From Helicobacter cetorum (GTDB lineage: Bacteria; Campylobacterota; Campylobacteria; Campylobacterales; DZAY01), in the NCBI GenBank assembly GCA_022729735.1, contig DZAY01000005.1:40420-104419 (forward strand): DNA of 64,000 nt, in the 5' to 3' direction. This document shows, one piece after another, positions 1 to 64,000 of the stretch. How positions within the stretch are numbered: position 1 is the first letter of the stretch; each line of letters opens with the position of its first letter. The notes beneath the pieces were generated by a model that was given only the letters and a program-made list of their open reading frames with translations, was not told where the DNA came from and ran no database searches. A program made the position numbers and the translations under genes.

Positions 1-2
1 CG

Positions 3-533
3 TTTTTTAAAACAGAGTTTGGAAAATTTGTGGGAGTTATTTTAATATCTACATCTCTTATGAGTATATATCCAATATATACAGGTTGGCTGTTAAAAGT
101 TGAAAGTGATACAAATGTTAAACTTTTAAAAGAGTTAAAAGAACTATCAGACAAAAAAGTCTATTATGAGCAAAAAATTGCAGAGTTTAATAATCAAAAA
201 AGTGAATTACTAAAAAAACAAAATAGTGCAGTGCTTGACTACAACTACTATAACTCTATTTTAGATGAGTTAAACAAAGGCTTTAATAAGGGGTTAAATA
301 AAACTCAACTTATGGTAAATTTTGTAAAAGAGTTAAATAGTGCAAATGTATTTACAATTTCAATAAATATAAAAGATGAAGAGTTAGAAGCTCTTGTATA
401 TTCTATTAGTGAAGATGAGATAGCAAATTTAATTAAAAATTTAAGAGCTAAAGGGTTTGATATTGATATTAAAAAGATTTATAAAGATAGTGATGAAAGC
501 TTTAAAAGCAAACTAAAAGTGAAACTACTATGA
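3..533 (+). CDS. 5'-truncated PilN/MshI-like type IV pilus alignment protein (C-terminal part)
   Basis: The frame is open from position 3 (FFKTEFGKFV...), so the gene starts before the window. One TM helix, a coiled coil, then a ferredoxin-like tail; directly upstream of pilO-like and secretin genes. Confidence 0.6.
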   Translation, partial: FFKTEFGKFVGVILISTSLMSIYPIYTGWLLKVESDTNVKLLKELKELSDKKVYYEQKIAEFNNQKSELLKKQNSAVLDYNYYNSILDELNKGFNKGLNKTQLMVNFVKELNSANVFTISINIKDEELEALVYSISEDEIANLIKNLRAKGFDIDIKKIYKDSDESFKSKLKVKLL

Positions 534-1159
534 AAACTTTGACATTTAGCGAGAGATTTAATAACTCAATAAAAAGTAAAAAAAAGAGCGAACAAGCAAT
601 TATATTTGTATTACCAATCATAATAGCTATATCTTTATCTACATATCTTATTATGCCAACAATGGATAAAAGATTAAAAGAAGCACAAAAGAGAAATGCT
701 CAAATAGAGTCTCAAATTTCAACGGTTAAAACATATTTATACTCTATTGGTGCTTTGAGTGGAATAGATGTAGAAAAAGAGTTAGGTATAAAATTAAGTG
801 AAATTGAAAATGACATTTTAAAAAATAATTTAGAAAAAGATAAACTTAGGTATTCACTTTTGGAATTGAATTCAAATCAGAGTGATTGGACAAATCTACT
901 AAACACTCTTGCAAATAGAGCCTTAGAGCTTAATCTAAAAACTAATGTAATTTCAAAAGATAATATTGATAGTAATTTGACTTATCTTAAAGAGCGAGAG
1001 TTTGATTTTGTTGGTAGTGGAGATTTTAAAGATATTATAAGATTTATGAATTTTATAGAGTTACAAACAGGATTGGTAAAAATAAAAAGCATAAATTTAG
1101 ATTATAAAGATGAAATTAATTTCAGAATTAAAATCACCATCATGGAGCTTATTATATGA
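530..1159 (+). CDS. PilO/MshJ-like pilus inner-membrane protein
   Basis: N-terminal TM, coiled coil and a PilO-like C-terminus (GSGDFKDIIRFMNFIE...VKIKSINL); ATGA overlap with the upstream gene. Confidence 0.75.
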   Translation: MKTLTFSERFNNSIKSKKKSEQAIIFVLPIIIAISLSTYLIMPTMDKRLKEAQKRNAQIESQISTVKTYLYSIGALSGIDVEKELGIKLSEIENDILKNNLEKDKLRYSLLELNSNQSDWTNLLNTLANRALELNLKTNVISKDNIDSNLTYLKEREFDFVGSGDFKDIIRFMNFIELQTGLVKIKSINLDYKDEINFRIKITIMELII

Positions 1160-1590
1160 AAAAAACTGTAATTTTTTTAATATCTATTTTAAATATTTTC
1201 GCAGAGCCACTATTTGTAGTTCCAAAAATGGATATTGATAAAAATATAGATGATATATTTGACCCATTTCCTCAAAAAATTATAGAAGAAAACTCTACTG
1301 ATTATAGTCAAGATGGAACGGAAATTGCTCCACCTATTGATATTGTTCAAACACTAAAGTTTGAAGCAAAAATTGATAATAGAGTGTTGCTTAGTGGCAA
1401 GTGGTATAAAAAAGATGATAACATCTCAACTTATAAGATTGTAGATATTAATAAAACCGATGTTCGCCTCTTAAACAGCGAAACCAATGAGACACTTTAT
1501 ATATCAGTTTTTGCAAAACAAGATAATATAAAAAGTAGGATTTTAGATGAAAATAAAACTCTTAATCTTAATGTCTATCATGGTAAGTAG
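1156..1590 (+). CDS. PilP/MshK-like periplasmic pilus protein
   Basis: Signal peptide, DPF motif and AKIDNRVLLSGKWYKKDD beta domain; lies between the pilO-like gene and the secretin. Confidence 0.65.
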   Translation: MKKTVIFLISILNIFAEPLFVVPKMDIDKNIDDIFDPFPQKIIEENSTDYSQDGTEIAPPIDIVQTLKFEAKIDNRVLLSGKWYKKDDNISTYKIVDINKTDVRLLNSETNETLYISVFAKQDNIKSRILDENKTLNLNVYHGK

Positions 1591-3190
1591 TTTAGGTGCA
1601 AATAGTTGTCAATCAAGACTTTTTACTATCGATAGCAAAGATTTAACTATTAGCAAATTTTTAAACTATATGGCACAAGAGTGTTCATTAGGAGTTCTCT
1701 ATAAAGATAGATATGCAAAAGATTTAGCAGAGAGTAGTAATTTAAATCTTTATCTTAAAGATGTAACTCTAAATGAGCTTTTAGAAATTACTTTGAAAGA
1801 GAATAAACTTGCTTATGAATTTAATAATAAAATAATAAAAGTTAGCTATGAAGTGTCAAAAACATTTACACTTGACTATATTAGTGGCACAAGAACTGGT
1901 AAAAGCACAACAAACATCGACCTTTCATCAGGAGTTGGAACAACTAATGTAGCTACTGCTAATAGTGGTAGTGGTGGAACTGCTGGTGGAGGTTCAAATA
2001 TTAATATTGAGTCAGGAAGTGATTTTAATGTTTGGACACAAATAAAAACAGATATTGAAGAGATTTTGAAAAGTTCAAACTCTGATGGAAATATGAGTGG
2101 TTATCAACCAACTGTATTTATAAATGAAGGTGCAGGATTTATAAATGTAACTGGAAATATTGAGCAGATAGATAGAATAGAACACTATATAAATGAAATT
2201 TCAAAAAAATTAACAAATCAAGTATTAATAGATGTGACAATTTTGAATGTTACACTAAATCATAACCAAAAAACTGGTATAGATTGGGGACAGTTACAAA
2301 GCATTTTAAATGTTGGTGTTGATTACTCATTAGGATATGGAGATAGTAGAAAAAGAGATGGAAATAAAGAAACAGTTGGTATTGTGAATAATGGAAATGG
2401 TGGTTCAAATAGTTTAAGCCTTTCTTTAAGTGATGCACCAACACCATCAACAGGATTAGATGGCACAACTTCAACTACAGCAGGTGGCAGTGAAATACAA
2501 TCTGAATTTAATGCAAATCCAGCTCTTTTGAATGGACAAAAAGTTTATGATGCAAAATCTATATTAAATAGTTCATCTTTTGCAATTAGTGGAAATGTAA
2601 ATTTTAATGAAGTGATTAGATTTCTAAAAACTCAAGGAGATGTAAAAAGTGTATCAAATCCTAAAGTATTAACTCTAAATAATCAACCAGCAATTATAAG
2701 TGTTGGTGAGCAGATATTTTATAGAACAATACAAGTTACATCAACAACAACACAAGCGACTCAAACAAATACAGCCACATCAATAGAAAATGTATTTACA
2801 GGAGTTTTGCTTGATATTACTCCAACGATTACTAATTCAAATGAGATTATTTTAAAAATTAATCCATCAATTAGCTCACCAAGAAATGATATAGCATTTA
2901 ATGGAAATATTAGAGAAATGCCACCAGATATATCAAAAAAACAGCTTAACTCTGTGGTAAAAGTTAAAGATGAAGATAAGATTATAATTGGAGGACTTAT
3001 AAATACAACTCTTCAAGATGATGAGTCAAAAGTCCCATTTTTAGGAGATATTCCTTTAGTTGGAAATCTATTTAGACAAGATACAAAAGGTGAAGTAATA
3101 TCAGAATTAGTAATTATAATTACTCCACATATTATAAAAAGTGATAAAGCTCCATCTTTAAAAGATTTAGGTTATAACAATGTCGAATAG
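1547..3190 (+). CDS. mshL: Secretin, MSHA-type MshL / CtsD
   Basis: Signal peptide and secretin motifs QVLIDVTIL, GIDW, SNPKVLTLNNQPA, GVLLDITP, KVPFLGDIPLVGNLF and ELVIIITP; Ser/Gly-rich insert. Confidence 0.95.
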   Translation: MKIKLLILMSIMVSSLGANSCQSRLFTIDSKDLTISKFLNYMAQECSLGVLYKDRYAKDLAESSNLNLYLKDVTLNELLEITLKENKLAYEFNNKIIKVSYEVSKTFTLDYISGTRTGKSTTNIDLSSGVGTTNVATANSGSGGTAGGGSNINIESGSDFNVWTQIKTDIEEILKSSNSDGNMSGYQPTVFINEGAGFINVTGNIEQIDRIEHYINEISKKLTNQVLIDVTILNVTLNHNQKTGIDWGQLQSILNVGVDYSLGYGDSRKRDGNKETVGIVNNGNGGSNSLSLSLSDAPTPSTGLDGTTSTTAGGSEIQSEFNANPALLNGQKVYDAKSILNSSSFAISGNVNFNEVIRFLKTQGDVKSVSNPKVLTLNNQPAIISVGEQIFYRTIQVTSTTTQATQTNTATSIENVFTGVLLDITPTITNSNEIILKINPSISSPRNDIAFNGNIREMPPDISKKQLNSVVKVKDEDKIIIGGLINTTLQDDESKVPFLGDIPLVGNLFRQDTKGEVISELVIIITPHIIKSDKAPSLKDLGYNNVE

Positions 3191-4001
3191 TAATAAATTT
3201 GAAAAAGCAAAGGATTGTTTTGCAGATGCTGAAGGTGTAAGGTTTATAAATTTAGATACATCTGTTTTGGCATTTGAAAAATTGGCTGAAAGTGTTGAAA
3301 ATAGTCATATCAAAATGACTCTATTAAGTGGTCTCCCTGGAACTGGCAAAAGTGTATTATTGGAAAAAATATATGAGAGATACAAAGAAAATATGAATAT
3401 TTTGCTTGTAAAAATACCATTTGACTCAATAGAATCTCTACTTTGGCAAATAAATAATATGTTTATATTTTTGGCAGATAGAGATATAGATGAGATGAAA
3501 AGTTTTACATTGATGCTTGATAAAATTGCAAATGGATTAAATGATAAACAGATTATAATTCTTTTAGATGAAGCACAAATATATGCAGAAAAAGAGTTAG
3601 AATATATTAGACTTTTATCTGATACCAAAAAATTTAAATTTATATTAGCTCTTCATGAGTTAAAAAATGAGACAGTAATTGTTAGAGAATATTTCAAATC
3701 AAGAATTTGGCAAATAATCAAACTTGAAAACTTATCAAGAAGTGAAGTTCATGTATATATTGAAAAAAAACTATTGGCATATAGTTTATATGATGTTATA
3801 GTTCTGTTTTCAAAAACAAATTATAGTTTGATTTATAAATTAACTCATGGTAATCTTAGAAACATAAATAAATTGCTCTTTTTAGTATTTAATATAGTTG
3901 ATTATTACTCAAAACATGATGGAACAAAGGTAGATATGGCTAAAATTCCAAATAAAATTATTGAAATGGCGGCAATTGAGTTAGGATTTATAAATGGGTA
4001 G
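3180..4001 (+). CDS. ExeA/MshM-like AAA ATPase (CtsP-like)
   Basis: Walker A GLPGTGKS, Walker B IILLDEAQ and sensor THGNLRNINKL; follows the secretin as ctsP does in Campylobacter. Confidence 0.85.
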   Translation: MSNSNKFEKAKDCFADAEGVRFINLDTSVLAFEKLAESVENSHIKMTLLSGLPGTGKSVLLEKIYERYKENMNILLVKIPFDSIESLLWQINNMFIFLADRDIDEMKSFTLMLDKIANGLNDKQIIILLDEAQIYAEKELEYIRLLSDTKKFKFILALHELKNETVIVREYFKSRIWQIIKLENLSRSEVHVYIEKKLLAYSLYDVIVLFSKTNYSLIYKLTHGNLRNINKLLFLVFNIVDYYSKHDGTKVDMAKIPNKIIEMAAIELGFING

Positions 4002-4725
4002 ATATTCAGAATTAGAAAATAGATGGTTAAAATATAAGATAAAAACTCTTATTTATAAACTAATAATACCTCTGTTTGTTATACTTATTTTACTTTTAAT
4101 ATACTTCTTTATAAAAGATGGAGTAGATACTAATCAAACTATTATTGAAACAAATACCACAACTCCAGAAAGTTCATATAGCTCTACTTCAATATCACCA
4201 GAATTAAATAAAACATTAAAAGCAGATTTTGGATTTGTAGATAGAATAAAAGATAAAGTTCAAAAAGAAGGACTTGCTCCACCACCTCCACCAACAACAA
4301 AAATAGATTTACCTCCACCAATAGTTATACCTGCAAGTAGTAGTAGCAGTAGTAGCTCTCAAAAATCTTCAAGTAGCTCTACAATGGGGTTTAATCTTCA
4401 ATCTAAAGAGATGAATACAAAAGCAGATAAATTAGAGCTATTAGAGAGTAAATTCAAACAGAGCAATGATATAAAAGATGCTTTAGAGCTTTCAAGAGAG
4501 TTTTACAAAGTCAAAAACTATCCAAAAGCTCTAAATTGGGCAATTATTGCAAATGGTATTGATAGTAAAAATGCTGATAGTTGGATTATGTTTGCTAAAT
4601 CTAAATATAAAATTGGAGATAGAGGAAAAGCTATTGAAGCTTTGGAAATATTTTCTAAAACAAGCAATTCAACAAGAGATGTTCTATTAGTGCTTGAAGC
4701 TATGAAAAGAGGAATTTTAGAATAA
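3994..4725 (+). CDS. Membrane-anchored TPR protein (CtsX/MshN-like)
   Basis: N-terminal TM, Pro- and Ser-rich linker, C-terminal TPR-like helices (YPKALNWAIIAN...SWIMFAKSKYKIG). Confidence 0.75.
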   Translation: MGRYSELENRWLKYKIKTLIYKLIIPLFVILILLLIYFFIKDGVDTNQTIIETNTTTPESSYSSTSISPELNKTLKADFGFVDRIKDKVQKEGLAPPPPPTTKIDLPPPIVIPASSSSSSSSQKSSSSSTMGFNLQSKEMNTKADKLELLESKFKQSNDIKDALELSREFYKVKNYPKALNWAIIANGIDSKNADSWIMFAKSKYKIGDRGKAIEALEIFSKTSNSTRDVLLVLEAMKRGILE

Positions 4726-5258
4726 TGAGACCAGTTTTACTTATTTTTATATTTTCACTCACACTATTTGCAAATACAAGAGATTCTATTATGCAAATGT
4801 ATAGCAGTGAAAATTATGAAAAAGCTTGTTTAGTTGGTAGTAGATTATTTGAAAAATATCCAGATGAAGATTTTATATCAATGGTGGGATTTGCTTGTTT
4901 ATATTCTGATTATGTAGATAAATTGATAATTCCTATTACAAAATTGAGAGATACAGAAGGTGGGCGAAAAAATTCTGCATTTTTTGCAATTGCACTAATG
5001 CAAAAAAAACTGTTATATTCTGCACTAATTGATAATATTGATATATTTGGAATTTCTATTCCAAGTATTGATTATGTTTTATCAAAAATTTTTAATAAAT
5101 ATGTGCGAAAAGAGTTTATTTTAGAAAATGGAACATATATTATAAAAGATGGAGATTTGGAATACAAAATGAGAGTTGTTCAAAGTGGAGGTTACAAAAA
5201 AATTCAAGTTGATATATTTAAAAACTCTAAATTTATAAAAACTCACTACTATTGGTAA
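4725..5258 (+). CDS. Exported hypothetical protein of the pilus operon
   Basis: Signal peptide and two Cys; coupled to both neighbours. Confidence 0.7.
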   Translation: MRPVLLIFIFSLTLFANTRDSIMQMYSSENYEKACLVGSRLFEKYPDEDFISMVGFACLYSDYVDKLIIPITKLRDTEGGRKNSAFFAIALMQKKLLYSALIDNIDIFGISIPSIDYVLSKIFNKYVRKEFILENGTYIIKDGDLEYKMRVVQSGGYKKIQVDIFKNSKFIKTHYYW

Positions 5259-5262
5259 GATT

Positions 5263-7041
5263 ATGGCAGAAATAACACAACCTCAACAACCTGTAAAAAT
5301 GAGAATAGGTGATAGATTAGTTCAAGCTGGATTAATCACCAATGAGCAGTTAATGCAAGCTTTGGGAGTGCAAAAAACTTTAACTGTTAGAAAAAAAATT
5401 ATTAGAGTATTGGCAGATTTAGGTTTTATTGATGAAGATAAACTTATGGAATTCTTTGCCGAGCAAGGACGACTTGGCAACTTAAATCTTGACTCAATTA
5501 TTGAAGATTTTCCTGCTAATGAAGATGAAATACTTAAAAAGCTTAGTGGTGCATTAAAATTAGAGTTTATAGATTTGGAAAACATAGATATAGATTCTAA
5601 AATTGCTACATCTGTTCCATTTGCTCAACTAAAAAAATTCTTAGCAATTCCAATTAATGAAAGTGAATTTAATATCTTAGTTGCATTTCGAGACCCATTA
5701 GATTTTAATGCTCAAGAGTTAATACAAAGGTCATTTAAGCGAAAACCTATAAAAGTTGTTGTTGCAAAGCGAGAACAAATTTTAAAATATTTAACTAAAT
5801 TAGAAACAAATTTGAGTGTTTTGGATTTAGTTGTCAAAATTCGTCAAGAAATTTCACTAAATACTAATACAGAAAACATAGGTAAATCTACAAGTATTTT
5901 AAAGTTAATAGAGGTGATTTTAAAAAGTGCAATTACAAGTAGAGCAAGTGATATTCATATAGAGCCAACAATTAATGGTTGTATTGTAAGGCATAGAATT
6001 GATGGACTTTTGCAAGAGAGTTTTTCATTTGATGAAGATATTTTCCCGCCACTATCTTCAAGAATTAAACTCTTAGCATCACTTGATATTGCAGAAAAAC
6101 GAAAACCTCAAGATGGAAGATTTAGTGCAAAAATAGCAAATAAAGATTTTGATTTTAGGATTTCAACTCTTCCAACACTTTTGGGTGAATCGATAGTTAT
6201 TAGGATACTTGATAAGTCAAAAATTATGATTAAATTAGAAGATTTAGGATTAAGTGAAAGCACATTTAAACGACTAAAAAAAGCGATGTCTTCACCACAT
6301 GGAATGATTTTTGTAACAGGACCAACAGGAAGTGGTAAAACAACAACTCTTTATGCAGCTCTAAGTGCAATAAAAAGTGTATCTAAAAAAATTCTAACAG
6401 TTGAAGACCCAGTTGAATATCAATTACCAATGGTTCAACAAATTGGTGTAAATGAAAAAGTTGGATTAACTTTTGCAACGGTTTTAAGAAGTATATTAAG
6501 ACAAGACCCAGATATTATAATGATAGGTGAGGTTAGGGATACAGAAACCTTAAGAATTGCTATTCAAGCTGCATTAACAGGACATTTAGTTTTTTCTACA
6601 CTTCACACAAACGATGCAATTAGTGCAATTACAAGACTACTTGATATGGGAATTGAGAGTTACTTTGTAAGTAGTTCAGTTGTTGCAATCCAAGCACAAA
6701 GATTAATTCGGAGATTATGTGTGCATTGTAAAAAACCGACAGATTTAGCTGATAATGTATATGAAGAGATAAAAGATTATATTCCAAAAGAGCATCAATT
6801 TTATAAAGCAATAGGATGTGATAAATGCTCAAATACAGGATATTTTGGGCGAGATATGGTTACTGAAATTTTACTTATAAATGATAAAATATCTCACTAT
6901 ATAGCACAAAGAGCAGATATAACTTTAATCAAAGAAGAAGCATTTAGAGATGGGTTTAAAACAATGTTTGAAGATGGTGTATTAAAAGCTTCAAAAGGTA
7001 TTACAACGATGGAAGAAGTTTATAGGGTTACAAAATTATAA
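5263..7041 (+). CDS. ctsE: GspE/PilB/MshE-family assembly ATPase with N-terminal MshEN motif
   Basis: ASDIHIEP, PQDGR, Walker A GPTGSGKT, EDPVEY, LRQDPDIIMIGEVRD, TGHLVFSTLHTN and a CxxC...CxxC Zn site. Confidence 0.95.
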   Translation: MAEITQPQQPVKMRIGDRLVQAGLITNEQLMQALGVQKTLTVRKKIIRVLADLGFIDEDKLMEFFAEQGRLGNLNLDSIIEDFPANEDEILKKLSGALKLEFIDLENIDIDSKIATSVPFAQLKKFLAIPINESEFNILVAFRDPLDFNAQELIQRSFKRKPIKVVVAKREQILKYLTKLETNLSVLDLVVKIRQEISLNTNTENIGKSTSILKLIEVILKSAITSRASDIHIEPTINGCIVRHRIDGLLQESFSFDEDIFPPLSSRIKLLASLDIAEKRKPQDGRFSAKIANKDFDFRISTLPTLLGESIVIRILDKSKIMIKLEDLGLSESTFKRLKKAMSSPHGMIFVTGPTGSGKTTTLYAALSAIKSVSKKILTVEDPVEYQLPMVQQIGVNEKVGLTFATVLRSILRQDPDIIMIGEVRDTETLRIAIQAALTGHLVFSTLHTNDAISAITRLLDMGIESYFVSSSVVAIQAQRLIRRLCVHCKKPTDLADNVYEEIKDYIPKEHQFYKAIGCDKCSNTGYFGRDMVTEILLINDKISHYIAQRADITLIKEEAFRDGFKTMFEDGVLKASKGITTMEEVYRVTKL

Positions 7042-8285
7042 TGAGATATTTTGATGTTACAGTCTTAATTAAAGGCAAAAAAGAGATAGTTAAAATTAAA
7101 GCAGAAAGTCGTCAAGATGCTATTTCAATTGCAAAAAATAGAGTTGTTGGAATTCCATTAAGAGCAATTGAGGGCAATCCATCTTTGATGAACTTATATG
7201 ATGAGCATATAGGTAATATCAAAAATAAAATTATTCCAAAAAAAAATATAAAAATAGAAACTATAATTGGAGCTATGCGACAATTAGCTGTAATGACTGG
7301 AGCTGGAATATCTATTCATCAATCAATCCAAAATATAATTGATATGACAAATGAAAAAGATTTTAAAGAGATTATGCAGACAGCTTATGATGGAATAAAC
7401 TCTGGAAAAAGTTTAAGTGAAGCTCTTTTACCATACAAAAAAGAGCTTGGAAATTTGACAATTTCTATGATAGATTTGGGTGAAAAGACAGGAAATTTAC
7501 CAGAATCACTTGCAATGCTTACAAAAACTTTAGAAGATTTAAAAGAGAATAGAGATAAATTTAAAAAAGCTCTAAGGTATCCATTGATTACTTTAACTGC
7601 TATGGCAATCGCATTTGTTATTCTAATTTTATTGGTTGTGCCAAAATTTAAAGCAATTTTTGCATCATTTAAAGCAGAACTGCCAATGCCAACAAAAGTT
7701 TTACTTGCAATAGAACATGCTTTATCAAATTATGGATTGCTTATTTTAGGATTTTTTGTAGCCCTATATTTTGCATTTAAATATATGTATGGAGCTAATG
7801 AAAATTTTAAAAATAGTGTAGATAGATACACTCTAAAGCTCTATTTAATTGGTGATATTATCTATTTATCTTCATTAAATCTATTCATGATTTCAATATC
7901 ACAATTAGCAAAAGCAGGAATTCCATTAACTGATGCTCTAAATTCTGGAATTAGTATGGTTGATAATAAATATTTAAGAGATAAACTTTCACTAATTTCA
8001 GCTTCAATTCAAAAAGGTGGAGATTTAACAACAGGTTTTAAAGATAGCGAACTATTTGAAAATATGATTATTCAAATGGTTCATGCTGGAGAAATTAGTG
8101 GTAGTTTAGATGAACTGCTTGGCAAAGGGGCTCAATATTATAAGATGAGATTTGATAATATTTTGGATAACATCTCATCATATATTGAGCCTTTAATGTT
8201 GGCATTTATCGCAGGATTGGTGCTTTTATTAGCATTAGGAATTTTCTTACCTATGTGGGATTTATCATCAGCTGTTAAAAAGTAA
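7041..8285 (+). CDS. ctsF: GspF/PilC/MshG platform protein
   Basis: RQLAVMTGAGI, GEKTGNL, KALRYP, GEISGSLD and IEP...IFLPMW motifs. Confidence 0.95.
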   Translation: MRYFDVTVLIKGKKEIVKIKAESRQDAISIAKNRVVGIPLRAIEGNPSLMNLYDEHIGNIKNKIIPKKNIKIETIIGAMRQLAVMTGAGISIHQSIQNIIDMTNEKDFKEIMQTAYDGINSGKSLSEALLPYKKELGNLTISMIDLGEKTGNLPESLAMLTKTLEDLKENRDKFKKALRYPLITLTAMAIAFVILILLVVPKFKAIFASFKAELPMPTKVLLAIEHALSNYGLLILGFFVALYFAFKYMYGANENFKNSVDRYTLKLYLIGDIIYLSSLNLFMISISQLAKAGIPLTDALNSGISMVDNKYLRDKLSLISASIQKGGDLTTGFKDSELFENMIIQMVHAGEISGSLDELLGKGAQYYKMRFDNILDNISSYIEPLMLAFIAGLVLLLALGIFLPMWDLSSAVKK

Positions 8286-8296
8286 AAAGGAGTGAT

Positions 8297-9094
8297 ATGA
8301 AAACATTTGCAGTAATTGGAAATCCAATTTCTCACTCTCTCTCTCCACAAATGCAAAATTATGCAATTTCAAAATTAAAAATTGAAGCTATGTATCTTAG
8401 ATATTTGTTAGAAGATGGGAATAGATTAAAAGAAAAGTTTTTAAAGCTTAAATTAGATGGAGCAAATATTACACTTCCATATAAAGAGTTTGCATATAAT
8501 TTAGTTGATGAGGTTAGAGGCGATGCAATTGGAATGAAATCTGTAAATACAGTAGTTTTAGAAGATGGCAGATTAATTGGCTACAATAGTGATGGCTTTG
8601 GATTTATGAAATCTATTGAAGAGTTTGAAGCAAAAAATATACTGCTACTTGGTGCAGGTGGCACGGCAAGGAGTATTGCTTATATCTTAAAATCAAATGA
8701 AATTGATGTAACTATTTTAAATCGCTCAAAAGAGCGATTAAGCTATTTTAAAGAATTTAAAGTTGCAACTTTTGAAGATTTTAACAGTTTTGAAGATTTT
8801 GATTTAGTTGTAAATAGCACTTCAGCAGGGCTTAAAGATAGCTACCTTCCAGCTCCAATTGATATATTAAATAGAGTTTTTGAAAGAGGTGCTAATGCTT
8901 TTGATGTAATTTATGGCAAAAAAACCCCATTTTTAGAGTTAGCAACAGCTCATAATAGAAAAATTAAAGATGGAGCTTCTATGTTAATTTATCAAGGAGC
9001 TATGTCTCTTAATCTATTTTTAAATTCACAATTTAGTGTTGAGGAGATTGCAAAACTGCTAAGAGATGGACTTTCTAAAGAAGCCCTGCTTTGA
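8297..9094 (+). CDS. aroE: Shikimate dehydrogenase
   Basis: GNPISHSLSP, GANITLPYK, VNT, GYNSDG, GAGGTAR, NSTSAG and DG..MLIYQG; AGGAG RBS. Confidence 0.95.
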   Translation: MKTFAVIGNPISHSLSPQMQNYAISKLKIEAMYLRYLLEDGNRLKEKFLKLKLDGANITLPYKEFAYNLVDEVRGDAIGMKSVNTVVLEDGRLIGYNSDGFGFMKSIEEFEAKNILLLGAGGTARSIAYILKSNEIDVTILNRSKERLSYFKEFKVATFEDFNSFEDFDLVVNSTSAGLKDSYLPAPIDILNRVFERGANAFDVIYGKKTPFLELATAHNRKIKDGASMLIYQGAMSLNLFLNSQFSVEEIAKLLRDGLSKEALL

Positions 9095-9846
9095 GCTATA
9101 ATCCAGATATTTTAAATTATAAACCAATTTTAAAATTAGATGAGATTGAAATTTTAGAAGATATAAATAGTCAAATCTCTTTGAAAAAATTTTTATCAAA
9201 TAAAAATTTAGTAGAAAAATTTGGTTTTGATTTTATATATACAAGTGCAAAAATAGAAGGTAATACTTACTCTAAAGCTGATGCAATTACACTTTTAGAT
9301 TATGGACGAACTGCTGGAGGAAAAAGCTTTAGCGATGCAAAAATGTTAATAAATTTAAATAAAGCTTTTAAATTTATTTTACATGGTGATTGTGAAATTA
9401 ATAAATTAAAACTTAGACAAATTCATACTATTTTAGCTGATGAGCTTATAGATGATATAGATTTAGGTTCTGTACGAAAAAGAGGAGTTTTGATTAAAGG
9501 TAGTAATTACACTCCTTTAGCTGATTTTATTACTTTAGAGAGTGAGCTTGATAGATTAATCTCTATTTATAAAACTATTCAAAATCCATTTGATAAAGCT
9601 TTGTATCTTCATAATAATCTTGCTTATTTACAATATTTTATCGATGTAAATAAACGAACTGCAAGAGTGGTTTTGAATTTATCGTTAAAATGTGATGATA
9701 AAATGATTTTAATACCAGATGAAGAAAAAATAGAGTTATATATTGATGGCATTTTAGACTATTATGAGAGTGGAAATAGTCAAAAATCAAAAGAGTTTTT
9801 TATTATAAGTTATCAAAAAGTTGCAAATCTTGCAAAAGGTTTTTAG
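9091..9846 (+). CDS. Fic/Doc-family protein with non-canonical active site
   Basis: Inhibitory motif SAKIEGN; Fic core HNNLAYLQYFIDVNKRTAR; TTG start overlapping the aroE stop. Confidence 0.85.
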   Translation: MSYNPDILNYKPILKLDEIEILEDINSQISLKKFLSNKNLVEKFGFDFIYTSAKIEGNTYSKADAITLLDYGRTAGGKSFSDAKMLINLNKAFKFILHGDCEINKLKLRQIHTILADELIDDIDLGSVRKRGVLIKGSNYTPLADFITLESELDRLISIYKTIQNPFDKALYLHNNLAYLQYFIDVNKRTARVVLNLSLKCDDKMILIPDEEKIELYIDGILDYYESGNSQKSKEFFIISYQKVANLAKGF

Positions 9847-10404
9847 ATGATAGATTTAATTGCTATAAAATTAATTGAAGCATTAGGTGGTTTTTTATTT
9901 GAAAATTATATAAATAAAATGGCTGAAATATCATTAGAAAATGCTCCAAGTTGGTATGAAAATGTGGTTGATGAGAGTAAAATATATGTTTTTTATGCAG
10001 AGTCTGGAGGAGTTGATATAATTCCAAAAGCAAAAAACAGAACAAGAGAACTTATGATAGAAAAGATTGATAATATAATTGAGATAGTTATATATGATAA
10101 TTTTAGAGATATTCAAAGTGGAGCTGAAAATAGATTAATTCAAGAGTGGAAAGTTGATAATAATTTACCTATTTTTGTAGATAAATCTATAACTTATGAC
10201 AAGATAGAGCAAGTTGGAGCAAGAGAAGAAGGTTTTTTTACAAAAAAAAGAGATGCAATGGTATTTATTAGAGCATATATTCCCAAAAAAGTAGTTTTTG
10301 AATATCAAAAAGAGAGAATTATAAATTTAAAAAATGGGTTATTAAAAGAAAAATCAGATAGTGCATTTGATGAGTTAGAAGATGAAATAAAAGAGTTTGA
10401 ATAA
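9847..10404 (+). CDS. Hypothetical protein, LPP20-like
   Basis: APSW motif, an AKNR-type helix and a C-terminal AFDELEDE, reminiscent of LPP20-family proteins; no lipobox Cys. Confidence 0.5.
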   Translation: MIDLIAIKLIEALGGFLFENYINKMAEISLENAPSWYENVVDESKIYVFYAESGGVDIIPKAKNRTRELMIEKIDNIIEIVIYDNFRDIQSGAENRLIQEWKVDNNLPIFVDKSITYDKIEQVGAREEGFFTKKRDAMVFIRAYIPKKVVFEYQKERIINLKNGLLKEKSDSAFDELEDEIKEFE

Positions 10405-10407
10405 AAA

Positions 10408-13011
10408 TTATTTTTCTAATTTCAAAATTTCTACAATATCTCTATCAATTTCCAATAAATCAAATGTATTAATATCAATTAATAGTTTATTAAATAGCTC
10501 TTGTAGTGATTTATTATCTTTAATTAAACTCTCTATTTCTGCTGAAACATTTATATAATCATCAAATTCAGAACTTTCTCGTAAAAGTCTTAATTTTTGA
10601 ATTAGAGGTTGTATCTTTTCTATGTCTTGAGCAGTTATTTCAACTTTTTCTAAAATTTTTATATCATCTTTTTGATATTTGAGATATTTTTTTAACTCAT
10701 TTAAAATATCATCTAATTTTGATGGTTTGGAGATATAACCATCAAATTTCAAAAGACTATTTTTTATATCAATTACAGAAGCAGTCAGTGCGATAATTGG
10801 CACATCTAAAAACTCTTTTATCTTTTCTGTGGCTTCATAACCATCCATAACAGGCATTCTAATATCCATAAGTATCAATTCTGGTAAAAACTCTCTTGCT
10901 TTAGCAATAGCATCAGCTCCATCAACAGCTTCTAATGTTTGAATATTAAACATTTTTAAAGTATCTACAAATATTTCTCTATTAAAATCAATATCATCAA
11001 CAACCAATACTTTTTGATTTAAAAACTTAATATAATCTTTAGATTTGGAATTATTCTCTTTTACCTCATCATCTCGCTTTTTTACTTCTTTAATATCTTT
11101 TAGCACAATTGTAAATACAGAACCTTCTCCGATTTTACTCTCAACATATATTTCACCATTCATAATAGATAATAGTTTTTTGGTAATGGCAAGTCCCAAT
11201 CCAGTGCCTTCATACTTTCTACTATTTTTATTCTCTTTTTGCACAAAGACATCAAATATTGAAACTTTATCACTATCTAAAATTCCAATTCCACTATCTG
11301 CAACTTTAATTACCAAATTTGTTTCATCAAACAAAGCTACAACATTTATAAATCCACTCTCTGTAAATTTAACACCATTTCCTATTATATTTATTAAAAT
11401 TTGTCTCAATCTACTCTCATCTAATAGTAAATATTTAGGAATTGAATCATCAATATTTATATCAAATTTAATCCCTTTTTGCCCACATTTATAATCAAAA
11501 ATTGTTTTTAAATCAAATATTAAATTTCTTATATCCACACTATGTAAATTCAGTGTAAGTTTTCCTGTATCAAGTTTGGAAAAATCTAAAATATCATTTA
11601 TTAAATTCAAAAGATTTTTAGAGCTAATTTGAATAGACTCTACATAATTTTTTTGTATTTGAGATAACTCACCTTTTGATAATAGTTCGCTAAATCCTAT
11701 GATTGCATTCATTGGAGTTTTTATCTCATGAGTTAAATTTGTAAAAAATTGAGATTTAATTAAATTTGCTTTTTCTGCTTCTTCTTTGGCATATTTAAGA
11801 GCTTCTTGAGTTAATTTTATATCAGTAATATCTTGATTTGTTCCAACAACTCTAACCTTTTCTTCACTCTCTACCAATCTACCTTTGGCTTGTATATATT
11901 TTATTTCACCATTTATTACTATTTTAAACTCAAAATTACAACTTTCACAACCATCAGTTTCTATTTTTTTCAATAAATCTAATACATATCGCTTATCATC
12001 TTTATGCACTTTTTCTAAAAATTCACTTAATGAGTAAAAACTTTTCTCTTCTAAGTTGTATATTCTTCTCATCTCTTCAGAAATTTTAATCTGATTTCCA
12101 TCCAAAGTAGATTCAAAACTTCCAAAATGTGCTATTTTTTGAGCCTCTTCAAGTGAGTTTTTTGTCTCTTCTATTACTTGATGGCTCATTTTTTCATCTG
12201 TAATATCATACATTATCCAAACAACACCACCATTTAAATTATTACTATCAAGAGCTTTCCCAAAAATTCTAACCCAAAGAACTTTTGCACTTTTTGTTTT
12301 GAGCTGATAATCAATTTCTACACAATCACCATTGATTAATTTATCATAATAGTTTTTAAAAAAGTTTCCAAAATGGTAACTATCTAAATGTATAAGCTCC
12401 ACACTATTTCCAATAATCTCACTTTCACTATACTCAAATGTATCCAAAAATTTTTGATTTACTTTAGAAAAAAATCTTCCATTAATCAAAAATATGATTG
12501 ACATTTGTGTATTATTAAAAATTGCTTCAAGCTCTGTATTTTTATGTTGTAACTCTACATCTTTATGTTTTAACTCTGTAATATCTGTAAAAATTGATAA
12601 AATCACCTCTTTAGAGTGATAATAAAATCGCATTGCTGTTAAAACTGCCCACTTATCTGTTTCTCCACCCATACTTTTTACTCGTAAAGGATAATTTACA
12701 ATATATTTCTTATCTCTGATACTATCAAATATATCTTTTCTTGCTTTTGCATCTTCATAAAAATCTTTTGTGCAGTAGTTTGAAAGCTCTGTTTTGTTTG
12801 TATTTACTATATTAAAAAATCTTTTAGCTGGTCCATTTGCTTTTATAAAAGTTCCACTTTCCAAATCTGTAATTACAACAGGGAGAGGATTTATTTCAAA
12901 AAGCAGTCTAAAGTTATCAATATCTCTTTTATATTTAACTCTCTCAAAATAGATATATAATCCCACAAAAAATATATTTAGTGCTATTGAGAAAGCTAAA
13001 ACAATATCCAT
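10408..13011 (-). CDS. Hybrid sensor histidine kinase (TM-3xPAS-HisKA-HATPase-REC)
   Basis: H-box THEIKTPMNAIIG, N-box NIIGNGVKFT, DSGIGI, GTGLGLAI; receiver VDD...LMDIRMP...KP; three PAS/PAC segments. Confidence 0.95.
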   Translation of the reverse strand: MDIVLAFSIALNIFFVGLYIYFERVKYKRDIDNFRLLFEINPLPVVITDLESGTFIKANGPAKRFFNIVNTNKTELSNYCTKDFYEDAKARKDIFDSIRDKKYIVNYPLRVKSMGGETDKWAVLTAMRFYYHSKEVILSIFTDITELKHKDVELQHKNTELEAIFNNTQMSIIFLINGRFFSKVNQKFLDTFEYSESEIIGNSVELIHLDSYHFGNFFKNYYDKLINGDCVEIDYQLKTKSAKVLWVRIFGKALDSNNLNGGVVWIMYDITDEKMSHQVIEETKNSLEEAQKIAHFGSFESTLDGNQIKISEEMRRIYNLEEKSFYSLSEFLEKVHKDDKRYVLDLLKKIETDGCESCNFEFKIVINGEIKYIQAKGRLVESEEKVRVVGTNQDITDIKLTQEALKYAKEEAEKANLIKSQFFTNLTHEIKTPMNAIIGFSELLSKGELSQIQKNYVESIQISSKNLLNLINDILDFSKLDTGKLTLNLHSVDIRNLIFDLKTIFDYKCGQKGIKFDINIDDSIPKYLLLDESRLRQILINIIGNGVKFTESGFINVVALFDETNLVIKVADSGIGILDSDKVSIFDVFVQKENKNSRKYEGTGLGLAITKKLLSIMNGEIYVESKIGEGSVFTIVLKDIKEVKKRDDEVKENNSKSKDYIKFLNQKVLVVDDIDFNREIFVDTLKMFNIQTLEAVDGADAIAKAREFLPELILMDIRMPVMDGYEATEKIKEFLDVPIIALTASVIDIKNSLLKFDGYISKPSKLDDILNELKKYLKYQKDDIKILEKVEITAQDIEKIQPLIQKLRLLRESSEFDDYINVSAEIESLIKDNKSLQELFNKLLIDINTFDLLEIDRDIVEILKLEK

Positions 13012-13013
13012 AA

Positions 13014-13682
13014 CTACTCCTTGTATGCTATTTTGTCCTCTATATTGGCTTCTTTAAAACCTTTTAATCTCAATCTACAACTATCACAAACTCCACAAGC
13101 CTTATCTTCATCTAAATAACAACTCCAAGTTAGCTCTAATGGAACTCTTAATTTTATCGCTTCTTTGACTATATCTCTCTTTTTTAGATTAATTAAAGGT
13201 GTAGCAATTTTAAGTTTTGTAGCATATTTTGTTCCAATATTTATGGACTTTTCAAAACTATTTATAAACTCTGCTCTACAATCAGGATAACCACTACTAT
13301 CTTCTTCAACAACTCCAATAAAAATTGCTTCAGCTTTTTCTTTTTCAGCAACTGCTGTTGCAATACTTAAAAATATTCCATTTCTAAATGGCACATAAGT
13401 AACTGGAATAACTCCTTCTATAATTCCATCAGTTGGGACTTCTATATTTATATCGGTCAAAGCAGAATGTCCAATAGCTTTAAAAAAATCTAAATCTATT
13501 TCTATCTTTTTTGCACCAAGAGTATCAGAAATTGCTCTAAAAGCTTCTAACTCTTTTTTCATTGTTCGTTGAAAATAGTTAAAATGGAGTGTTATTATTT
13601 CGTAATTTTGCTCTTTTGCAATATATGCACAAAGAGAACTATCCATTCCACCACTTAATATACAAATTGCTTTTTTTTTCAT
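13014..13682 (-). CDS. queC: 7-cyano-7-deazaguanine synthase
   Basis: SGGMDS, TYVPFRN, YPDCR and TWSCY...CGVCDSC. Confidence 0.97.
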
Positions 13683-13764
13683 AAATTGTCCTTTCAGCTT
13701 GACTTAAAATATTTAAATAACCTTGATTTCGGATAAGAAGTAGAAAGAGGTTATATTAATCAAA

Positions 13765-14436
13765 TTAATTCTCCTCTATAACCAATCCTGTAATTGGCTT
13801 TATTATTATGCTTTTTTGAGTTCCAGAGCTGTGAGTTAGTGTTATTTTGCAATCAGAAGTGATTAAAGATGATGTGTTATAAGGATTTGTTGATGTGTTG
13901 TTTTTGTATGGTCTGCCAAGTTCATCAAAAAATATTCTTCTACTTTGATTTATTCCTTGGTTATTGGTGCAAGATGAAGAAAATTTTATATCTGTAATAC
14001 CAAAATTGTATAGTTGCATTCTTTTATTAACTCTATCATCATCAATAGATAATATACCACTTTGACCACCACTTAAATATTTATCTCTATTTTGAGAATC
14101 TTTAGGATTTAAAATATCAATTGCTATATTATCTCCTATATTTACATCTCCATCTTGATTTAAACTATCTTGATATATAGAAAAAGCCCAAACATCTGTC
14201 ACATCAACACTTCTATTAAAATTTAACTGCCATCTATCCTTAAACCATTCTGGATTATTTTTATCATACATATCTTGAGATAGTGCTAAATGCTGTGTGT
14301 ATCTTAAATAATATACAACCTCATCAACTGCTTCTTGTAACTCATCTCCATCAAATTTAAATGAAATAAAACTTGCTAAAATACCTCCAATAATAATTAC
14401 AAATATTAACTCTATCATTGTAAATGCTTTTTTCAT
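13765..14436 (-). CDS. Minor pilin/pseudopilin (GspH/FimT/MshC-like)
   Basis: Prepilin N-terminus MKKA|FTMIELIFVIII; YTQHLAL, IFFDELGRP and I.PITG motifs. Confidence 0.85.
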   Translation of the reverse strand: MKKAFTMIELIFVIIIGGILASFISFKFDGDELQEAVDEVVYYLRYTQHLALSQDMYDKNNPEWFKDRWQLNFNRSVDVTDVWAFSIYQDSLNQDGDVNIGDNIAIDILNPKDSQNRDKYLSGGQSGILSIDDDRVNKRMQLYNFGITDIKFSSSCTNNQGINQSRRIFFDELGRPYKNNTSTNPYNTSSLITSDCKITLTHSSGTQKSIIIKPITGLVIEEN

Positions 14437-14813
14437 GGTTTTTGCACCGTTCTTCTATGAAATCTAATTGGCTCATTAGTTATACACTCTCTTGTAGTAA
14501 CTATTACATCAATAACTGCCGTCCCATTTGTCTCTGGAGTATCACCAATATATTGATAAGTTATATTTATATCAAATACATCACTTACATTTATATCTGA
14601 AAAAGTTAAATTTTCAGTTGAATAATTATGCTCACTCATTCTAAAAATTGCATATTCTGTGGCACTTCTTGCTAATAGTTCTGCTTGTGTTCTTAAATAT
14701 GTGTCTTGTGTTTGCTTTGTGATAATTGATGAGATAGTCATAATATATGTGCCAAATAGAGCAATTACAACCATAATAATAATTGCCAAAAGTATTCCAA
14801 AACTTTTTCTCAA
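14433..14813 (-). CDS. Minor pilin (MshP/PilX/GspK-like, lacks Glu5)
   Basis: Start reassigned to the in-frame TTG at 14813, overlapping the upstream TGA, giving MRKS|FGILLAIIIMVV; QAELLARSATEYA motif. Confidence 0.75.
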   Translation of the reverse strand: MRKSFGILLAIIIMVVIALFGTYIMTISSIITKQTQDTYLRTQAELLARSATEYAIFRMSEHNYSTENLTFSDINVSDVFDINITYQYIGDTPETNGTAVIDVIVTTRECITNEPIRFHRRTVQKP

Positions 14814-15757
14814 AATATTGCCCTCTCTTTGCAAACAGTAGCATTTATATCTTCATACTCTGGCAAACAGTGGTTTATACAGACTCTAATTCTCATAACT
14901 CCACTCTCTTGAATAAATCTAAATGATTCCACATTTGTGGCTAAAGGCTCTTGTTTTGTATTTATATCACTATATTTTTCTCCATTCCACGGACGATAGT
15001 CATAATAAAGAGTTAAATTGTAATCGTTGTCATTATTTGGATTGATATTTTTATCCATTCGCAGAGCATAAGCACTATCAACTAAATAGTATTGTTCAAA
15101 AAGTGCTGTATCTTCTAAGTTTTTACTTCTATCAATATTGAAATTATCATTATTAATTACTGTAATATCAAAAATTCCTGTTGCATTATTATCAAATTTA
15201 TAACCAAAACCAGCAATTAAATCATTTCCAAAGTAGTAACCTCTATAATCTTTATCTGTAAATACAAGAGCCACTTTTTTGTTTGTAAAAACATCAATAT
15301 CATTAAATATTGCTCCATCTATATCTTGCACAACTGATAGATTTGTATCTGGTGAATAAATAGTATGAAATTTAAAAACAGTATCATATATAGATGAGTT
15401 CATATTTATATATCCACTCCACCCAAGAGTAACAGTTACTCCATCATTTGATATACCTCTTTGAGACTCATAAGCTATCCCTATCCACTCAAGTGTATCG
15501 TAAGTATCATCAACAGCTTCAATAGATTTATAATTTGCTCCATTTATTGAGCCAACTACACTATTTTTTATTCTATATTGCAATCTACTTGCTATCTGTT
15601 CGGTTATAACTTTTGTTTGAAACTCAAGCTCATTTGTGATTTTTGAAGTTAAATATTTTTCATAAATTCCAATTACAATATTAAAAGATATTGCACTAAC
15701 TATTCCCAATACTACAATTACAAATATCATCTCTAAGAGTGAAAAAGCTTTTCTCAT
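14810..15757 (-). CDS. Minor pilin (MshO/PilW/GspJ-like)
   Basis: MRKA|FSLLEMIFVIVVLG; C-terminal LTLYYDYRPW...LATNVESFRF. Confidence 0.85.
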   Translation of the reverse strand: MRKAFSLLEMIFVIVVLGIVSAISFNIVIGIYEKYLTSKITNELEFQTKVITEQIASRLQYRIKNSVVGSINGANYKSIEAVDDTYDTLEWIGIAYESQRGISNDGVTVTLGWSGYINMNSSIYDTVFKFHTIYSPDTNLSVVQDIDGAIFNDIDVFTNKKVALVFTDKDYRGYYFGNDLIAGFGYKFDNNATGIFDITVINNDNFNIDRSKNLEDTALFEQYYLVDSAYALRMDKNINPNNDNDYNLTLYYDYRPWNGEKYSDINTKQEPLATNVESFRFIQESGVMRIRVCINHCLPEYEDINATVCKERAIF

Positions 15758-16413
15758 TGCACTTTCCTAATCTCAACTACTCCAATATTTCCTGCTACAT
15801 AGTTTAGCTCTGCTATTAGCTCTTTTTTACAATCATAAGATTTAATGCTAATTTGCTTTAAATTTGTTGAAACACTGCTATTTTCATACCAATTAGTTTT
15901 ATTACTGTCTGTATAGTCATCTTTTATATATTTAACTGTTACATTTATATCATATCCATTTAACTCTTCACCATAACCATTAAATGAGCTTATACTTGTT
16001 TTTGGTGCAGTTGGAATTAATATTGGTATTGGAGATAAATTTGGTGGTGTTGGATTATTTACAGCTTGAGCTACTGTGCAAGTTCTAAATAAACTTTCAC
16101 CAATTCCAGCTACATTTTCAAATATACTTCTCTCTCCTAAAGTAGCATTAATATCACTATTTAACATATTTTGACATGTTGAGTTAATAACAGTTAATAT
16201 TTTATTTACATTTTCATTTTTATTTTCATCATCCCATGGAAATGATAATATTATATTCATTAAAGCTATTGAGTGAAATATTGCTTGTTGCTTGATAGCT
16301 TCTTCATCACTTTTATTTGCTTCTGTCATAAGAAATGGAATTGTTAGCATAGATATAGATATTATAACTATGCTAAATACAAGTTCAATTAGTGAAAAAG
16401 CTCTTTTTACCAT
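15754..16413 (-). CDS. Minor pilin (MshD/PilV-like)
   Basis: MVKRA|FSLIELVFSIVII; MshD-like PWDDE motif. Confidence 0.85.
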   Translation of the reverse strand: MVKRAFSLIELVFSIVIISISMLTIPFLMTEANKSDEEAIKQQAIFHSIALMNIILSFPWDDENKNENVNKILTVINSTCQNMLNSDINATLGERSIFENVAGIGESLFRTCTVAQAVNNPTPPNLSPIPILIPTAPKTSISSFNGYGEELNGYDINVTVKYIKDDYTDSNKTNWYENSSVSTNLKQISIKSYDCKKELIAELNYVAGNIGVVEIRKVQ

Positions 16414-19400
16414 TGCATTCTAATAGATGAATTTACATCTTGTTTTTTTACTTTAACAGTATCATCTACAGTTTTACCACTTCCACCCCAATCATTAGTT
16501 AGACTACTGATAAACTCCAATGAGAATGTTGGATGATTTAGTGGAGATTGTGAAGTAGCAAATTCTATATATGCTCCTCCAAATTTTGTATAATATAGAT
16601 ACTCTGGTATTGATAAATGGACTATCTCTTTATGTTTTTCATTAGTTCCACTATATGAGAAGTTTCGAGTTATATCACCATTATTAAATGGTATCGGAGC
16701 TAATGAAGTTCCACTCATATTTTCATTTGGTTTTAGATTAATAGCTTTTACTTCTGAAACACTATCTTTAGAATTTATATACCAACCAATATCATTTGGA
16801 CTAACACTAAATCCACTTATTCCCATTTCAACCTTATTACAAGTTTTGCAATATATTTCAGAGTAAATTTTTGCATCAACACTTTTATCATAAATAGTTA
16901 CATCTTTACCTTTTACTCTACCATAATAGAATGTTGCATTTTTATCTGGATTTGTTGTTACATTTCCTTCTACCAAACTATTATCTTTAATTGTAAAGTT
17001 AATATCAACTTGAGTTCCATTTATAAACCTTGGCTCAAGTAAAGTATTATAAGCTCTACTATAATTAAATCTATAATCATTTAAATTAAGTGTTGTTTCA
17101 CCATCAATAAAGCTTAAATCTTCATTGTTAAAACTTAAATTATCATCTACATGAATTGGATTATCTGGAATATTAAAGATATTACTTAATGTAATATTCT
17201 CTTCATACAATCCATTTGAGTAGTTTTTGGTTATTTCATTTAGATGGTTTATAGCTTTAATCTTGAGTGATAAGTTTCTAACTAATGCACTCATATTTAA
17301 ATCATTAGAATAGTATGTAAAGTTAGCATCTGAAAAGTTATTATCTAAATATGGTTGATTTATAAATGTAACTTCAAACTGTTTTGGAGTGAATTTAACC
17401 ATATTTGAGTTAGCACATATATCACATCCAACTTTTCCTTCACTATCTTTAGCATTACTACAACTATTAGAAACACAATCATTTGGTTGGTCTATTTCAG
17501 TCCATTTTTTATCAGTAAGATTTAAATCAATATATCCAATATCAGAGTAGTTAAAATCAACCAAAGTTACTGCTGTGCCATTTATTGTAAATGGAGAGCC
17601 TTTTACAAAATTTCCATTTAAAGAGTTATCTATATCAATTTTATTTGGCATATATTTATTGTAAATAATAGTTAAATTAGTATCTCCTTGAATATATCCG
17701 TTATCAGAAGCACTAAATTGTAACTCACTATGTGTTAATCCTGCAATATATGAAGACCTTAAAAACAGCATCGTTAAGCTATATGGTTTAATTGCAAAGC
17801 TATCTAAATTTTCTTCACCTTTTTTATCATCAATAACTTCTGCATCTTGTTTATTAATTAGTGCATCTTCTTCACTAATCAATCTCCACTCCAATATAGG
17901 CTGAAGATGTTTATAACTTTCATTTATTGCTGGAATAGTAAATGTATATGATGTGTGGTCTTTATTTATAACTTCCCAACTGCTAAAAGGCACAACTACT
18001 GTATTGCCATTTGTTACATCTACTATTTTGACTCTTACTTGATAATTTTTATCTCCAATTGTTTCTGGATTTACCGCAGTTATAGTTAAATCAAAAGCTT
18101 CTCCAGCAGTTTTTGTTGTAATACTATTATTATGTTCGCCACTTCTAAGAGGATTTAATATATCAAAATCTGTCAAAGTTGGTGGAACTAACTTTATATC
18201 ATCACCACTTTCTATCTCTATTCCTTCAAAACTATTTCCACCAATCACATTTTCACTAAAATCTGTTTGATATGTAGCTTTGAAATCTGTTGTATCTTCG
18301 CTTTTTGCTCTTATAGTATATGTGAAAGTCTCTTCACCATATTTATTAAGCGACAGAGAATTAGGAACATTATCACTATTTACTAACTCAAATTTATCTT
18401 CATCTAATAATATATCAACAATATTTATATTGGTTAAATCATAATCATGTTGATTTTTTATAGTTACACTAACTGTTATTGTTTCTCCAACTTCAGCTGG
18501 ATTATCAGTAGTAATATCATTTCCATCTCTATCTTTTAAGTTTGTTGTAAATAGTAAAGGCTCTTTTAGTGCTGAAGTTGCAACAACTCCTACAAAATAT
18601 TTATCGCTATTATCTACACTAAAATCAATCTCATTTAATAAAGTAAAGTTTAAAACAATTTTATTATCTGATGCTTCTTCAAATTTATTTAGATAGCTTT
18701 GTGTATCGACTAACATTTTATCATCACCACCACTATTACCACCATAACCAAATATTGTTGTATTTGCATCTTTGAGATTGAAATTTTTTGTAGAGTTTCG
18801 CTCAAATATTCCATTTGTCTCATTTTTTTCACTTCTATTTGCAATACCAACAAATCCATCTTGAATAGCAACATTTCTAATTTTTTTGATAGTTGAATTA
18901 TCTTCATAAGCAACTACCAAAATCCATCCAGCAAATCCACTACTATACTCTATTCCACTTATTGAATAATCTCCTGAACTATTTATCTCATTTGTTACAT
19001 CAAGTGAGCCTTGATAAGCTAAATTATTACTATCTATAACTATATTTGTATTTGGATAAGTTACAGAATTGCTTTTAAAAGTTATACTGTCTGCTGTTTT
19101 ATAAAGTATATCATCTCTATAATTACTTAAATATCCATACCAATATAGTCTTGCATACTCTATTTTTGCATTAGTTGGAATATTGCTTATAGAGATAATT
19201 CCACTTGTTCCACTAAATACTTTATAATCTCCTTGTAAATTTTTTGAAAAAATAGTATCAAATGGTTTTGGTTTAGCCATCAATCCTATATTTATAGTTT
19301 TAAAATCATCTTTTTTAGCTGATGGTATAAATGAAACATCTGAAGTTAGTTTTACATAATTTGTTATATTACTACCAATCTCTTTACCTTTTACATCTAT

Positions 19401-22400
19401 TTTGATAGTTGTAGTATCTACACTTATATCTCCAAGTGGTATAGTTATATTTCCATCTGCTATATCTTCTGGAGCTATATTTATATATGTTGAACCTCCA
19501 TCTATACTGTATTTGATAGATTCTATATTTGTCTCATTTAAATCTACTAATAGTTTAGAGTTAGTAAGTGTATGAGATGATAATTTTGAAATATCTACAA
19601 TCAAAGAAAACTCTGTATCAATTGGAATAACTCCATTATCACCAATCCCAACTCCATTACTATCTTCCATTTTTAGAGATAGCATTACATCAGCTTCCAA
19701 ACCTTCTCCAACAATAATTCTTTGAGGATTACTTTTTCCAAGTGTTTTTGTATCAAGTGAGCTTTTTGCTTCTACTTGTGAATAGAAATCTCTATCACTA
19801 TTTGGAGATTTTATAGTAAAGCTAAATTCAGAGAAATTTCCATCTTTATTTATAGTTCCATTTAATTGACACTCTAAATTATTACTAATTGTATATGGAG
19901 GAGGTGGAGGACAATCCCAACCATTAGCTGTAACTAAACCAGTAAATACAAAACCGTCTAAAAGACTTACAGAAATTTTTGGATTATCTTCATTAAAAGG
20001 AGCTTTATTAGTTAATTTAACTGTATAGTTTATAGTCTTATTATAGCCAACACTTACATCTCCATTACTATTTTTTGGAGTTACATTAGCTTCTACTGAA
20101 AATTTAGATACATATATAGTTGTATTTATAAATGCATTATCCACACACTTTGGAACTACATTATTGAAATTCATTTTTAAAGTATCACTCACATAATTTA
20201 CCATATATGTATTATTAATCTCTCCATTTTGAGGATAAGAGATAATATCAGAGTTATATTTGTATTCTGCTTTTCCATTTACAGCTATTTGACCACCATT
20301 TGTAGCATTAGCTCCAGTTCCAACTCTAACTTTTAATTTATATTCACTATCCACATAATCAACTTCATCATCACCAACTGCATTTGTTTTTTGGACACCA
20401 TTTAAATAAGTTCCATTAGTTTTGTTATATCCAAGTGGTGCATCAAATATTTTATCTATTTGAACTTTTGATGCCTCTTCTGTTCCTATATTTGATACAT
20501 TTACTTCAAATACTAATCTATCTCCTAAAAAGATAGATGTATTTTCATCAACAATCAAATCATTTTTATAAATTGTTTCAAGATAACAAACTTTTGGAGA
20601 GTATAGCTCTGTTGCGAATGCAACCATTCCAGGATAATATTGGTCGCCAGATGTTTCAAGTCTTATCGTTGTTGAAGTTTGAGAATTACTAATAATATTA
20701 GAACCAGTCGTTCCAACACTAAACACATCTATATCAATTCCCATATTATTATTTAAAGTTGGATTTCTTGGAGTTCCATTATTTATAGACGAGTTAAATA
20801 CATTATTTATATTTGAAGCATCTACATTTTGAAAATTGCCAATTTTATCAGTAAGTTGAAATTTATCATCTCTATATGGTAAATCGCCTTCACCTGCAAA
20901 TACAAAAAGTTCTGAATTTACATTTCCACTTGCTGGAGTTAAAAATCCACTTATATTAATATCTACCCTTCTATATCCTGTGCTATCTTGAACATTTTTA
21001 TATCCTGTAAATAGAGATAAGTTTTTATAACTATCTTGTAAATCTTCATAAGCAACAGTTAATGCCCAAGCACCATAGTAGTTTGTTTGTCCCTCATCAA
21101 CATATAAGTCTGCAACTGTATAAGTTCCACTATCTTTAATTAAATTTGTAATGTTTTTATAACATTGATATGATTCTCCATTATAAAAACATTTTCCACC
21201 ATCTAAAGCATCAATTTCAGTGTAATTTGGGGATAATGGTGTTTTTAGTTTTAATCTATTAATATTAGTTCGCTCTTCCACACATATATTACTCCAAGTT
21301 CTACAAGTTCCATTAGACCAATATCTTGTACATTGAGTTTCTGTTCTTATACATTCTGAAATATTTTCAGTTCTACCTTGCCAACTAAGCAAAGCATATT
21401 TAATTTTTGCATCTGGTCTTAATACCAAATCTGCACTACTTGAATTAAATGTTGAGCTATTATTATCAACATCTACATAATAAGTCCTTACATCATTATT
21501 TGCTTTTGTAGAGTTTGGCACACAATTGCCACCACTTTTTTCACATAAAACCACATTACCTATTAATTTTATATTTCCATATAAATTGCTATTATAAACT
21601 AATCTAAAATCTTCATATCCAGTTTGTAGATTTGAAGTAGCTTTATTTATAGTTATAATCATAATATCATTTACACTTCCATAACCATCACTTACATTAA
21701 AATTAAAACTATCATTACTATCATCTCCATAAGTGTGAAGATACTCTATTTTTCCATCATCAATATCTTTTTGAGTGAAATTTTGACTTGTTGAAGTTAT
21801 AGCTACACCACTATAATATATGACACCTTTTGTAGGAAGTGCTGTAATTGTATATACTAATTGCGAAGTATTTTCTTCATTATCAGTAGCTTTTAGATTA
21901 GAGTTTGTAACTATTTTTCTCTCATTTTGATTAACTGTTATAGATTTATTTATGATTTGTGGAAGTGAATTTATTTTGATACCCAAACTCGATGACACAA
22001 TATTAAAACCATCAGTTAGATTAAAATACAATCTACTAAGTGAAATAGTTCCATTACTAACAAAAGTAACTCTTCCATAATCTATATCACTTTGAGTGAA
22101 TGTTCCTCCAACTCCTAAATTAACTCCATTTAGCTTGATAGTTCCATTTGTAGGTAAAGTCGTAATAGTATAAACTAATTGTGCTGGATACTCTTCAGCA
22201 TCAGTTGCTGGTAAATTTAAATTTATAATCTTTGCACTCTCATTTACATTTACAAATAGATTAACAGGAGTAATAACTGGTGCATCATTTATAGGATTTA
22301 CATAAATTTGCATAGTTCCAAGTGGTGATGAGCTTAATGTTCCATCAGTTACACCAAAATTAAAACTATCGCTTGTTGTCTCACTACCATCATGTTTATA

Positions 22401-23306
22401 GCTTATATTTCCATCATTTATATCTTTTTGAGTAAATGTGCTATTTGTATCTAATAAAACTCCATTTTTATATAAATTTCCATGTATCGGCAAAGAGTTT
22501 AAATGATATACTAACTCTTCTGGTTTTTGTTCTTTATCAGTCGTATTTAACTCTGTACCTTTTATAACTTTTGTTGTATTTTCATCTATTCTCATTTCGC
22601 TAATTTTAATTTCTGGTGGAGTAATATTTGCACACTCATTCACATTCAAATTCAAAAGAGCATTGCTATCATATTCTACATTTCCTCCACCGTTTATTCT
22701 TATTTCTTTTCCTGAAACAATAGCACCTTTAACTGTTCTATTTACATGTATATTAGCATTAGGTGCATATATAAAAGCATTAAGAGGAGATGATGTTTGC
22801 ACTGCAAAATTATTTGTACCAAGATATATTATAACAAGCTTAGATGATTCTGTGTTATCAAACTTCCCATCTAATGTAATATTTCCATTGATGTAAATTA
22901 TAGTAGTACTACTTCCTGTTAGATGAACGGTTTTACCACCATTTAACTGAAAGTTTGAAAAATAGTGTGTGCCGTCTGTGAGATATAAATCAGTATCATT
23001 TTGATGAGCAAGGTCTGGGAAATTTGTATAACTACCAGAACTATTTAATTCAAGTGCTTCAACATTCATATTGCTTTTATAACACTCTAAACCATCACAT
23101 CTTGAATTTAAATTATTCCCAGAAAGATTTGTAGTATCTAATACTCTATCTCCTGTTGAAGTTAATGTTCCATCTATATAAATAGTTCCACCAGATAGAT
23201 TTGATACAGCATTACTAAAAACCAAGGAGCATTGAGGTGAAGCAATAGCACCCATATTAAACCCAAAAACTATTAACCCAAAAACAATACGAATAAAATT
23301 TTTCAT
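16407..23306 (-). CDS. Giant MshQ-like pilus-associated adhesin (2299 aa)
   Basis: Signal peptide; three CSPG/cadherin-like repeats (FTQxDI); two related internal modules; Ig-like domains; MshQ-type C-terminus (YSDIG, FTPKQF, FYYGR, PEYL). Heads the minor-pilin operon. Confidence 0.8.
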   Translation of the reverse strand: MKNFIRIVFGLIVFGFNMGAIASPQCSLVFSNAVSNLSGGTIYIDGTLTSTGDRVLDTTNLSGNNLNSRCDGLECYKSNMNVEALELNSSGSYTNFPDLAHQNDTDLYLTDGTHYFSNFQLNGGKTVHLTGSSTTIIYINGNITLDGKFDNTESSKLVIIYLGTNNFAVQTSSPLNAFIYAPNANIHVNRTVKGAIVSGKEIRINGGGNVEYDSNALLNLNVNECANITPPEIKISEMRIDENTTKVIKGTELNTTDKEQKPEELVYHLNSLPIHGNLYKNGVLLDTNSTFTQKDINDGNISYKHDGSETTSDSFNFGVTDGTLSSSPLGTMQIYVNPINDAPVITPVNLFVNVNESAKIINLNLPATDAEEYPAQLVYTITTLPTNGTIKLNGVNLGVGGTFTQSDIDYGRVTFVSNGTISLSRLYFNLTDGFNIVSSSLGIKINSLPQIINKSITVNQNERKIVTNSNLKATDNEENTSQLVYTITALPTKGVIYYSGVAITSTSQNFTQKDIDDGKIEYLHTYGDDSNDSFNFNVSDGYGSVNDIMIITINKATSNLQTGYEDFRLVYNSNLYGNIKLIGNVVLCEKSGGNCVPNSTKANNDVRTYYVDVDNNSSTFNSSSADLVLRPDAKIKYALLSWQGRTENISECIRTETQCTRYWSNGTCRTWSNICVEERTNINRLKLKTPLSPNYTEIDALDGGKCFYNGESYQCYKNITNLIKDSGTYTVADLYVDEGQTNYYGAWALTVAYEDLQDSYKNLSLFTGYKNVQDSTGYRRVDINISGFLTPASGNVNSELFVFAGEGDLPYRDDKFQLTDKIGNFQNVDASNINNVFNSSINNGTPRNPTLNNNMGIDIDVFSVGTTGSNIISNSQTSTTIRLETSGDQYYPGMVAFATELYSPKVCYLETIYKNDLIVDENTSIFLGDRLVFEVNVSNIGTEEASKVQIDKIFDAPLGYNKTNGTYLNGVQKTNAVGDDEVDYVDSEYKLKVRVGTGANATNGGQIAVNGKAEYKYNSDIISYPQNGEINNTYMVNYVSDTLKMNFNNVVPKCVDNAFINTTIYVSKFSVEANVTPKNSNGDVSVGYNKTINYTVKLTNKAPFNEDNPKISVSLLDGFVFTGLVTANGWDCPPPPPYTISNNLECQLNGTINKDGNFSEFSFTIKSPNSDRDFYSQVEAKSSLDTKTLGKSNPQRIIVGEGLEADVMLSLKMEDSNGVGIGDNGVIPIDTEFSLIVDISKLSSHTLTNSKLLVDLNETNIESIKYSIDGGSTYINIAPEDIADGNITIPLGDISVDTTTIKIDVKGKEIGSNITNYVKLTSDVSFIPSAKKDDFKTINIGLMAKPKPFDTIFSKNLQGDYKVFSGTSGIISISNIPTNAKIEYARLYWYGYLSNYRDDILYKTADSITFKSNSVTYPNTNIVIDSNNLAYQGSLDVTNEINSSGDYSISGIEYSSGFAGWILVVAYEDNSTIKKIRNVAIQDGFVGIANRSEKNETNGIFERNSTKNFNLKDANTTIFGYGGNSGGDDKMLVDTQSYLNKFEEASDNKIVLNFTLLNEIDFSVDNSDKYFVGVVATSALKEPLLFTTNLKDRDGNDITTDNPAEVGETITVSVTIKNQHDYDLTNINIVDILLDEDKFELVNSDNVPNSLSLNKYGEETFTYTIRAKSEDTTDFKATYQTDFSENVIGGNSFEGIEIESGDDIKLVPPTLTDFDILNPLRSGEHNNSITTKTAGEAFDLTITAVNPETIGDKNYQVRVKIVDVTNGNTVVVPFSSWEVINKDHTSYTFTIPAINESYKHLQPILEWRLISEEDALINKQDAEVIDDKKGEENLDSFAIKPYSLTMLFLRSSYIAGLTHSELQFSASDNGYIQGDTNLTIIYNKYMPNKIDIDNSLNGNFVKGSPFTINGTAVTLVDFNYSDIGYIDLNLTDKKWTEIDQPNDCVSNSCSNAKDSEGKVGCDICANSNMVKFTPKQFEVTFINQPYLDNNFSDANFTYYSNDLNMSALVRNLSLKIKAINHLNEITKNYSNGLYEENITLSNIFNIPDNPIHVDDNLSFNNEDLSFIDGETTLNLNDYRFNYSRAYNTLLEPRFINGTQVDINFTIKDNSLVEGNVTTNPDKNATFYYGRVKGKDVTIYDKSVDAKIYSEIYCKTCNKVEMGISGFSVSPNDIGWYINSKDSVSEVKAINLKPNENMSGTSLAPIPFNNGDITRNFSYSGTNEKHKEIVHLSIPEYLYYTKFGGAYIEFATSQSPLNHPTFSLEFISSLTNDWGGSGKTVDDTVKVKKQDVNSSIRMQW

Positions 23307-23455
23307 AGTTTAGCCTTTTTTTAACTTATCAATCTTGATATTTTTAATAATACTTAAATAAACACTTATTGCAACAAATACAAATCTAATATATTTTACT
23401 CTTTTTTTTATAAAATATAGTATCTATTTTATAATTTTTAGTAAGTTAATTTCTT

Positions 23456-26400
23456 TTAGAAACAGTTATGTTTCAACCAAAATGAACTATTTTTTGAAAT
23501 ATTAGAATTGCTCCATCTATTACTAATACTATCATAATAAAAATATTGAGAAAAATCTCCTAATTTACAACTACTTGGAAGTATGTTTATCTCTTTTAAA
23601 TCAGTTTTATTTAAATCAAATTGTGTTGATACTAAATGCCAAATATTTGGTTCTAAACTTTTATAATATTCTAATTGTGATGTTTTTGTAATTATATTAT
23701 AAGAGCTATTTTCATCACCATGAATTAGTTTTATTTTATTTAATGTTGGCATAATCCATAATCCCATTTGTGCATTTATATTTGTTGGATTTTGTATATA
23801 AGTTTTATTTACTATATCCCAACTCCAAATACTACTATTTTCTAATAACTGCTCTTTGAAACTATTTTTGTGAAAAATGTAATTTTTAATAGTTGAAATT
23901 TGGTTCCATTGTAAAGGCATTAAATTTTCTACAACACCATTTCCAAAATATCCAATTAAATACTCTTCATCTAATAACATATTTTCAACTATTTCAGCTC
24001 TTTTTATAAATGCAACACCACTTTTAAGCTTTATTGTTCGTTTTCCATCGAAATATTGCTTATCTTCAAATACAGTTTCGCTACTATAATTTACATCACA
24101 CACAGGATTATAATCACTTGGCATATGAAAACCATAACTACCATCTTCAGTTGTAAATGTAGAAATAACACCATCATATATATTTGTATCTATTTCTCTA
24201 AAAATTGTAGGAGTTCCTTTAAATATATCAATATTCTCTATTTTTGATATTGATTTAGAGTCTAAAGAGACAGTTTTATTAATATCACTTTTTTCAATTA
24301 CACTCTCTATTCCTATTAAATTTTTTGCATTAACCATAATATTTAAAAACATATTGTGAGGATTTAACTCTTCATCTTTTGCTTTTATATAGATATTTGA
24401 AACTGTTGATTTATTACTATCAATGCTAACTATACTATTTTGAGGCAGTTTTATAGAGTGTGTTTTTGTATTTGATGTCTCATTTTTTTCAACTGATAAA
24501 ATTAGTGTTCCATTTATATCTTCTTCTATTTTTTTTACACCAACTATTGAATTAGTATCATTTTGAAAAGGAATAAAACCTGATAATCTACCATTACTTT
24601 TTAATTCTACGACAAAATCTTTATATACCGAAATATTGTATTCATTTATTACACTATTTGATGGTGCAATAGTTATTGTAGATATATCAAAATACTCTTT
24701 TGTATTATCCTTTGGAATAGCAATTTTTGTAATAATTATATTTCCATTTTCTACTACTGTCCCATTTGTTTCAAGCTCTATAATATCTAATGTTTCTACT
24801 TTTACAATAGTTACATTTTCATCAACTCCAGCTCTAATAACTCCACCAAAATTTGGTATTGTTTGCTCACTAAATCCAACTATTGTTTCAATGCTACTTG
24901 ATGAGCTTTCACTTGAAGATGAACTAACCAGACTCGAACTACTCGAACTACTCGAACTACTCGAACTACTCGAACTACTCGAACTACTCGAACTACTTGA
25001 ACTACTCGAACTACTCGAACTTGACAAGCTTGAAGAACTATTAATTATACTTGATGATGAATAACTAATAGATGAGCTACTACTTGATGAAGAATTAGTA
25101 ATATTTATTTGATACACAGTATTACTCATTAAATTTACACCATCATTCATAGATATATATACATTTAACATACCAGTTGTATCTGGAATAGCAGATACTG
25201 TTGCTACTAAATCTTGTGCATTATAATCCACAAAAGCTAATGGATTACTCCAATGTGGAGTTACAGTTATAATACCTGTCATGCTTAATTCAACTGTTAT
25301 ATTTAAATCATCTTCATCAATATCTGTAATATTATTAAATGTTATGTTGAAATCACTAAAATTTGTATTTTTTTCTATTAAATTAAGAGTTGATTGATTA
25401 GATGTTGGAGTTGCATTACGAGTCCTAAATATTGCATAAAATCCAGCATAAGTGAAACTACTAATAGCACTCTCATCAAAAGCTTCTTTAATATATCCAT
25501 TTTTAGCAATAATTAAATCTCTTAAAGCACTGTTTTTATGATTACCACTTAAAAACATAGCTCTTGCTGTTGAATTTGTATCAATATTTATAGATGGTGT
25601 TCCTGCTATTATTATATTACCACCATTTCCATCATGAGCATATGAGTTTAATCCAGCATTAATAATAATTGCATTTTGTGAAGTTGAAGTAGTGTTTATA
25701 TCATTTGTTATAGTTATATCACCTGCTGTTGTAGATATTGCTATATCTCCACTTGCATTTATATCTTGTAGTGTTAAATTGCCTTCATTTTTGATATTTA
25801 GAGACGTTACATTAGCTTTTAAACTATTAATATGATTATTTTCATGTGTAAAATTATTAGTTCCTCCAATAAGATTTAGTGTGCCATTAATATCAAGTGA
25901 GCCAGTGTGAATTGCTTGAGTATTTGAATAAAAAGTTAAATTATTATCAGTTTTAATTGTAGATGTACCTATTCCATAAAATACATCTCCAATAATTTCT
26001 ACACTACTCGAATTTATATCACTATCTGTTAAATATACAGAATATGGAGTTTGAGTTCCATAGCTAAGCCCTTCAAGTTTTATTTTACCACCATTTAAAA
26101 TAGCTTTAGCACCACTATAAAACATAATACCTGCATTTTTTTTACCACTACCTTTGATATGAATTCCACCACCATTTGTTGTTTGAATAGTAGAACCCCA
26201 ATTCACAACACCATAAGCATTACTTACAAAATCTGGTTCTGCACTATGTCCTTCAATTACAATCGCATTTTCTAAATTACTATTTGATGTAATTAAATTA
26301 CCTATACTATCGCTATTACAACATTTAGATAGCTCAATACCATATCCAGAACCACTAAGACCATCAGATTTACCATATAGATTTATAACTCCATTTTGAG

Positions 26401-28324
26401 AGTTAATTATAGTTCCACCAATTAAAAGTATTCCTTCCGTAGTATTTGATATTGGCGAATAAACACTTGTAGAAAAACTCGTTGCTGTGCCATTTCTACT
26501 TTTACCTCTTATAGTAATATTTCCATCATTAGATAAAATTTCTGCTTTATCAATCAAAATACCATTAGAATTCAAACTACTTCCAATAGCATAATTACTA
26601 TATAAATCATTTCCACCAGATAAAATTATATCTCCACCAAAACTATTTATCGTAGTTTTAGCAGAGCTTGTTGGACTATTTCCATAACCTATCCAAATTG
26701 AGCCACCATTATTATCAGTATCTGCCCAAAAAGTTATATTTAATTTACTTGATAGTGAAGAGATATTAGTATCTTTATGAACTAAAATATCTCCAGCAGA
26801 TTTAAATGTAATATTTTTATCACTACTTGAACTATTTATGATATTAGAAGCTATTTCAATATTATAACCAGCTAAAATAGATACATTACTATTTGATAAA
26901 TTGCTTTCAATATCTTGAGTGTTAATATTGCAATTTCCATTAGTATAAAAAAAGAAAACACCATTTAAGATGGCATTTGCACAATTTGTATTTGAACTAC
27001 TATTTATTGTGATATTTCCAATATTTGGAGTTATCGTAGATTTTGTAGTTACACTAAAATTTACATCAACTCCACCAATTGTAAGAGTTGTTGTATTTGT
27101 TTCACCATAACCATTTGGACTAATTAATTTTACTTTTACACTATTTCCATTAGAAATAGTCCCATTTGTATCAGTATATGCTCCTCCATTTATACTATAA
27201 AATCCATTTGTTATAGATATATTTGATGCTGTATCTATTCCAGAAATAGTAACACTGTTTGACTCAATTTCGCTATTTAATTCACTGTTGTTTTGTTCTG
27301 TAAATACAAAACTATTCGGAGTTGTATCTGCTGAAATATTCACTTCATAAATACTTCCTTTAGTATATCCAACATAATAAAGTAGCTGATTTGGAATTTT
27401 AACAGCAATACCAACAATACCTTCACTTTCACTATGTGTTATAGTATCTACTAAATTTGTATTAACCAATGTCGTAGGATTTATAACATTTATACTTCTA
27501 TTATAAGAGTAGTATATATTTCCATCACTATCAAAAGCCAAACCATTAATATTGCTTGTAGCTGTTGCAATAGTAGTTAAATTATTATCTATTAAATCTA
27601 TTTTTATCAGTTTAGTCTTACAAGTCGTATAAATTGCATTATTATGATATAACAAACCACCTTCACTTGTATCTGTACTTCCATTGCTAGTACATCCTTG
27701 AGAAGATAAACTATATGTATATTCATGAGTTCCATTTAAGCTAAATCGTTTAACATCAGGATACCAATAACCATTCATAAATATATGAGTATCATTAGTA
27801 TCAATTCCATAATTAGTTTGGCTTGAATTTCCAGGTGCTGTTAAAGCAATTTGAGAGACACCAGAAGAATTGAATTTTTGCAATTTACCTTGATTCATAC
27901 TACCTAAATATATATCTCCATTTGATGCTTTAGAAAAATGAAATGGAGAACTAAATGAAGCATTCAAAGGATTAACATCATTTATTATAGAATTTGTACC
28001 ATTTCCAGCAACTGTTGTTACAGGATATGTATCACTCAATGTAATTTTTCTAATTTTACCACCAGGATTTGTAGAATATGAGTTATTTCCAGTATCGAGT
28101 ACTAATAAATTTCCATCATTATCAAATTCTAATCCTCTTGGATAAAAAAAAGTTGCACTTATTCCAACATTGTTATCTGTTTGAGAAACATAATAGTTTC
28201 CATCACCAGCTATTTTTGTTACAACAGTTCCAGCAATACCTTGATTTAAGAAGATGAATATAAATACTATTAGCATATATTTAAATCTACTTAAAAACAT
28301 TTTATCCACACAAATTTCTCTCAT
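23456..28324 (-). CDS. Large mosaic surface protein: NHL propeller, FHA-like beta-helix, poly-Ser linker, Trp-rich C-terminal module
   Basis: AGAGG RBS; signal-peptide-like N-terminus; NHL repeats (PRGLEFDNDGNLLVLDTGN); GNITIRGKS-type repeats; long Ser run. Confidence 0.75.
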   Translation of the reverse strand: MREICVDKMFLSRFKYMLIVFIFIFLNQGIAGTVVTKIAGDGNYYVSQTDNNVGISATFFYPRGLEFDNDGNLLVLDTGNNSYSTNPGGKIRKITLSDTYPVTTVAGNGTNSIINDVNPLNASFSSPFHFSKASNGDIYLGSMNQGKLQKFNSSGVSQIALTAPGNSSQTNYGIDTNDTHIFMNGYWYPDVKRFSLNGTHEYTYSLSSQGCTSNGSTDTSEGGLLYHNNAIYTTCKTKLIKIDLIDNNLTTIATATSNINGLAFDSDGNIYYSYNRSINVINPTTLVNTNLVDTITHSESEGIVGIAVKIPNQLLYYVGYTKGSIYEVNISADTTPNSFVFTEQNNSELNSEIESNSVTISGIDTASNISITNGFYSINGGAYTDTNGTISNGNSVKVKLISPNGYGETNTTTLTIGGVDVNFSVTTKSTITPNIGNITINSSSNTNCANAILNGVFFFYTNGNCNINTQDIESNLSNSNVSILAGYNIEIASNIINSSSSDKNITFKSAGDILVHKDTNISSLSSKLNITFWADTDNNGGSIWIGYGNSPTSSAKTTINSFGGDIILSGGNDLYSNYAIGSSLNSNGILIDKAEILSNDGNITIRGKSRNGTATSFSTSVYSPISNTTEGILLIGGTIINSQNGVINLYGKSDGLSGSGYGIELSKCCNSDSIGNLITSNSNLENAIVIEGHSAEPDFVSNAYGVVNWGSTIQTTNGGGIHIKGSGKKNAGIMFYSGAKAILNGGKIKLEGLSYGTQTPYSVYLTDSDINSSSVEIIGDVFYGIGTSTIKTDNNLTFYSNTQAIHTGSLDINGTLNLIGGTNNFTHENNHINSLKANVTSLNIKNEGNLTLQDINASGDIAISTTAGDITITNDINTTSTSQNAIIINAGLNSYAHDGNGGNIIIAGTPSINIDTNSTARAMFLSGNHKNSALRDLIIAKNGYIKEAFDESAISSFTYAGFYAIFRTRNATPTSNQSTLNLIEKNTNFSDFNITFNNITDIDEDDLNITVELSMTGIITVTPHWSNPLAFVDYNAQDLVATVSAIPDTTGMLNVYISMNDGVNLMSNTVYQINITNSSSSSSSSISYSSSSIINSSSSLSSSSSSSSSSSSSSSSSSSSSSSSSSSSSSSLVSSSSSESSSSSIETIVGFSEQTIPNFGGVIRAGVDENVTIVKVETLDIIELETNGTVVENGNIIITKIAIPKDNTKEYFDISTITIAPSNSVINEYNISVYKDFVVELKSNGRLSGFIPFQNDTNSIVGVKKIEEDINGTLILSVEKNETSNTKTHSIKLPQNSIVSIDSNKSTVSNIYIKAKDEELNPHNMFLNIMVNAKNLIGIESVIEKSDINKTVSLDSKSISKIENIDIFKGTPTIFREIDTNIYDGVISTFTTEDGSYGFHMPSDYNPVCDVNYSSETVFEDKQYFDGKRTIKLKSGVAFIKRAEIVENMLLDEEYLIGYFGNGVVENLMPLQWNQISTIKNYIFHKNSFKEQLLENSSIWSWDIVNKTYIQNPTNINAQMGLWIMPTLNKIKLIHGDENSSYNIITKTSQLEYYKSLEPNIWHLVSTQFDLNKTDLKEINILPSSCKLGDFSQYFYYDSISNRWSNSNISKNSSFWLKHNCF
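24932..25021. repeat. Tandem repeat, 10 x 9 bp (ACTCGAACT), encoding poly-Ser on the minus strand
   Basis: Nine perfect units plus one ACTTGAACT variant (24995-25003), read directly. Confidence 0.95.
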
Positions 28325-28378
28325 TTTAATCCTCTATTTTTAATTTTTTTATAATCTCAAAATTATACTTAATTTAAA

Positions 28379-29620
28379 TCACCTTTCTCCAAATGCTTCA
28401 AATTTTAATTTTATTGCAGGACTAATTATATAATCTAAAACAGTTTTTTGTCCAATTTTTATACTTATATCAGCACTCATACCAGAGTATAAATCCAAAA
28501 CATTCCCATCACTATCTATATAACTATCTTCTAATTTAATTAAAATTTCATAAAATCTACTATCTTTTTCACTTTTTGTATCTGCTCCAATATTTATAAC
28601 TTTTCCATTTAGTGAGCCATATCTTGAAAAGTCATAACCTTCAAATCTAATAATAGCACTCTGATTTAGTCTAATATAAGCTCTATCTATTGGTTTAACT
28701 TTTGCTAAAAGTATCAAATTATCTTTTGGAACTATCTCTAAGATTACTTCACCACTCTTTACAACTCCACCAATTGTAAAGAATTTCATATTTTTTACAA
28801 TACCATCAATTGGTGCTTTTATATCACTTCTAATATTTTGATTTTGAATACTATTTAACTGCTCTTGTGTATTTAATATTTGCTCTTGTATTGAAGCTAA
28901 CTCTTCAATAGACTCTTTTTTAAATGTTTGTGATTTATGTTCTAACTCTGCTTTTGATTCTTCGATTGATAATTTTATTTTTTGTATAGAGTTTATTAAT
29001 GCTTGTATCTCATTTTCATTAGATTTTAACTCATTTTCTATATTTAAATGCTCTATTTTAGTTGTTAATTTATCTTCTAATAGTTTTCTTGAGAGTTCAT
29101 ATTTCTCTTTTAATATTAAAACTTTTTCTTTTGAGAGTAAAGTTTTGGAATTTATTTCATCAATTTCACTCTCTTTTTGTTTTATTTGTTCTTTTATTAT
29201 TGATAATGATTGTTTTTGATTATCTCTTTTTTTATAAAATATATCTAATTGTGATTTTGCAAAATCGCTATTTTTTAACTTTGTATCTATTTTTAAACTA
29301 CTATTATCTATTTCTGCTTGTAATCTTAATTTTATAATTTCTAAATTAGATAGTTTTAAAGCTAACTCATCATAACTATTTTCTGATGGTGGTTGTGAAA
29401 GTTTTAATAGTAGCTGATTTTCTTTTACAAAATCTCCATCTTTAACAAAAATTTCAGAAATAATTCCTCCTTCTAAATTTTGAATACTCTTATTTCTCAC
29501 TTCACTAATTGCTTCACCTTGACATTTAGCAACAATATCTATTTTAAAAAAATATGCCCAGATAAAAAGTATTACTAAAAGAATAGCTATTAAATATGCT
29601 ATTTTTTTACTGTTATCCAT
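28379..29620 (-). CDS. HlyD-family type I secretion membrane fusion protein
   Basis: Start reassigned to MDNSKK at 29620; IQNLEGGII, IKAPIDG, GGVVKSGE.ILEIVP, YGSLNG, GMSA and VLDYIISP. Confidence 0.92.
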   Translation of the reverse strand: MDNSKKIAYLIAILLVILFIWAYFFKIDIVAKCQGEAISEVRNKSIQNLEGGIISEIFVKDGDFVKENQLLLKLSQPPSENSYDELALKLSNLEIIKLRLQAEIDNSSLKIDTKLKNSDFAKSQLDIFYKKRDNQKQSLSIIKEQIKQKESEIDEINSKTLLSKEKVLILKEKYELSRKLLEDKLTTKIEHLNIENELKSNENEIQALINSIQKIKLSIEESKAELEHKSQTFKKESIEELASIQEQILNTQEQLNSIQNQNIRSDIKAPIDGIVKNMKFFTIGGVVKSGEVILEIVPKDNLILLAKVKPIDRAYIRLNQSAIIRFEGYDFSRYGSLNGKVINIGADTKSEKDSRFYEILIKLEDSYIDSDGNVLDLYSGMSADISIKIGQKTVLDYIISPAIKLKFEAFGER

Positions 29621-31118
29621 TTTTTCCAACTTTGATATTTTTATTATCAAATATAAATATATAATCACTACTACTTATTAAATCTCTATTTTGTGAGACA
29701 ACTATTATTGTTCTACTTTCTTTAACTTTTTTTAAATACTCTATTAACTGTTCTAATACCTCTTTTTCAAATATATCAAATGTATCATCTATTAAAACTA
29801 TTTTACTATCTTTTAAAAGTGCTTTAAGTATGGATATTGCACTTTTTTCTCTTTTTGATAATGGATTTCCAAACATATCAATTTTAGTTAAAAAACCACT
29901 ATTTGTATTGTTTATGATTGCAAATAAGCCAGATTTTTTAACTTCTAAAATAGTTTCTTCATCACTTAATTTTGAATTTTTTAAATTATCTAATATAGTT
30001 CCATCAATAAACATATCATTTTCACAACTCATAGATATAAATTTTGTAAAACTTTTATTATCTATTAATTTTATATCAATTCCATCAAAGCATATTTCAC
30101 CAGAATAGAAATCTATATTTTTTGATATGAGTTTTAGAAATGTTGTTTTTCCTACACTTTTATTTGATACAACTACCGATATTTTATTTGCTGGAAGTGT
30201 AAAATTATCGAATCTAAATAGTAAATTTTTATTAAAATTTAGTGCTAAGTTTTTAAAACTAATTTCGCCTGAAATATTATCAATTTTAATAAATCTATCT
30301 TCAACAATTGGCTTTGAAAAATATTTATATATATTTATAAAACCTTTTATAGAATTATTTTGAAACATAATTATCATGGGTTGTAAAAATCTACTTGAGA
30401 GCATATTTGTAGCAATTAATGCACCAAAAGATAGATTATGTTCAACTATTTCTATTGCACCAATTGAAGTAATAAACAGAAGTGAAAATGGAATGGAGAG
30501 ATAGTTTATATTTTGAATAATATTTTGAGCTTTTATTTTTTTTAATTTCAACTCTAAATTAGCACTATTTAAATCTTCTAATTGACCAATTAATTTTTCT
30601 AATATATCAATATTTGAACCTTTATCTTTTAGAACTTCTATTTTATATTTCAATCGTTCTCTATCTTTTGAAAATTGATTATATTTATTATCTAACTTTT
30701 TATTTACAATAGAATATATTATATTTATAAAGGCAACTAATATAAATACAAATATAAGTGTCAATCCAAGTATTTGACTAAAATATAAAATAATCATCAA
30801 AAAAAGAGTAGCAAATGGTAAATCCAAAATAGATATAATTGATTGAGTATTTATACTCTCTTTTGAAAATATATTTTCCAATTTTATATTATAAAAACTT
30901 ACTATTTCATATCTAACATATCTAAATATATAATCAAAAATTAAGAATATAACAGCTCCAAATGTCAAAGAAAATAGAGTGTAATAACTATTATGAGGTA
31001 TAACTTTATCATAAACATTTAATATAAAAATTGGAATTGTAAGTGCAAATATATTTATAAAAAATGAAAGTATCAAAAGAGAAAATATATCACTCCACTC
31101 TTTTGATAAAAGTTTCAT
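29613..31118 (-). CDS. T1SS-type ABC transporter subunit with degenerate NBD
   Basis: T1SS TM start (INIFALTIPIFILNVYDKVIP) and LSFGALIA; NBD motifs altered (SNKSVGKTT, LSKRE, IVLIDD, VSQ). Confidence 0.85.
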   Translation of the reverse strand: MKLLSKEWSDIFSLLILSFFINIFALTIPIFILNVYDKVIPHNSYYTLFSLTFGAVIFLIFDYIFRYVRYEIVSFYNIKLENIFSKESINTQSIISILDLPFATLFLMIILYFSQILGLTLIFVFILVAFINIIYSIVNKKLDNKYNQFSKDRERLKYKIEVLKDKGSNIDILEKLIGQLEDLNSANLELKLKKIKAQNIIQNINYLSIPFSLLFITSIGAIEIVEHNLSFGALIATNMLSSRFLQPMIIMFQNNSIKGFINIYKYFSKPIVEDRFIKIDNISGEISFKNLALNFNKNLLFRFDNFTLPANKISVVVSNKSVGKTTFLKLISKNIDFYSGEICFDGIDIKLIDNKSFTKFISMSCENDMFIDGTILDNLKNSKLSDEETILEVKKSGLFAIINNTNSGFLTKIDMFGNPLSKREKSAISILKALLKDSKIVLIDDTFDIFEKEVLEQLIEYLKKVKESRTIIVVSQNRDLISSSDYIFIFDNKNIKVGKNG

Positions 31119-32203
31119 ATATTAATTAAACTTTTATAATCACTTTTTATATACTCTCTCACACTTTTATCAATTTCAAAAATATCATCTAAAGAGTTGG
31201 CTTTGGTTTGAAATTTATTAAATGCTTTTAAAGTTAGCTTTGAAATATCTAAAAATCTTATATCTCCATTTACAAATAGCTCAATTGCAACTTCATTAGC
31301 ACCATTTACCACGACTCCTAAGTATGGTTTTTCTAAAAGTTCATCTTTTATTTCCCAAATTGGGTAACGATTTGTATATATTTCTCTAAAAGCAATTTCA
31401 CCCATTTTGACCAAATCAACTCGCTCTAAAATTGGCTCACAAACTTCATCTAAAAGTGCAAAAGCTATTGGAAGTTGCATATTAGTTTTTGCAATATGTG
31501 CCGTTGTGCTACCATCTACAAATTCAATTAAAGCATGAATTAATGATTTGCTTTCAATAAAAGCATCAATTTTATTGATATTAAATAGCCATTTAGCTTC
31601 TAATATTTCAAATAGTTTATTTGTCATTGTTGCACTATCAATTGTAATTTTTTGTCCCATACTCCAATTTGGATGTTTCAAGGCTTCATCTAATGTAACA
31701 TTTCTTAATTCACTCAAATCTCTATCTCTAAAAGCTCCACCACTTGCACTAATAATTAGTCGCTCTACTTTTGATTTTGCACTATTTAATAGATACCATA
31801 AACCAAAATGCTCACTATCAATAGCACGAATTTTGGATATATCTATAAATTCACCAGCTACAACAAGGGACTCTTTATTTGCAAGTGCTACGGTTTTATT
31901 TAATTTGATTGCTTCAATTGTTGGTTTAAGTCCCAAAAATCCAACCAAAGCATTTACAACTATATTGCTTTTAGCTAAATTTATAGCTTCAATTATCCCT
32001 TCTTCTCCATACAAAACTCTATTATGATTAACTTTTAAAGCTTTATCACCAACTACCACAATTGAAGGTTTAAACTCATTTATTTGTGCATTTAATAGTT
32101 CTATGTTTTTTCCTGCAACTAAAACTTCAACATCTAAACTATATTTTCTTGCAATATTTAGTGTATTTACTCCAATAGAACCCGTTGAGCCTAATATAAC
32201 CAT
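31115..32203 (-). CDS. dxr: 1-deoxy-D-xylulose-5-phosphate reductoisomerase
   Basis: LGSTGSIG, LANKESLV, IDSEH, HPNWSMGQKITIDSAT and NGANE. Confidence 0.97.
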   Translation of the reverse strand: MVILGSTGSIGVNTLNIARKYSLDVEVLVAGKNIELLNAQINEFKPSIVVVGDKALKVNHNRVLYGEEGIIEAINLAKSNIVVNALVGFLGLKPTIEAIKLNKTVALANKESLVVAGEFIDISKIRAIDSEHFGLWYLLNSAKSKVERLIISASGGAFRDRDLSELRNVTLDEALKHPNWSMGQKITIDSATMTNKLFEILEAKWLFNINKIDAFIESKSLIHALIEFVDGSTTAHIAKTNMQLPIAFALLDEVCEPILERVDLVKMGEIAFREIYTNRYPIWEIKDELLEKPYLGVVVNGANEVAIELFVNGDIRFLDISKLTLKAFNKFQTKANSLDDIFEIDKSVREYIKSDYKSLINI

Positions 32204-32970
32204 TAATTAATTGCCTTTAAAATTATATAAAGTAATACTCCTGAAAATAGATAACCATCAACTCTATCTAAAACTCCACCATGCCCTGGTAAAATATTAC
32301 CACTATCTTTTACATCAGCTATTCTCTTCAAATAACTCTCAAATAAATCCCCAAATATTGCACTTTTTGCAACTATGAAAGAGATTATTAAAGCATATAT
32401 TGGAGAAACTAAAACTAAACCTACAAAAAATCCAAATAGTGTTCCAATCACAACTCCACCAATTACACCTTCTAATGTCTTTTTTGGTGAAGTTTCACAA
32501 AATTTAGTTTTACCAAAACTTTTACCAACAAAATAAGCACCAATATCAGTGAAAGCAACCACAACTAAAAGCCATAAAAGTGCAACAATTCCAAAAAATT
32601 TATATATCGCTAAAATAAACAACATAGATAGTGTTGGATATAGAATTGGAACGATAACTTGATAGTTATCTTTTTTGAAATATGAGATATAAGAGAGACC
32701 AATAATTAAAGCAATTAGTGATAAATCTTCTGGATGTGGATAAATGTAAGCAATTAACCAAATAGCTAAAGCAAAAAAGTATAATTTATTATCATTTATA
32801 GAAAATAGTTTTAAGCTTTCATGAAATGATAATAGATAAATAACTCCTAAAAATCCCCAAATTAGTAAAAAATTATTGAAAATTCCAATTAAAACAGCCA
32901 AACCAATTAAAGCAACTCCTGTAACAACTCTTGTGCTATTTTCTAAAACAATAGCTTTAAATCTTTCCAT
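32203..32970 (-). CDS. cdsA: Phosphatidate cytidylyltransferase
   Basis: DIGAYFVG, SPKKTLEG and GDLFESYLKR...KDSGNILPGHGGVLDRVD; ATG at 32970 has an AGGA RBS. Confidence 0.95.
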   Translation of the reverse strand: MERFKAIVLENSTRVVTGVALIGLAVLIGIFNNFLLIWGFLGVIYLLSFHESLKLFSINDNKLYFFALAIWLIAYIYPHPEDLSLIALIIGLSYISYFKKDNYQVIVPILYPTLSMLFILAIYKFFGIVALLWLLVVVAFTDIGAYFVGKSFGKTKFCETSPKKTLEGVIGGVVIGTLFGFFVGLVLVSPIYALIISFIVAKSAIFGDLFESYLKRIADVKDSGNILPGHGGVLDRVDGYLFSGVLLYIILKAIN

Positions 32971-32993
32971 CAAAAATCCTAAATTTTTGATAA

Positions 32994-33006
32994 ATTCTAC
33001 TATAAT
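32994..33006. promoter_or_regulatory. Back-to-back sigma70 -10 boxes for cdsA (TAGAAT, minus) and polA (TATAAT, plus)
   Basis: ATTCTA at 32994-32999 and TATAAT at 33001-33006 in a 61-bp divergent gap; each lies upstream of an RBS. Confidence 0.55.
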
Positions 33007-33031
33007 TTCACAAAAAAAGGTTTTAAAAATT

Positions 33032-35653
33032 ATGAAAATAGCAGTTATTGATACATTTGGATTTTTATTTAGAAGTTATCATGCTTTGCCACCACTAAAG
33101 AGTAAAAGTGGTTTTCCAACTGGACTTCTTAGTGGATTTATAAAATTTATTAGCAGTTTAGATGATGATTATATAATATTTGCTCTTGATAGTGAAGCTA
33201 AAAAGTTTAGAACTGATATAGATATAAATTATAAAGCACATCGAAAAACTCCTGATAGCGATTTGATGTTACAGTTAGAGTTAGCTCTTAAATGGCTTGA
33301 TACAATGGGTTTTAAATCTGTAAAGGCTGATGGATTTGAAGCTGATGATGTAATTGCAACTATTTGTAAATGTGCAAAAAAGCAAGGATTAAGAGTTAAA
33401 ATTATAAGTCATGATAAAGATTTATATCAATTAATTGATGATAATTTTGTGAGTCTGTTTGACCCAATTTCAAAAAAAGAGATAAATGAGAGTGGAGTTG
33501 TAGCGAAATATGGAGTTAGTGCAAAAGAGTTTATAGATTATCAAAGTTTAATTGGTGATAGCAGTGATGGAGTGAAAGGAGTTAGTGGAATTGGTGCAAA
33601 AAAAGCTGTTGCTCTTCTTTCTCAATTTAAAACTCTTGAAAATATTTATGCAAATATTGATTTAGTAGCTCCACTTAGAGTTAAACAGCTATTAATTGAT
33701 GGTAAAAGTAGTGCATTTGTAAGTAAGCAGTTAGTAACACTTAGAGATGATATATTTGAAGAGTTTGATTTTAGTAGTTGTAAATCACCTAAAAATCCAA
33801 TTTTAACAATTGAGCAAGAGTTAATTGAACTTGATATTATTGCGACTTTAAACCGTGTCAAAAAATCGCAAATTGCAGAAGAGATTATAAAATTTGATGT
33901 GATTTTACTTGATAATTTTGATAAGTTGATAGATGTTATAGATAAAATTACAGAAGATAAAATTATAGCATTTGATTGCGAAACAACTTCATTAAATGTA
34001 AGAGAAGCCAAATTGGTCGGTTTTAGCTTTGCATACAACTTTAATGAGAGCTACTATGTGCCAATTGCTCACAATAGCGAAGATAGACAAGTTCCACTAA
34101 ATTTAGCAATAGATGGAATTAAGAGACTATTTAAGTTTAAGATTGTTGGACAAAATATCAAATATGATTTAGAAGTTTTACAAAAATATGTTGATATTAA
34201 AGATGTTAAAATTGTTGCAGATACAATGGTTTTATCGTGGTTAATAGAGCCAAGTATGAGTGCAAATTTAACTGATTTAGCAAAAAGAGAACTAAATTAT
34301 AATATGTTAGAATTTAGCTCGATTGTGCCAAAAAATCAAAGCTTTGCTGATGTTCCACTAAATATTGCATCTTTTTATGCTGGTGAAGATGCAAATATAA
34401 CTTATAGACTCTATTTTAAGCTACTAAATATTTTAAAAGAGAAAAACTATCAATTAATAGATGAGTTAGAAATAGTTGAAATTCCATTTATAAAGAGTCT
34501 CATTATGATGGAAAGCTCTGGAGTTGCACTTGATATAAATAGATTAGAAATACTTTTAAAAGAGTGTGAAAATTTAATAGAAGATTTGAAAGATAAAATT
34601 TATAAATTAGCAGGAGTAGAGTTTAATATAAATTCAACCAAACAGTTATCTGAAGTGCTATTTACTAATTTAAAACTTAAACCAACTAAAAAAACAAAAA
34701 CAGGATTTAGCACAGATGAAGAGGTTTTGGAAGATTTAATAGATGAACATTTGATTATAAAAGAGTTGTTAAATTATAGAGAAATTTATAAATTAAAATC
34801 TACATATATTGAACCACTTTTAAATATGAATGAAAATAGAGTAATTTATACAAACTTTTTGCATACAGGCACAAATACAGGACGACTTAGCTCTATAAAT
34901 CCAAACTTACAAAATATTCCAATTAAAAGTGAATTTGGAAAACTTATAAGAGATGTATTTATTGCGAGAGATGGTTATAAATTAGTTGGTATTGATTATT
35001 CTCAAATCGAGTTAAGACTATTAGCTCACTTTTCTTGTGATGAGGTTTTGGTTTCTGCATTTAGAGATGATAAAGATATACATTTAGAAACTGCTATTAA
35101 GCTCTTTGGTGATGAAGGAGTAAATAAAAGAGCTATTGCAAAAAGTATAAACTTTGGACTTATATATGGAATGGGAGTTAGAAAACTATCAAAAACATTA
35201 AATATTTCTCAAGATGAAGCTAAAAGTTATATGGATAGCTATTTTAATAGTTTTCCAACAATAAAAGAGTATATCCAAACTTTACAATCAAAAATAAAAT
35301 TAGATGGATATGTTGAAACTTTATTAAATCGCAGAAGATATTTTAATTTTGAAAATAGTAAAGCATATTTAGAAAGTAGCTATTTAAGAGAAGGTGTAAA
35401 TACACTTTTTCAAGGAAGTTCAGCAGATATTATCAAGCTTAGCATGAATGAAATTTATAAATATATAGTTGATGAAAACTTAGATGCAAAAATTTTATTA
35501 CAAATCCATGATGAGCTTTTAATTGAAGTTAGAGAAGATTTAGCATTTAGTTTGGGTGAAAAATTTAAATCCATTATGGAAAATAGTTATAAATTAAATG
35601 TTCCACTAAAAGCAAATCTGAAAATTGGTAGTAGTTGGGGAAATTTAAAATAA
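33032..35653 (+). CDS. polA: DNA polymerase I
   Basis: Start reassigned to MKIAVIDTFGFLFRSY at 33032; 5'-exo EADD and GDSSD; 3'-exo FDCETT; polymerase DYSQIELR, AKSINFGLIYG and QIHDEL. Confidence 0.97.
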   Translation: MKIAVIDTFGFLFRSYHALPPLKSKSGFPTGLLSGFIKFISSLDDDYIIFALDSEAKKFRTDIDINYKAHRKTPDSDLMLQLELALKWLDTMGFKSVKADGFEADDVIATICKCAKKQGLRVKIISHDKDLYQLIDDNFVSLFDPISKKEINESGVVAKYGVSAKEFIDYQSLIGDSSDGVKGVSGIGAKKAVALLSQFKTLENIYANIDLVAPLRVKQLLIDGKSSAFVSKQLVTLRDDIFEEFDFSSCKSPKNPILTIEQELIELDIIATLNRVKKSQIAEEIIKFDVILLDNFDKLIDVIDKITEDKIIAFDCETTSLNVREAKLVGFSFAYNFNESYYVPIAHNSEDRQVPLNLAIDGIKRLFKFKIVGQNIKYDLEVLQKYVDIKDVKIVADTMVLSWLIEPSMSANLTDLAKRELNYNMLEFSSIVPKNQSFADVPLNIASFYAGEDANITYRLYFKLLNILKEKNYQLIDELEIVEIPFIKSLIMMESSGVALDINRLEILLKECENLIEDLKDKIYKLAGVEFNINSTKQLSEVLFTNLKLKPTKKTKTGFSTDEEVLEDLIDEHLIIKELLNYREIYKLKSTYIEPLLNMNENRVIYTNFLHTGTNTGRLSSINPNLQNIPIKSEFGKLIRDVFIARDGYKLVGIDYSQIELRLLAHFSCDEVLVSAFRDDKDIHLETAIKLFGDEGVNKRAIAKSINFGLIYGMGVRKLSKTLNISQDEAKSYMDSYFNSFPTIKEYIQTLQSKIKLDGYVETLLNRRRYFNFENSKAYLESSYLREGVNTLFQGSSADIIKLSMNEIYKYIVDENLDAKILLQIHDELLIEVREDLAFSLGEKFKSIMENSYKLNVPLKANLKIGSSWGNLK

Positions 35654-35669
35654 GACCAAGAGAGAGATT

Positions 35670-38600
35670 TTACTCTATCTCTTTTAATCCAACTCTTAGT
35701 TTCTCTTTTTTTTGCTCCAATTTTCTTAAATGTTTCCAATAAAGTAATGGAACAACAAATAGTGAAAGCACAGTAGATACTGCTACACCAAAAATAAGTG
35801 CAACTGCTAAACCTTGCCACACAGGGTCTAATACAATAACCAAAGATGCTAAAATAATTGCTAAAGCTGTTAGGATAATTGGTCTAAATCTTGTAGCAGC
35901 TCCTTCAATCATTGCATCATTTAAAGATTTACCTTCTGCTATCAACTCATTTGTAAAATCTACAAGTAAGAGCGAGTTTCTCACTACAATTCCAGCTAAA
36001 GCTATAAATCCTATCATGCTTGTTGCTGTAAAATATGTTGGAGTAAAAATATCCATAATGGCATGTCCTGGTAAAACTCCAATAAATGTTAAAGGAATTG
36101 CAACTAATACTATTCCTGGAGTTCCAACTTTGCCATAATATGCTAAAAGCAAAATATATATTAAAATTACAGCAACTCCAAATGCACTTCCTAAATCTCT
36201 AAATACATCAAATGTGATTTTCCACTCTCCAGACCAAATAAGGTTTAATTTTGCACCTGTTTCTATATTTGTAGCTACCAAATTTAGTCGTGGATTTCCA
36301 TCATATTCGATTTTATATCCATCTAAACCTTCATCTTTTAACTGAAAAAATATGTCAAGTAGAGCATATACAGAGCCTCTTTTGTCAAGTTCTGCTGTTA
36401 TCATTGTAATTTTATTTAAATTTTTACTTGTAATAAGCTCATCTCTCTCTATCTTTTCAATTCTTGTAATTTCGCTAAGTGGTATAACTCTATTTTGAGT
36501 TGGTGAAAATAGCTTAACACTATAAAAATCATCTAACTCATCTCTATAATCTTGTTGAAATCTTACAAATATTCCTATCTGCTCTTTTTCATCATTTATA
36601 TGTGCTGTGCTAACAACTGCACCACCAAATCCAACACTAATTACTCTTGAAATTTCTTCAACACTAATTCCTGCTAATTTTGCTTTTTGCAAATCTGGAA
36701 TTACAGAATATTTTGCAATTAAATCATCTGCTAAAATATCAATATCTACAACACCATCAATTGTGGAATAAATATTTTTCATCTTCTCTGCAAATTTTCT
36801 TCTCTCAATATCACTTTCACCCGTTACTTCTATTAGAAGTGTCGCTAATACTGGTGGGCCTGGAGGGTCTTCTACTAATTTAATATTTGCATTAGCAATT
36901 CTTGAACACTCTTGTAGTTTTGGTCTTAATCTGCTAACTAAATCAATTGAAGACTCTTCTCTTAAATCTTTGTGTTTTAGATTTACTCTAATTTCTGCTA
37001 CATTTTCACCTTTTTTCATAGATGCACCTCGAAGCAAACCGTTGAAGTCAATCACTCCACCAAATCCCACAAATGTTTCAAAATCGCTAATCTCTTTTTC
37101 ACTTTTTAAAATCTCTTCAACACATACAGCACTCTTTTCACTCTCTTTTATAGAGCTTCCATTTGGTAAATCTATTGTTATGTTAAATGTATTTTTATTT
37201 GCACCTGGGAGCATTTTAAACTGAACAATCTTTAGTGCTGGAAGTGCAAGTGAGACAAAAAATAGTCCAATTATAAAAAACATAAACATATATCTAATCC
37301 ATCTATTTTCTACCATTGGTCTTAAAATCGCATTAAAAACTGTGTAAATTTTGCTACTTTTAATAGAAAATGGCTCACTATTATGATGAATAGTTAAATA
37401 TCTATTTGATGCCCATGGAGTAAAAATATATGCAACCATAAGTGATGCAATCATTGCAATTGGAACATTAAATGGAATTGGAGCCATATATGGTCCCATC
37501 ATTCCACCAACATAAGCCATTGGAATAAATGATAAAATAACGGTCATGGTTGCTAGTGTTGTAGGATTTCCAATCTCATTAGTTGCACTAATTACAGTTT
37601 TAGTTTTGTTTTTTACACCCATAGCAAATCTTCTATGAATATTTTCAACTACCACAATCGCATCATCTACAAGCAATCCAAGCGATAAAATAAGAGCAAA
37701 AAGTGTAATTCTATTTATACTTTGGTCAGCTAACATTCCAATAAAAAGTGTGATTGAAAGAACTAATGGAATTGCAACTGATACGATTAAAGCTTCTTTT
37801 AAACCAAGCATGAATACAAGCAAAATCACAACCACAATTACAGCAATTACTAAATGGTGAATTAACTCATTTACAGCATCATTTGCTTTAACTCCATCAT
37901 CTCTTGTAATAATTAAATCAATCCCTTTTGGTAAATCTTTTTGTAAGCTTTCTACAACTTTTACAATATCTTCAGCTACAAATACTGCATTTGTTCCTCG
38001 CTTTTTAGAAGCATAAACCGTAACTTGATTTAGTTTTTCACCAATTTTAAAGTTTGTATCTTGACTATTTGCTTCTCCCAAAGTTATAGCTGTGCTATGT
38101 TTTTCTTGAAAAGATGTTCCATCTTCAATTATTGCAATATCAGTTAAATAGATTAATCTATTTTCACTTGCAGATATTACAATATTTTTTAAATCATCAA
38201 AACTTTTTATAAAGCTATTAAACTCTACATCAAGCGAATATTTTTCTCCATCCATTGTGCCTAATGGAAGAGCCACATTTGTAGATTTTAGAGCATTTAC
38301 AACATGTTCTATTGAGAGTTGATATGAAGATAGTTTAATTGGGTCAATTAATATATTAAACTGTCTCTTTTCTCCTCCCAAAATATTTACAATCGATACA
38401 TCAGACATTTTTCCAATTGGAGTTAAAAATCTTTGAGCAACTTTGTATAGCTCAACTTCACTATAATCTTTACTACTCAATGCTATTGTTACAATTGGAA
38501 CCTCATCAATATCAATAGGTTTAAATATTGGCATATTGACACCATGTGGCAATATATTTAAATTTTGCATCACTCTATCATAAAGCTTTATAAGTGACCT

Positions 38601-38993
38601 CTCTTTATCTTCACCTATAAAAAATCTAACAGTAACAACTCCAAAACTATTTCCAGCCATTCCATAAACATCTTCTACACCATTAATCTCTTTTAATATT
38701 CGTGAAAGTGGCTCTATAATTATCTCTTGAACCTCTTTTGTAGACGCCCCAGGGTAGCTAATAATCAAATTTGCGGCTGGAATATCAATTTGAGGATTTT
38801 CTTCTCTTGGAGTAAAAAATATCGCAACTAATCCAGCAATTAAAACTGCTATTGCTAAAATTGGAGTAAGAGGTGAAAATATGAATTTCCTTGATAACCT
38901 ACCTGCAATATTTAGTTTCAACTCTTCTTCAATATGCAATATCTCTTGCTCATCATTTGCCCTTTTTTGTTCTAATTCACTCAATTTACTCAT
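35670..38993 (-). CDS. RND efflux permease (AcrB family)
   Basis: TPREENPQI, GLLVDDAIVVVENI and RFRPIILT; 12-TM pattern. Confidence 0.93.
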   Translation of the reverse strand: MSKLSELEQKRANDEQEILHIEEELKLNIAGRLSRKFIFSPLTPILAIAVLIAGLVAIFFTPREENPQIDIPAANLIISYPGASTKEVQEIIIEPLSRILKEINGVEDVYGMAGNSFGVVTVRFFIGEDKERSLIKLYDRVMQNLNILPHGVNMPIFKPIDIDEVPIVTIALSSKDYSEVELYKVAQRFLTPIGKMSDVSIVNILGGEKRQFNILIDPIKLSSYQLSIEHVVNALKSTNVALPLGTMDGEKYSLDVEFNSFIKSFDDLKNIVISASENRLIYLTDIAIIEDGTSFQEKHSTAITLGEANSQDTNFKIGEKLNQVTVYASKKRGTNAVFVAEDIVKVVESLQKDLPKGIDLIITRDDGVKANDAVNELIHHLVIAVIVVVILLVFMLGLKEALIVSVAIPLVLSITLFIGMLADQSINRITLFALILSLGLLVDDAIVVVENIHRRFAMGVKNKTKTVISATNEIGNPTTLATMTVILSFIPMAYVGGMMGPYMAPIPFNVPIAMIASLMVAYIFTPWASNRYLTIHHNSEPFSIKSSKIYTVFNAILRPMVENRWIRYMFMFFIIGLFFVSLALPALKIVQFKMLPGANKNTFNITIDLPNGSSIKESEKSAVCVEEILKSEKEISDFETFVGFGGVIDFNGLLRGASMKKGENVAEIRVNLKHKDLREESSIDLVSRLRPKLQECSRIANANIKLVEDPPGPPVLATLLIEVTGESDIERRKFAEKMKNIYSTIDGVVDIDILADDLIAKYSVIPDLQKAKLAGISVEEISRVISVGFGGAVVSTAHINDEKEQIGIFVRFQQDYRDELDDFYSVKLFSPTQNRVIPLSEITRIEKIERDELITSKNLNKITMITAELDKRGSVYALLDIFFQLKDEGLDGYKIEYDGNPRLNLVATNIETGAKLNLIWSGEWKITFDVFRDLGSAFGVAVILIYILLLAYYGKVGTPGIVLVAIPLTFIGVLPGHAIMDIFTPTYFTATSMIGFIALAGIVVRNSLLLVDFTNELIAEGKSLNDAMIEGAATRFRPIILTALAIILASLVIVLDPVWQGLAVALIFGVAVSTVLSLFVVPLLYWKHLRKLEQKKEKLRVGLKEIE

Positions 38994-38994
38994 T

Positions 38995-40044
38995 TTATTC
39001 CTTTATACTATCACCATCTTTTAAATTCATAGGTGGATATAGGATAACTTTTTGACCACTACTAACACCTTCGATTTCAACTTTTTCACTAAATCTTTCT
39101 CTAATTTTTATTGGATAAAAGATAGCTTTAAAATCTTGCACAACAAACACTCCATCAATCCCACCTCGTTTTGTTAGAGCTGATATTGGAGCTAAAATAG
39201 TTTCTCTTTGTTGAGTTGTTGCTTCTATTTTTGCAAACATCCCAGGCATTAAACCTTTTTTAGAATTTATCAAATCTACTTTGATTTTATAAGACCTTGT
39301 AGTTGGGTCAATCGATGGCACAACAGCACTAACTTTACCATCCAATCGCTCTTTTAAACTTGGAACAAATACGGATACATCTTTTCCAATATTTAAATTT
39401 CCAAGTTCTGATTCATTTACATTTGCATATACTCTCAATATATCAGTTGAAGATATTACCAAAATTGGTTGCCCTGGAATTGCTAACTCTGCTGTTTTTT
39501 TAAGTTTAGATATTACAACTCCATCACTTTGAGCTGTTACTTTTGAGTATTTAATTTGTGATTTTGCATAATTTAGTGAAGTTTCTGCCTGTTTTAAAAC
39601 CGATTGAGCAATATCTAATTGAGATTTTTTTATATTTAAATCAAGTTCAACTTTTTCAAAATCTCGCTTAGGATAAACACCTTTTTCATACAAATCTTTA
39701 AATCTTTCATAATCTCTTTTGCTATCATTTAGAGCCGATTTTGCAATTGCAACTCCAGATTTTGCTTGAGTTAATTGATTTTGTGCTTGATTTATTTGAG
39801 ATTCTATATCTGTTGGGTCTATCTCAAATAACACATCACCACTTTTTACAAAATCCCCTTCTTCTACATAAATATTTTTGATAAAACCACTAATTCTTGA
39901 AGAAATCATCTTCTCATTTGGAGAATAAACTTCTCCCGCAAACTCTTTATTACTAAAAACTAACTCATTTTTGACAACTGCACTTTGATAACTCTCTGCA
40001 AATGAGAGTGTTAAAAGTGATACAAAAATTAAAATCTTTCTCAT
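38995..40044 (-). CDS. RND periplasmic adaptor (MFP)
   Basis: ISSRISG.I, VEEGDFVKSG, a coiled-coil hairpin, IDPTTRS and LMPGMF. Confidence 0.93.
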   Translation of the reverse strand: MRKILIFVSLLTLSFAESYQSAVVKNELVFSNKEFAGEVYSPNEKMISSRISGFIKNIYVEEGDFVKSGDVLFEIDPTDIESQINQAQNQLTQAKSGVAIAKSALNDSKRDYERFKDLYEKGVYPKRDFEKVELDLNIKKSQLDIAQSVLKQAETSLNYAKSQIKYSKVTAQSDGVVISKLKKTAELAIPGQPILVISSTDILRVYANVNESELGNLNIGKDVSVFVPSLKERLDGKVSAVVPSIDPTTRSYKIKVDLINSKKGLMPGMFAKIEATTQQRETILAPISALTKRGGIDGVFVVQDFKAIFYPIKIRERFSEKVEIEGVSSGQKVILYPPMNLKDGDSIKE

Positions 40045-40047
40045 TTT

Positions 40048-41385
40048 TTACTCCTTAATCTTAGCACCAATTGAGTATTTAAGATTTGCTATACTCAATA
40101 GATAGTTATATTCTGCTTCATATAAATTTGCTCTTGCTTCAAAAACTCTTGCTTCTTTTATCAATAAATCTGAAATCGTGATGAGACTATTTTTATACAT
40201 AAGAAGTGAGTTTTCAAATATCTCTTCAGCTAATAGTTTTGATTGCTCTTTTTGTGAAACAATCTCTTTTTTTGTCTCCATATCTAATAGACTCTTTTCA
40301 ACATCTAATTTTATAGAGTTAATTAACTCCTCTTTTTGAAAACCAACTTTTAAATGTTCTAAATTTGCCTTTTCACTTTTAGAAACTCTACTACCAGCAT
40401 CAAAGATTGTATAATTTATTCCAACTCCAACTGTGTAGTAATCATTTTGAAGTGTTGGAAGAGAGTCGCTATTTAATCCATATCTTGCAAATAGTCCAAC
40501 TTGCGGATAATTTTCACTTTTTTCTACATCTATCTTTTTTGATAAAGTTGCTAAATTAGATGAGATAAATTTTATTTCATCTCTATTTGCAATTGCTAAC
40601 TCTTGTAATATATTTAAATTCTGTGTTTCTATTGATGGTATTTCAAACTCATAAACCCCATCAATAGTGCTATCAACTGTTAAAAATCTAATATATGCTA
40701 AAGCGATAGCATATCTATTTTGAACATCTGTAACTTTTGATTTTGCTTTTAGTAGATGCTCTTTTGCTTCTATTAAATCTACATTAGTCAATAATCCCTT
40801 ATTTACAAATTCTGTGGTTAAATTTAGAATTGATTTTGCTGACTCTAATCCTTTTTTGGTAGCATCTAAAATATGTCTGCTCAAAACTGCACTATTATAA
40901 GCATAAAAAAGCTCTTTTTCTAAAACTTTCTTATCAATTGCTAATCTAATCTCATTTGCTCTTATTTGCAAAGAAGCAATTTGTTTGTAATGCTCTATCT
41001 TAAAACCCGTAAATATTGGATATTGATACTCCAAAAATGTATCAAAATTTGCTTTTGGCGAAGGATTATTTAGTGCATTTGGAACAATACTGCTATCTCC
41101 ATTAAATTCACCAAATCCAAAATCTCCAAAAGATGCTTCTCTGCTTGAGAGTTTAAAACCAAAAACATTTAGAGGAGAATTTGAGTATGTGAAATTATGT
41201 TTGAGTGATAAAATTCCAAAATCCTGGGCTAAAACTGTGGCTAAATCCTCTTTTGCTATATCTATATTTGTGGCACTTGCTTTTATAGCTGGGCTGGATT
41301 TTAGAGCTAATTCATAACTCTCTTTAAAATCTACAACCTTTGCACTTACTATTAGAGGAATAGTTAATGCGATAAGTCTAAGCAT
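40048..41385 (-). CDS. TolC-family outer membrane efflux protein
   Basis: Signal peptide and OEP repeats (YPIFTG, YTIFDAG); first gene of the TolC-MFP-RND operon; GAAAGGA RBS. Confidence 0.9.
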   Translation of the reverse strand: MLRLIALTIPLIVSAKVVDFKESYELALKSSPAIKASATNIDIAKEDLATVLAQDFGILSLKHNFTYSNSPLNVFGFKLSSREASFGDFGFGEFNGDSSIVPNALNNPSPKANFDTFLEYQYPIFTGFKIEHYKQIASLQIRANEIRLAIDKKVLEKELFYAYNSAVLSRHILDATKKGLESAKSILNLTTEFVNKGLLTNVDLIEAKEHLLKAKSKVTDVQNRYAIALAYIRFLTVDSTIDGVYEFEIPSIETQNLNILQELAIANRDEIKFISSNLATLSKKIDVEKSENYPQVGLFARYGLNSDSLPTLQNDYYTVGVGINYTIFDAGSRVSKSEKANLEHLKVGFQKEELINSIKLDVEKSLLDMETKKEIVSQKEQSKLLAEEIFENSLLMYKNSLITISDLLIKEARVFEARANLYEAEYNYLLSIANLKYSIGAKIKE

Positions 41386-41484
41386 GTTTTTCCTTTCAAA
41401 AAAGTTTAAGAATTATAAAACATATCCTCTTACATTAATCTTAGAAAAGAAAATAATAAAATAGACTTATAATTGATTTGTTTA

Positions 41485-41510
41485 TTTAAACATATCAAAT
41501 GTTTAAACAT
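41485..41510. promoter_or_regulatory. Putative operator: TTTAAACAT-N5-ATGTTTAAA overlapping palindrome ATGTTTAAACAT
   Basis: Read directly; lies between divergent -10 boxes (minus TATAAT 41412-41417, plus TGaTATAAT 41522-41530). Confidence 0.5.
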
Positions 41511-41559
41511 GTAAATAAATTTGATATAATTTATTAAATTTATGAATAGTGAGTAAATT

Positions 41560-43959
41560 ATGAGTAATAAAGTTAATATTTGGGCTGTTTATAGTGTAAT
41601 ATTTTTTGCACTTATATTACCAATGGTATTTGGTATCTATTTTCAATCATTACAAATTTCACAATTTATAAATGTGCCATTTCACTCATTTTTAGAAAGT
41701 ATAGGAGCTTTTGTAGGAGTTTTGATTGCGACTTTGCTTTTAATATTTGCTAAAAAAAGTGATTTATATGATTATGTTAAATTTGCTTCTCTATCTATTT
41801 TATCAATGTCAATATTTGATGCAATACACTCTATACTTAAAGTTGGCGAACTGTTTGTATTATTAAATGGTTTATCAATTTTAAGTGGTGGATTTATCGC
41901 TTCGCTTGTTTGGTTTTCGGATATAAAAATATCATACATAAAATATACAAGACTCTTTTTTACTCTACTACTGTTTATAATTGTAACAGTTACTATCTCA
42001 TATTTAAATGAAGATTTAATCCCTCAAATGATAAATAGTAATGGAACTTTTTCAAAAGTGGCAAATCTATTAAATATCGCTGGTGGTTCTCTATTTATAT
42101 TAGCATCACTATTTTTTGTAAAAAAGTATTTAGAAAATGGTAATGATATAGAGCTATTTTTAATGGGACACTCGATGCTTTTTGGAACAGCTGGGCTTTT
42201 ATTTATATTTTCAAATATTTGGAATATTGAGTGGTGGCTTTGGCATATTCTTAAATTTAGTGCATATAGTTTAACACTTATCTATTTTCTTATACTTTTA
42301 TACTCTTATTTAAAAGAAATATTTTCAAAATTAAACACTTTAGAGAATGAAAACAAAACTTTAAAAGAGTCTTTGAATATTTTAAGTGAATATAAAAGAG
42401 CCATGAATGAAGGTAGTATTGTATCTATTGGAAATAGAAATGGAATTATTACTTATGTAAATGATGAACTTTTAAAAGTTACAGGATATGAAAAAGAAGA
42501 GGTAATTGGAAAACCTCACAGTATTTTTAGGCATCCAGATACTCCAAAAGATATATTCAAAAATATGTGGAAAACTATTGAAAGTAAAGAAATTTGGCGA
42601 GGTGTTTTGAAAAATATTAAAAAAGATGGAAACTATATTTTTATTAAAATCACAATTGTTCCAATTCTTAACAATAGTGGTGAAATTTTGGAATATATTG
42701 CATTTAGAGATGATATTACAGAGCTTATGAATAGTCAAGAAAATTTTAAAAGTATGTTTTATACAGACCATTTAACAAAACTATACAATAGATTGAAACT
42801 TTTAGAAGATGTCAAAAGAGCAGATAATCCATTTATTGCAATATTTAATATTGATAGTTTTAAACAACCAAATGATTTTTATGGTGATGAGTTTGGTGAT
42901 AAAATAATTCAAACTATTGCAAACAAACTATTTGAAGAGTTTAGTGATGTTGGATTTAAGTTATATAGAAACCATGCTGATGAATTTACACTAATTTATG
43001 ATTACAAAATTGGAATTAATTTTATAGAGTTTTTAGAGCGAATTAAAATTTTTCTAAATTCTATTAATGAGAGCAAAATTGTGATTGATGAAGAAGAGTT
43101 AAATATCACTCTAAGTGTTGGTATTTCAAAAGATACTACAGATTTAGTTAATGCTGATTTAGCTCTAAAAGAAGCAAAAAAGAGTAAAAAAAGTATAGTA
43201 GTTTTTGATGATAATTTACAAATCAAAAATATTTATCGAGATAATTTAGAATGGACAAAAAAGATAAAAAGTGCATTGAGTGAAGATAGAGTAAAAGTTG
43301 CACTTCAACCAATATACAATATAAACGATAGTGAAATAGAAAAATATGAAGCATTAGTTAGAATTATTGATGAAAATGGTGAAGAGATTTCTCCATCTCA
43401 TTTTTTAGATGTAGCTAAACAGACAAGACTATATTTAGAAATTACAAAAAGAGTTGTTCAAAAAGTGTTTAAAATTTTGAATGAAGTTGATAAGGAGATT
43501 TCAATTAATATTTCTGCTCAAGATATTATAGATGAAGAGACAAAAGAGTTTATATTAAACAATTTAAAAGAGAGTAAAAATTCAAATAGAGTTGTATTTG
43601 AATTGGTAGAGTCAGAAGGAATAGAAACATTTAGCACTTTTAAAGAGTTTGTAGAAAAATTGAAAGAGTTTAATTGTAAATTAGCAATTGATGATTTTGG
43701 CACAGGTTATTCAAATTTTGACTATTTAATGAAATTAGAAGCAAACTATATAAAAATAGATGGAAGCTTAATTAAAGATATAGATATAAATGCAAGTAAG
43801 GCAAATTTAGTTGAAACAATTGTAACATTTGCCAAAAAAAATGGTTTAAAAACTGTTGGAGAATTTGTTGCTGATAAGAGTATATTTGATAAACTTAGAG
43901 TCTTAAAAGTTGATTATGCACAAGGTTATTACATCGGAAAACCAAAATTGTGGAATTAA
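41560..43959 (+). CDS. Membrane sensor-PAS-GGDEF(degenerate)-EAL c-di-GMP phosphodiesterase
   Basis: Multi-TM MASE-like N-terminus; PAS (RHPDTP); GGDEF degenerate as HADEF; intact EAL (EALVR, ELVES, DDFGTGYS, KIDGS, GEFV, QGY). Confidence 0.9.
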   Translation: MSNKVNIWAVYSVIFFALILPMVFGIYFQSLQISQFINVPFHSFLESIGAFVGVLIATLLLIFAKKSDLYDYVKFASLSILSMSIFDAIHSILKVGELFVLLNGLSILSGGFIASLVWFSDIKISYIKYTRLFFTLLLFIIVTVTISYLNEDLIPQMINSNGTFSKVANLLNIAGGSLFILASLFFVKKYLENGNDIELFLMGHSMLFGTAGLLFIFSNIWNIEWWLWHILKFSAYSLTLIYFLILLYSYLKEIFSKLNTLENENKTLKESLNILSEYKRAMNEGSIVSIGNRNGIITYVNDELLKVTGYEKEEVIGKPHSIFRHPDTPKDIFKNMWKTIESKEIWRGVLKNIKKDGNYIFIKITIVPILNNSGEILEYIAFRDDITELMNSQENFKSMFYTDHLTKLYNRLKLLEDVKRADNPFIAIFNIDSFKQPNDFYGDEFGDKIIQTIANKLFEEFSDVGFKLYRNHADEFTLIYDYKIGINFIEFLERIKIFLNSINESKIVIDEEELNITLSVGISKDTTDLVNADLALKEAKKSKKSIVVFDDNLQIKNIYRDNLEWTKKIKSALSEDRVKVALQPIYNINDSEIEKYEALVRIIDENGEEISPSHFLDVAKQTRLYLEITKRVVQKVFKILNEVDKEISINISAQDIIDEETKEFILNNLKESKNSNRVVFELVESEGIETFSTFKEFVEKLKEFNCKLAIDDFGTGYSNFDYLMKLEANYIKIDGSLIKDIDINASKANLVETIVTFAKKNGLKTVGEFVADKSIFDKLRVLKVDYAQGYYIGKPKLWN

Positions 43960-44025
43960 TTAAATGAACCTATAGACTTTTTTAATATCAGTTTGGATAA
44001 AATATGTTAATTTTTTAAATTTATG

Positions 44026-44087
44026 AAAGGAGTAGTCGCCATAATTAGAGCTAAGTAGCTTTCATTATCTAAGCCGACTTAAATATG
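44026..44087 (+). promoter_or_regulatory. Structured leader: Shine-Dalgarno, 46-nt hairpin, ATG
   Basis: AAAGGAG at 44026-44032; pairings AGTCG/CGACT, ATAAT/ATTAT and AGAGCT/AGCTTT over 44034-44079; ATG at 44085. Confidence 0.6.
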
Positions 44088-47000
44088 AAGATAGGTAGAA
44101 GTATTGTATTAGCCAATCTCCTCATTGGCATAGGTTTTGGTGCAACAGATGTAAGTTTTACAACAACTCCAACAGGTTATATAAAAGATAAATCATCTGC
44201 TAAGTTATGCTTAAGTAATTATAACTACTCAAATCCAGCAAATGCTTATGTAGATTATAATTATAGCTATGATAATAATGGAACTTGGTTTGATGCTAAT
44301 GGTATAACGGATTGTGTATATATGAGCCTACTTAGTGATGGAACACACTCTGTAACTGTAAAAGCTTGGACAAGTGATTATAATAGTTCTATTACAAGCA
44401 CTTATAGTAATAATACAACATCTTCATCATTCGTAATTGATACAACAGCTCCAACATCACCAACACTAATTACAAATACAAGTATGGGTGGAACAACTAC
44501 AACAAATGCAACGGATATAAACATTACAACAAATGGAGATTTAAATTTAACTTTTAATTCACCACTAAGTAGTAGTGATATTACATATTATAGATACTAT
44601 TTAAACTCTAAAACTTATTCAAATGATATAAATGTAACTAAATTTAATACAATTGAATTGGAAAATTTAGGAGATGGAACTCATACTTTATATATTTGGT
44701 CAAAGGATTTAGCAGGAAATGAACAAAGTGATACTCAAAGAACTAAAGTAAATATTACAGTAGATTCTACTAAACCAACTATATCTACAATCAATTATGA
44801 TGCTTTTACTCTAAAAAGTGCTTTAGAAGTTAATGTTACAACTGATGAAAATATTAGTAACTATAAATATGATGTAAATGGAACTGGTTTTGTAACTGTT
44901 GCAAACAGTCCAACTGATAAAGGTTTTGATTTATCTCTTAGCAAAACAACTGGGGAATATAATATTTCTATTTTGGTGCAAGATTTATATGGAAATTGGA
45001 GTGAAGAAAAAAATATAACAATAGTAAATGATACTCAAAGTGCAAAACCTAAAGTTTATGGATTTATTCCAAATGGAAGTGGAACATATAGTATAAATTT
45101 ATATCCAGCTGGAGAGAGAATTTCTAAATATAAATATAGTATTAATGATGCTCCATATAGCTCAACTTACAATGTAAATGAAGCAAATATTTCACTTAGC
45201 AACTCTCTATTTGCCAATGGATTAGACCATAATATAACTATCATATCTTATGATTTTGATAATAATAGCTATACAGAAACTTTTAAATGGAAACAGTTAA
45301 GTGATAGTAATAACTCTATAACATTTATAAATTTACCAACAGCACTTACAAATTCAAAAACTGTAAATACAACATTTAGTGGAGTTAGTGGAGTTAATTA
45401 TAGTTATGAATTAAATGGCTCAAATAGTTTTGGAATTAGTGGTTTTGCTACAACTAGTGGAACTATTAGCACAACAGTGAGTAGTGATGGAGATTATAAT
45501 ATTTCAATTATTGCACCAGATAATAATAAAACTATATATAGCTTTAAAGTTGATAGCACGGAAATAAATTCAAGCAGTGCAAACTTTGCTTCAAATATAT
45601 CAAAAAATGGTGGAATAACTGCTGATAATCTTTTGAATTTCAAACTTTATGCAAAAGATGCAATAGCTTATAGTTATGCTTTAAATGGAAACACATATTC
45701 AAGCACTTATCCAATCAGCTCAAATACAATTTCACTTACAGGTTTAGGAGCAAATAGCTACTATTCACCAATCAGTAGTTCAAATTTACCAAATTTTGGT
45801 GCAGGTGGAACTGTTGAAGAGACTCTATATCAAGAGATGTTAAATATAAAATTTTTAGATTTAGCTGGAAATTGGAGCAGTCCAATAGCATTTAACTACT
45901 ATATAGATAATATCACTCCAAGTTTTGCAATTAGCAAAGCTGATGCAAATGAAACACACACAATTTTAAATATAAAAGCAACATCAAGTGATGCAAAAGA
46001 GTTTAGTTACTCACTAAATAGTGACACATATTCAAAATATATTCCTTTAAACTCTTTATTAGAAGCAAATGTAACTTTTGTAAATTTAAAAAGTGGAGTT
46101 CATAACTTTAGTGCAAAAGTAAAAGATAAAGTTGGAAATGTAGCATCGCCAATATCTTATAGCTTTAGTGTTGGAAATGCTTCAATTCCAACAGTTGGAA
46201 TTAGTTATATTGCATCACAAGTTTCAAATCTTCCAAATATTGGAAATGCAATTTATGTAGGTTATCCAGTTAGTTTTGATATAAATGATAGCACATTGAC
46301 ATATTATGCTTGGAATTTTGGTGATGGAACAACTTCAAGCTCAAAAAATGCAAGTAAAACTTATACTCAAGCAGGAACATATACAGTAACTTTTGTTGGA
46401 AGATATGCAAGTGGAGTTGAAACTACTACTTCACAAACTATAAGTGTTGGAACTCTTAGCTCATCTCAAACATCAATACCAACTACAACAACTCCAACTA
46501 CAACAGTAACTACTCCAGTAGTAAGTTATCCTGTTGTTGAAACACCTATTATTAGCACACCAATAGTAACAACTCCAACTATTCCTACTTTATCAATAAA
46601 TGGTAATTCAGTTACATATAGCTCAAGTGGATACTCAAATGTTACTAAAACAGTAGTTAGTGGCAAAGATGCCGTAGTTGTAAATAGTGGTGAAGTAACA
46701 ATTAATTTAAACCAAAATACACCTTTAGCAGTTGGTCAAACACTAATTTATCCAAATAGTAGTGGTAGTATAAAAGTATTATCAGGAAGTAGTGCAGATT
46801 ATGGTGTGTTTAACTCATACTCTAAAAGTGGAAATAGAGTTGTAATAATACCAACTCAAAAACTAACAATCGACTCTAATATAGTAGAAGTTGGAGAAAG
46901 TGTAATATTTGAAGATGGTATTTTGAAATATATTGTATATGGCGATGGAAGTAAAACAACTATTGGAAATCCTATTAATAGTTCTACATTAAGTAGTAGT

Positions 47001-47696
47001 TATGGATTAACTATAAATAGTGGATTTTTGCCATATATTAGTGGAGATGCAAGGGGTTATAATTTAACAGACTCTTTAAATGAAGTTATATCTAATAAAT
47101 TTGGATTTAATTATAAAATTTCTCAAAAAAGTAGTGGATTAGCAGATAATAATAATGCTCTATTTGGAACACTTTCACTTCAACCAATTGGTTATATTGA
47201 AGCAGTTTCAAATAAAACTCCATCAATAACTCAAAATAGTGATGCAACACTTACAGTAGTTACAGAAAGTGCAAAAGTAAAATTAGCTCCTATGATTTAT
47301 GATATAGATGCCTTTAAAGCTAAATTCGGAACATCTACAATATATTGGCAAGATAACCATATTGAATTTAACCAAAATAGTAAAAGATACTCATATAGAG
47401 CTTATCCATTCATAAATCCAACTTATAGAAGTGGTGAATATTATGAGTTTAGCTCTAAAAAACAGTATATTTATCCAGCATCACATATGTTTAATGAGAC
47501 AGATAGTGCTTTCAAATCACTTTTTGGAAATTCTGTAAGCGAAACTTTTATGGGTAAAATAGTGGTTGGTAATAGTGTTTATTCAATCTCACCAGAGTTA
47601 ATATATGGAACACAAAACCAAACAGTTGTAAATAGTGGTAACACAATATCTATAAAATATAGTGATGGCTATATTCAGAAATTTATAAAGGAGTAG
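44085..47696 (+). CDS. Exported Ser/Thr-rich multi-Ig/PKD surface protein (1203 aa)
   Basis: Signal peptide; repeated Ig-like units (DGTH, DLAGN, DTTAP); PKD motif WNFGDG...YTQAGTYTV; Pro/Thr linker; distinct C-terminal domain. Confidence 0.8.
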   Translation: MKIGRSIVLANLLIGIGFGATDVSFTTTPTGYIKDKSSAKLCLSNYNYSNPANAYVDYNYSYDNNGTWFDANGITDCVYMSLLSDGTHSVTVKAWTSDYNSSITSTYSNNTTSSSFVIDTTAPTSPTLITNTSMGGTTTTNATDINITTNGDLNLTFNSPLSSSDITYYRYYLNSKTYSNDINVTKFNTIELENLGDGTHTLYIWSKDLAGNEQSDTQRTKVNITVDSTKPTISTINYDAFTLKSALEVNVTTDENISNYKYDVNGTGFVTVANSPTDKGFDLSLSKTTGEYNISILVQDLYGNWSEEKNITIVNDTQSAKPKVYGFIPNGSGTYSINLYPAGERISKYKYSINDAPYSSTYNVNEANISLSNSLFANGLDHNITIISYDFDNNSYTETFKWKQLSDSNNSITFINLPTALTNSKTVNTTFSGVSGVNYSYELNGSNSFGISGFATTSGTISTTVSSDGDYNISIIAPDNNKTIYSFKVDSTEINSSSANFASNISKNGGITADNLLNFKLYAKDAIAYSYALNGNTYSSTYPISSNTISLTGLGANSYYSPISSSNLPNFGAGGTVEETLYQEMLNIKFLDLAGNWSSPIAFNYYIDNITPSFAISKADANETHTILNIKATSSDAKEFSYSLNSDTYSKYIPLNSLLEANVTFVNLKSGVHNFSAKVKDKVGNVASPISYSFSVGNASIPTVGISYIASQVSNLPNIGNAIYVGYPVSFDINDSTLTYYAWNFGDGTTSSSKNASKTYTQAGTYTVTFVGRYASGVETTTSQTISVGTLSSSQTSIPTTTTPTTTVTTPVVSYPVVETPIISTPIVTTPTIPTLSINGNSVTYSSSGYSNVTKTVVSGKDAVVVNSGEVTINLNQNTPLAVGQTLIYPNSSGSIKVLSGSSADYGVFNSYSKSGNRVVIIPTQKLTIDSNIVEVGESVIFEDGILKYIVYGDGSKTTIGNPINSSTLSSSYGLTINSGFLPYISGDARGYNLTDSLNEVISNKFGFNYKISQKSSGLADNNNALFGTLSLQPIGYIEAVSNKTPSITQNSDATLTVVTESAKVKLAPMIYDIDAFKAKFGTSTIYWQDNHIEFNQNSKRYSYRAYPFINPTYRSGEYYEFSSKKQYIYPASHMFNETDSAFKSLFGNSVSETFMGKIVVGNSVYSISPELIYGTQNQTVVNSGNTISIKYSDGYIQKFIKE

Positions 47697-47699
47697 ATT

Positions 47700-48230
47700 G
47701 TGAAGAAAATTCTATTAGCAGTTAGCATATTTAGCTCTATCTCTTTTGCTTATACTTTGGAGAGTGGGTGGAATATGGTTGGAAATTGTGGAACTACTCC
47801 GATTGTAGTTTCATCAATTGCAAAAAGTGGTGATAAAGTATATAGTTATGATGGAGTTAAGTGGAGTGAATATTCAGATTCTAAAAAAGAGCTTTCAAAT
47901 ATAGCTTTAAATAGAGGTGTATGGTTTTATTCTAAAACTAAAAGAGATATAGATTTGGGTGAATCTCAAGTATCAGTTGGAAGTTATATAGTAGATAGTG
48001 TTGATTGGAATCTTTTGAGTGCAAATGGATATATAAAACCATCAGATTTAGATAAAACTACATTTAGTGCTATTTGGAACTACTCAAATGGTGAATGGAA
48101 AGGGTATTCAAACTCTATCAATAGCTTATCAATTATTAAAAAAGGTGATGCTTTTTGGATAAATAATCTATCTTCTACTAAAATTAAATATCAAGACCCA
48201 AAAACTTTATTAGAGGATTTCTTTAAATGA
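47700..48230 (+). CDS. Exported protein made of two Trp-rich 'GWNL' repeats
   Basis: Signal peptide (SFA|Y); GWNMVG...YSYD..W...RGVWFY and DWNLLS...WNYSNGEW...GDAFWIN; GTG start with AGGAG RBS. Confidence 0.75.
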   Translation: MKKILLAVSIFSSISFAYTLESGWNMVGNCGTTPIVVSSIAKSGDKVYSYDGVKWSEYSDSKKELSNIALNRGVWFYSKTKRDIDLGESQVSVGSYIVDSVDWNLLSANGYIKPSDLDKTTFSAIWNYSNGEWKGYSNSINSLSIIKKGDAFWINNLSSTKIKYQDPKTLLEDFFK

Positions 48231-48799
48231 ATAAAAACATCATAGTAGCTCTTAGTGCAATTGTAATTGTTGGACTATTTGTTATTTTAATTGACAGTGA
48301 AGAAGAGATAAGAACTCCTAATATTGTAAAAAAAGAAGAAGTTATTGCAAGTAGTAGCACAAAATCAGTTGATATTAGTTATAAATCTTCTGTATCTTCA
48401 TCTTTAAAAGAAGAAATAAGCCAATCTTCTTCATCTATTGAAAAAGAAGCTAAATATAGAGTTTTTATTACAGATGAAAGTGGTGTAGAGATAAAAGCAA
48501 ATAGTGGTTTAGCTGTAAATATTTCATATCACCATGATAATAATAAAAAAGATGTTTTATATATTCCACAAGAGTATATTGGTAAATCTATTACATTTAA
48601 TGCTTATGATGGTGACACTCCAATTATTACTCACAAATTGGATTTTTTACAAAGTGTAAATGATGGAACAGATGTGTTAAGCGTGAAATTAGATTTAAAA
48701 AATATTGGAAGAGGTAGCTCTTTTGATATTACAAAAAAAGAGAGTGAGCGACCTGCTTTACCAGCTCAAAAAGGTGACCTTCCAAACTTTGGAGATTAA
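48227..48799 (+). CDS. Membrane-anchored protein with Ser-rich linker, function unknown
   Basis: N-terminal TM, SSST/SSVSSS/SQSSSS linker and a small beta-rich domain; ATGA overlap. Confidence 0.7.
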   Translation: MNKNIIVALSAIVIVGLFVILIDSEEEIRTPNIVKKEEVIASSSTKSVDISYKSSVSSSLKEEISQSSSSIEKEAKYRVFITDESGVEIKANSGLAVNISYHHDNNKKDVLYIPQEYIGKSITFNAYDGDTPIITHKLDFLQSVNDGTDVLSVKLDLKNIGRGSSFDITKKESERPALPAQKGDLPNFGD

Positions 48800-48802
48800 A
48801 CT

Positions 48803-50551
48803 ATGAAAAAATATTTTATTATATTAACTCTTTTATTAGCAAACTTGTATGGAAGTTCATACTATTATAGAAGTGGAGCTATTGAAGTTTTAAATGAGGT
48901 GAATTTTAATAGAGATTTAAATCGCTATTTTTTAAGAGGTAATGGTGATTTTATAGCAATTACAAATCAAGAGATACTCTTAAAAACTGGTGATATTTCA
49001 AAAATTTCTAAAGATTATAATATAACCATTAAAAGAGATTATTCTAATGGATTGTATTTAATAGAAGCACAAAACTTGGATACTCTCAAACTTTCAAATG
49101 AGTTTGTAGAAAAAAAGTTGGTAGATTTTGCACATCCAAATTTTTCTGTGCCTCATAAAAAAAGAGCTGAACCTCTGTTTATTCAACAATGGTATCTATA
49201 TTATGAAGAGCAACTACTTAGAAAATTTGGTGGTGAAATAGATAGTAGTATAAATGTTGAAGGTGCTTGGGAAATTACAAAAGGCAAAGGTGTTAAAGTT
49301 GCAATTATTGATGATGGATTTGATTTAGAACACCAAGATTTAAAAGATGGCTATATAGCACCAAAAAGTTTTTATAGATATAACAATGATGTATCTCATG
49401 TTGAAAAAAATGACCATCATGGAACTGCTTGTGCTGGAATTATTGGAGCAAGAGAAAATAGTTATGGAATGATAGGTGTTGCACCTGAGGCAACTTTAAT
49501 TCCTATACAAATCTACTCATCTATCCTATCTGATACAATAGAAGCATTTTATTATGCAAGAAATCAAGGTGCTTCTGTAATTAATTGTAGTTGGGGAACT
49601 AATAATGTAGATGATGCCTTAAAAGAGGTAATTGATGACTTAGCTACAAATGGAAGAGATGGCAGAGGAATAGTTATAATTTTTGCTACTGGAAATGATA
49701 ATATTAGTATAGAAACAGATGAATCTGGATTAGCAAATGTTATAGGTGTTGGTTCATCTACTAATGAAAATATGAGAGCATGGTATTCAAATTATGGCAA
49801 AGAGGTTGATTTAGTTGCTCCAAGTGGTGGTGGAACACTCACTGTAACTACACTTGACCCAACTGGTGATAACGGTAAAGTTACTCTTAGTTCATCTCAT
49901 CCAGATTATATGTTTGGCACAGATTCTACGGGCTTTAATGGCACATCTGTATCAGCTCCTATTGTTAGTGGTGTAGTTGCTCTTATGTTGGCAATCAATC
50001 CAAATTTAAGTAAAGATGAAGTTCAAGATATTTTACAAAAAACTGCAAAAAAAGTTGATTATTTAAGTTATCCAAATATAGATGGAAGAAATGACTATTT
50101 AGGTTATGGTAAAGTAGATGCCTTTAGAGCTGTAAAAAGAGCAAAAGAGAGTTTAGAGTCAGAAACTACACTATCTTTAAAAAGTGGTTGGAATTTAATA
50201 TCACTGCCAAAAGGTAGTAGTTATAAACTGTCTAATATAGAAAATATTGACAGAGCATTTAAATATAGTAACGGTGATTGGTTAGTTTATAGAGAAAGTT
50301 TTGATACTATAAATCAAAGTGAAGGTGTATTTGTTTATTTAAATAGTGATACAAATGTAACTTTTAGTGGAAAGCCTAATCAATTTATTGATAGCAATTC
50401 AAGTGGTTGGAGATTAATTGGTTCTCAAGAACATTTATATGAGTTAAGTGAAAATTATAATTTTGAAATTGCTTGGAAATATAGTGAAGGAGTTTGGGTT
50501 ATGCCTTTTGATATTGAAATAGGAGAGGGATTTTGGGTCAAAAAAGATTAG
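48803..50551 (+). CDS. Exported S8 subtilisin-like protease with C-terminal 'GWNL' module
   Basis: Triad IIDDG, HHGTACAG and GTSVSAP; oxyanion ATGN; GYGKVDA; C-terminal LKSGWNLISLP...GEGFWVK. Confidence 0.92.
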   Translation: MKKYFIILTLLLANLYGSSYYYRSGAIEVLNEVNFNRDLNRYFLRGNGDFIAITNQEILLKTGDISKISKDYNITIKRDYSNGLYLIEAQNLDTLKLSNEFVEKKLVDFAHPNFSVPHKKRAEPLFIQQWYLYYEEQLLRKFGGEIDSSINVEGAWEITKGKGVKVAIIDDGFDLEHQDLKDGYIAPKSFYRYNNDVSHVEKNDHHGTACAGIIGARENSYGMIGVAPEATLIPIQIYSSILSDTIEAFYYARNQGASVINCSWGTNNVDDALKEVIDDLATNGRDGRGIVIIFATGNDNISIETDESGLANVIGVGSSTNENMRAWYSNYGKEVDLVAPSGGGTLTVTTLDPTGDNGKVTLSSSHPDYMFGTDSTGFNGTSVSAPIVSGVVALMLAINPNLSKDEVQDILQKTAKKVDYLSYPNIDGRNDYLGYGKVDAFRAVKRAKESLESETTLSLKSGWNLISLPKGSSYKLSNIENIDRAFKYSNGDWLVYRESFDTINQSEGVFVYLNSDTNVTFSGKPNQFIDSNSSGWRLIGSQEHLYELSENYNFEIAWKYSEGVWVMPFDIEIGEGFWVKKD

Positions 50552-51990
50552 AAGTAGCTCTCCATTTTTTACTTATATTAGTAGTTGCATATTTTACATT
50601 TATGAAAAATTATCAATATCCAGATGCACAATTTTGGGATGAAAATTACCATATAGCTTCAGCTCAAAAATATGTTGATGGTGTTATGTATATGGAGCCA
50701 CACCCTCCACTTGGTAAAATGTTTATCGCACTTGGGGAGCATTTAATAAATCCAAATGCAAATATAAATAGAGATGAGTTTTTAAAGACAGATTACATTA
50801 AAACATTTCCTAATGGTTACTCATTTAAGGGAGTTAGATTTTTCCCTACTCTATTTGCAATGCTTGGAGCAGGACTTTTTTTCTTACTTTTATATCAAAT
50901 AAGTAAAAATTCGCTAATTTCTTTACTATTTAGCTCTCTTTATCTATTTGATAATGCTTTAATTATTCATTCAAGAAGTGCTATGCTTGAGAGCAGTCAA
51001 ATATTTTTTATACTACTTTCATTAGTTTATCTATTTTATTTAATTAATAAGCCTACTATTGCTAAGTGGTTTCACTACCTAATTTTTGGATTTAGTGTTG
51101 GATTTATTATTGCAATAAAAGCAAATGGAGCAATTTTTATACTGCTTTTTATATTTTTAGCATATTTTGATATTTATAAAAATCTATCTTTTAAAAGTTT
51201 GCTTTTTTATAGAGAGTTAATTATAAAAGGGGTTATGTTTAGTTTAGGAGTAGCTTTTATATTTTTTGCTACATTTTATATTCACTTCTCACTTGGAAAA
51301 GAGATAAAAGATAATAGAAACTACTCTGCAAGTAGTGAGTATTTAGAAATTATAAAAAATGGAGCAACTTCTAATTTGCTAAATTTTCCAATTATGATGA
51401 GAGATAATTTTGCATATATGAAAAAATATCAAGAAGGAGTTCCACAACTTGATATTTGTAAAGTTGGAGAAAATGGAAGTTATCCTGCTGGTTGGACACT
51501 TGGAATTAAGAGTATAAATTATAGATGGGCAAAAAACAGTGATGAAGTTAGATACCTTTATCTTCAAGGAAATCCAATTGTATGGTTTGGTTCACTTATT
51601 GGTGTGATTTTAGCTTTTATATTAATTGGTGCAAAGTTTGTTTTTGGTTTAGAGATAAAAGAAAAACGAGAGTTTAACTATATGATAATTTTTATGACTC
51701 TATATTTAGCATATATGATAGCAGTTATGCAAATTCCAAGAGTTATGTATTTGTATCACTATTTTATACCTCTCATTTTATCTATGGTTATACTATTTTT
51801 GGTATTTAACTATATTTTTAAAGAGTTATTAGAAGATAAAGTGTTATTAGGTGGTTTAATATTTGCTGTATTGCTTATTATATATGTGTATAACTTTTTT
51901 GCTCCACTTACATATTATGAGCCTTTAACTCAATCTGAATTTATAAAAAGGGTGTGGTTTGATTTCTGGATGCTTAAACCAATTCTCTAA
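50533..51990 (+). CDS. PMT/GT39-family glycosyltransferase (protein O-mannosyltransferase-like)
   Basis: WDENYH acidic motif, HPPLGK, SRSAMLE, GNPIVW and RVMYLYHY; multi-TM; AGGAG RBS 7 nt before the TTG start. Confidence 0.88.
   Translation: MGQKRLEVALHFLLILVVAYFTFMKNYQYPDAQFWDENYHIASAQKYVDGVMYMEPHPPLGKMFIALGEHLINPNANINRDEFLKTDYIKTFPNGYSFKGVRFFPTLFAMLGAGLFFLLLYQISKNSLISLLFSSLYLFDNALIIHSRSAMLESSQIFFILLSLVYLFYLINKPTIAKWFHYLIFGFSVGFIIAIKANGAIFILLFIFLAYFDIYKNLSFKSLLFYRELIIKGVMFSLGVAFIFFATFYIHFSLGKEIKDNRNYSASSEYLEIIKNGATSNLLNFPIMMRDNFAYMKKYQEGVPQLDICKVGENGSYPAGWTLGIKSINYRWAKNSDEVRYLYLQGNPIVWFGSLIGVILAFILIGAKFVFGLEIKEKREFNYMIIFMTLYLAYMIAVMQIPRVMYLYHYFIPLILSMVILFLVFNYIFKELLEDKVLLGGLIFAVLLIIYVYNFFAPLTYYEPLTQSEFIKRVWFDFWMLKPIL

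Positions 51991-64000: not shown

Follow-up and report, generated by a model that had tools for sequence, protein, structure and literature searches.

A repeated, tryptophan-rich module whose repeats open with Gly-Trp-Asn-Leu was found to be a portable domain carried by unrelated exported proteins, a conclusion that is strongly supported. An earlier note had proposed such a domain from three proteins of the window (the whole 64,000-nucleotide stretch of DNA analysed here, part of a 2.5-Mb Campylobacterales genome). The three open reading frames, encoding a protein of 176 amino acids (p176), a subtilase and a protein of 1622 amino acids, were as described there, and the proposal turned out to understate the scope of the module, which occurs in many carrier families. 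The features of the window are listed in Table 1.

Table 1. Features of the window that bear on the module, in order of position
Feature	Position	Strand	Basis
1622-aa NHL/poly-Ser surface protein, diverged C-terminal unit	23456..28324	-	ORF list, Pfam
Diverged two-repeat module of 1622-aa protein, aa 1470-1622	23459..23917	-	HMM, hhalign, profile
'Pre-module' of 1622-aa protein, about aa 1408-1460, FEDKQYFDGKRTIKL...	23945..24103	-	alignment, profile
1203-aa Ig/PKD surface protein without module	44085..47696	+	no module match in four profile searches
AAGGAG Shine-Dalgarno-like site	47688..47693	+	sequence; 6 nt before p176 GTG
p176, exported stand-alone module protein, 176 aa	47700..48230	+	signal peptide, two repeats, 11-aa tail
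p176 repeat 1, aa 20-87	47757..47960	+	seed HMM iE 1.3e-30; AF2 strands
p176 repeat 2, aa 97-165	47988..48194	+	seed HMM; AF2 strands
p176 C-terminal tail DPKTLLEDFFK	48195..48227	+	alignment with 182-aa homologue P0128
p190, 190-aa protein, N-terminal membrane helix and Ser-rich linker	48227..48799	+	ORF list; no Pfam match
582-aa subtilase, Peptidase_S8 aa 161-436, C-terminal module	48803..50551	+	Pfam, HMM
Subtilase two-repeat module, aa 456-582, reaching C-terminus	50168..50548	+	HMM, BLASTP

Each repeat of p176 is about 60 amino acids long, with the pattern 'GWNL...W.Y..W...G.GFW', and the two repeats matched each other with an E-value of 0.005. BLASTP aligned 137 collinear residues of p176 and the 582-aa protein (E 3e-4, 23% identity), so that both indeed carry the same pair of repeats. 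The 582-aa protein is a predicted subtilase according to its match to PF00082 (E 1.6e-50), which covers profile positions 1-288 of 288; its repeats lie at amino acids 457-522 and 529-582, and the polypeptide stops three residues past the last FW. Inclusion of the 1622-aa protein as a third, more diverged member was also borne out. Single-repeat HMMs gave weak matches (iE 0.21 and 1.3), placed exactly at both predicted locations, and a broader repeat HMM gave nothing below iE 1 on this protein. The hhalign comparison of its tail with the module profile gave a probability of 80% (E 1.3e-5, 115 columns), and a profile of the C-terminal unit with 206 positions, from which the 1622-aa protein had been left out, scored it at E 1.5e-13 (50 bits). 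The diverged pair is preceded by an 'FDGKR' pre-module common to C-terminal carriers, and it is mainly because of this conserved pre-module and repeat 1 that the protein is counted as a third member.

A genome-wide count of the repeats had been suggested as a check. An HMM built from the four repeats of p176 and the subtilase matched 10 further ORFs (E<=4e-5) among 9,721 stop-to-stop ORFs, and the iterated search converged on 13 ORFs with 24 repeats in this genome. Placement was terminal throughout, the module always following the signal peptide immediately or forming the very C-terminal end: N-terminal copies, present in six carriers, started 2-6 residues past signal-peptide-like segments, and C-terminal copies ended 0-3 residues before the stop. 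Of 41 related genomes, 14 also have the module, and one of these reaches 67 matches. Short module ORFs of these relatives were mostly fragments at contig ends, with one complete stand-alone gene (in genome G008). Carriers included peptidases (S8, C11, C10 and trypsin-type), an MtrC-like cytochrome, RCC1/NHL giants, and beta-propeller, Lcl_C and CAP proteins; the N-terminal module was retained in all seven beta-propeller homologues of relatives and in the C11 peptidase orthologue. A wider search with the module HMM returned 12,265 matches at E<=1e-3, counted as representatives of protein clusters at 50% identity, including 1,631 at E<=1e-10. The module occurs in DPANN archaea and Bacteroidota, and neighbours in the Atlas added Cloacimonadota and Lentisphaerota to its range.

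Among 178 carriers the module was C-terminal in 90, N-terminal in 42 and internal in 29; the remainder were 16 short proteins (<=260 aa) and one in which it was spread over the whole length. Most of these carriers had two repeats (141), while one repeat was found in 6, three in 9, four in 21 and six in 1, and the pair of repeats is the unit of the module. In 454 aligned repeats, the Trp of the opening G-W-N-L was conserved in 99% and the Leu in 88%. These two residues alternate with polar residues in the strand and, judging from the sequence, may belong to the core rather than to a binding face. The AF2 model of p176 (pLDDT 92.3, pTM 0.86) suggests that the module is an internally duplicated all-beta domain, in which two repeats of about 55-70 aa would pack as one compact unit. 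Domain shuffling would then have fused this unit to the extreme N-terminus (after the signal peptide) or to the C-terminus of unrelated exported proteins.

Searches of Pfam and NCBIfam gave no match to the module in p176, the subtilase tail or 15 short homologues. No Pfam family occurred in more than five of 74 carriers that were tallied, and the precomputed Pfam lists of 35 carriers had no family in common. There were no matches among PDB sequences at E<=10, nor did Foldseek match the p176 model to any PDB structure at E<=1e-3, and VIA-align found no structural neighbour of the model above a best Z of 2.9. The VIA matches, including those to the model of the 1622-aa tail (Z 4.3), were to RCK_C, HPr and cupin chains and were dismissed as common small-beta arrangements. 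The one Foldseek match in BFVD, a 'putative hemin binding protein' of an uncultured marine phage (E 5e-4, TMq 0.61, 17% identity), is probably another carrier and uninformative on function. Weak matches to DUF1737 in 5 of those 15 short proteins, the best of them at E 8e-5 and below the cut-off, covered only some 15-18 residues around the GW and were set aside as a motif resemblance. Among the titles listed by literature searches on the GWNL domain and on surface proteins and sorting in Campylobacterota, none concerned this domain. The family is thus very large yet unnamed in Pfam and NCBIfam, with neither a relative among solved structures nor a PDB entry of clearly similar fold. In environmental Campylobacterota a whole group of exported proteins is marked by it, its range extends well past this phylum, and a name would allow thousands of surface proteins now called 'hypothetical' to be annotated at their ends.

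The 1203-aa protein encoded upstream of p176 has no module, and its gene ends 3 nt before p176, as had been reported. The TAG (47694-47696) is separated by one codon from the GTG of p176 at 47700, in the same frame. This arrangement had been read as a possible split gene, in which p176 would be the C-terminal domain of the 1203-aa protein, detached by a nonsense mutation or reached by stop-codon read-through, and the genome's remaining large surface proteins of this type do all have the module in cis. We nevertheless regard such an origin as highly improbable. The split gene is not supported because p176 has its own ribosome site, an AAGGAG that falls within the final codons of the 1203-aa gene, and a complete signal peptide (MKKILLAVSIFSSISFA, recognised by eye as signal-peptide-like), which is unexpected in the middle of a protein, and because a second stand-alone protein with a signal peptide exists. 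The latter, P0128 (182 aa), is 39% identical to p176 across its full length; the alignment takes in the signal peptide and the C-terminal tail, of which D, P, L and F are kept. The C-terminus of the 1203-aa protein also showed no pre-module similarity to the C-terminal carriers, its BLAST matches being confined to the PKD region. Thus p176 is an independently translated gene and not a broken-off gene end. Relatives of the 1203-aa C-terminus, which would bear on a fusion of the two proteins and on the adaptor in trans also suggested in the earlier note, were not found: its last 399 residues had no match in 150 other Campylobacterales genomes, and residues 800-1203 retrieved only themselves from an index of 5.8 billion proteins. 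A word-indexed search with p176 as sole query returned only p176 itself, and no related loci with p176 and P0128 were found in the genome and metagenome contigs searched.

Downstream, the ATG of p190 overlaps the stop codon of p176 (ATGA), and the two genes are translationally coupled. Apart from one weak match, p190 had no relatives, and its matches, which fell in two of the 41 genomes and of which one was weak, did not track the module. A PMT-type transferase, present in 5 of the 41 genomes, likewise did not track it, and the genes flanking the carriers in the genome under study included no recurring neighbour. A partner gene for export or anchoring, as envisaged in the earlier note, was therefore found neither by co-occurrence nor by neighbourhood.

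The module had also been considered a possible sorting signal, for which the C-terminal sorting domain of the type IX secretion system (T9SS; PF18962) is the obvious comparison. Both are small beta domains common to many unrelated secreted proteins, and both are numerous in some genomes but absent from others. Unlike PF18962, the module can be N-terminal and has stand-alone copies, and it sits apart from the PF18962 tail where the two occur together: in all five carriers with PF18962 this domain stood by itself at the extreme C-terminus, and in P0158, P0171 and P0181 the module repeats lie upstream of it. The proteins of the window had no match to PF18962. A role as sorting signal is unlikely because the position of the module varies (N-terminal, C-terminal or internal), because the T9SS tail downstream is separate from it and because archaea have it.

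A genomic link was found with the T2SS (type II secretion system). Full-length GspD was encoded in 13 of 14 module-bearing genomes as against 13 of 27 module-less ones, in a set of related genomes that are not independent; the sole module-bearing genome in which no full-length GspD was found is 83% complete. The T2SS operon of genome G031 has five module genes at its flanks, and in G008 the complete stand-alone module gene heads a T2SS operon. How the T2SS recruits its substrates is described in the accessible text of PMC7949064 as still an open question, and the link with the operon makes a direct test of substrate recruitment cheap. The module might be a portable, terminal folded tag by which the T2SS recognises folded periplasmic cargo, with the stand-alone copies acting as cargo mimic, pilot, plug or regulator. 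Such a tag would account for the nesting of the module in GspD-bearing genomes, for the two operon arrangements and for very diverse cargo having a single terminal folded domain in common. However, archaea also have the module, as does T9SS cargo, for which the T2SS is not the route, 13 of the 27 module-less genomes encode full-length GspD all the same, and in the genome of the window, which has a T2SS cluster, no module gene adjoins it, the nearest being about 21 kb away. We consider recognition by the T2SS improbable as the function of the module.

Our tentative preference, at slightly less than even confidence, is that T2SS cargo carries the module as a portable tether or binding module without catalytic function. 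The route through the T2SS, the role in tethering and the nature of the ligand are inferred as follows. The carriers of this genome would be exported by Sec and then cross the outer membrane via the T2SS, and the module would keep enzymes, a multihaem cytochrome and adhesin-like giants on one common extracellular ligand, most likely an envelope component of the producing cell. A ligand specific to the envelope of this cell cannot be general, because some carriers have a T9SS tail and the archaeal envelope differs. At the locus studied here, p176 would be co-transcribed with the module-less adhesin-like protein, the membrane protein p190 and the module-bearing subtilase. One indication comes from the MtrC-like cytochrome. 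Of the four N-termini examined among its homologues, three contain a lipobox Cys with a Gly/Ser linker behind it, and the fourth has a plain signal peptide; the cytochrome of the window's genome has the module and a Thr/Ser linker at the place of the lipoprotein anchor. The module in place of a lipid anchor suggests retention on the producer. The module genes beside T2SS operons in two relatives and the separation of the module from the sorting tail in T9SS cargo also speak for this reading. Of the two roles suggested earlier, surface anchoring or sorting, anchoring is thus plausible, on the evidence of one protein family and four N-termini.

The closest rival is a substrate- or particle-binding module, similar to a carbohydrate-binding module (CBM) or lectin, that would bring secreted enzymes and adhesins to external targets such as polymers, minerals or other cells instead of to the surface of the producer. 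A ligand outside the envelope would fit the range of the module over Campylobacterota, Bacteroidota, DPANN archaea, Cloacimonadota and Lentisphaerota, its richness in conserved aromatic residues, its co-existence with a T9SS tail by which the protein is anchored already, and the many carriers that are peptidases or adhesin-like repeat proteins. However, neither by fold nor by sequence did the module match any CBM or lectin, it stands in for a lipid anchor in the cytochrome family, and a released cytochrome of extracellular electron transfer would be of little use, so that we judge binding of external targets unlikely. If the tether is correct, it would explain the retention of T2SS cargo, including proteases and an electron-transfer cytochrome, that lacks a lipid anchor, and the module would provide a ready-made surface-display tag. 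The stand-alone p176 has no payload to tether, and its role is left unexplained by a tether.

SLH, LysM and GW/SH3b domains, the PPC or P-domains of subtilases and CBMs are surface-retention or accessory modules of secreted enzymes. The GWNL module resembles this class in being portable, repeated, aromatic-rich, non-catalytic and located at the ends of exported enzymes. It differs in that no Pfam model of the class matched p176 or the subtilase tail at E<=0.1 and no solved structure resembles the p176 model.

A second comparison is with the WxL system of Gram-positive bacteria. WxL clusters, as outlined in the accessible text of three sources (PMC10599100; PMC9772566; bioRxiv 10.64898/2026.10.17.759780), combine a small domain-only secreted protein, a large domain-bearing protein and a membrane-anchored protein, and the genes in the window parallel this set, with the domain-only p176 beside a large module-bearing protein and the membrane-anchored p190. 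The GWNL module could accordingly be imagined as a self-assembling attachment module, with p176 polymerising or docking, the carriers as payloads and p190 as assembly factor, a scheme to which the translational coupling of p176 and p190 lends some weight. The module has two Trp-x-Leu motifs on beta strands, although so short a motif does not by itself show homology, and like WxL, as far as these sources describe it, it is all-beta, non-catalytic and terminal, with variable payloads (PMC9772566; PMC10599100; bioRxiv 10.64898/2026.10.17.759780). However, the WxL family PF13731 had no match on p176 or the subtilase at E<=0.1, on the 15 short homologues at E<=1 or anywhere in the genome at E<=1, the Lactococcus lactis control being positive, and no WxL structure was among the PDB matches to the p176 model with Foldseek or VIA. 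Nor was a DUF916/DUF3324 (WxLIP) partner detected, as p190 had no Pfam match and the best match to PF06030 (E 0.29) lay in an unrelated place on another contig. Most module genes are scattered and have no such partners, p176 has no N-terminal extension ahead of its first strand, and there is no conserved chaperone-like partner for the module. Assembly of the WxL type is, in our view, very doubtful. Further differences emerge from what the accessible text of the WxL sources reports: the contexts of the WxL motifs are described as different, whereas the module clearly arose from a single repeat duplicated internally; WxL domains are almost always C-terminal, whereas about one carrier in four has the module at its N-terminus; and WxL is reported as confined to Bacillota, whereas the module occurs in diderm bacteria and archaea.

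The Trp-rich two-repeat 'GWNL' module was located by HMM in p176, an exported protein of 176 aa in which a signal-peptide-like segment, recognised by eye, is followed by repeats at aa 20-87 and 97-165, and in the subtilase, whose C-terminal end consists of two repeats (aa 457-522 and 529-582). BLASTP aligned the two proteins over 137 collinear residues (E 3e-4) and repeat 1 of p176 with repeat 2 at E 0.005, bearing out the earlier note's description of the pattern as forming the whole mature p176 and the subtilase C-terminus. When the repeats were counted genome-wide, as that note had proposed, an HMM built from these four repeats and run on 9,721 stop-to-stop ORFs detected 10 more at E<=4e-5, and the iterated search converged on 13 ORFs with 24 repeats, placed N- or C-terminally (see table). 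N-terminal copies begin 2-6 residues past a signal-like segment and C-terminal copies finish 0-3 residues short of the stop. A 1202-aa RCC1 protein was a borderline case; adjoining it is a masked run, X in translation (contig C58, 1-440). The 1203-aa protein gave no match in four HMM or profile searches.

Features of the window, module carriers of this genome and T2SS loci of two related genomes
Feature	Location	Strand	Description
Second secretin row	1547-10404	+	547-aa secretin, matching C-terminal half of GspD only, at head of long same-strand gene row
HlyD-like/ABC-transporter locus	16407-31118	-	genes for 2299-aa cadherin-like and 1622-aa proteins directly downstream of HlyD-like/ABC-transporter genes
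1622-aa protein	23456-28324	-	NHL/poly-Ser surface protein
Pre-module of 1622-aa protein	23945-24103	-	alignment with C-terminal carriers
Poly-serine tract of 1622-aa protein	approx. 25080-25300	-	near-pure, ~80 residues
Four-gene row	44085-50551	+	tightly packed
1203-aa protein	44085-47696	+	first of four genes; signal-peptide-like start, Big_13 and PKD domains, Thr-rich linker
p176	47700-48230	+	second of four genes
p190 (190 aa)		+	third of four genes; N-terminal membrane helix, Ser-rich linker
Subtilase (582 aa)		+	fourth of four genes; PF00082 E 1.6e-50, aa 161-436; C-terminal module
PMT-type membrane glycosyltransferase and small PA14 protein	50533-52540	+	3' of subtilase; protein O-mannosyltransferase-like
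GmrSD-type restriction endonuclease	61870-63888	+	N- and C-terminal domains both present
Clostripain-family (C11) peptidases, n=2			N-terminal module
PF09826 beta-propeller protein			N-terminal module
778-aa protein, no family			N-terminal module
MtrC-like multihaem cytochrome			N-terminal module; cut by contig end
Lcl_C protein			N-terminal, single repeat
2365-aa RCC1/LamG/Lcl_C protein			C-terminal module
1280-aa NHL/Big_5 protein			C-terminal module
724-aa protein			C-terminal module
Contig-end fragment			C-terminal module
DUF2202 protein			C-terminal, single repeat
T2SS operon of G031	contig C47 (L060, L061)		GspG, pseudopilins, GspF, GspC, GspD, GspE-sized ORF; module genes both sides
T2SS operon of G008	contig C79 (L029), 337-7985		172-aa complete stand-alone module gene, then unknown genes, PDZ-bearing GspC, GspD, GspE

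A more diverged copy had been claimed for the 1622-aa protein. This was weak with repeat HMMs, which gave iE 0.21 and 1.3 at both places named and, for a broader model, nothing below iE 1; it was upheld, however, by hhalign against the module profile (80% probability, E 1.3e-5, 115 columns) and by a C-terminal-unit profile built without this protein (E 1.5e-13, 50 bits). Its last 220 residues follow the plan of other C-terminal carriers, a pre-module and then two repeats, and none of the key Trp residues is missing (alignment A5). The AF2 model of this tail was moderately confident (pLDDT 73.2, pTM 0.57), and its 50 weak structural neighbours include 19 PDB entries also found for the p176 model, indirect support for one small fold common to both. 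The pre-module (consensus FE..Q.FDGKR.IKL..G.A...M..N.EY.L, ~50 aa) precedes the two repeats in the 1622-aa, 1280-aa, 724-aa and 2365-aa proteins (window; C-terminal regions of L005, L007 and L003) and in many database matches; it was not found in the subtilase or the N-terminal carriers and matched no family. Genes for the 1622-aa and 2299-aa proteins adjoin HlyD-like and ABC genes, which suggests a type I secretion locus, with the N-terminal signal-like segment on the 1622-aa protein as a counterpoint.

The four genes around p176 are read, from their spacing, as one probable translationally coupled operon. The 1203-aa gene ends with TAG (47694-47696), AAGGAG (47688-47693) lies ahead of the p176 GTG at 47700, the p176 stop overlaps the ATG of the p190 gene (ATGA), and the subtilase gene starts 3 nt past the end of the latter. 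p190 matched no family in the Pfam/NCBIfam search of window proteins. A split gene had been suspected, and the 1203-aa gene and p176 do share a reading frame, with TAG and one codon between them (47694-47702). We rejected this explanation, as p176 has its own ribosome site (AAGGAG) and its own complete signal peptide, P0128, a stand-alone homologue of 182 aa, is 39% identical over its whole length, signal peptide and short C-terminal tail included, and the 1203-aa C-terminus lacks pre-module similarity. Since a read-through product would carry an internal signal peptide, the shared frame is judged a coincidence. The other suggestion made was that p176 may act as an adaptor in trans. No relatives of the 1203-aa C-terminus were found in 150 other Campylobacterales genomes or an index of 5.8 billion proteins. 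The PMT-type transferase occurs in five of 41 related genomes, four of these with the module, and near a module gene on contig C49 of G031; Ser/Thr-rich linkers on surface proteins encoded nearby are candidate substrates for it.

Beyond this genome, a ten-module profile (A1) matched 12,265 of 1.84 billion cluster representatives at E<=0.001, 1,631 at E<=1e-10 and 19 at E<=1e-30. The claim of a portable domain on unrelated exported proteins thus holds over a wider range than was noted. Distribution in Campylobacterales is patchy, with matches in 14 of 41 related genomes including this one (67, 28 and 26 in three of them); of 201 genomes sampled across the phylum, 6 had a match at E<=1e-5, and the two best-sampled families (64 and 83 genomes) had none at that threshold. 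The few labelled matches, named 'hypothetical protein' or with unrelated labels only, point to Campylobacterales, Bacteroidota, Nanoarchaeales and Aenigmatarchaeota, and Atlas neighbours were unnamed clusters of Cloacimonadota and Lentisphaerota. All but one of the 179 stored proteins scanned, a set without the two window giants, carried the repeat (178): a single copy in 6, two in 141, three in 9, four in 21 and six in 1, a count biased by the query being a pair. The module was C-terminal in 90, N-terminal in 42, internal in 29, on short proteins (<=260 aa) in 16 and spread over the whole protein in 1; a crude self-made hydrophobic-start test was passed by 128 of the 161 carriers starting with Met.

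p176 and the subtilase tail had no Pfam or NCBIfam match, 15 short homologues had sub-threshold family matches only, and PDB sequences gave 0 module matches at E<=10. No family accounted for more than five of 74 carriers scanned (261-1000 aa, in identifier order up to a residue limit; 43 proteins >1000 aa, 15 of <=260 aa and those past the limit lie outside this set). The module is a real, large domain family, nameless in all libraries searched. The AF2 model of the p176 module was confident (pLDDT 92.3, pTM 0.86) and all-beta, with about six strands per repeat; Foldseek against the PDB found nothing at E<=0.001, and the best of 48,161 chains compared by VIA-align scored Z 2.9. Such weak or absent matches are no proof of a new fold.

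The T2SS cluster of this genome, on contig C20, encodes PDZ-bearing GspC, GspD with an N0 domain, a pseudopilin and GspF; the row headed by the second secretin may be a distinct pilus or competence system. By our reading, 13 of the 14 module-bearing genomes have a full-length GspD, as do 13 of the 27 others; two more are ambiguous, and Fisher's p is 0.006, or 0.03 counting them, for genomes that are related and not independent. The sole module-bearing genome without it is only 83% complete. In G031 the T2SS operon has five module genes as its immediate neighbours; in G008 a T2SS operon opens with a stand-alone module gene, the sole complete one observed among relatives. No gene recurred beside the carriers of this genome, and the distribution of p190 and the PMT-type transferase did not follow the module in the 41 related genomes.

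Anchoring or sorting had been proposed as the function. In homologues of the module-bearing cytochrome from related genomes, three of four N-termini have a lipobox Cys and a Gly/Ser-rich linker and the fourth a plain signal peptide (four more matches, fragments or weak, are outside this count); in this genome the module and a Thr/Ser-rich linker stand in that position. In relatives, all seven beta-propeller homologues, and likewise the C11 orthologue, have retained the module immediately behind the signal peptide. Tethering is plausible rather than proven, and the sorting half of the proposal is unlikely: the five carriers that also have a T9SS domain all show it set apart at the very C-terminal end, with the repeats located upstream of it in three. 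Our tentative reading, held at slightly less than even odds, is of a portable, non-catalytic tether or binding module that holds exported proteins, probably T2SS cargo, at the cell envelope. The main rival, that it binds an external target, we consider rather unlikely; the occurrence of the module in archaea and on T9SS cargo argues that its ligand, if any, is not peculiar to this envelope.

Closest in logic to this proposed tether or binding module is the Gram-positive WxL system, which as outlined in these sources comprises two W-x-L motifs, a small domain-only protein, large proteins with domain and payload, and a membrane-anchored partner (PMC9772566; PMC10599100; bioRxiv 10.64898/2026.10.17.759780); the preprint describes pilus assembly by donor-strand exchange, in Bacillota only (bioRxiv 10.64898/2026.10.17.759780). 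The window operon looks parallel to it, but most of the points tested speak against membership. The WxL model PF13731 matched neither p176, the subtilase, the short homologues nor the whole genome, and the DUF916 partner was not found in window proteins or this genome. Unlike WxL, the module is often N-terminal and simply doubles a single repeat. A WxL-like system would be a rival of low probability, and we retain it chiefly as an analogy.
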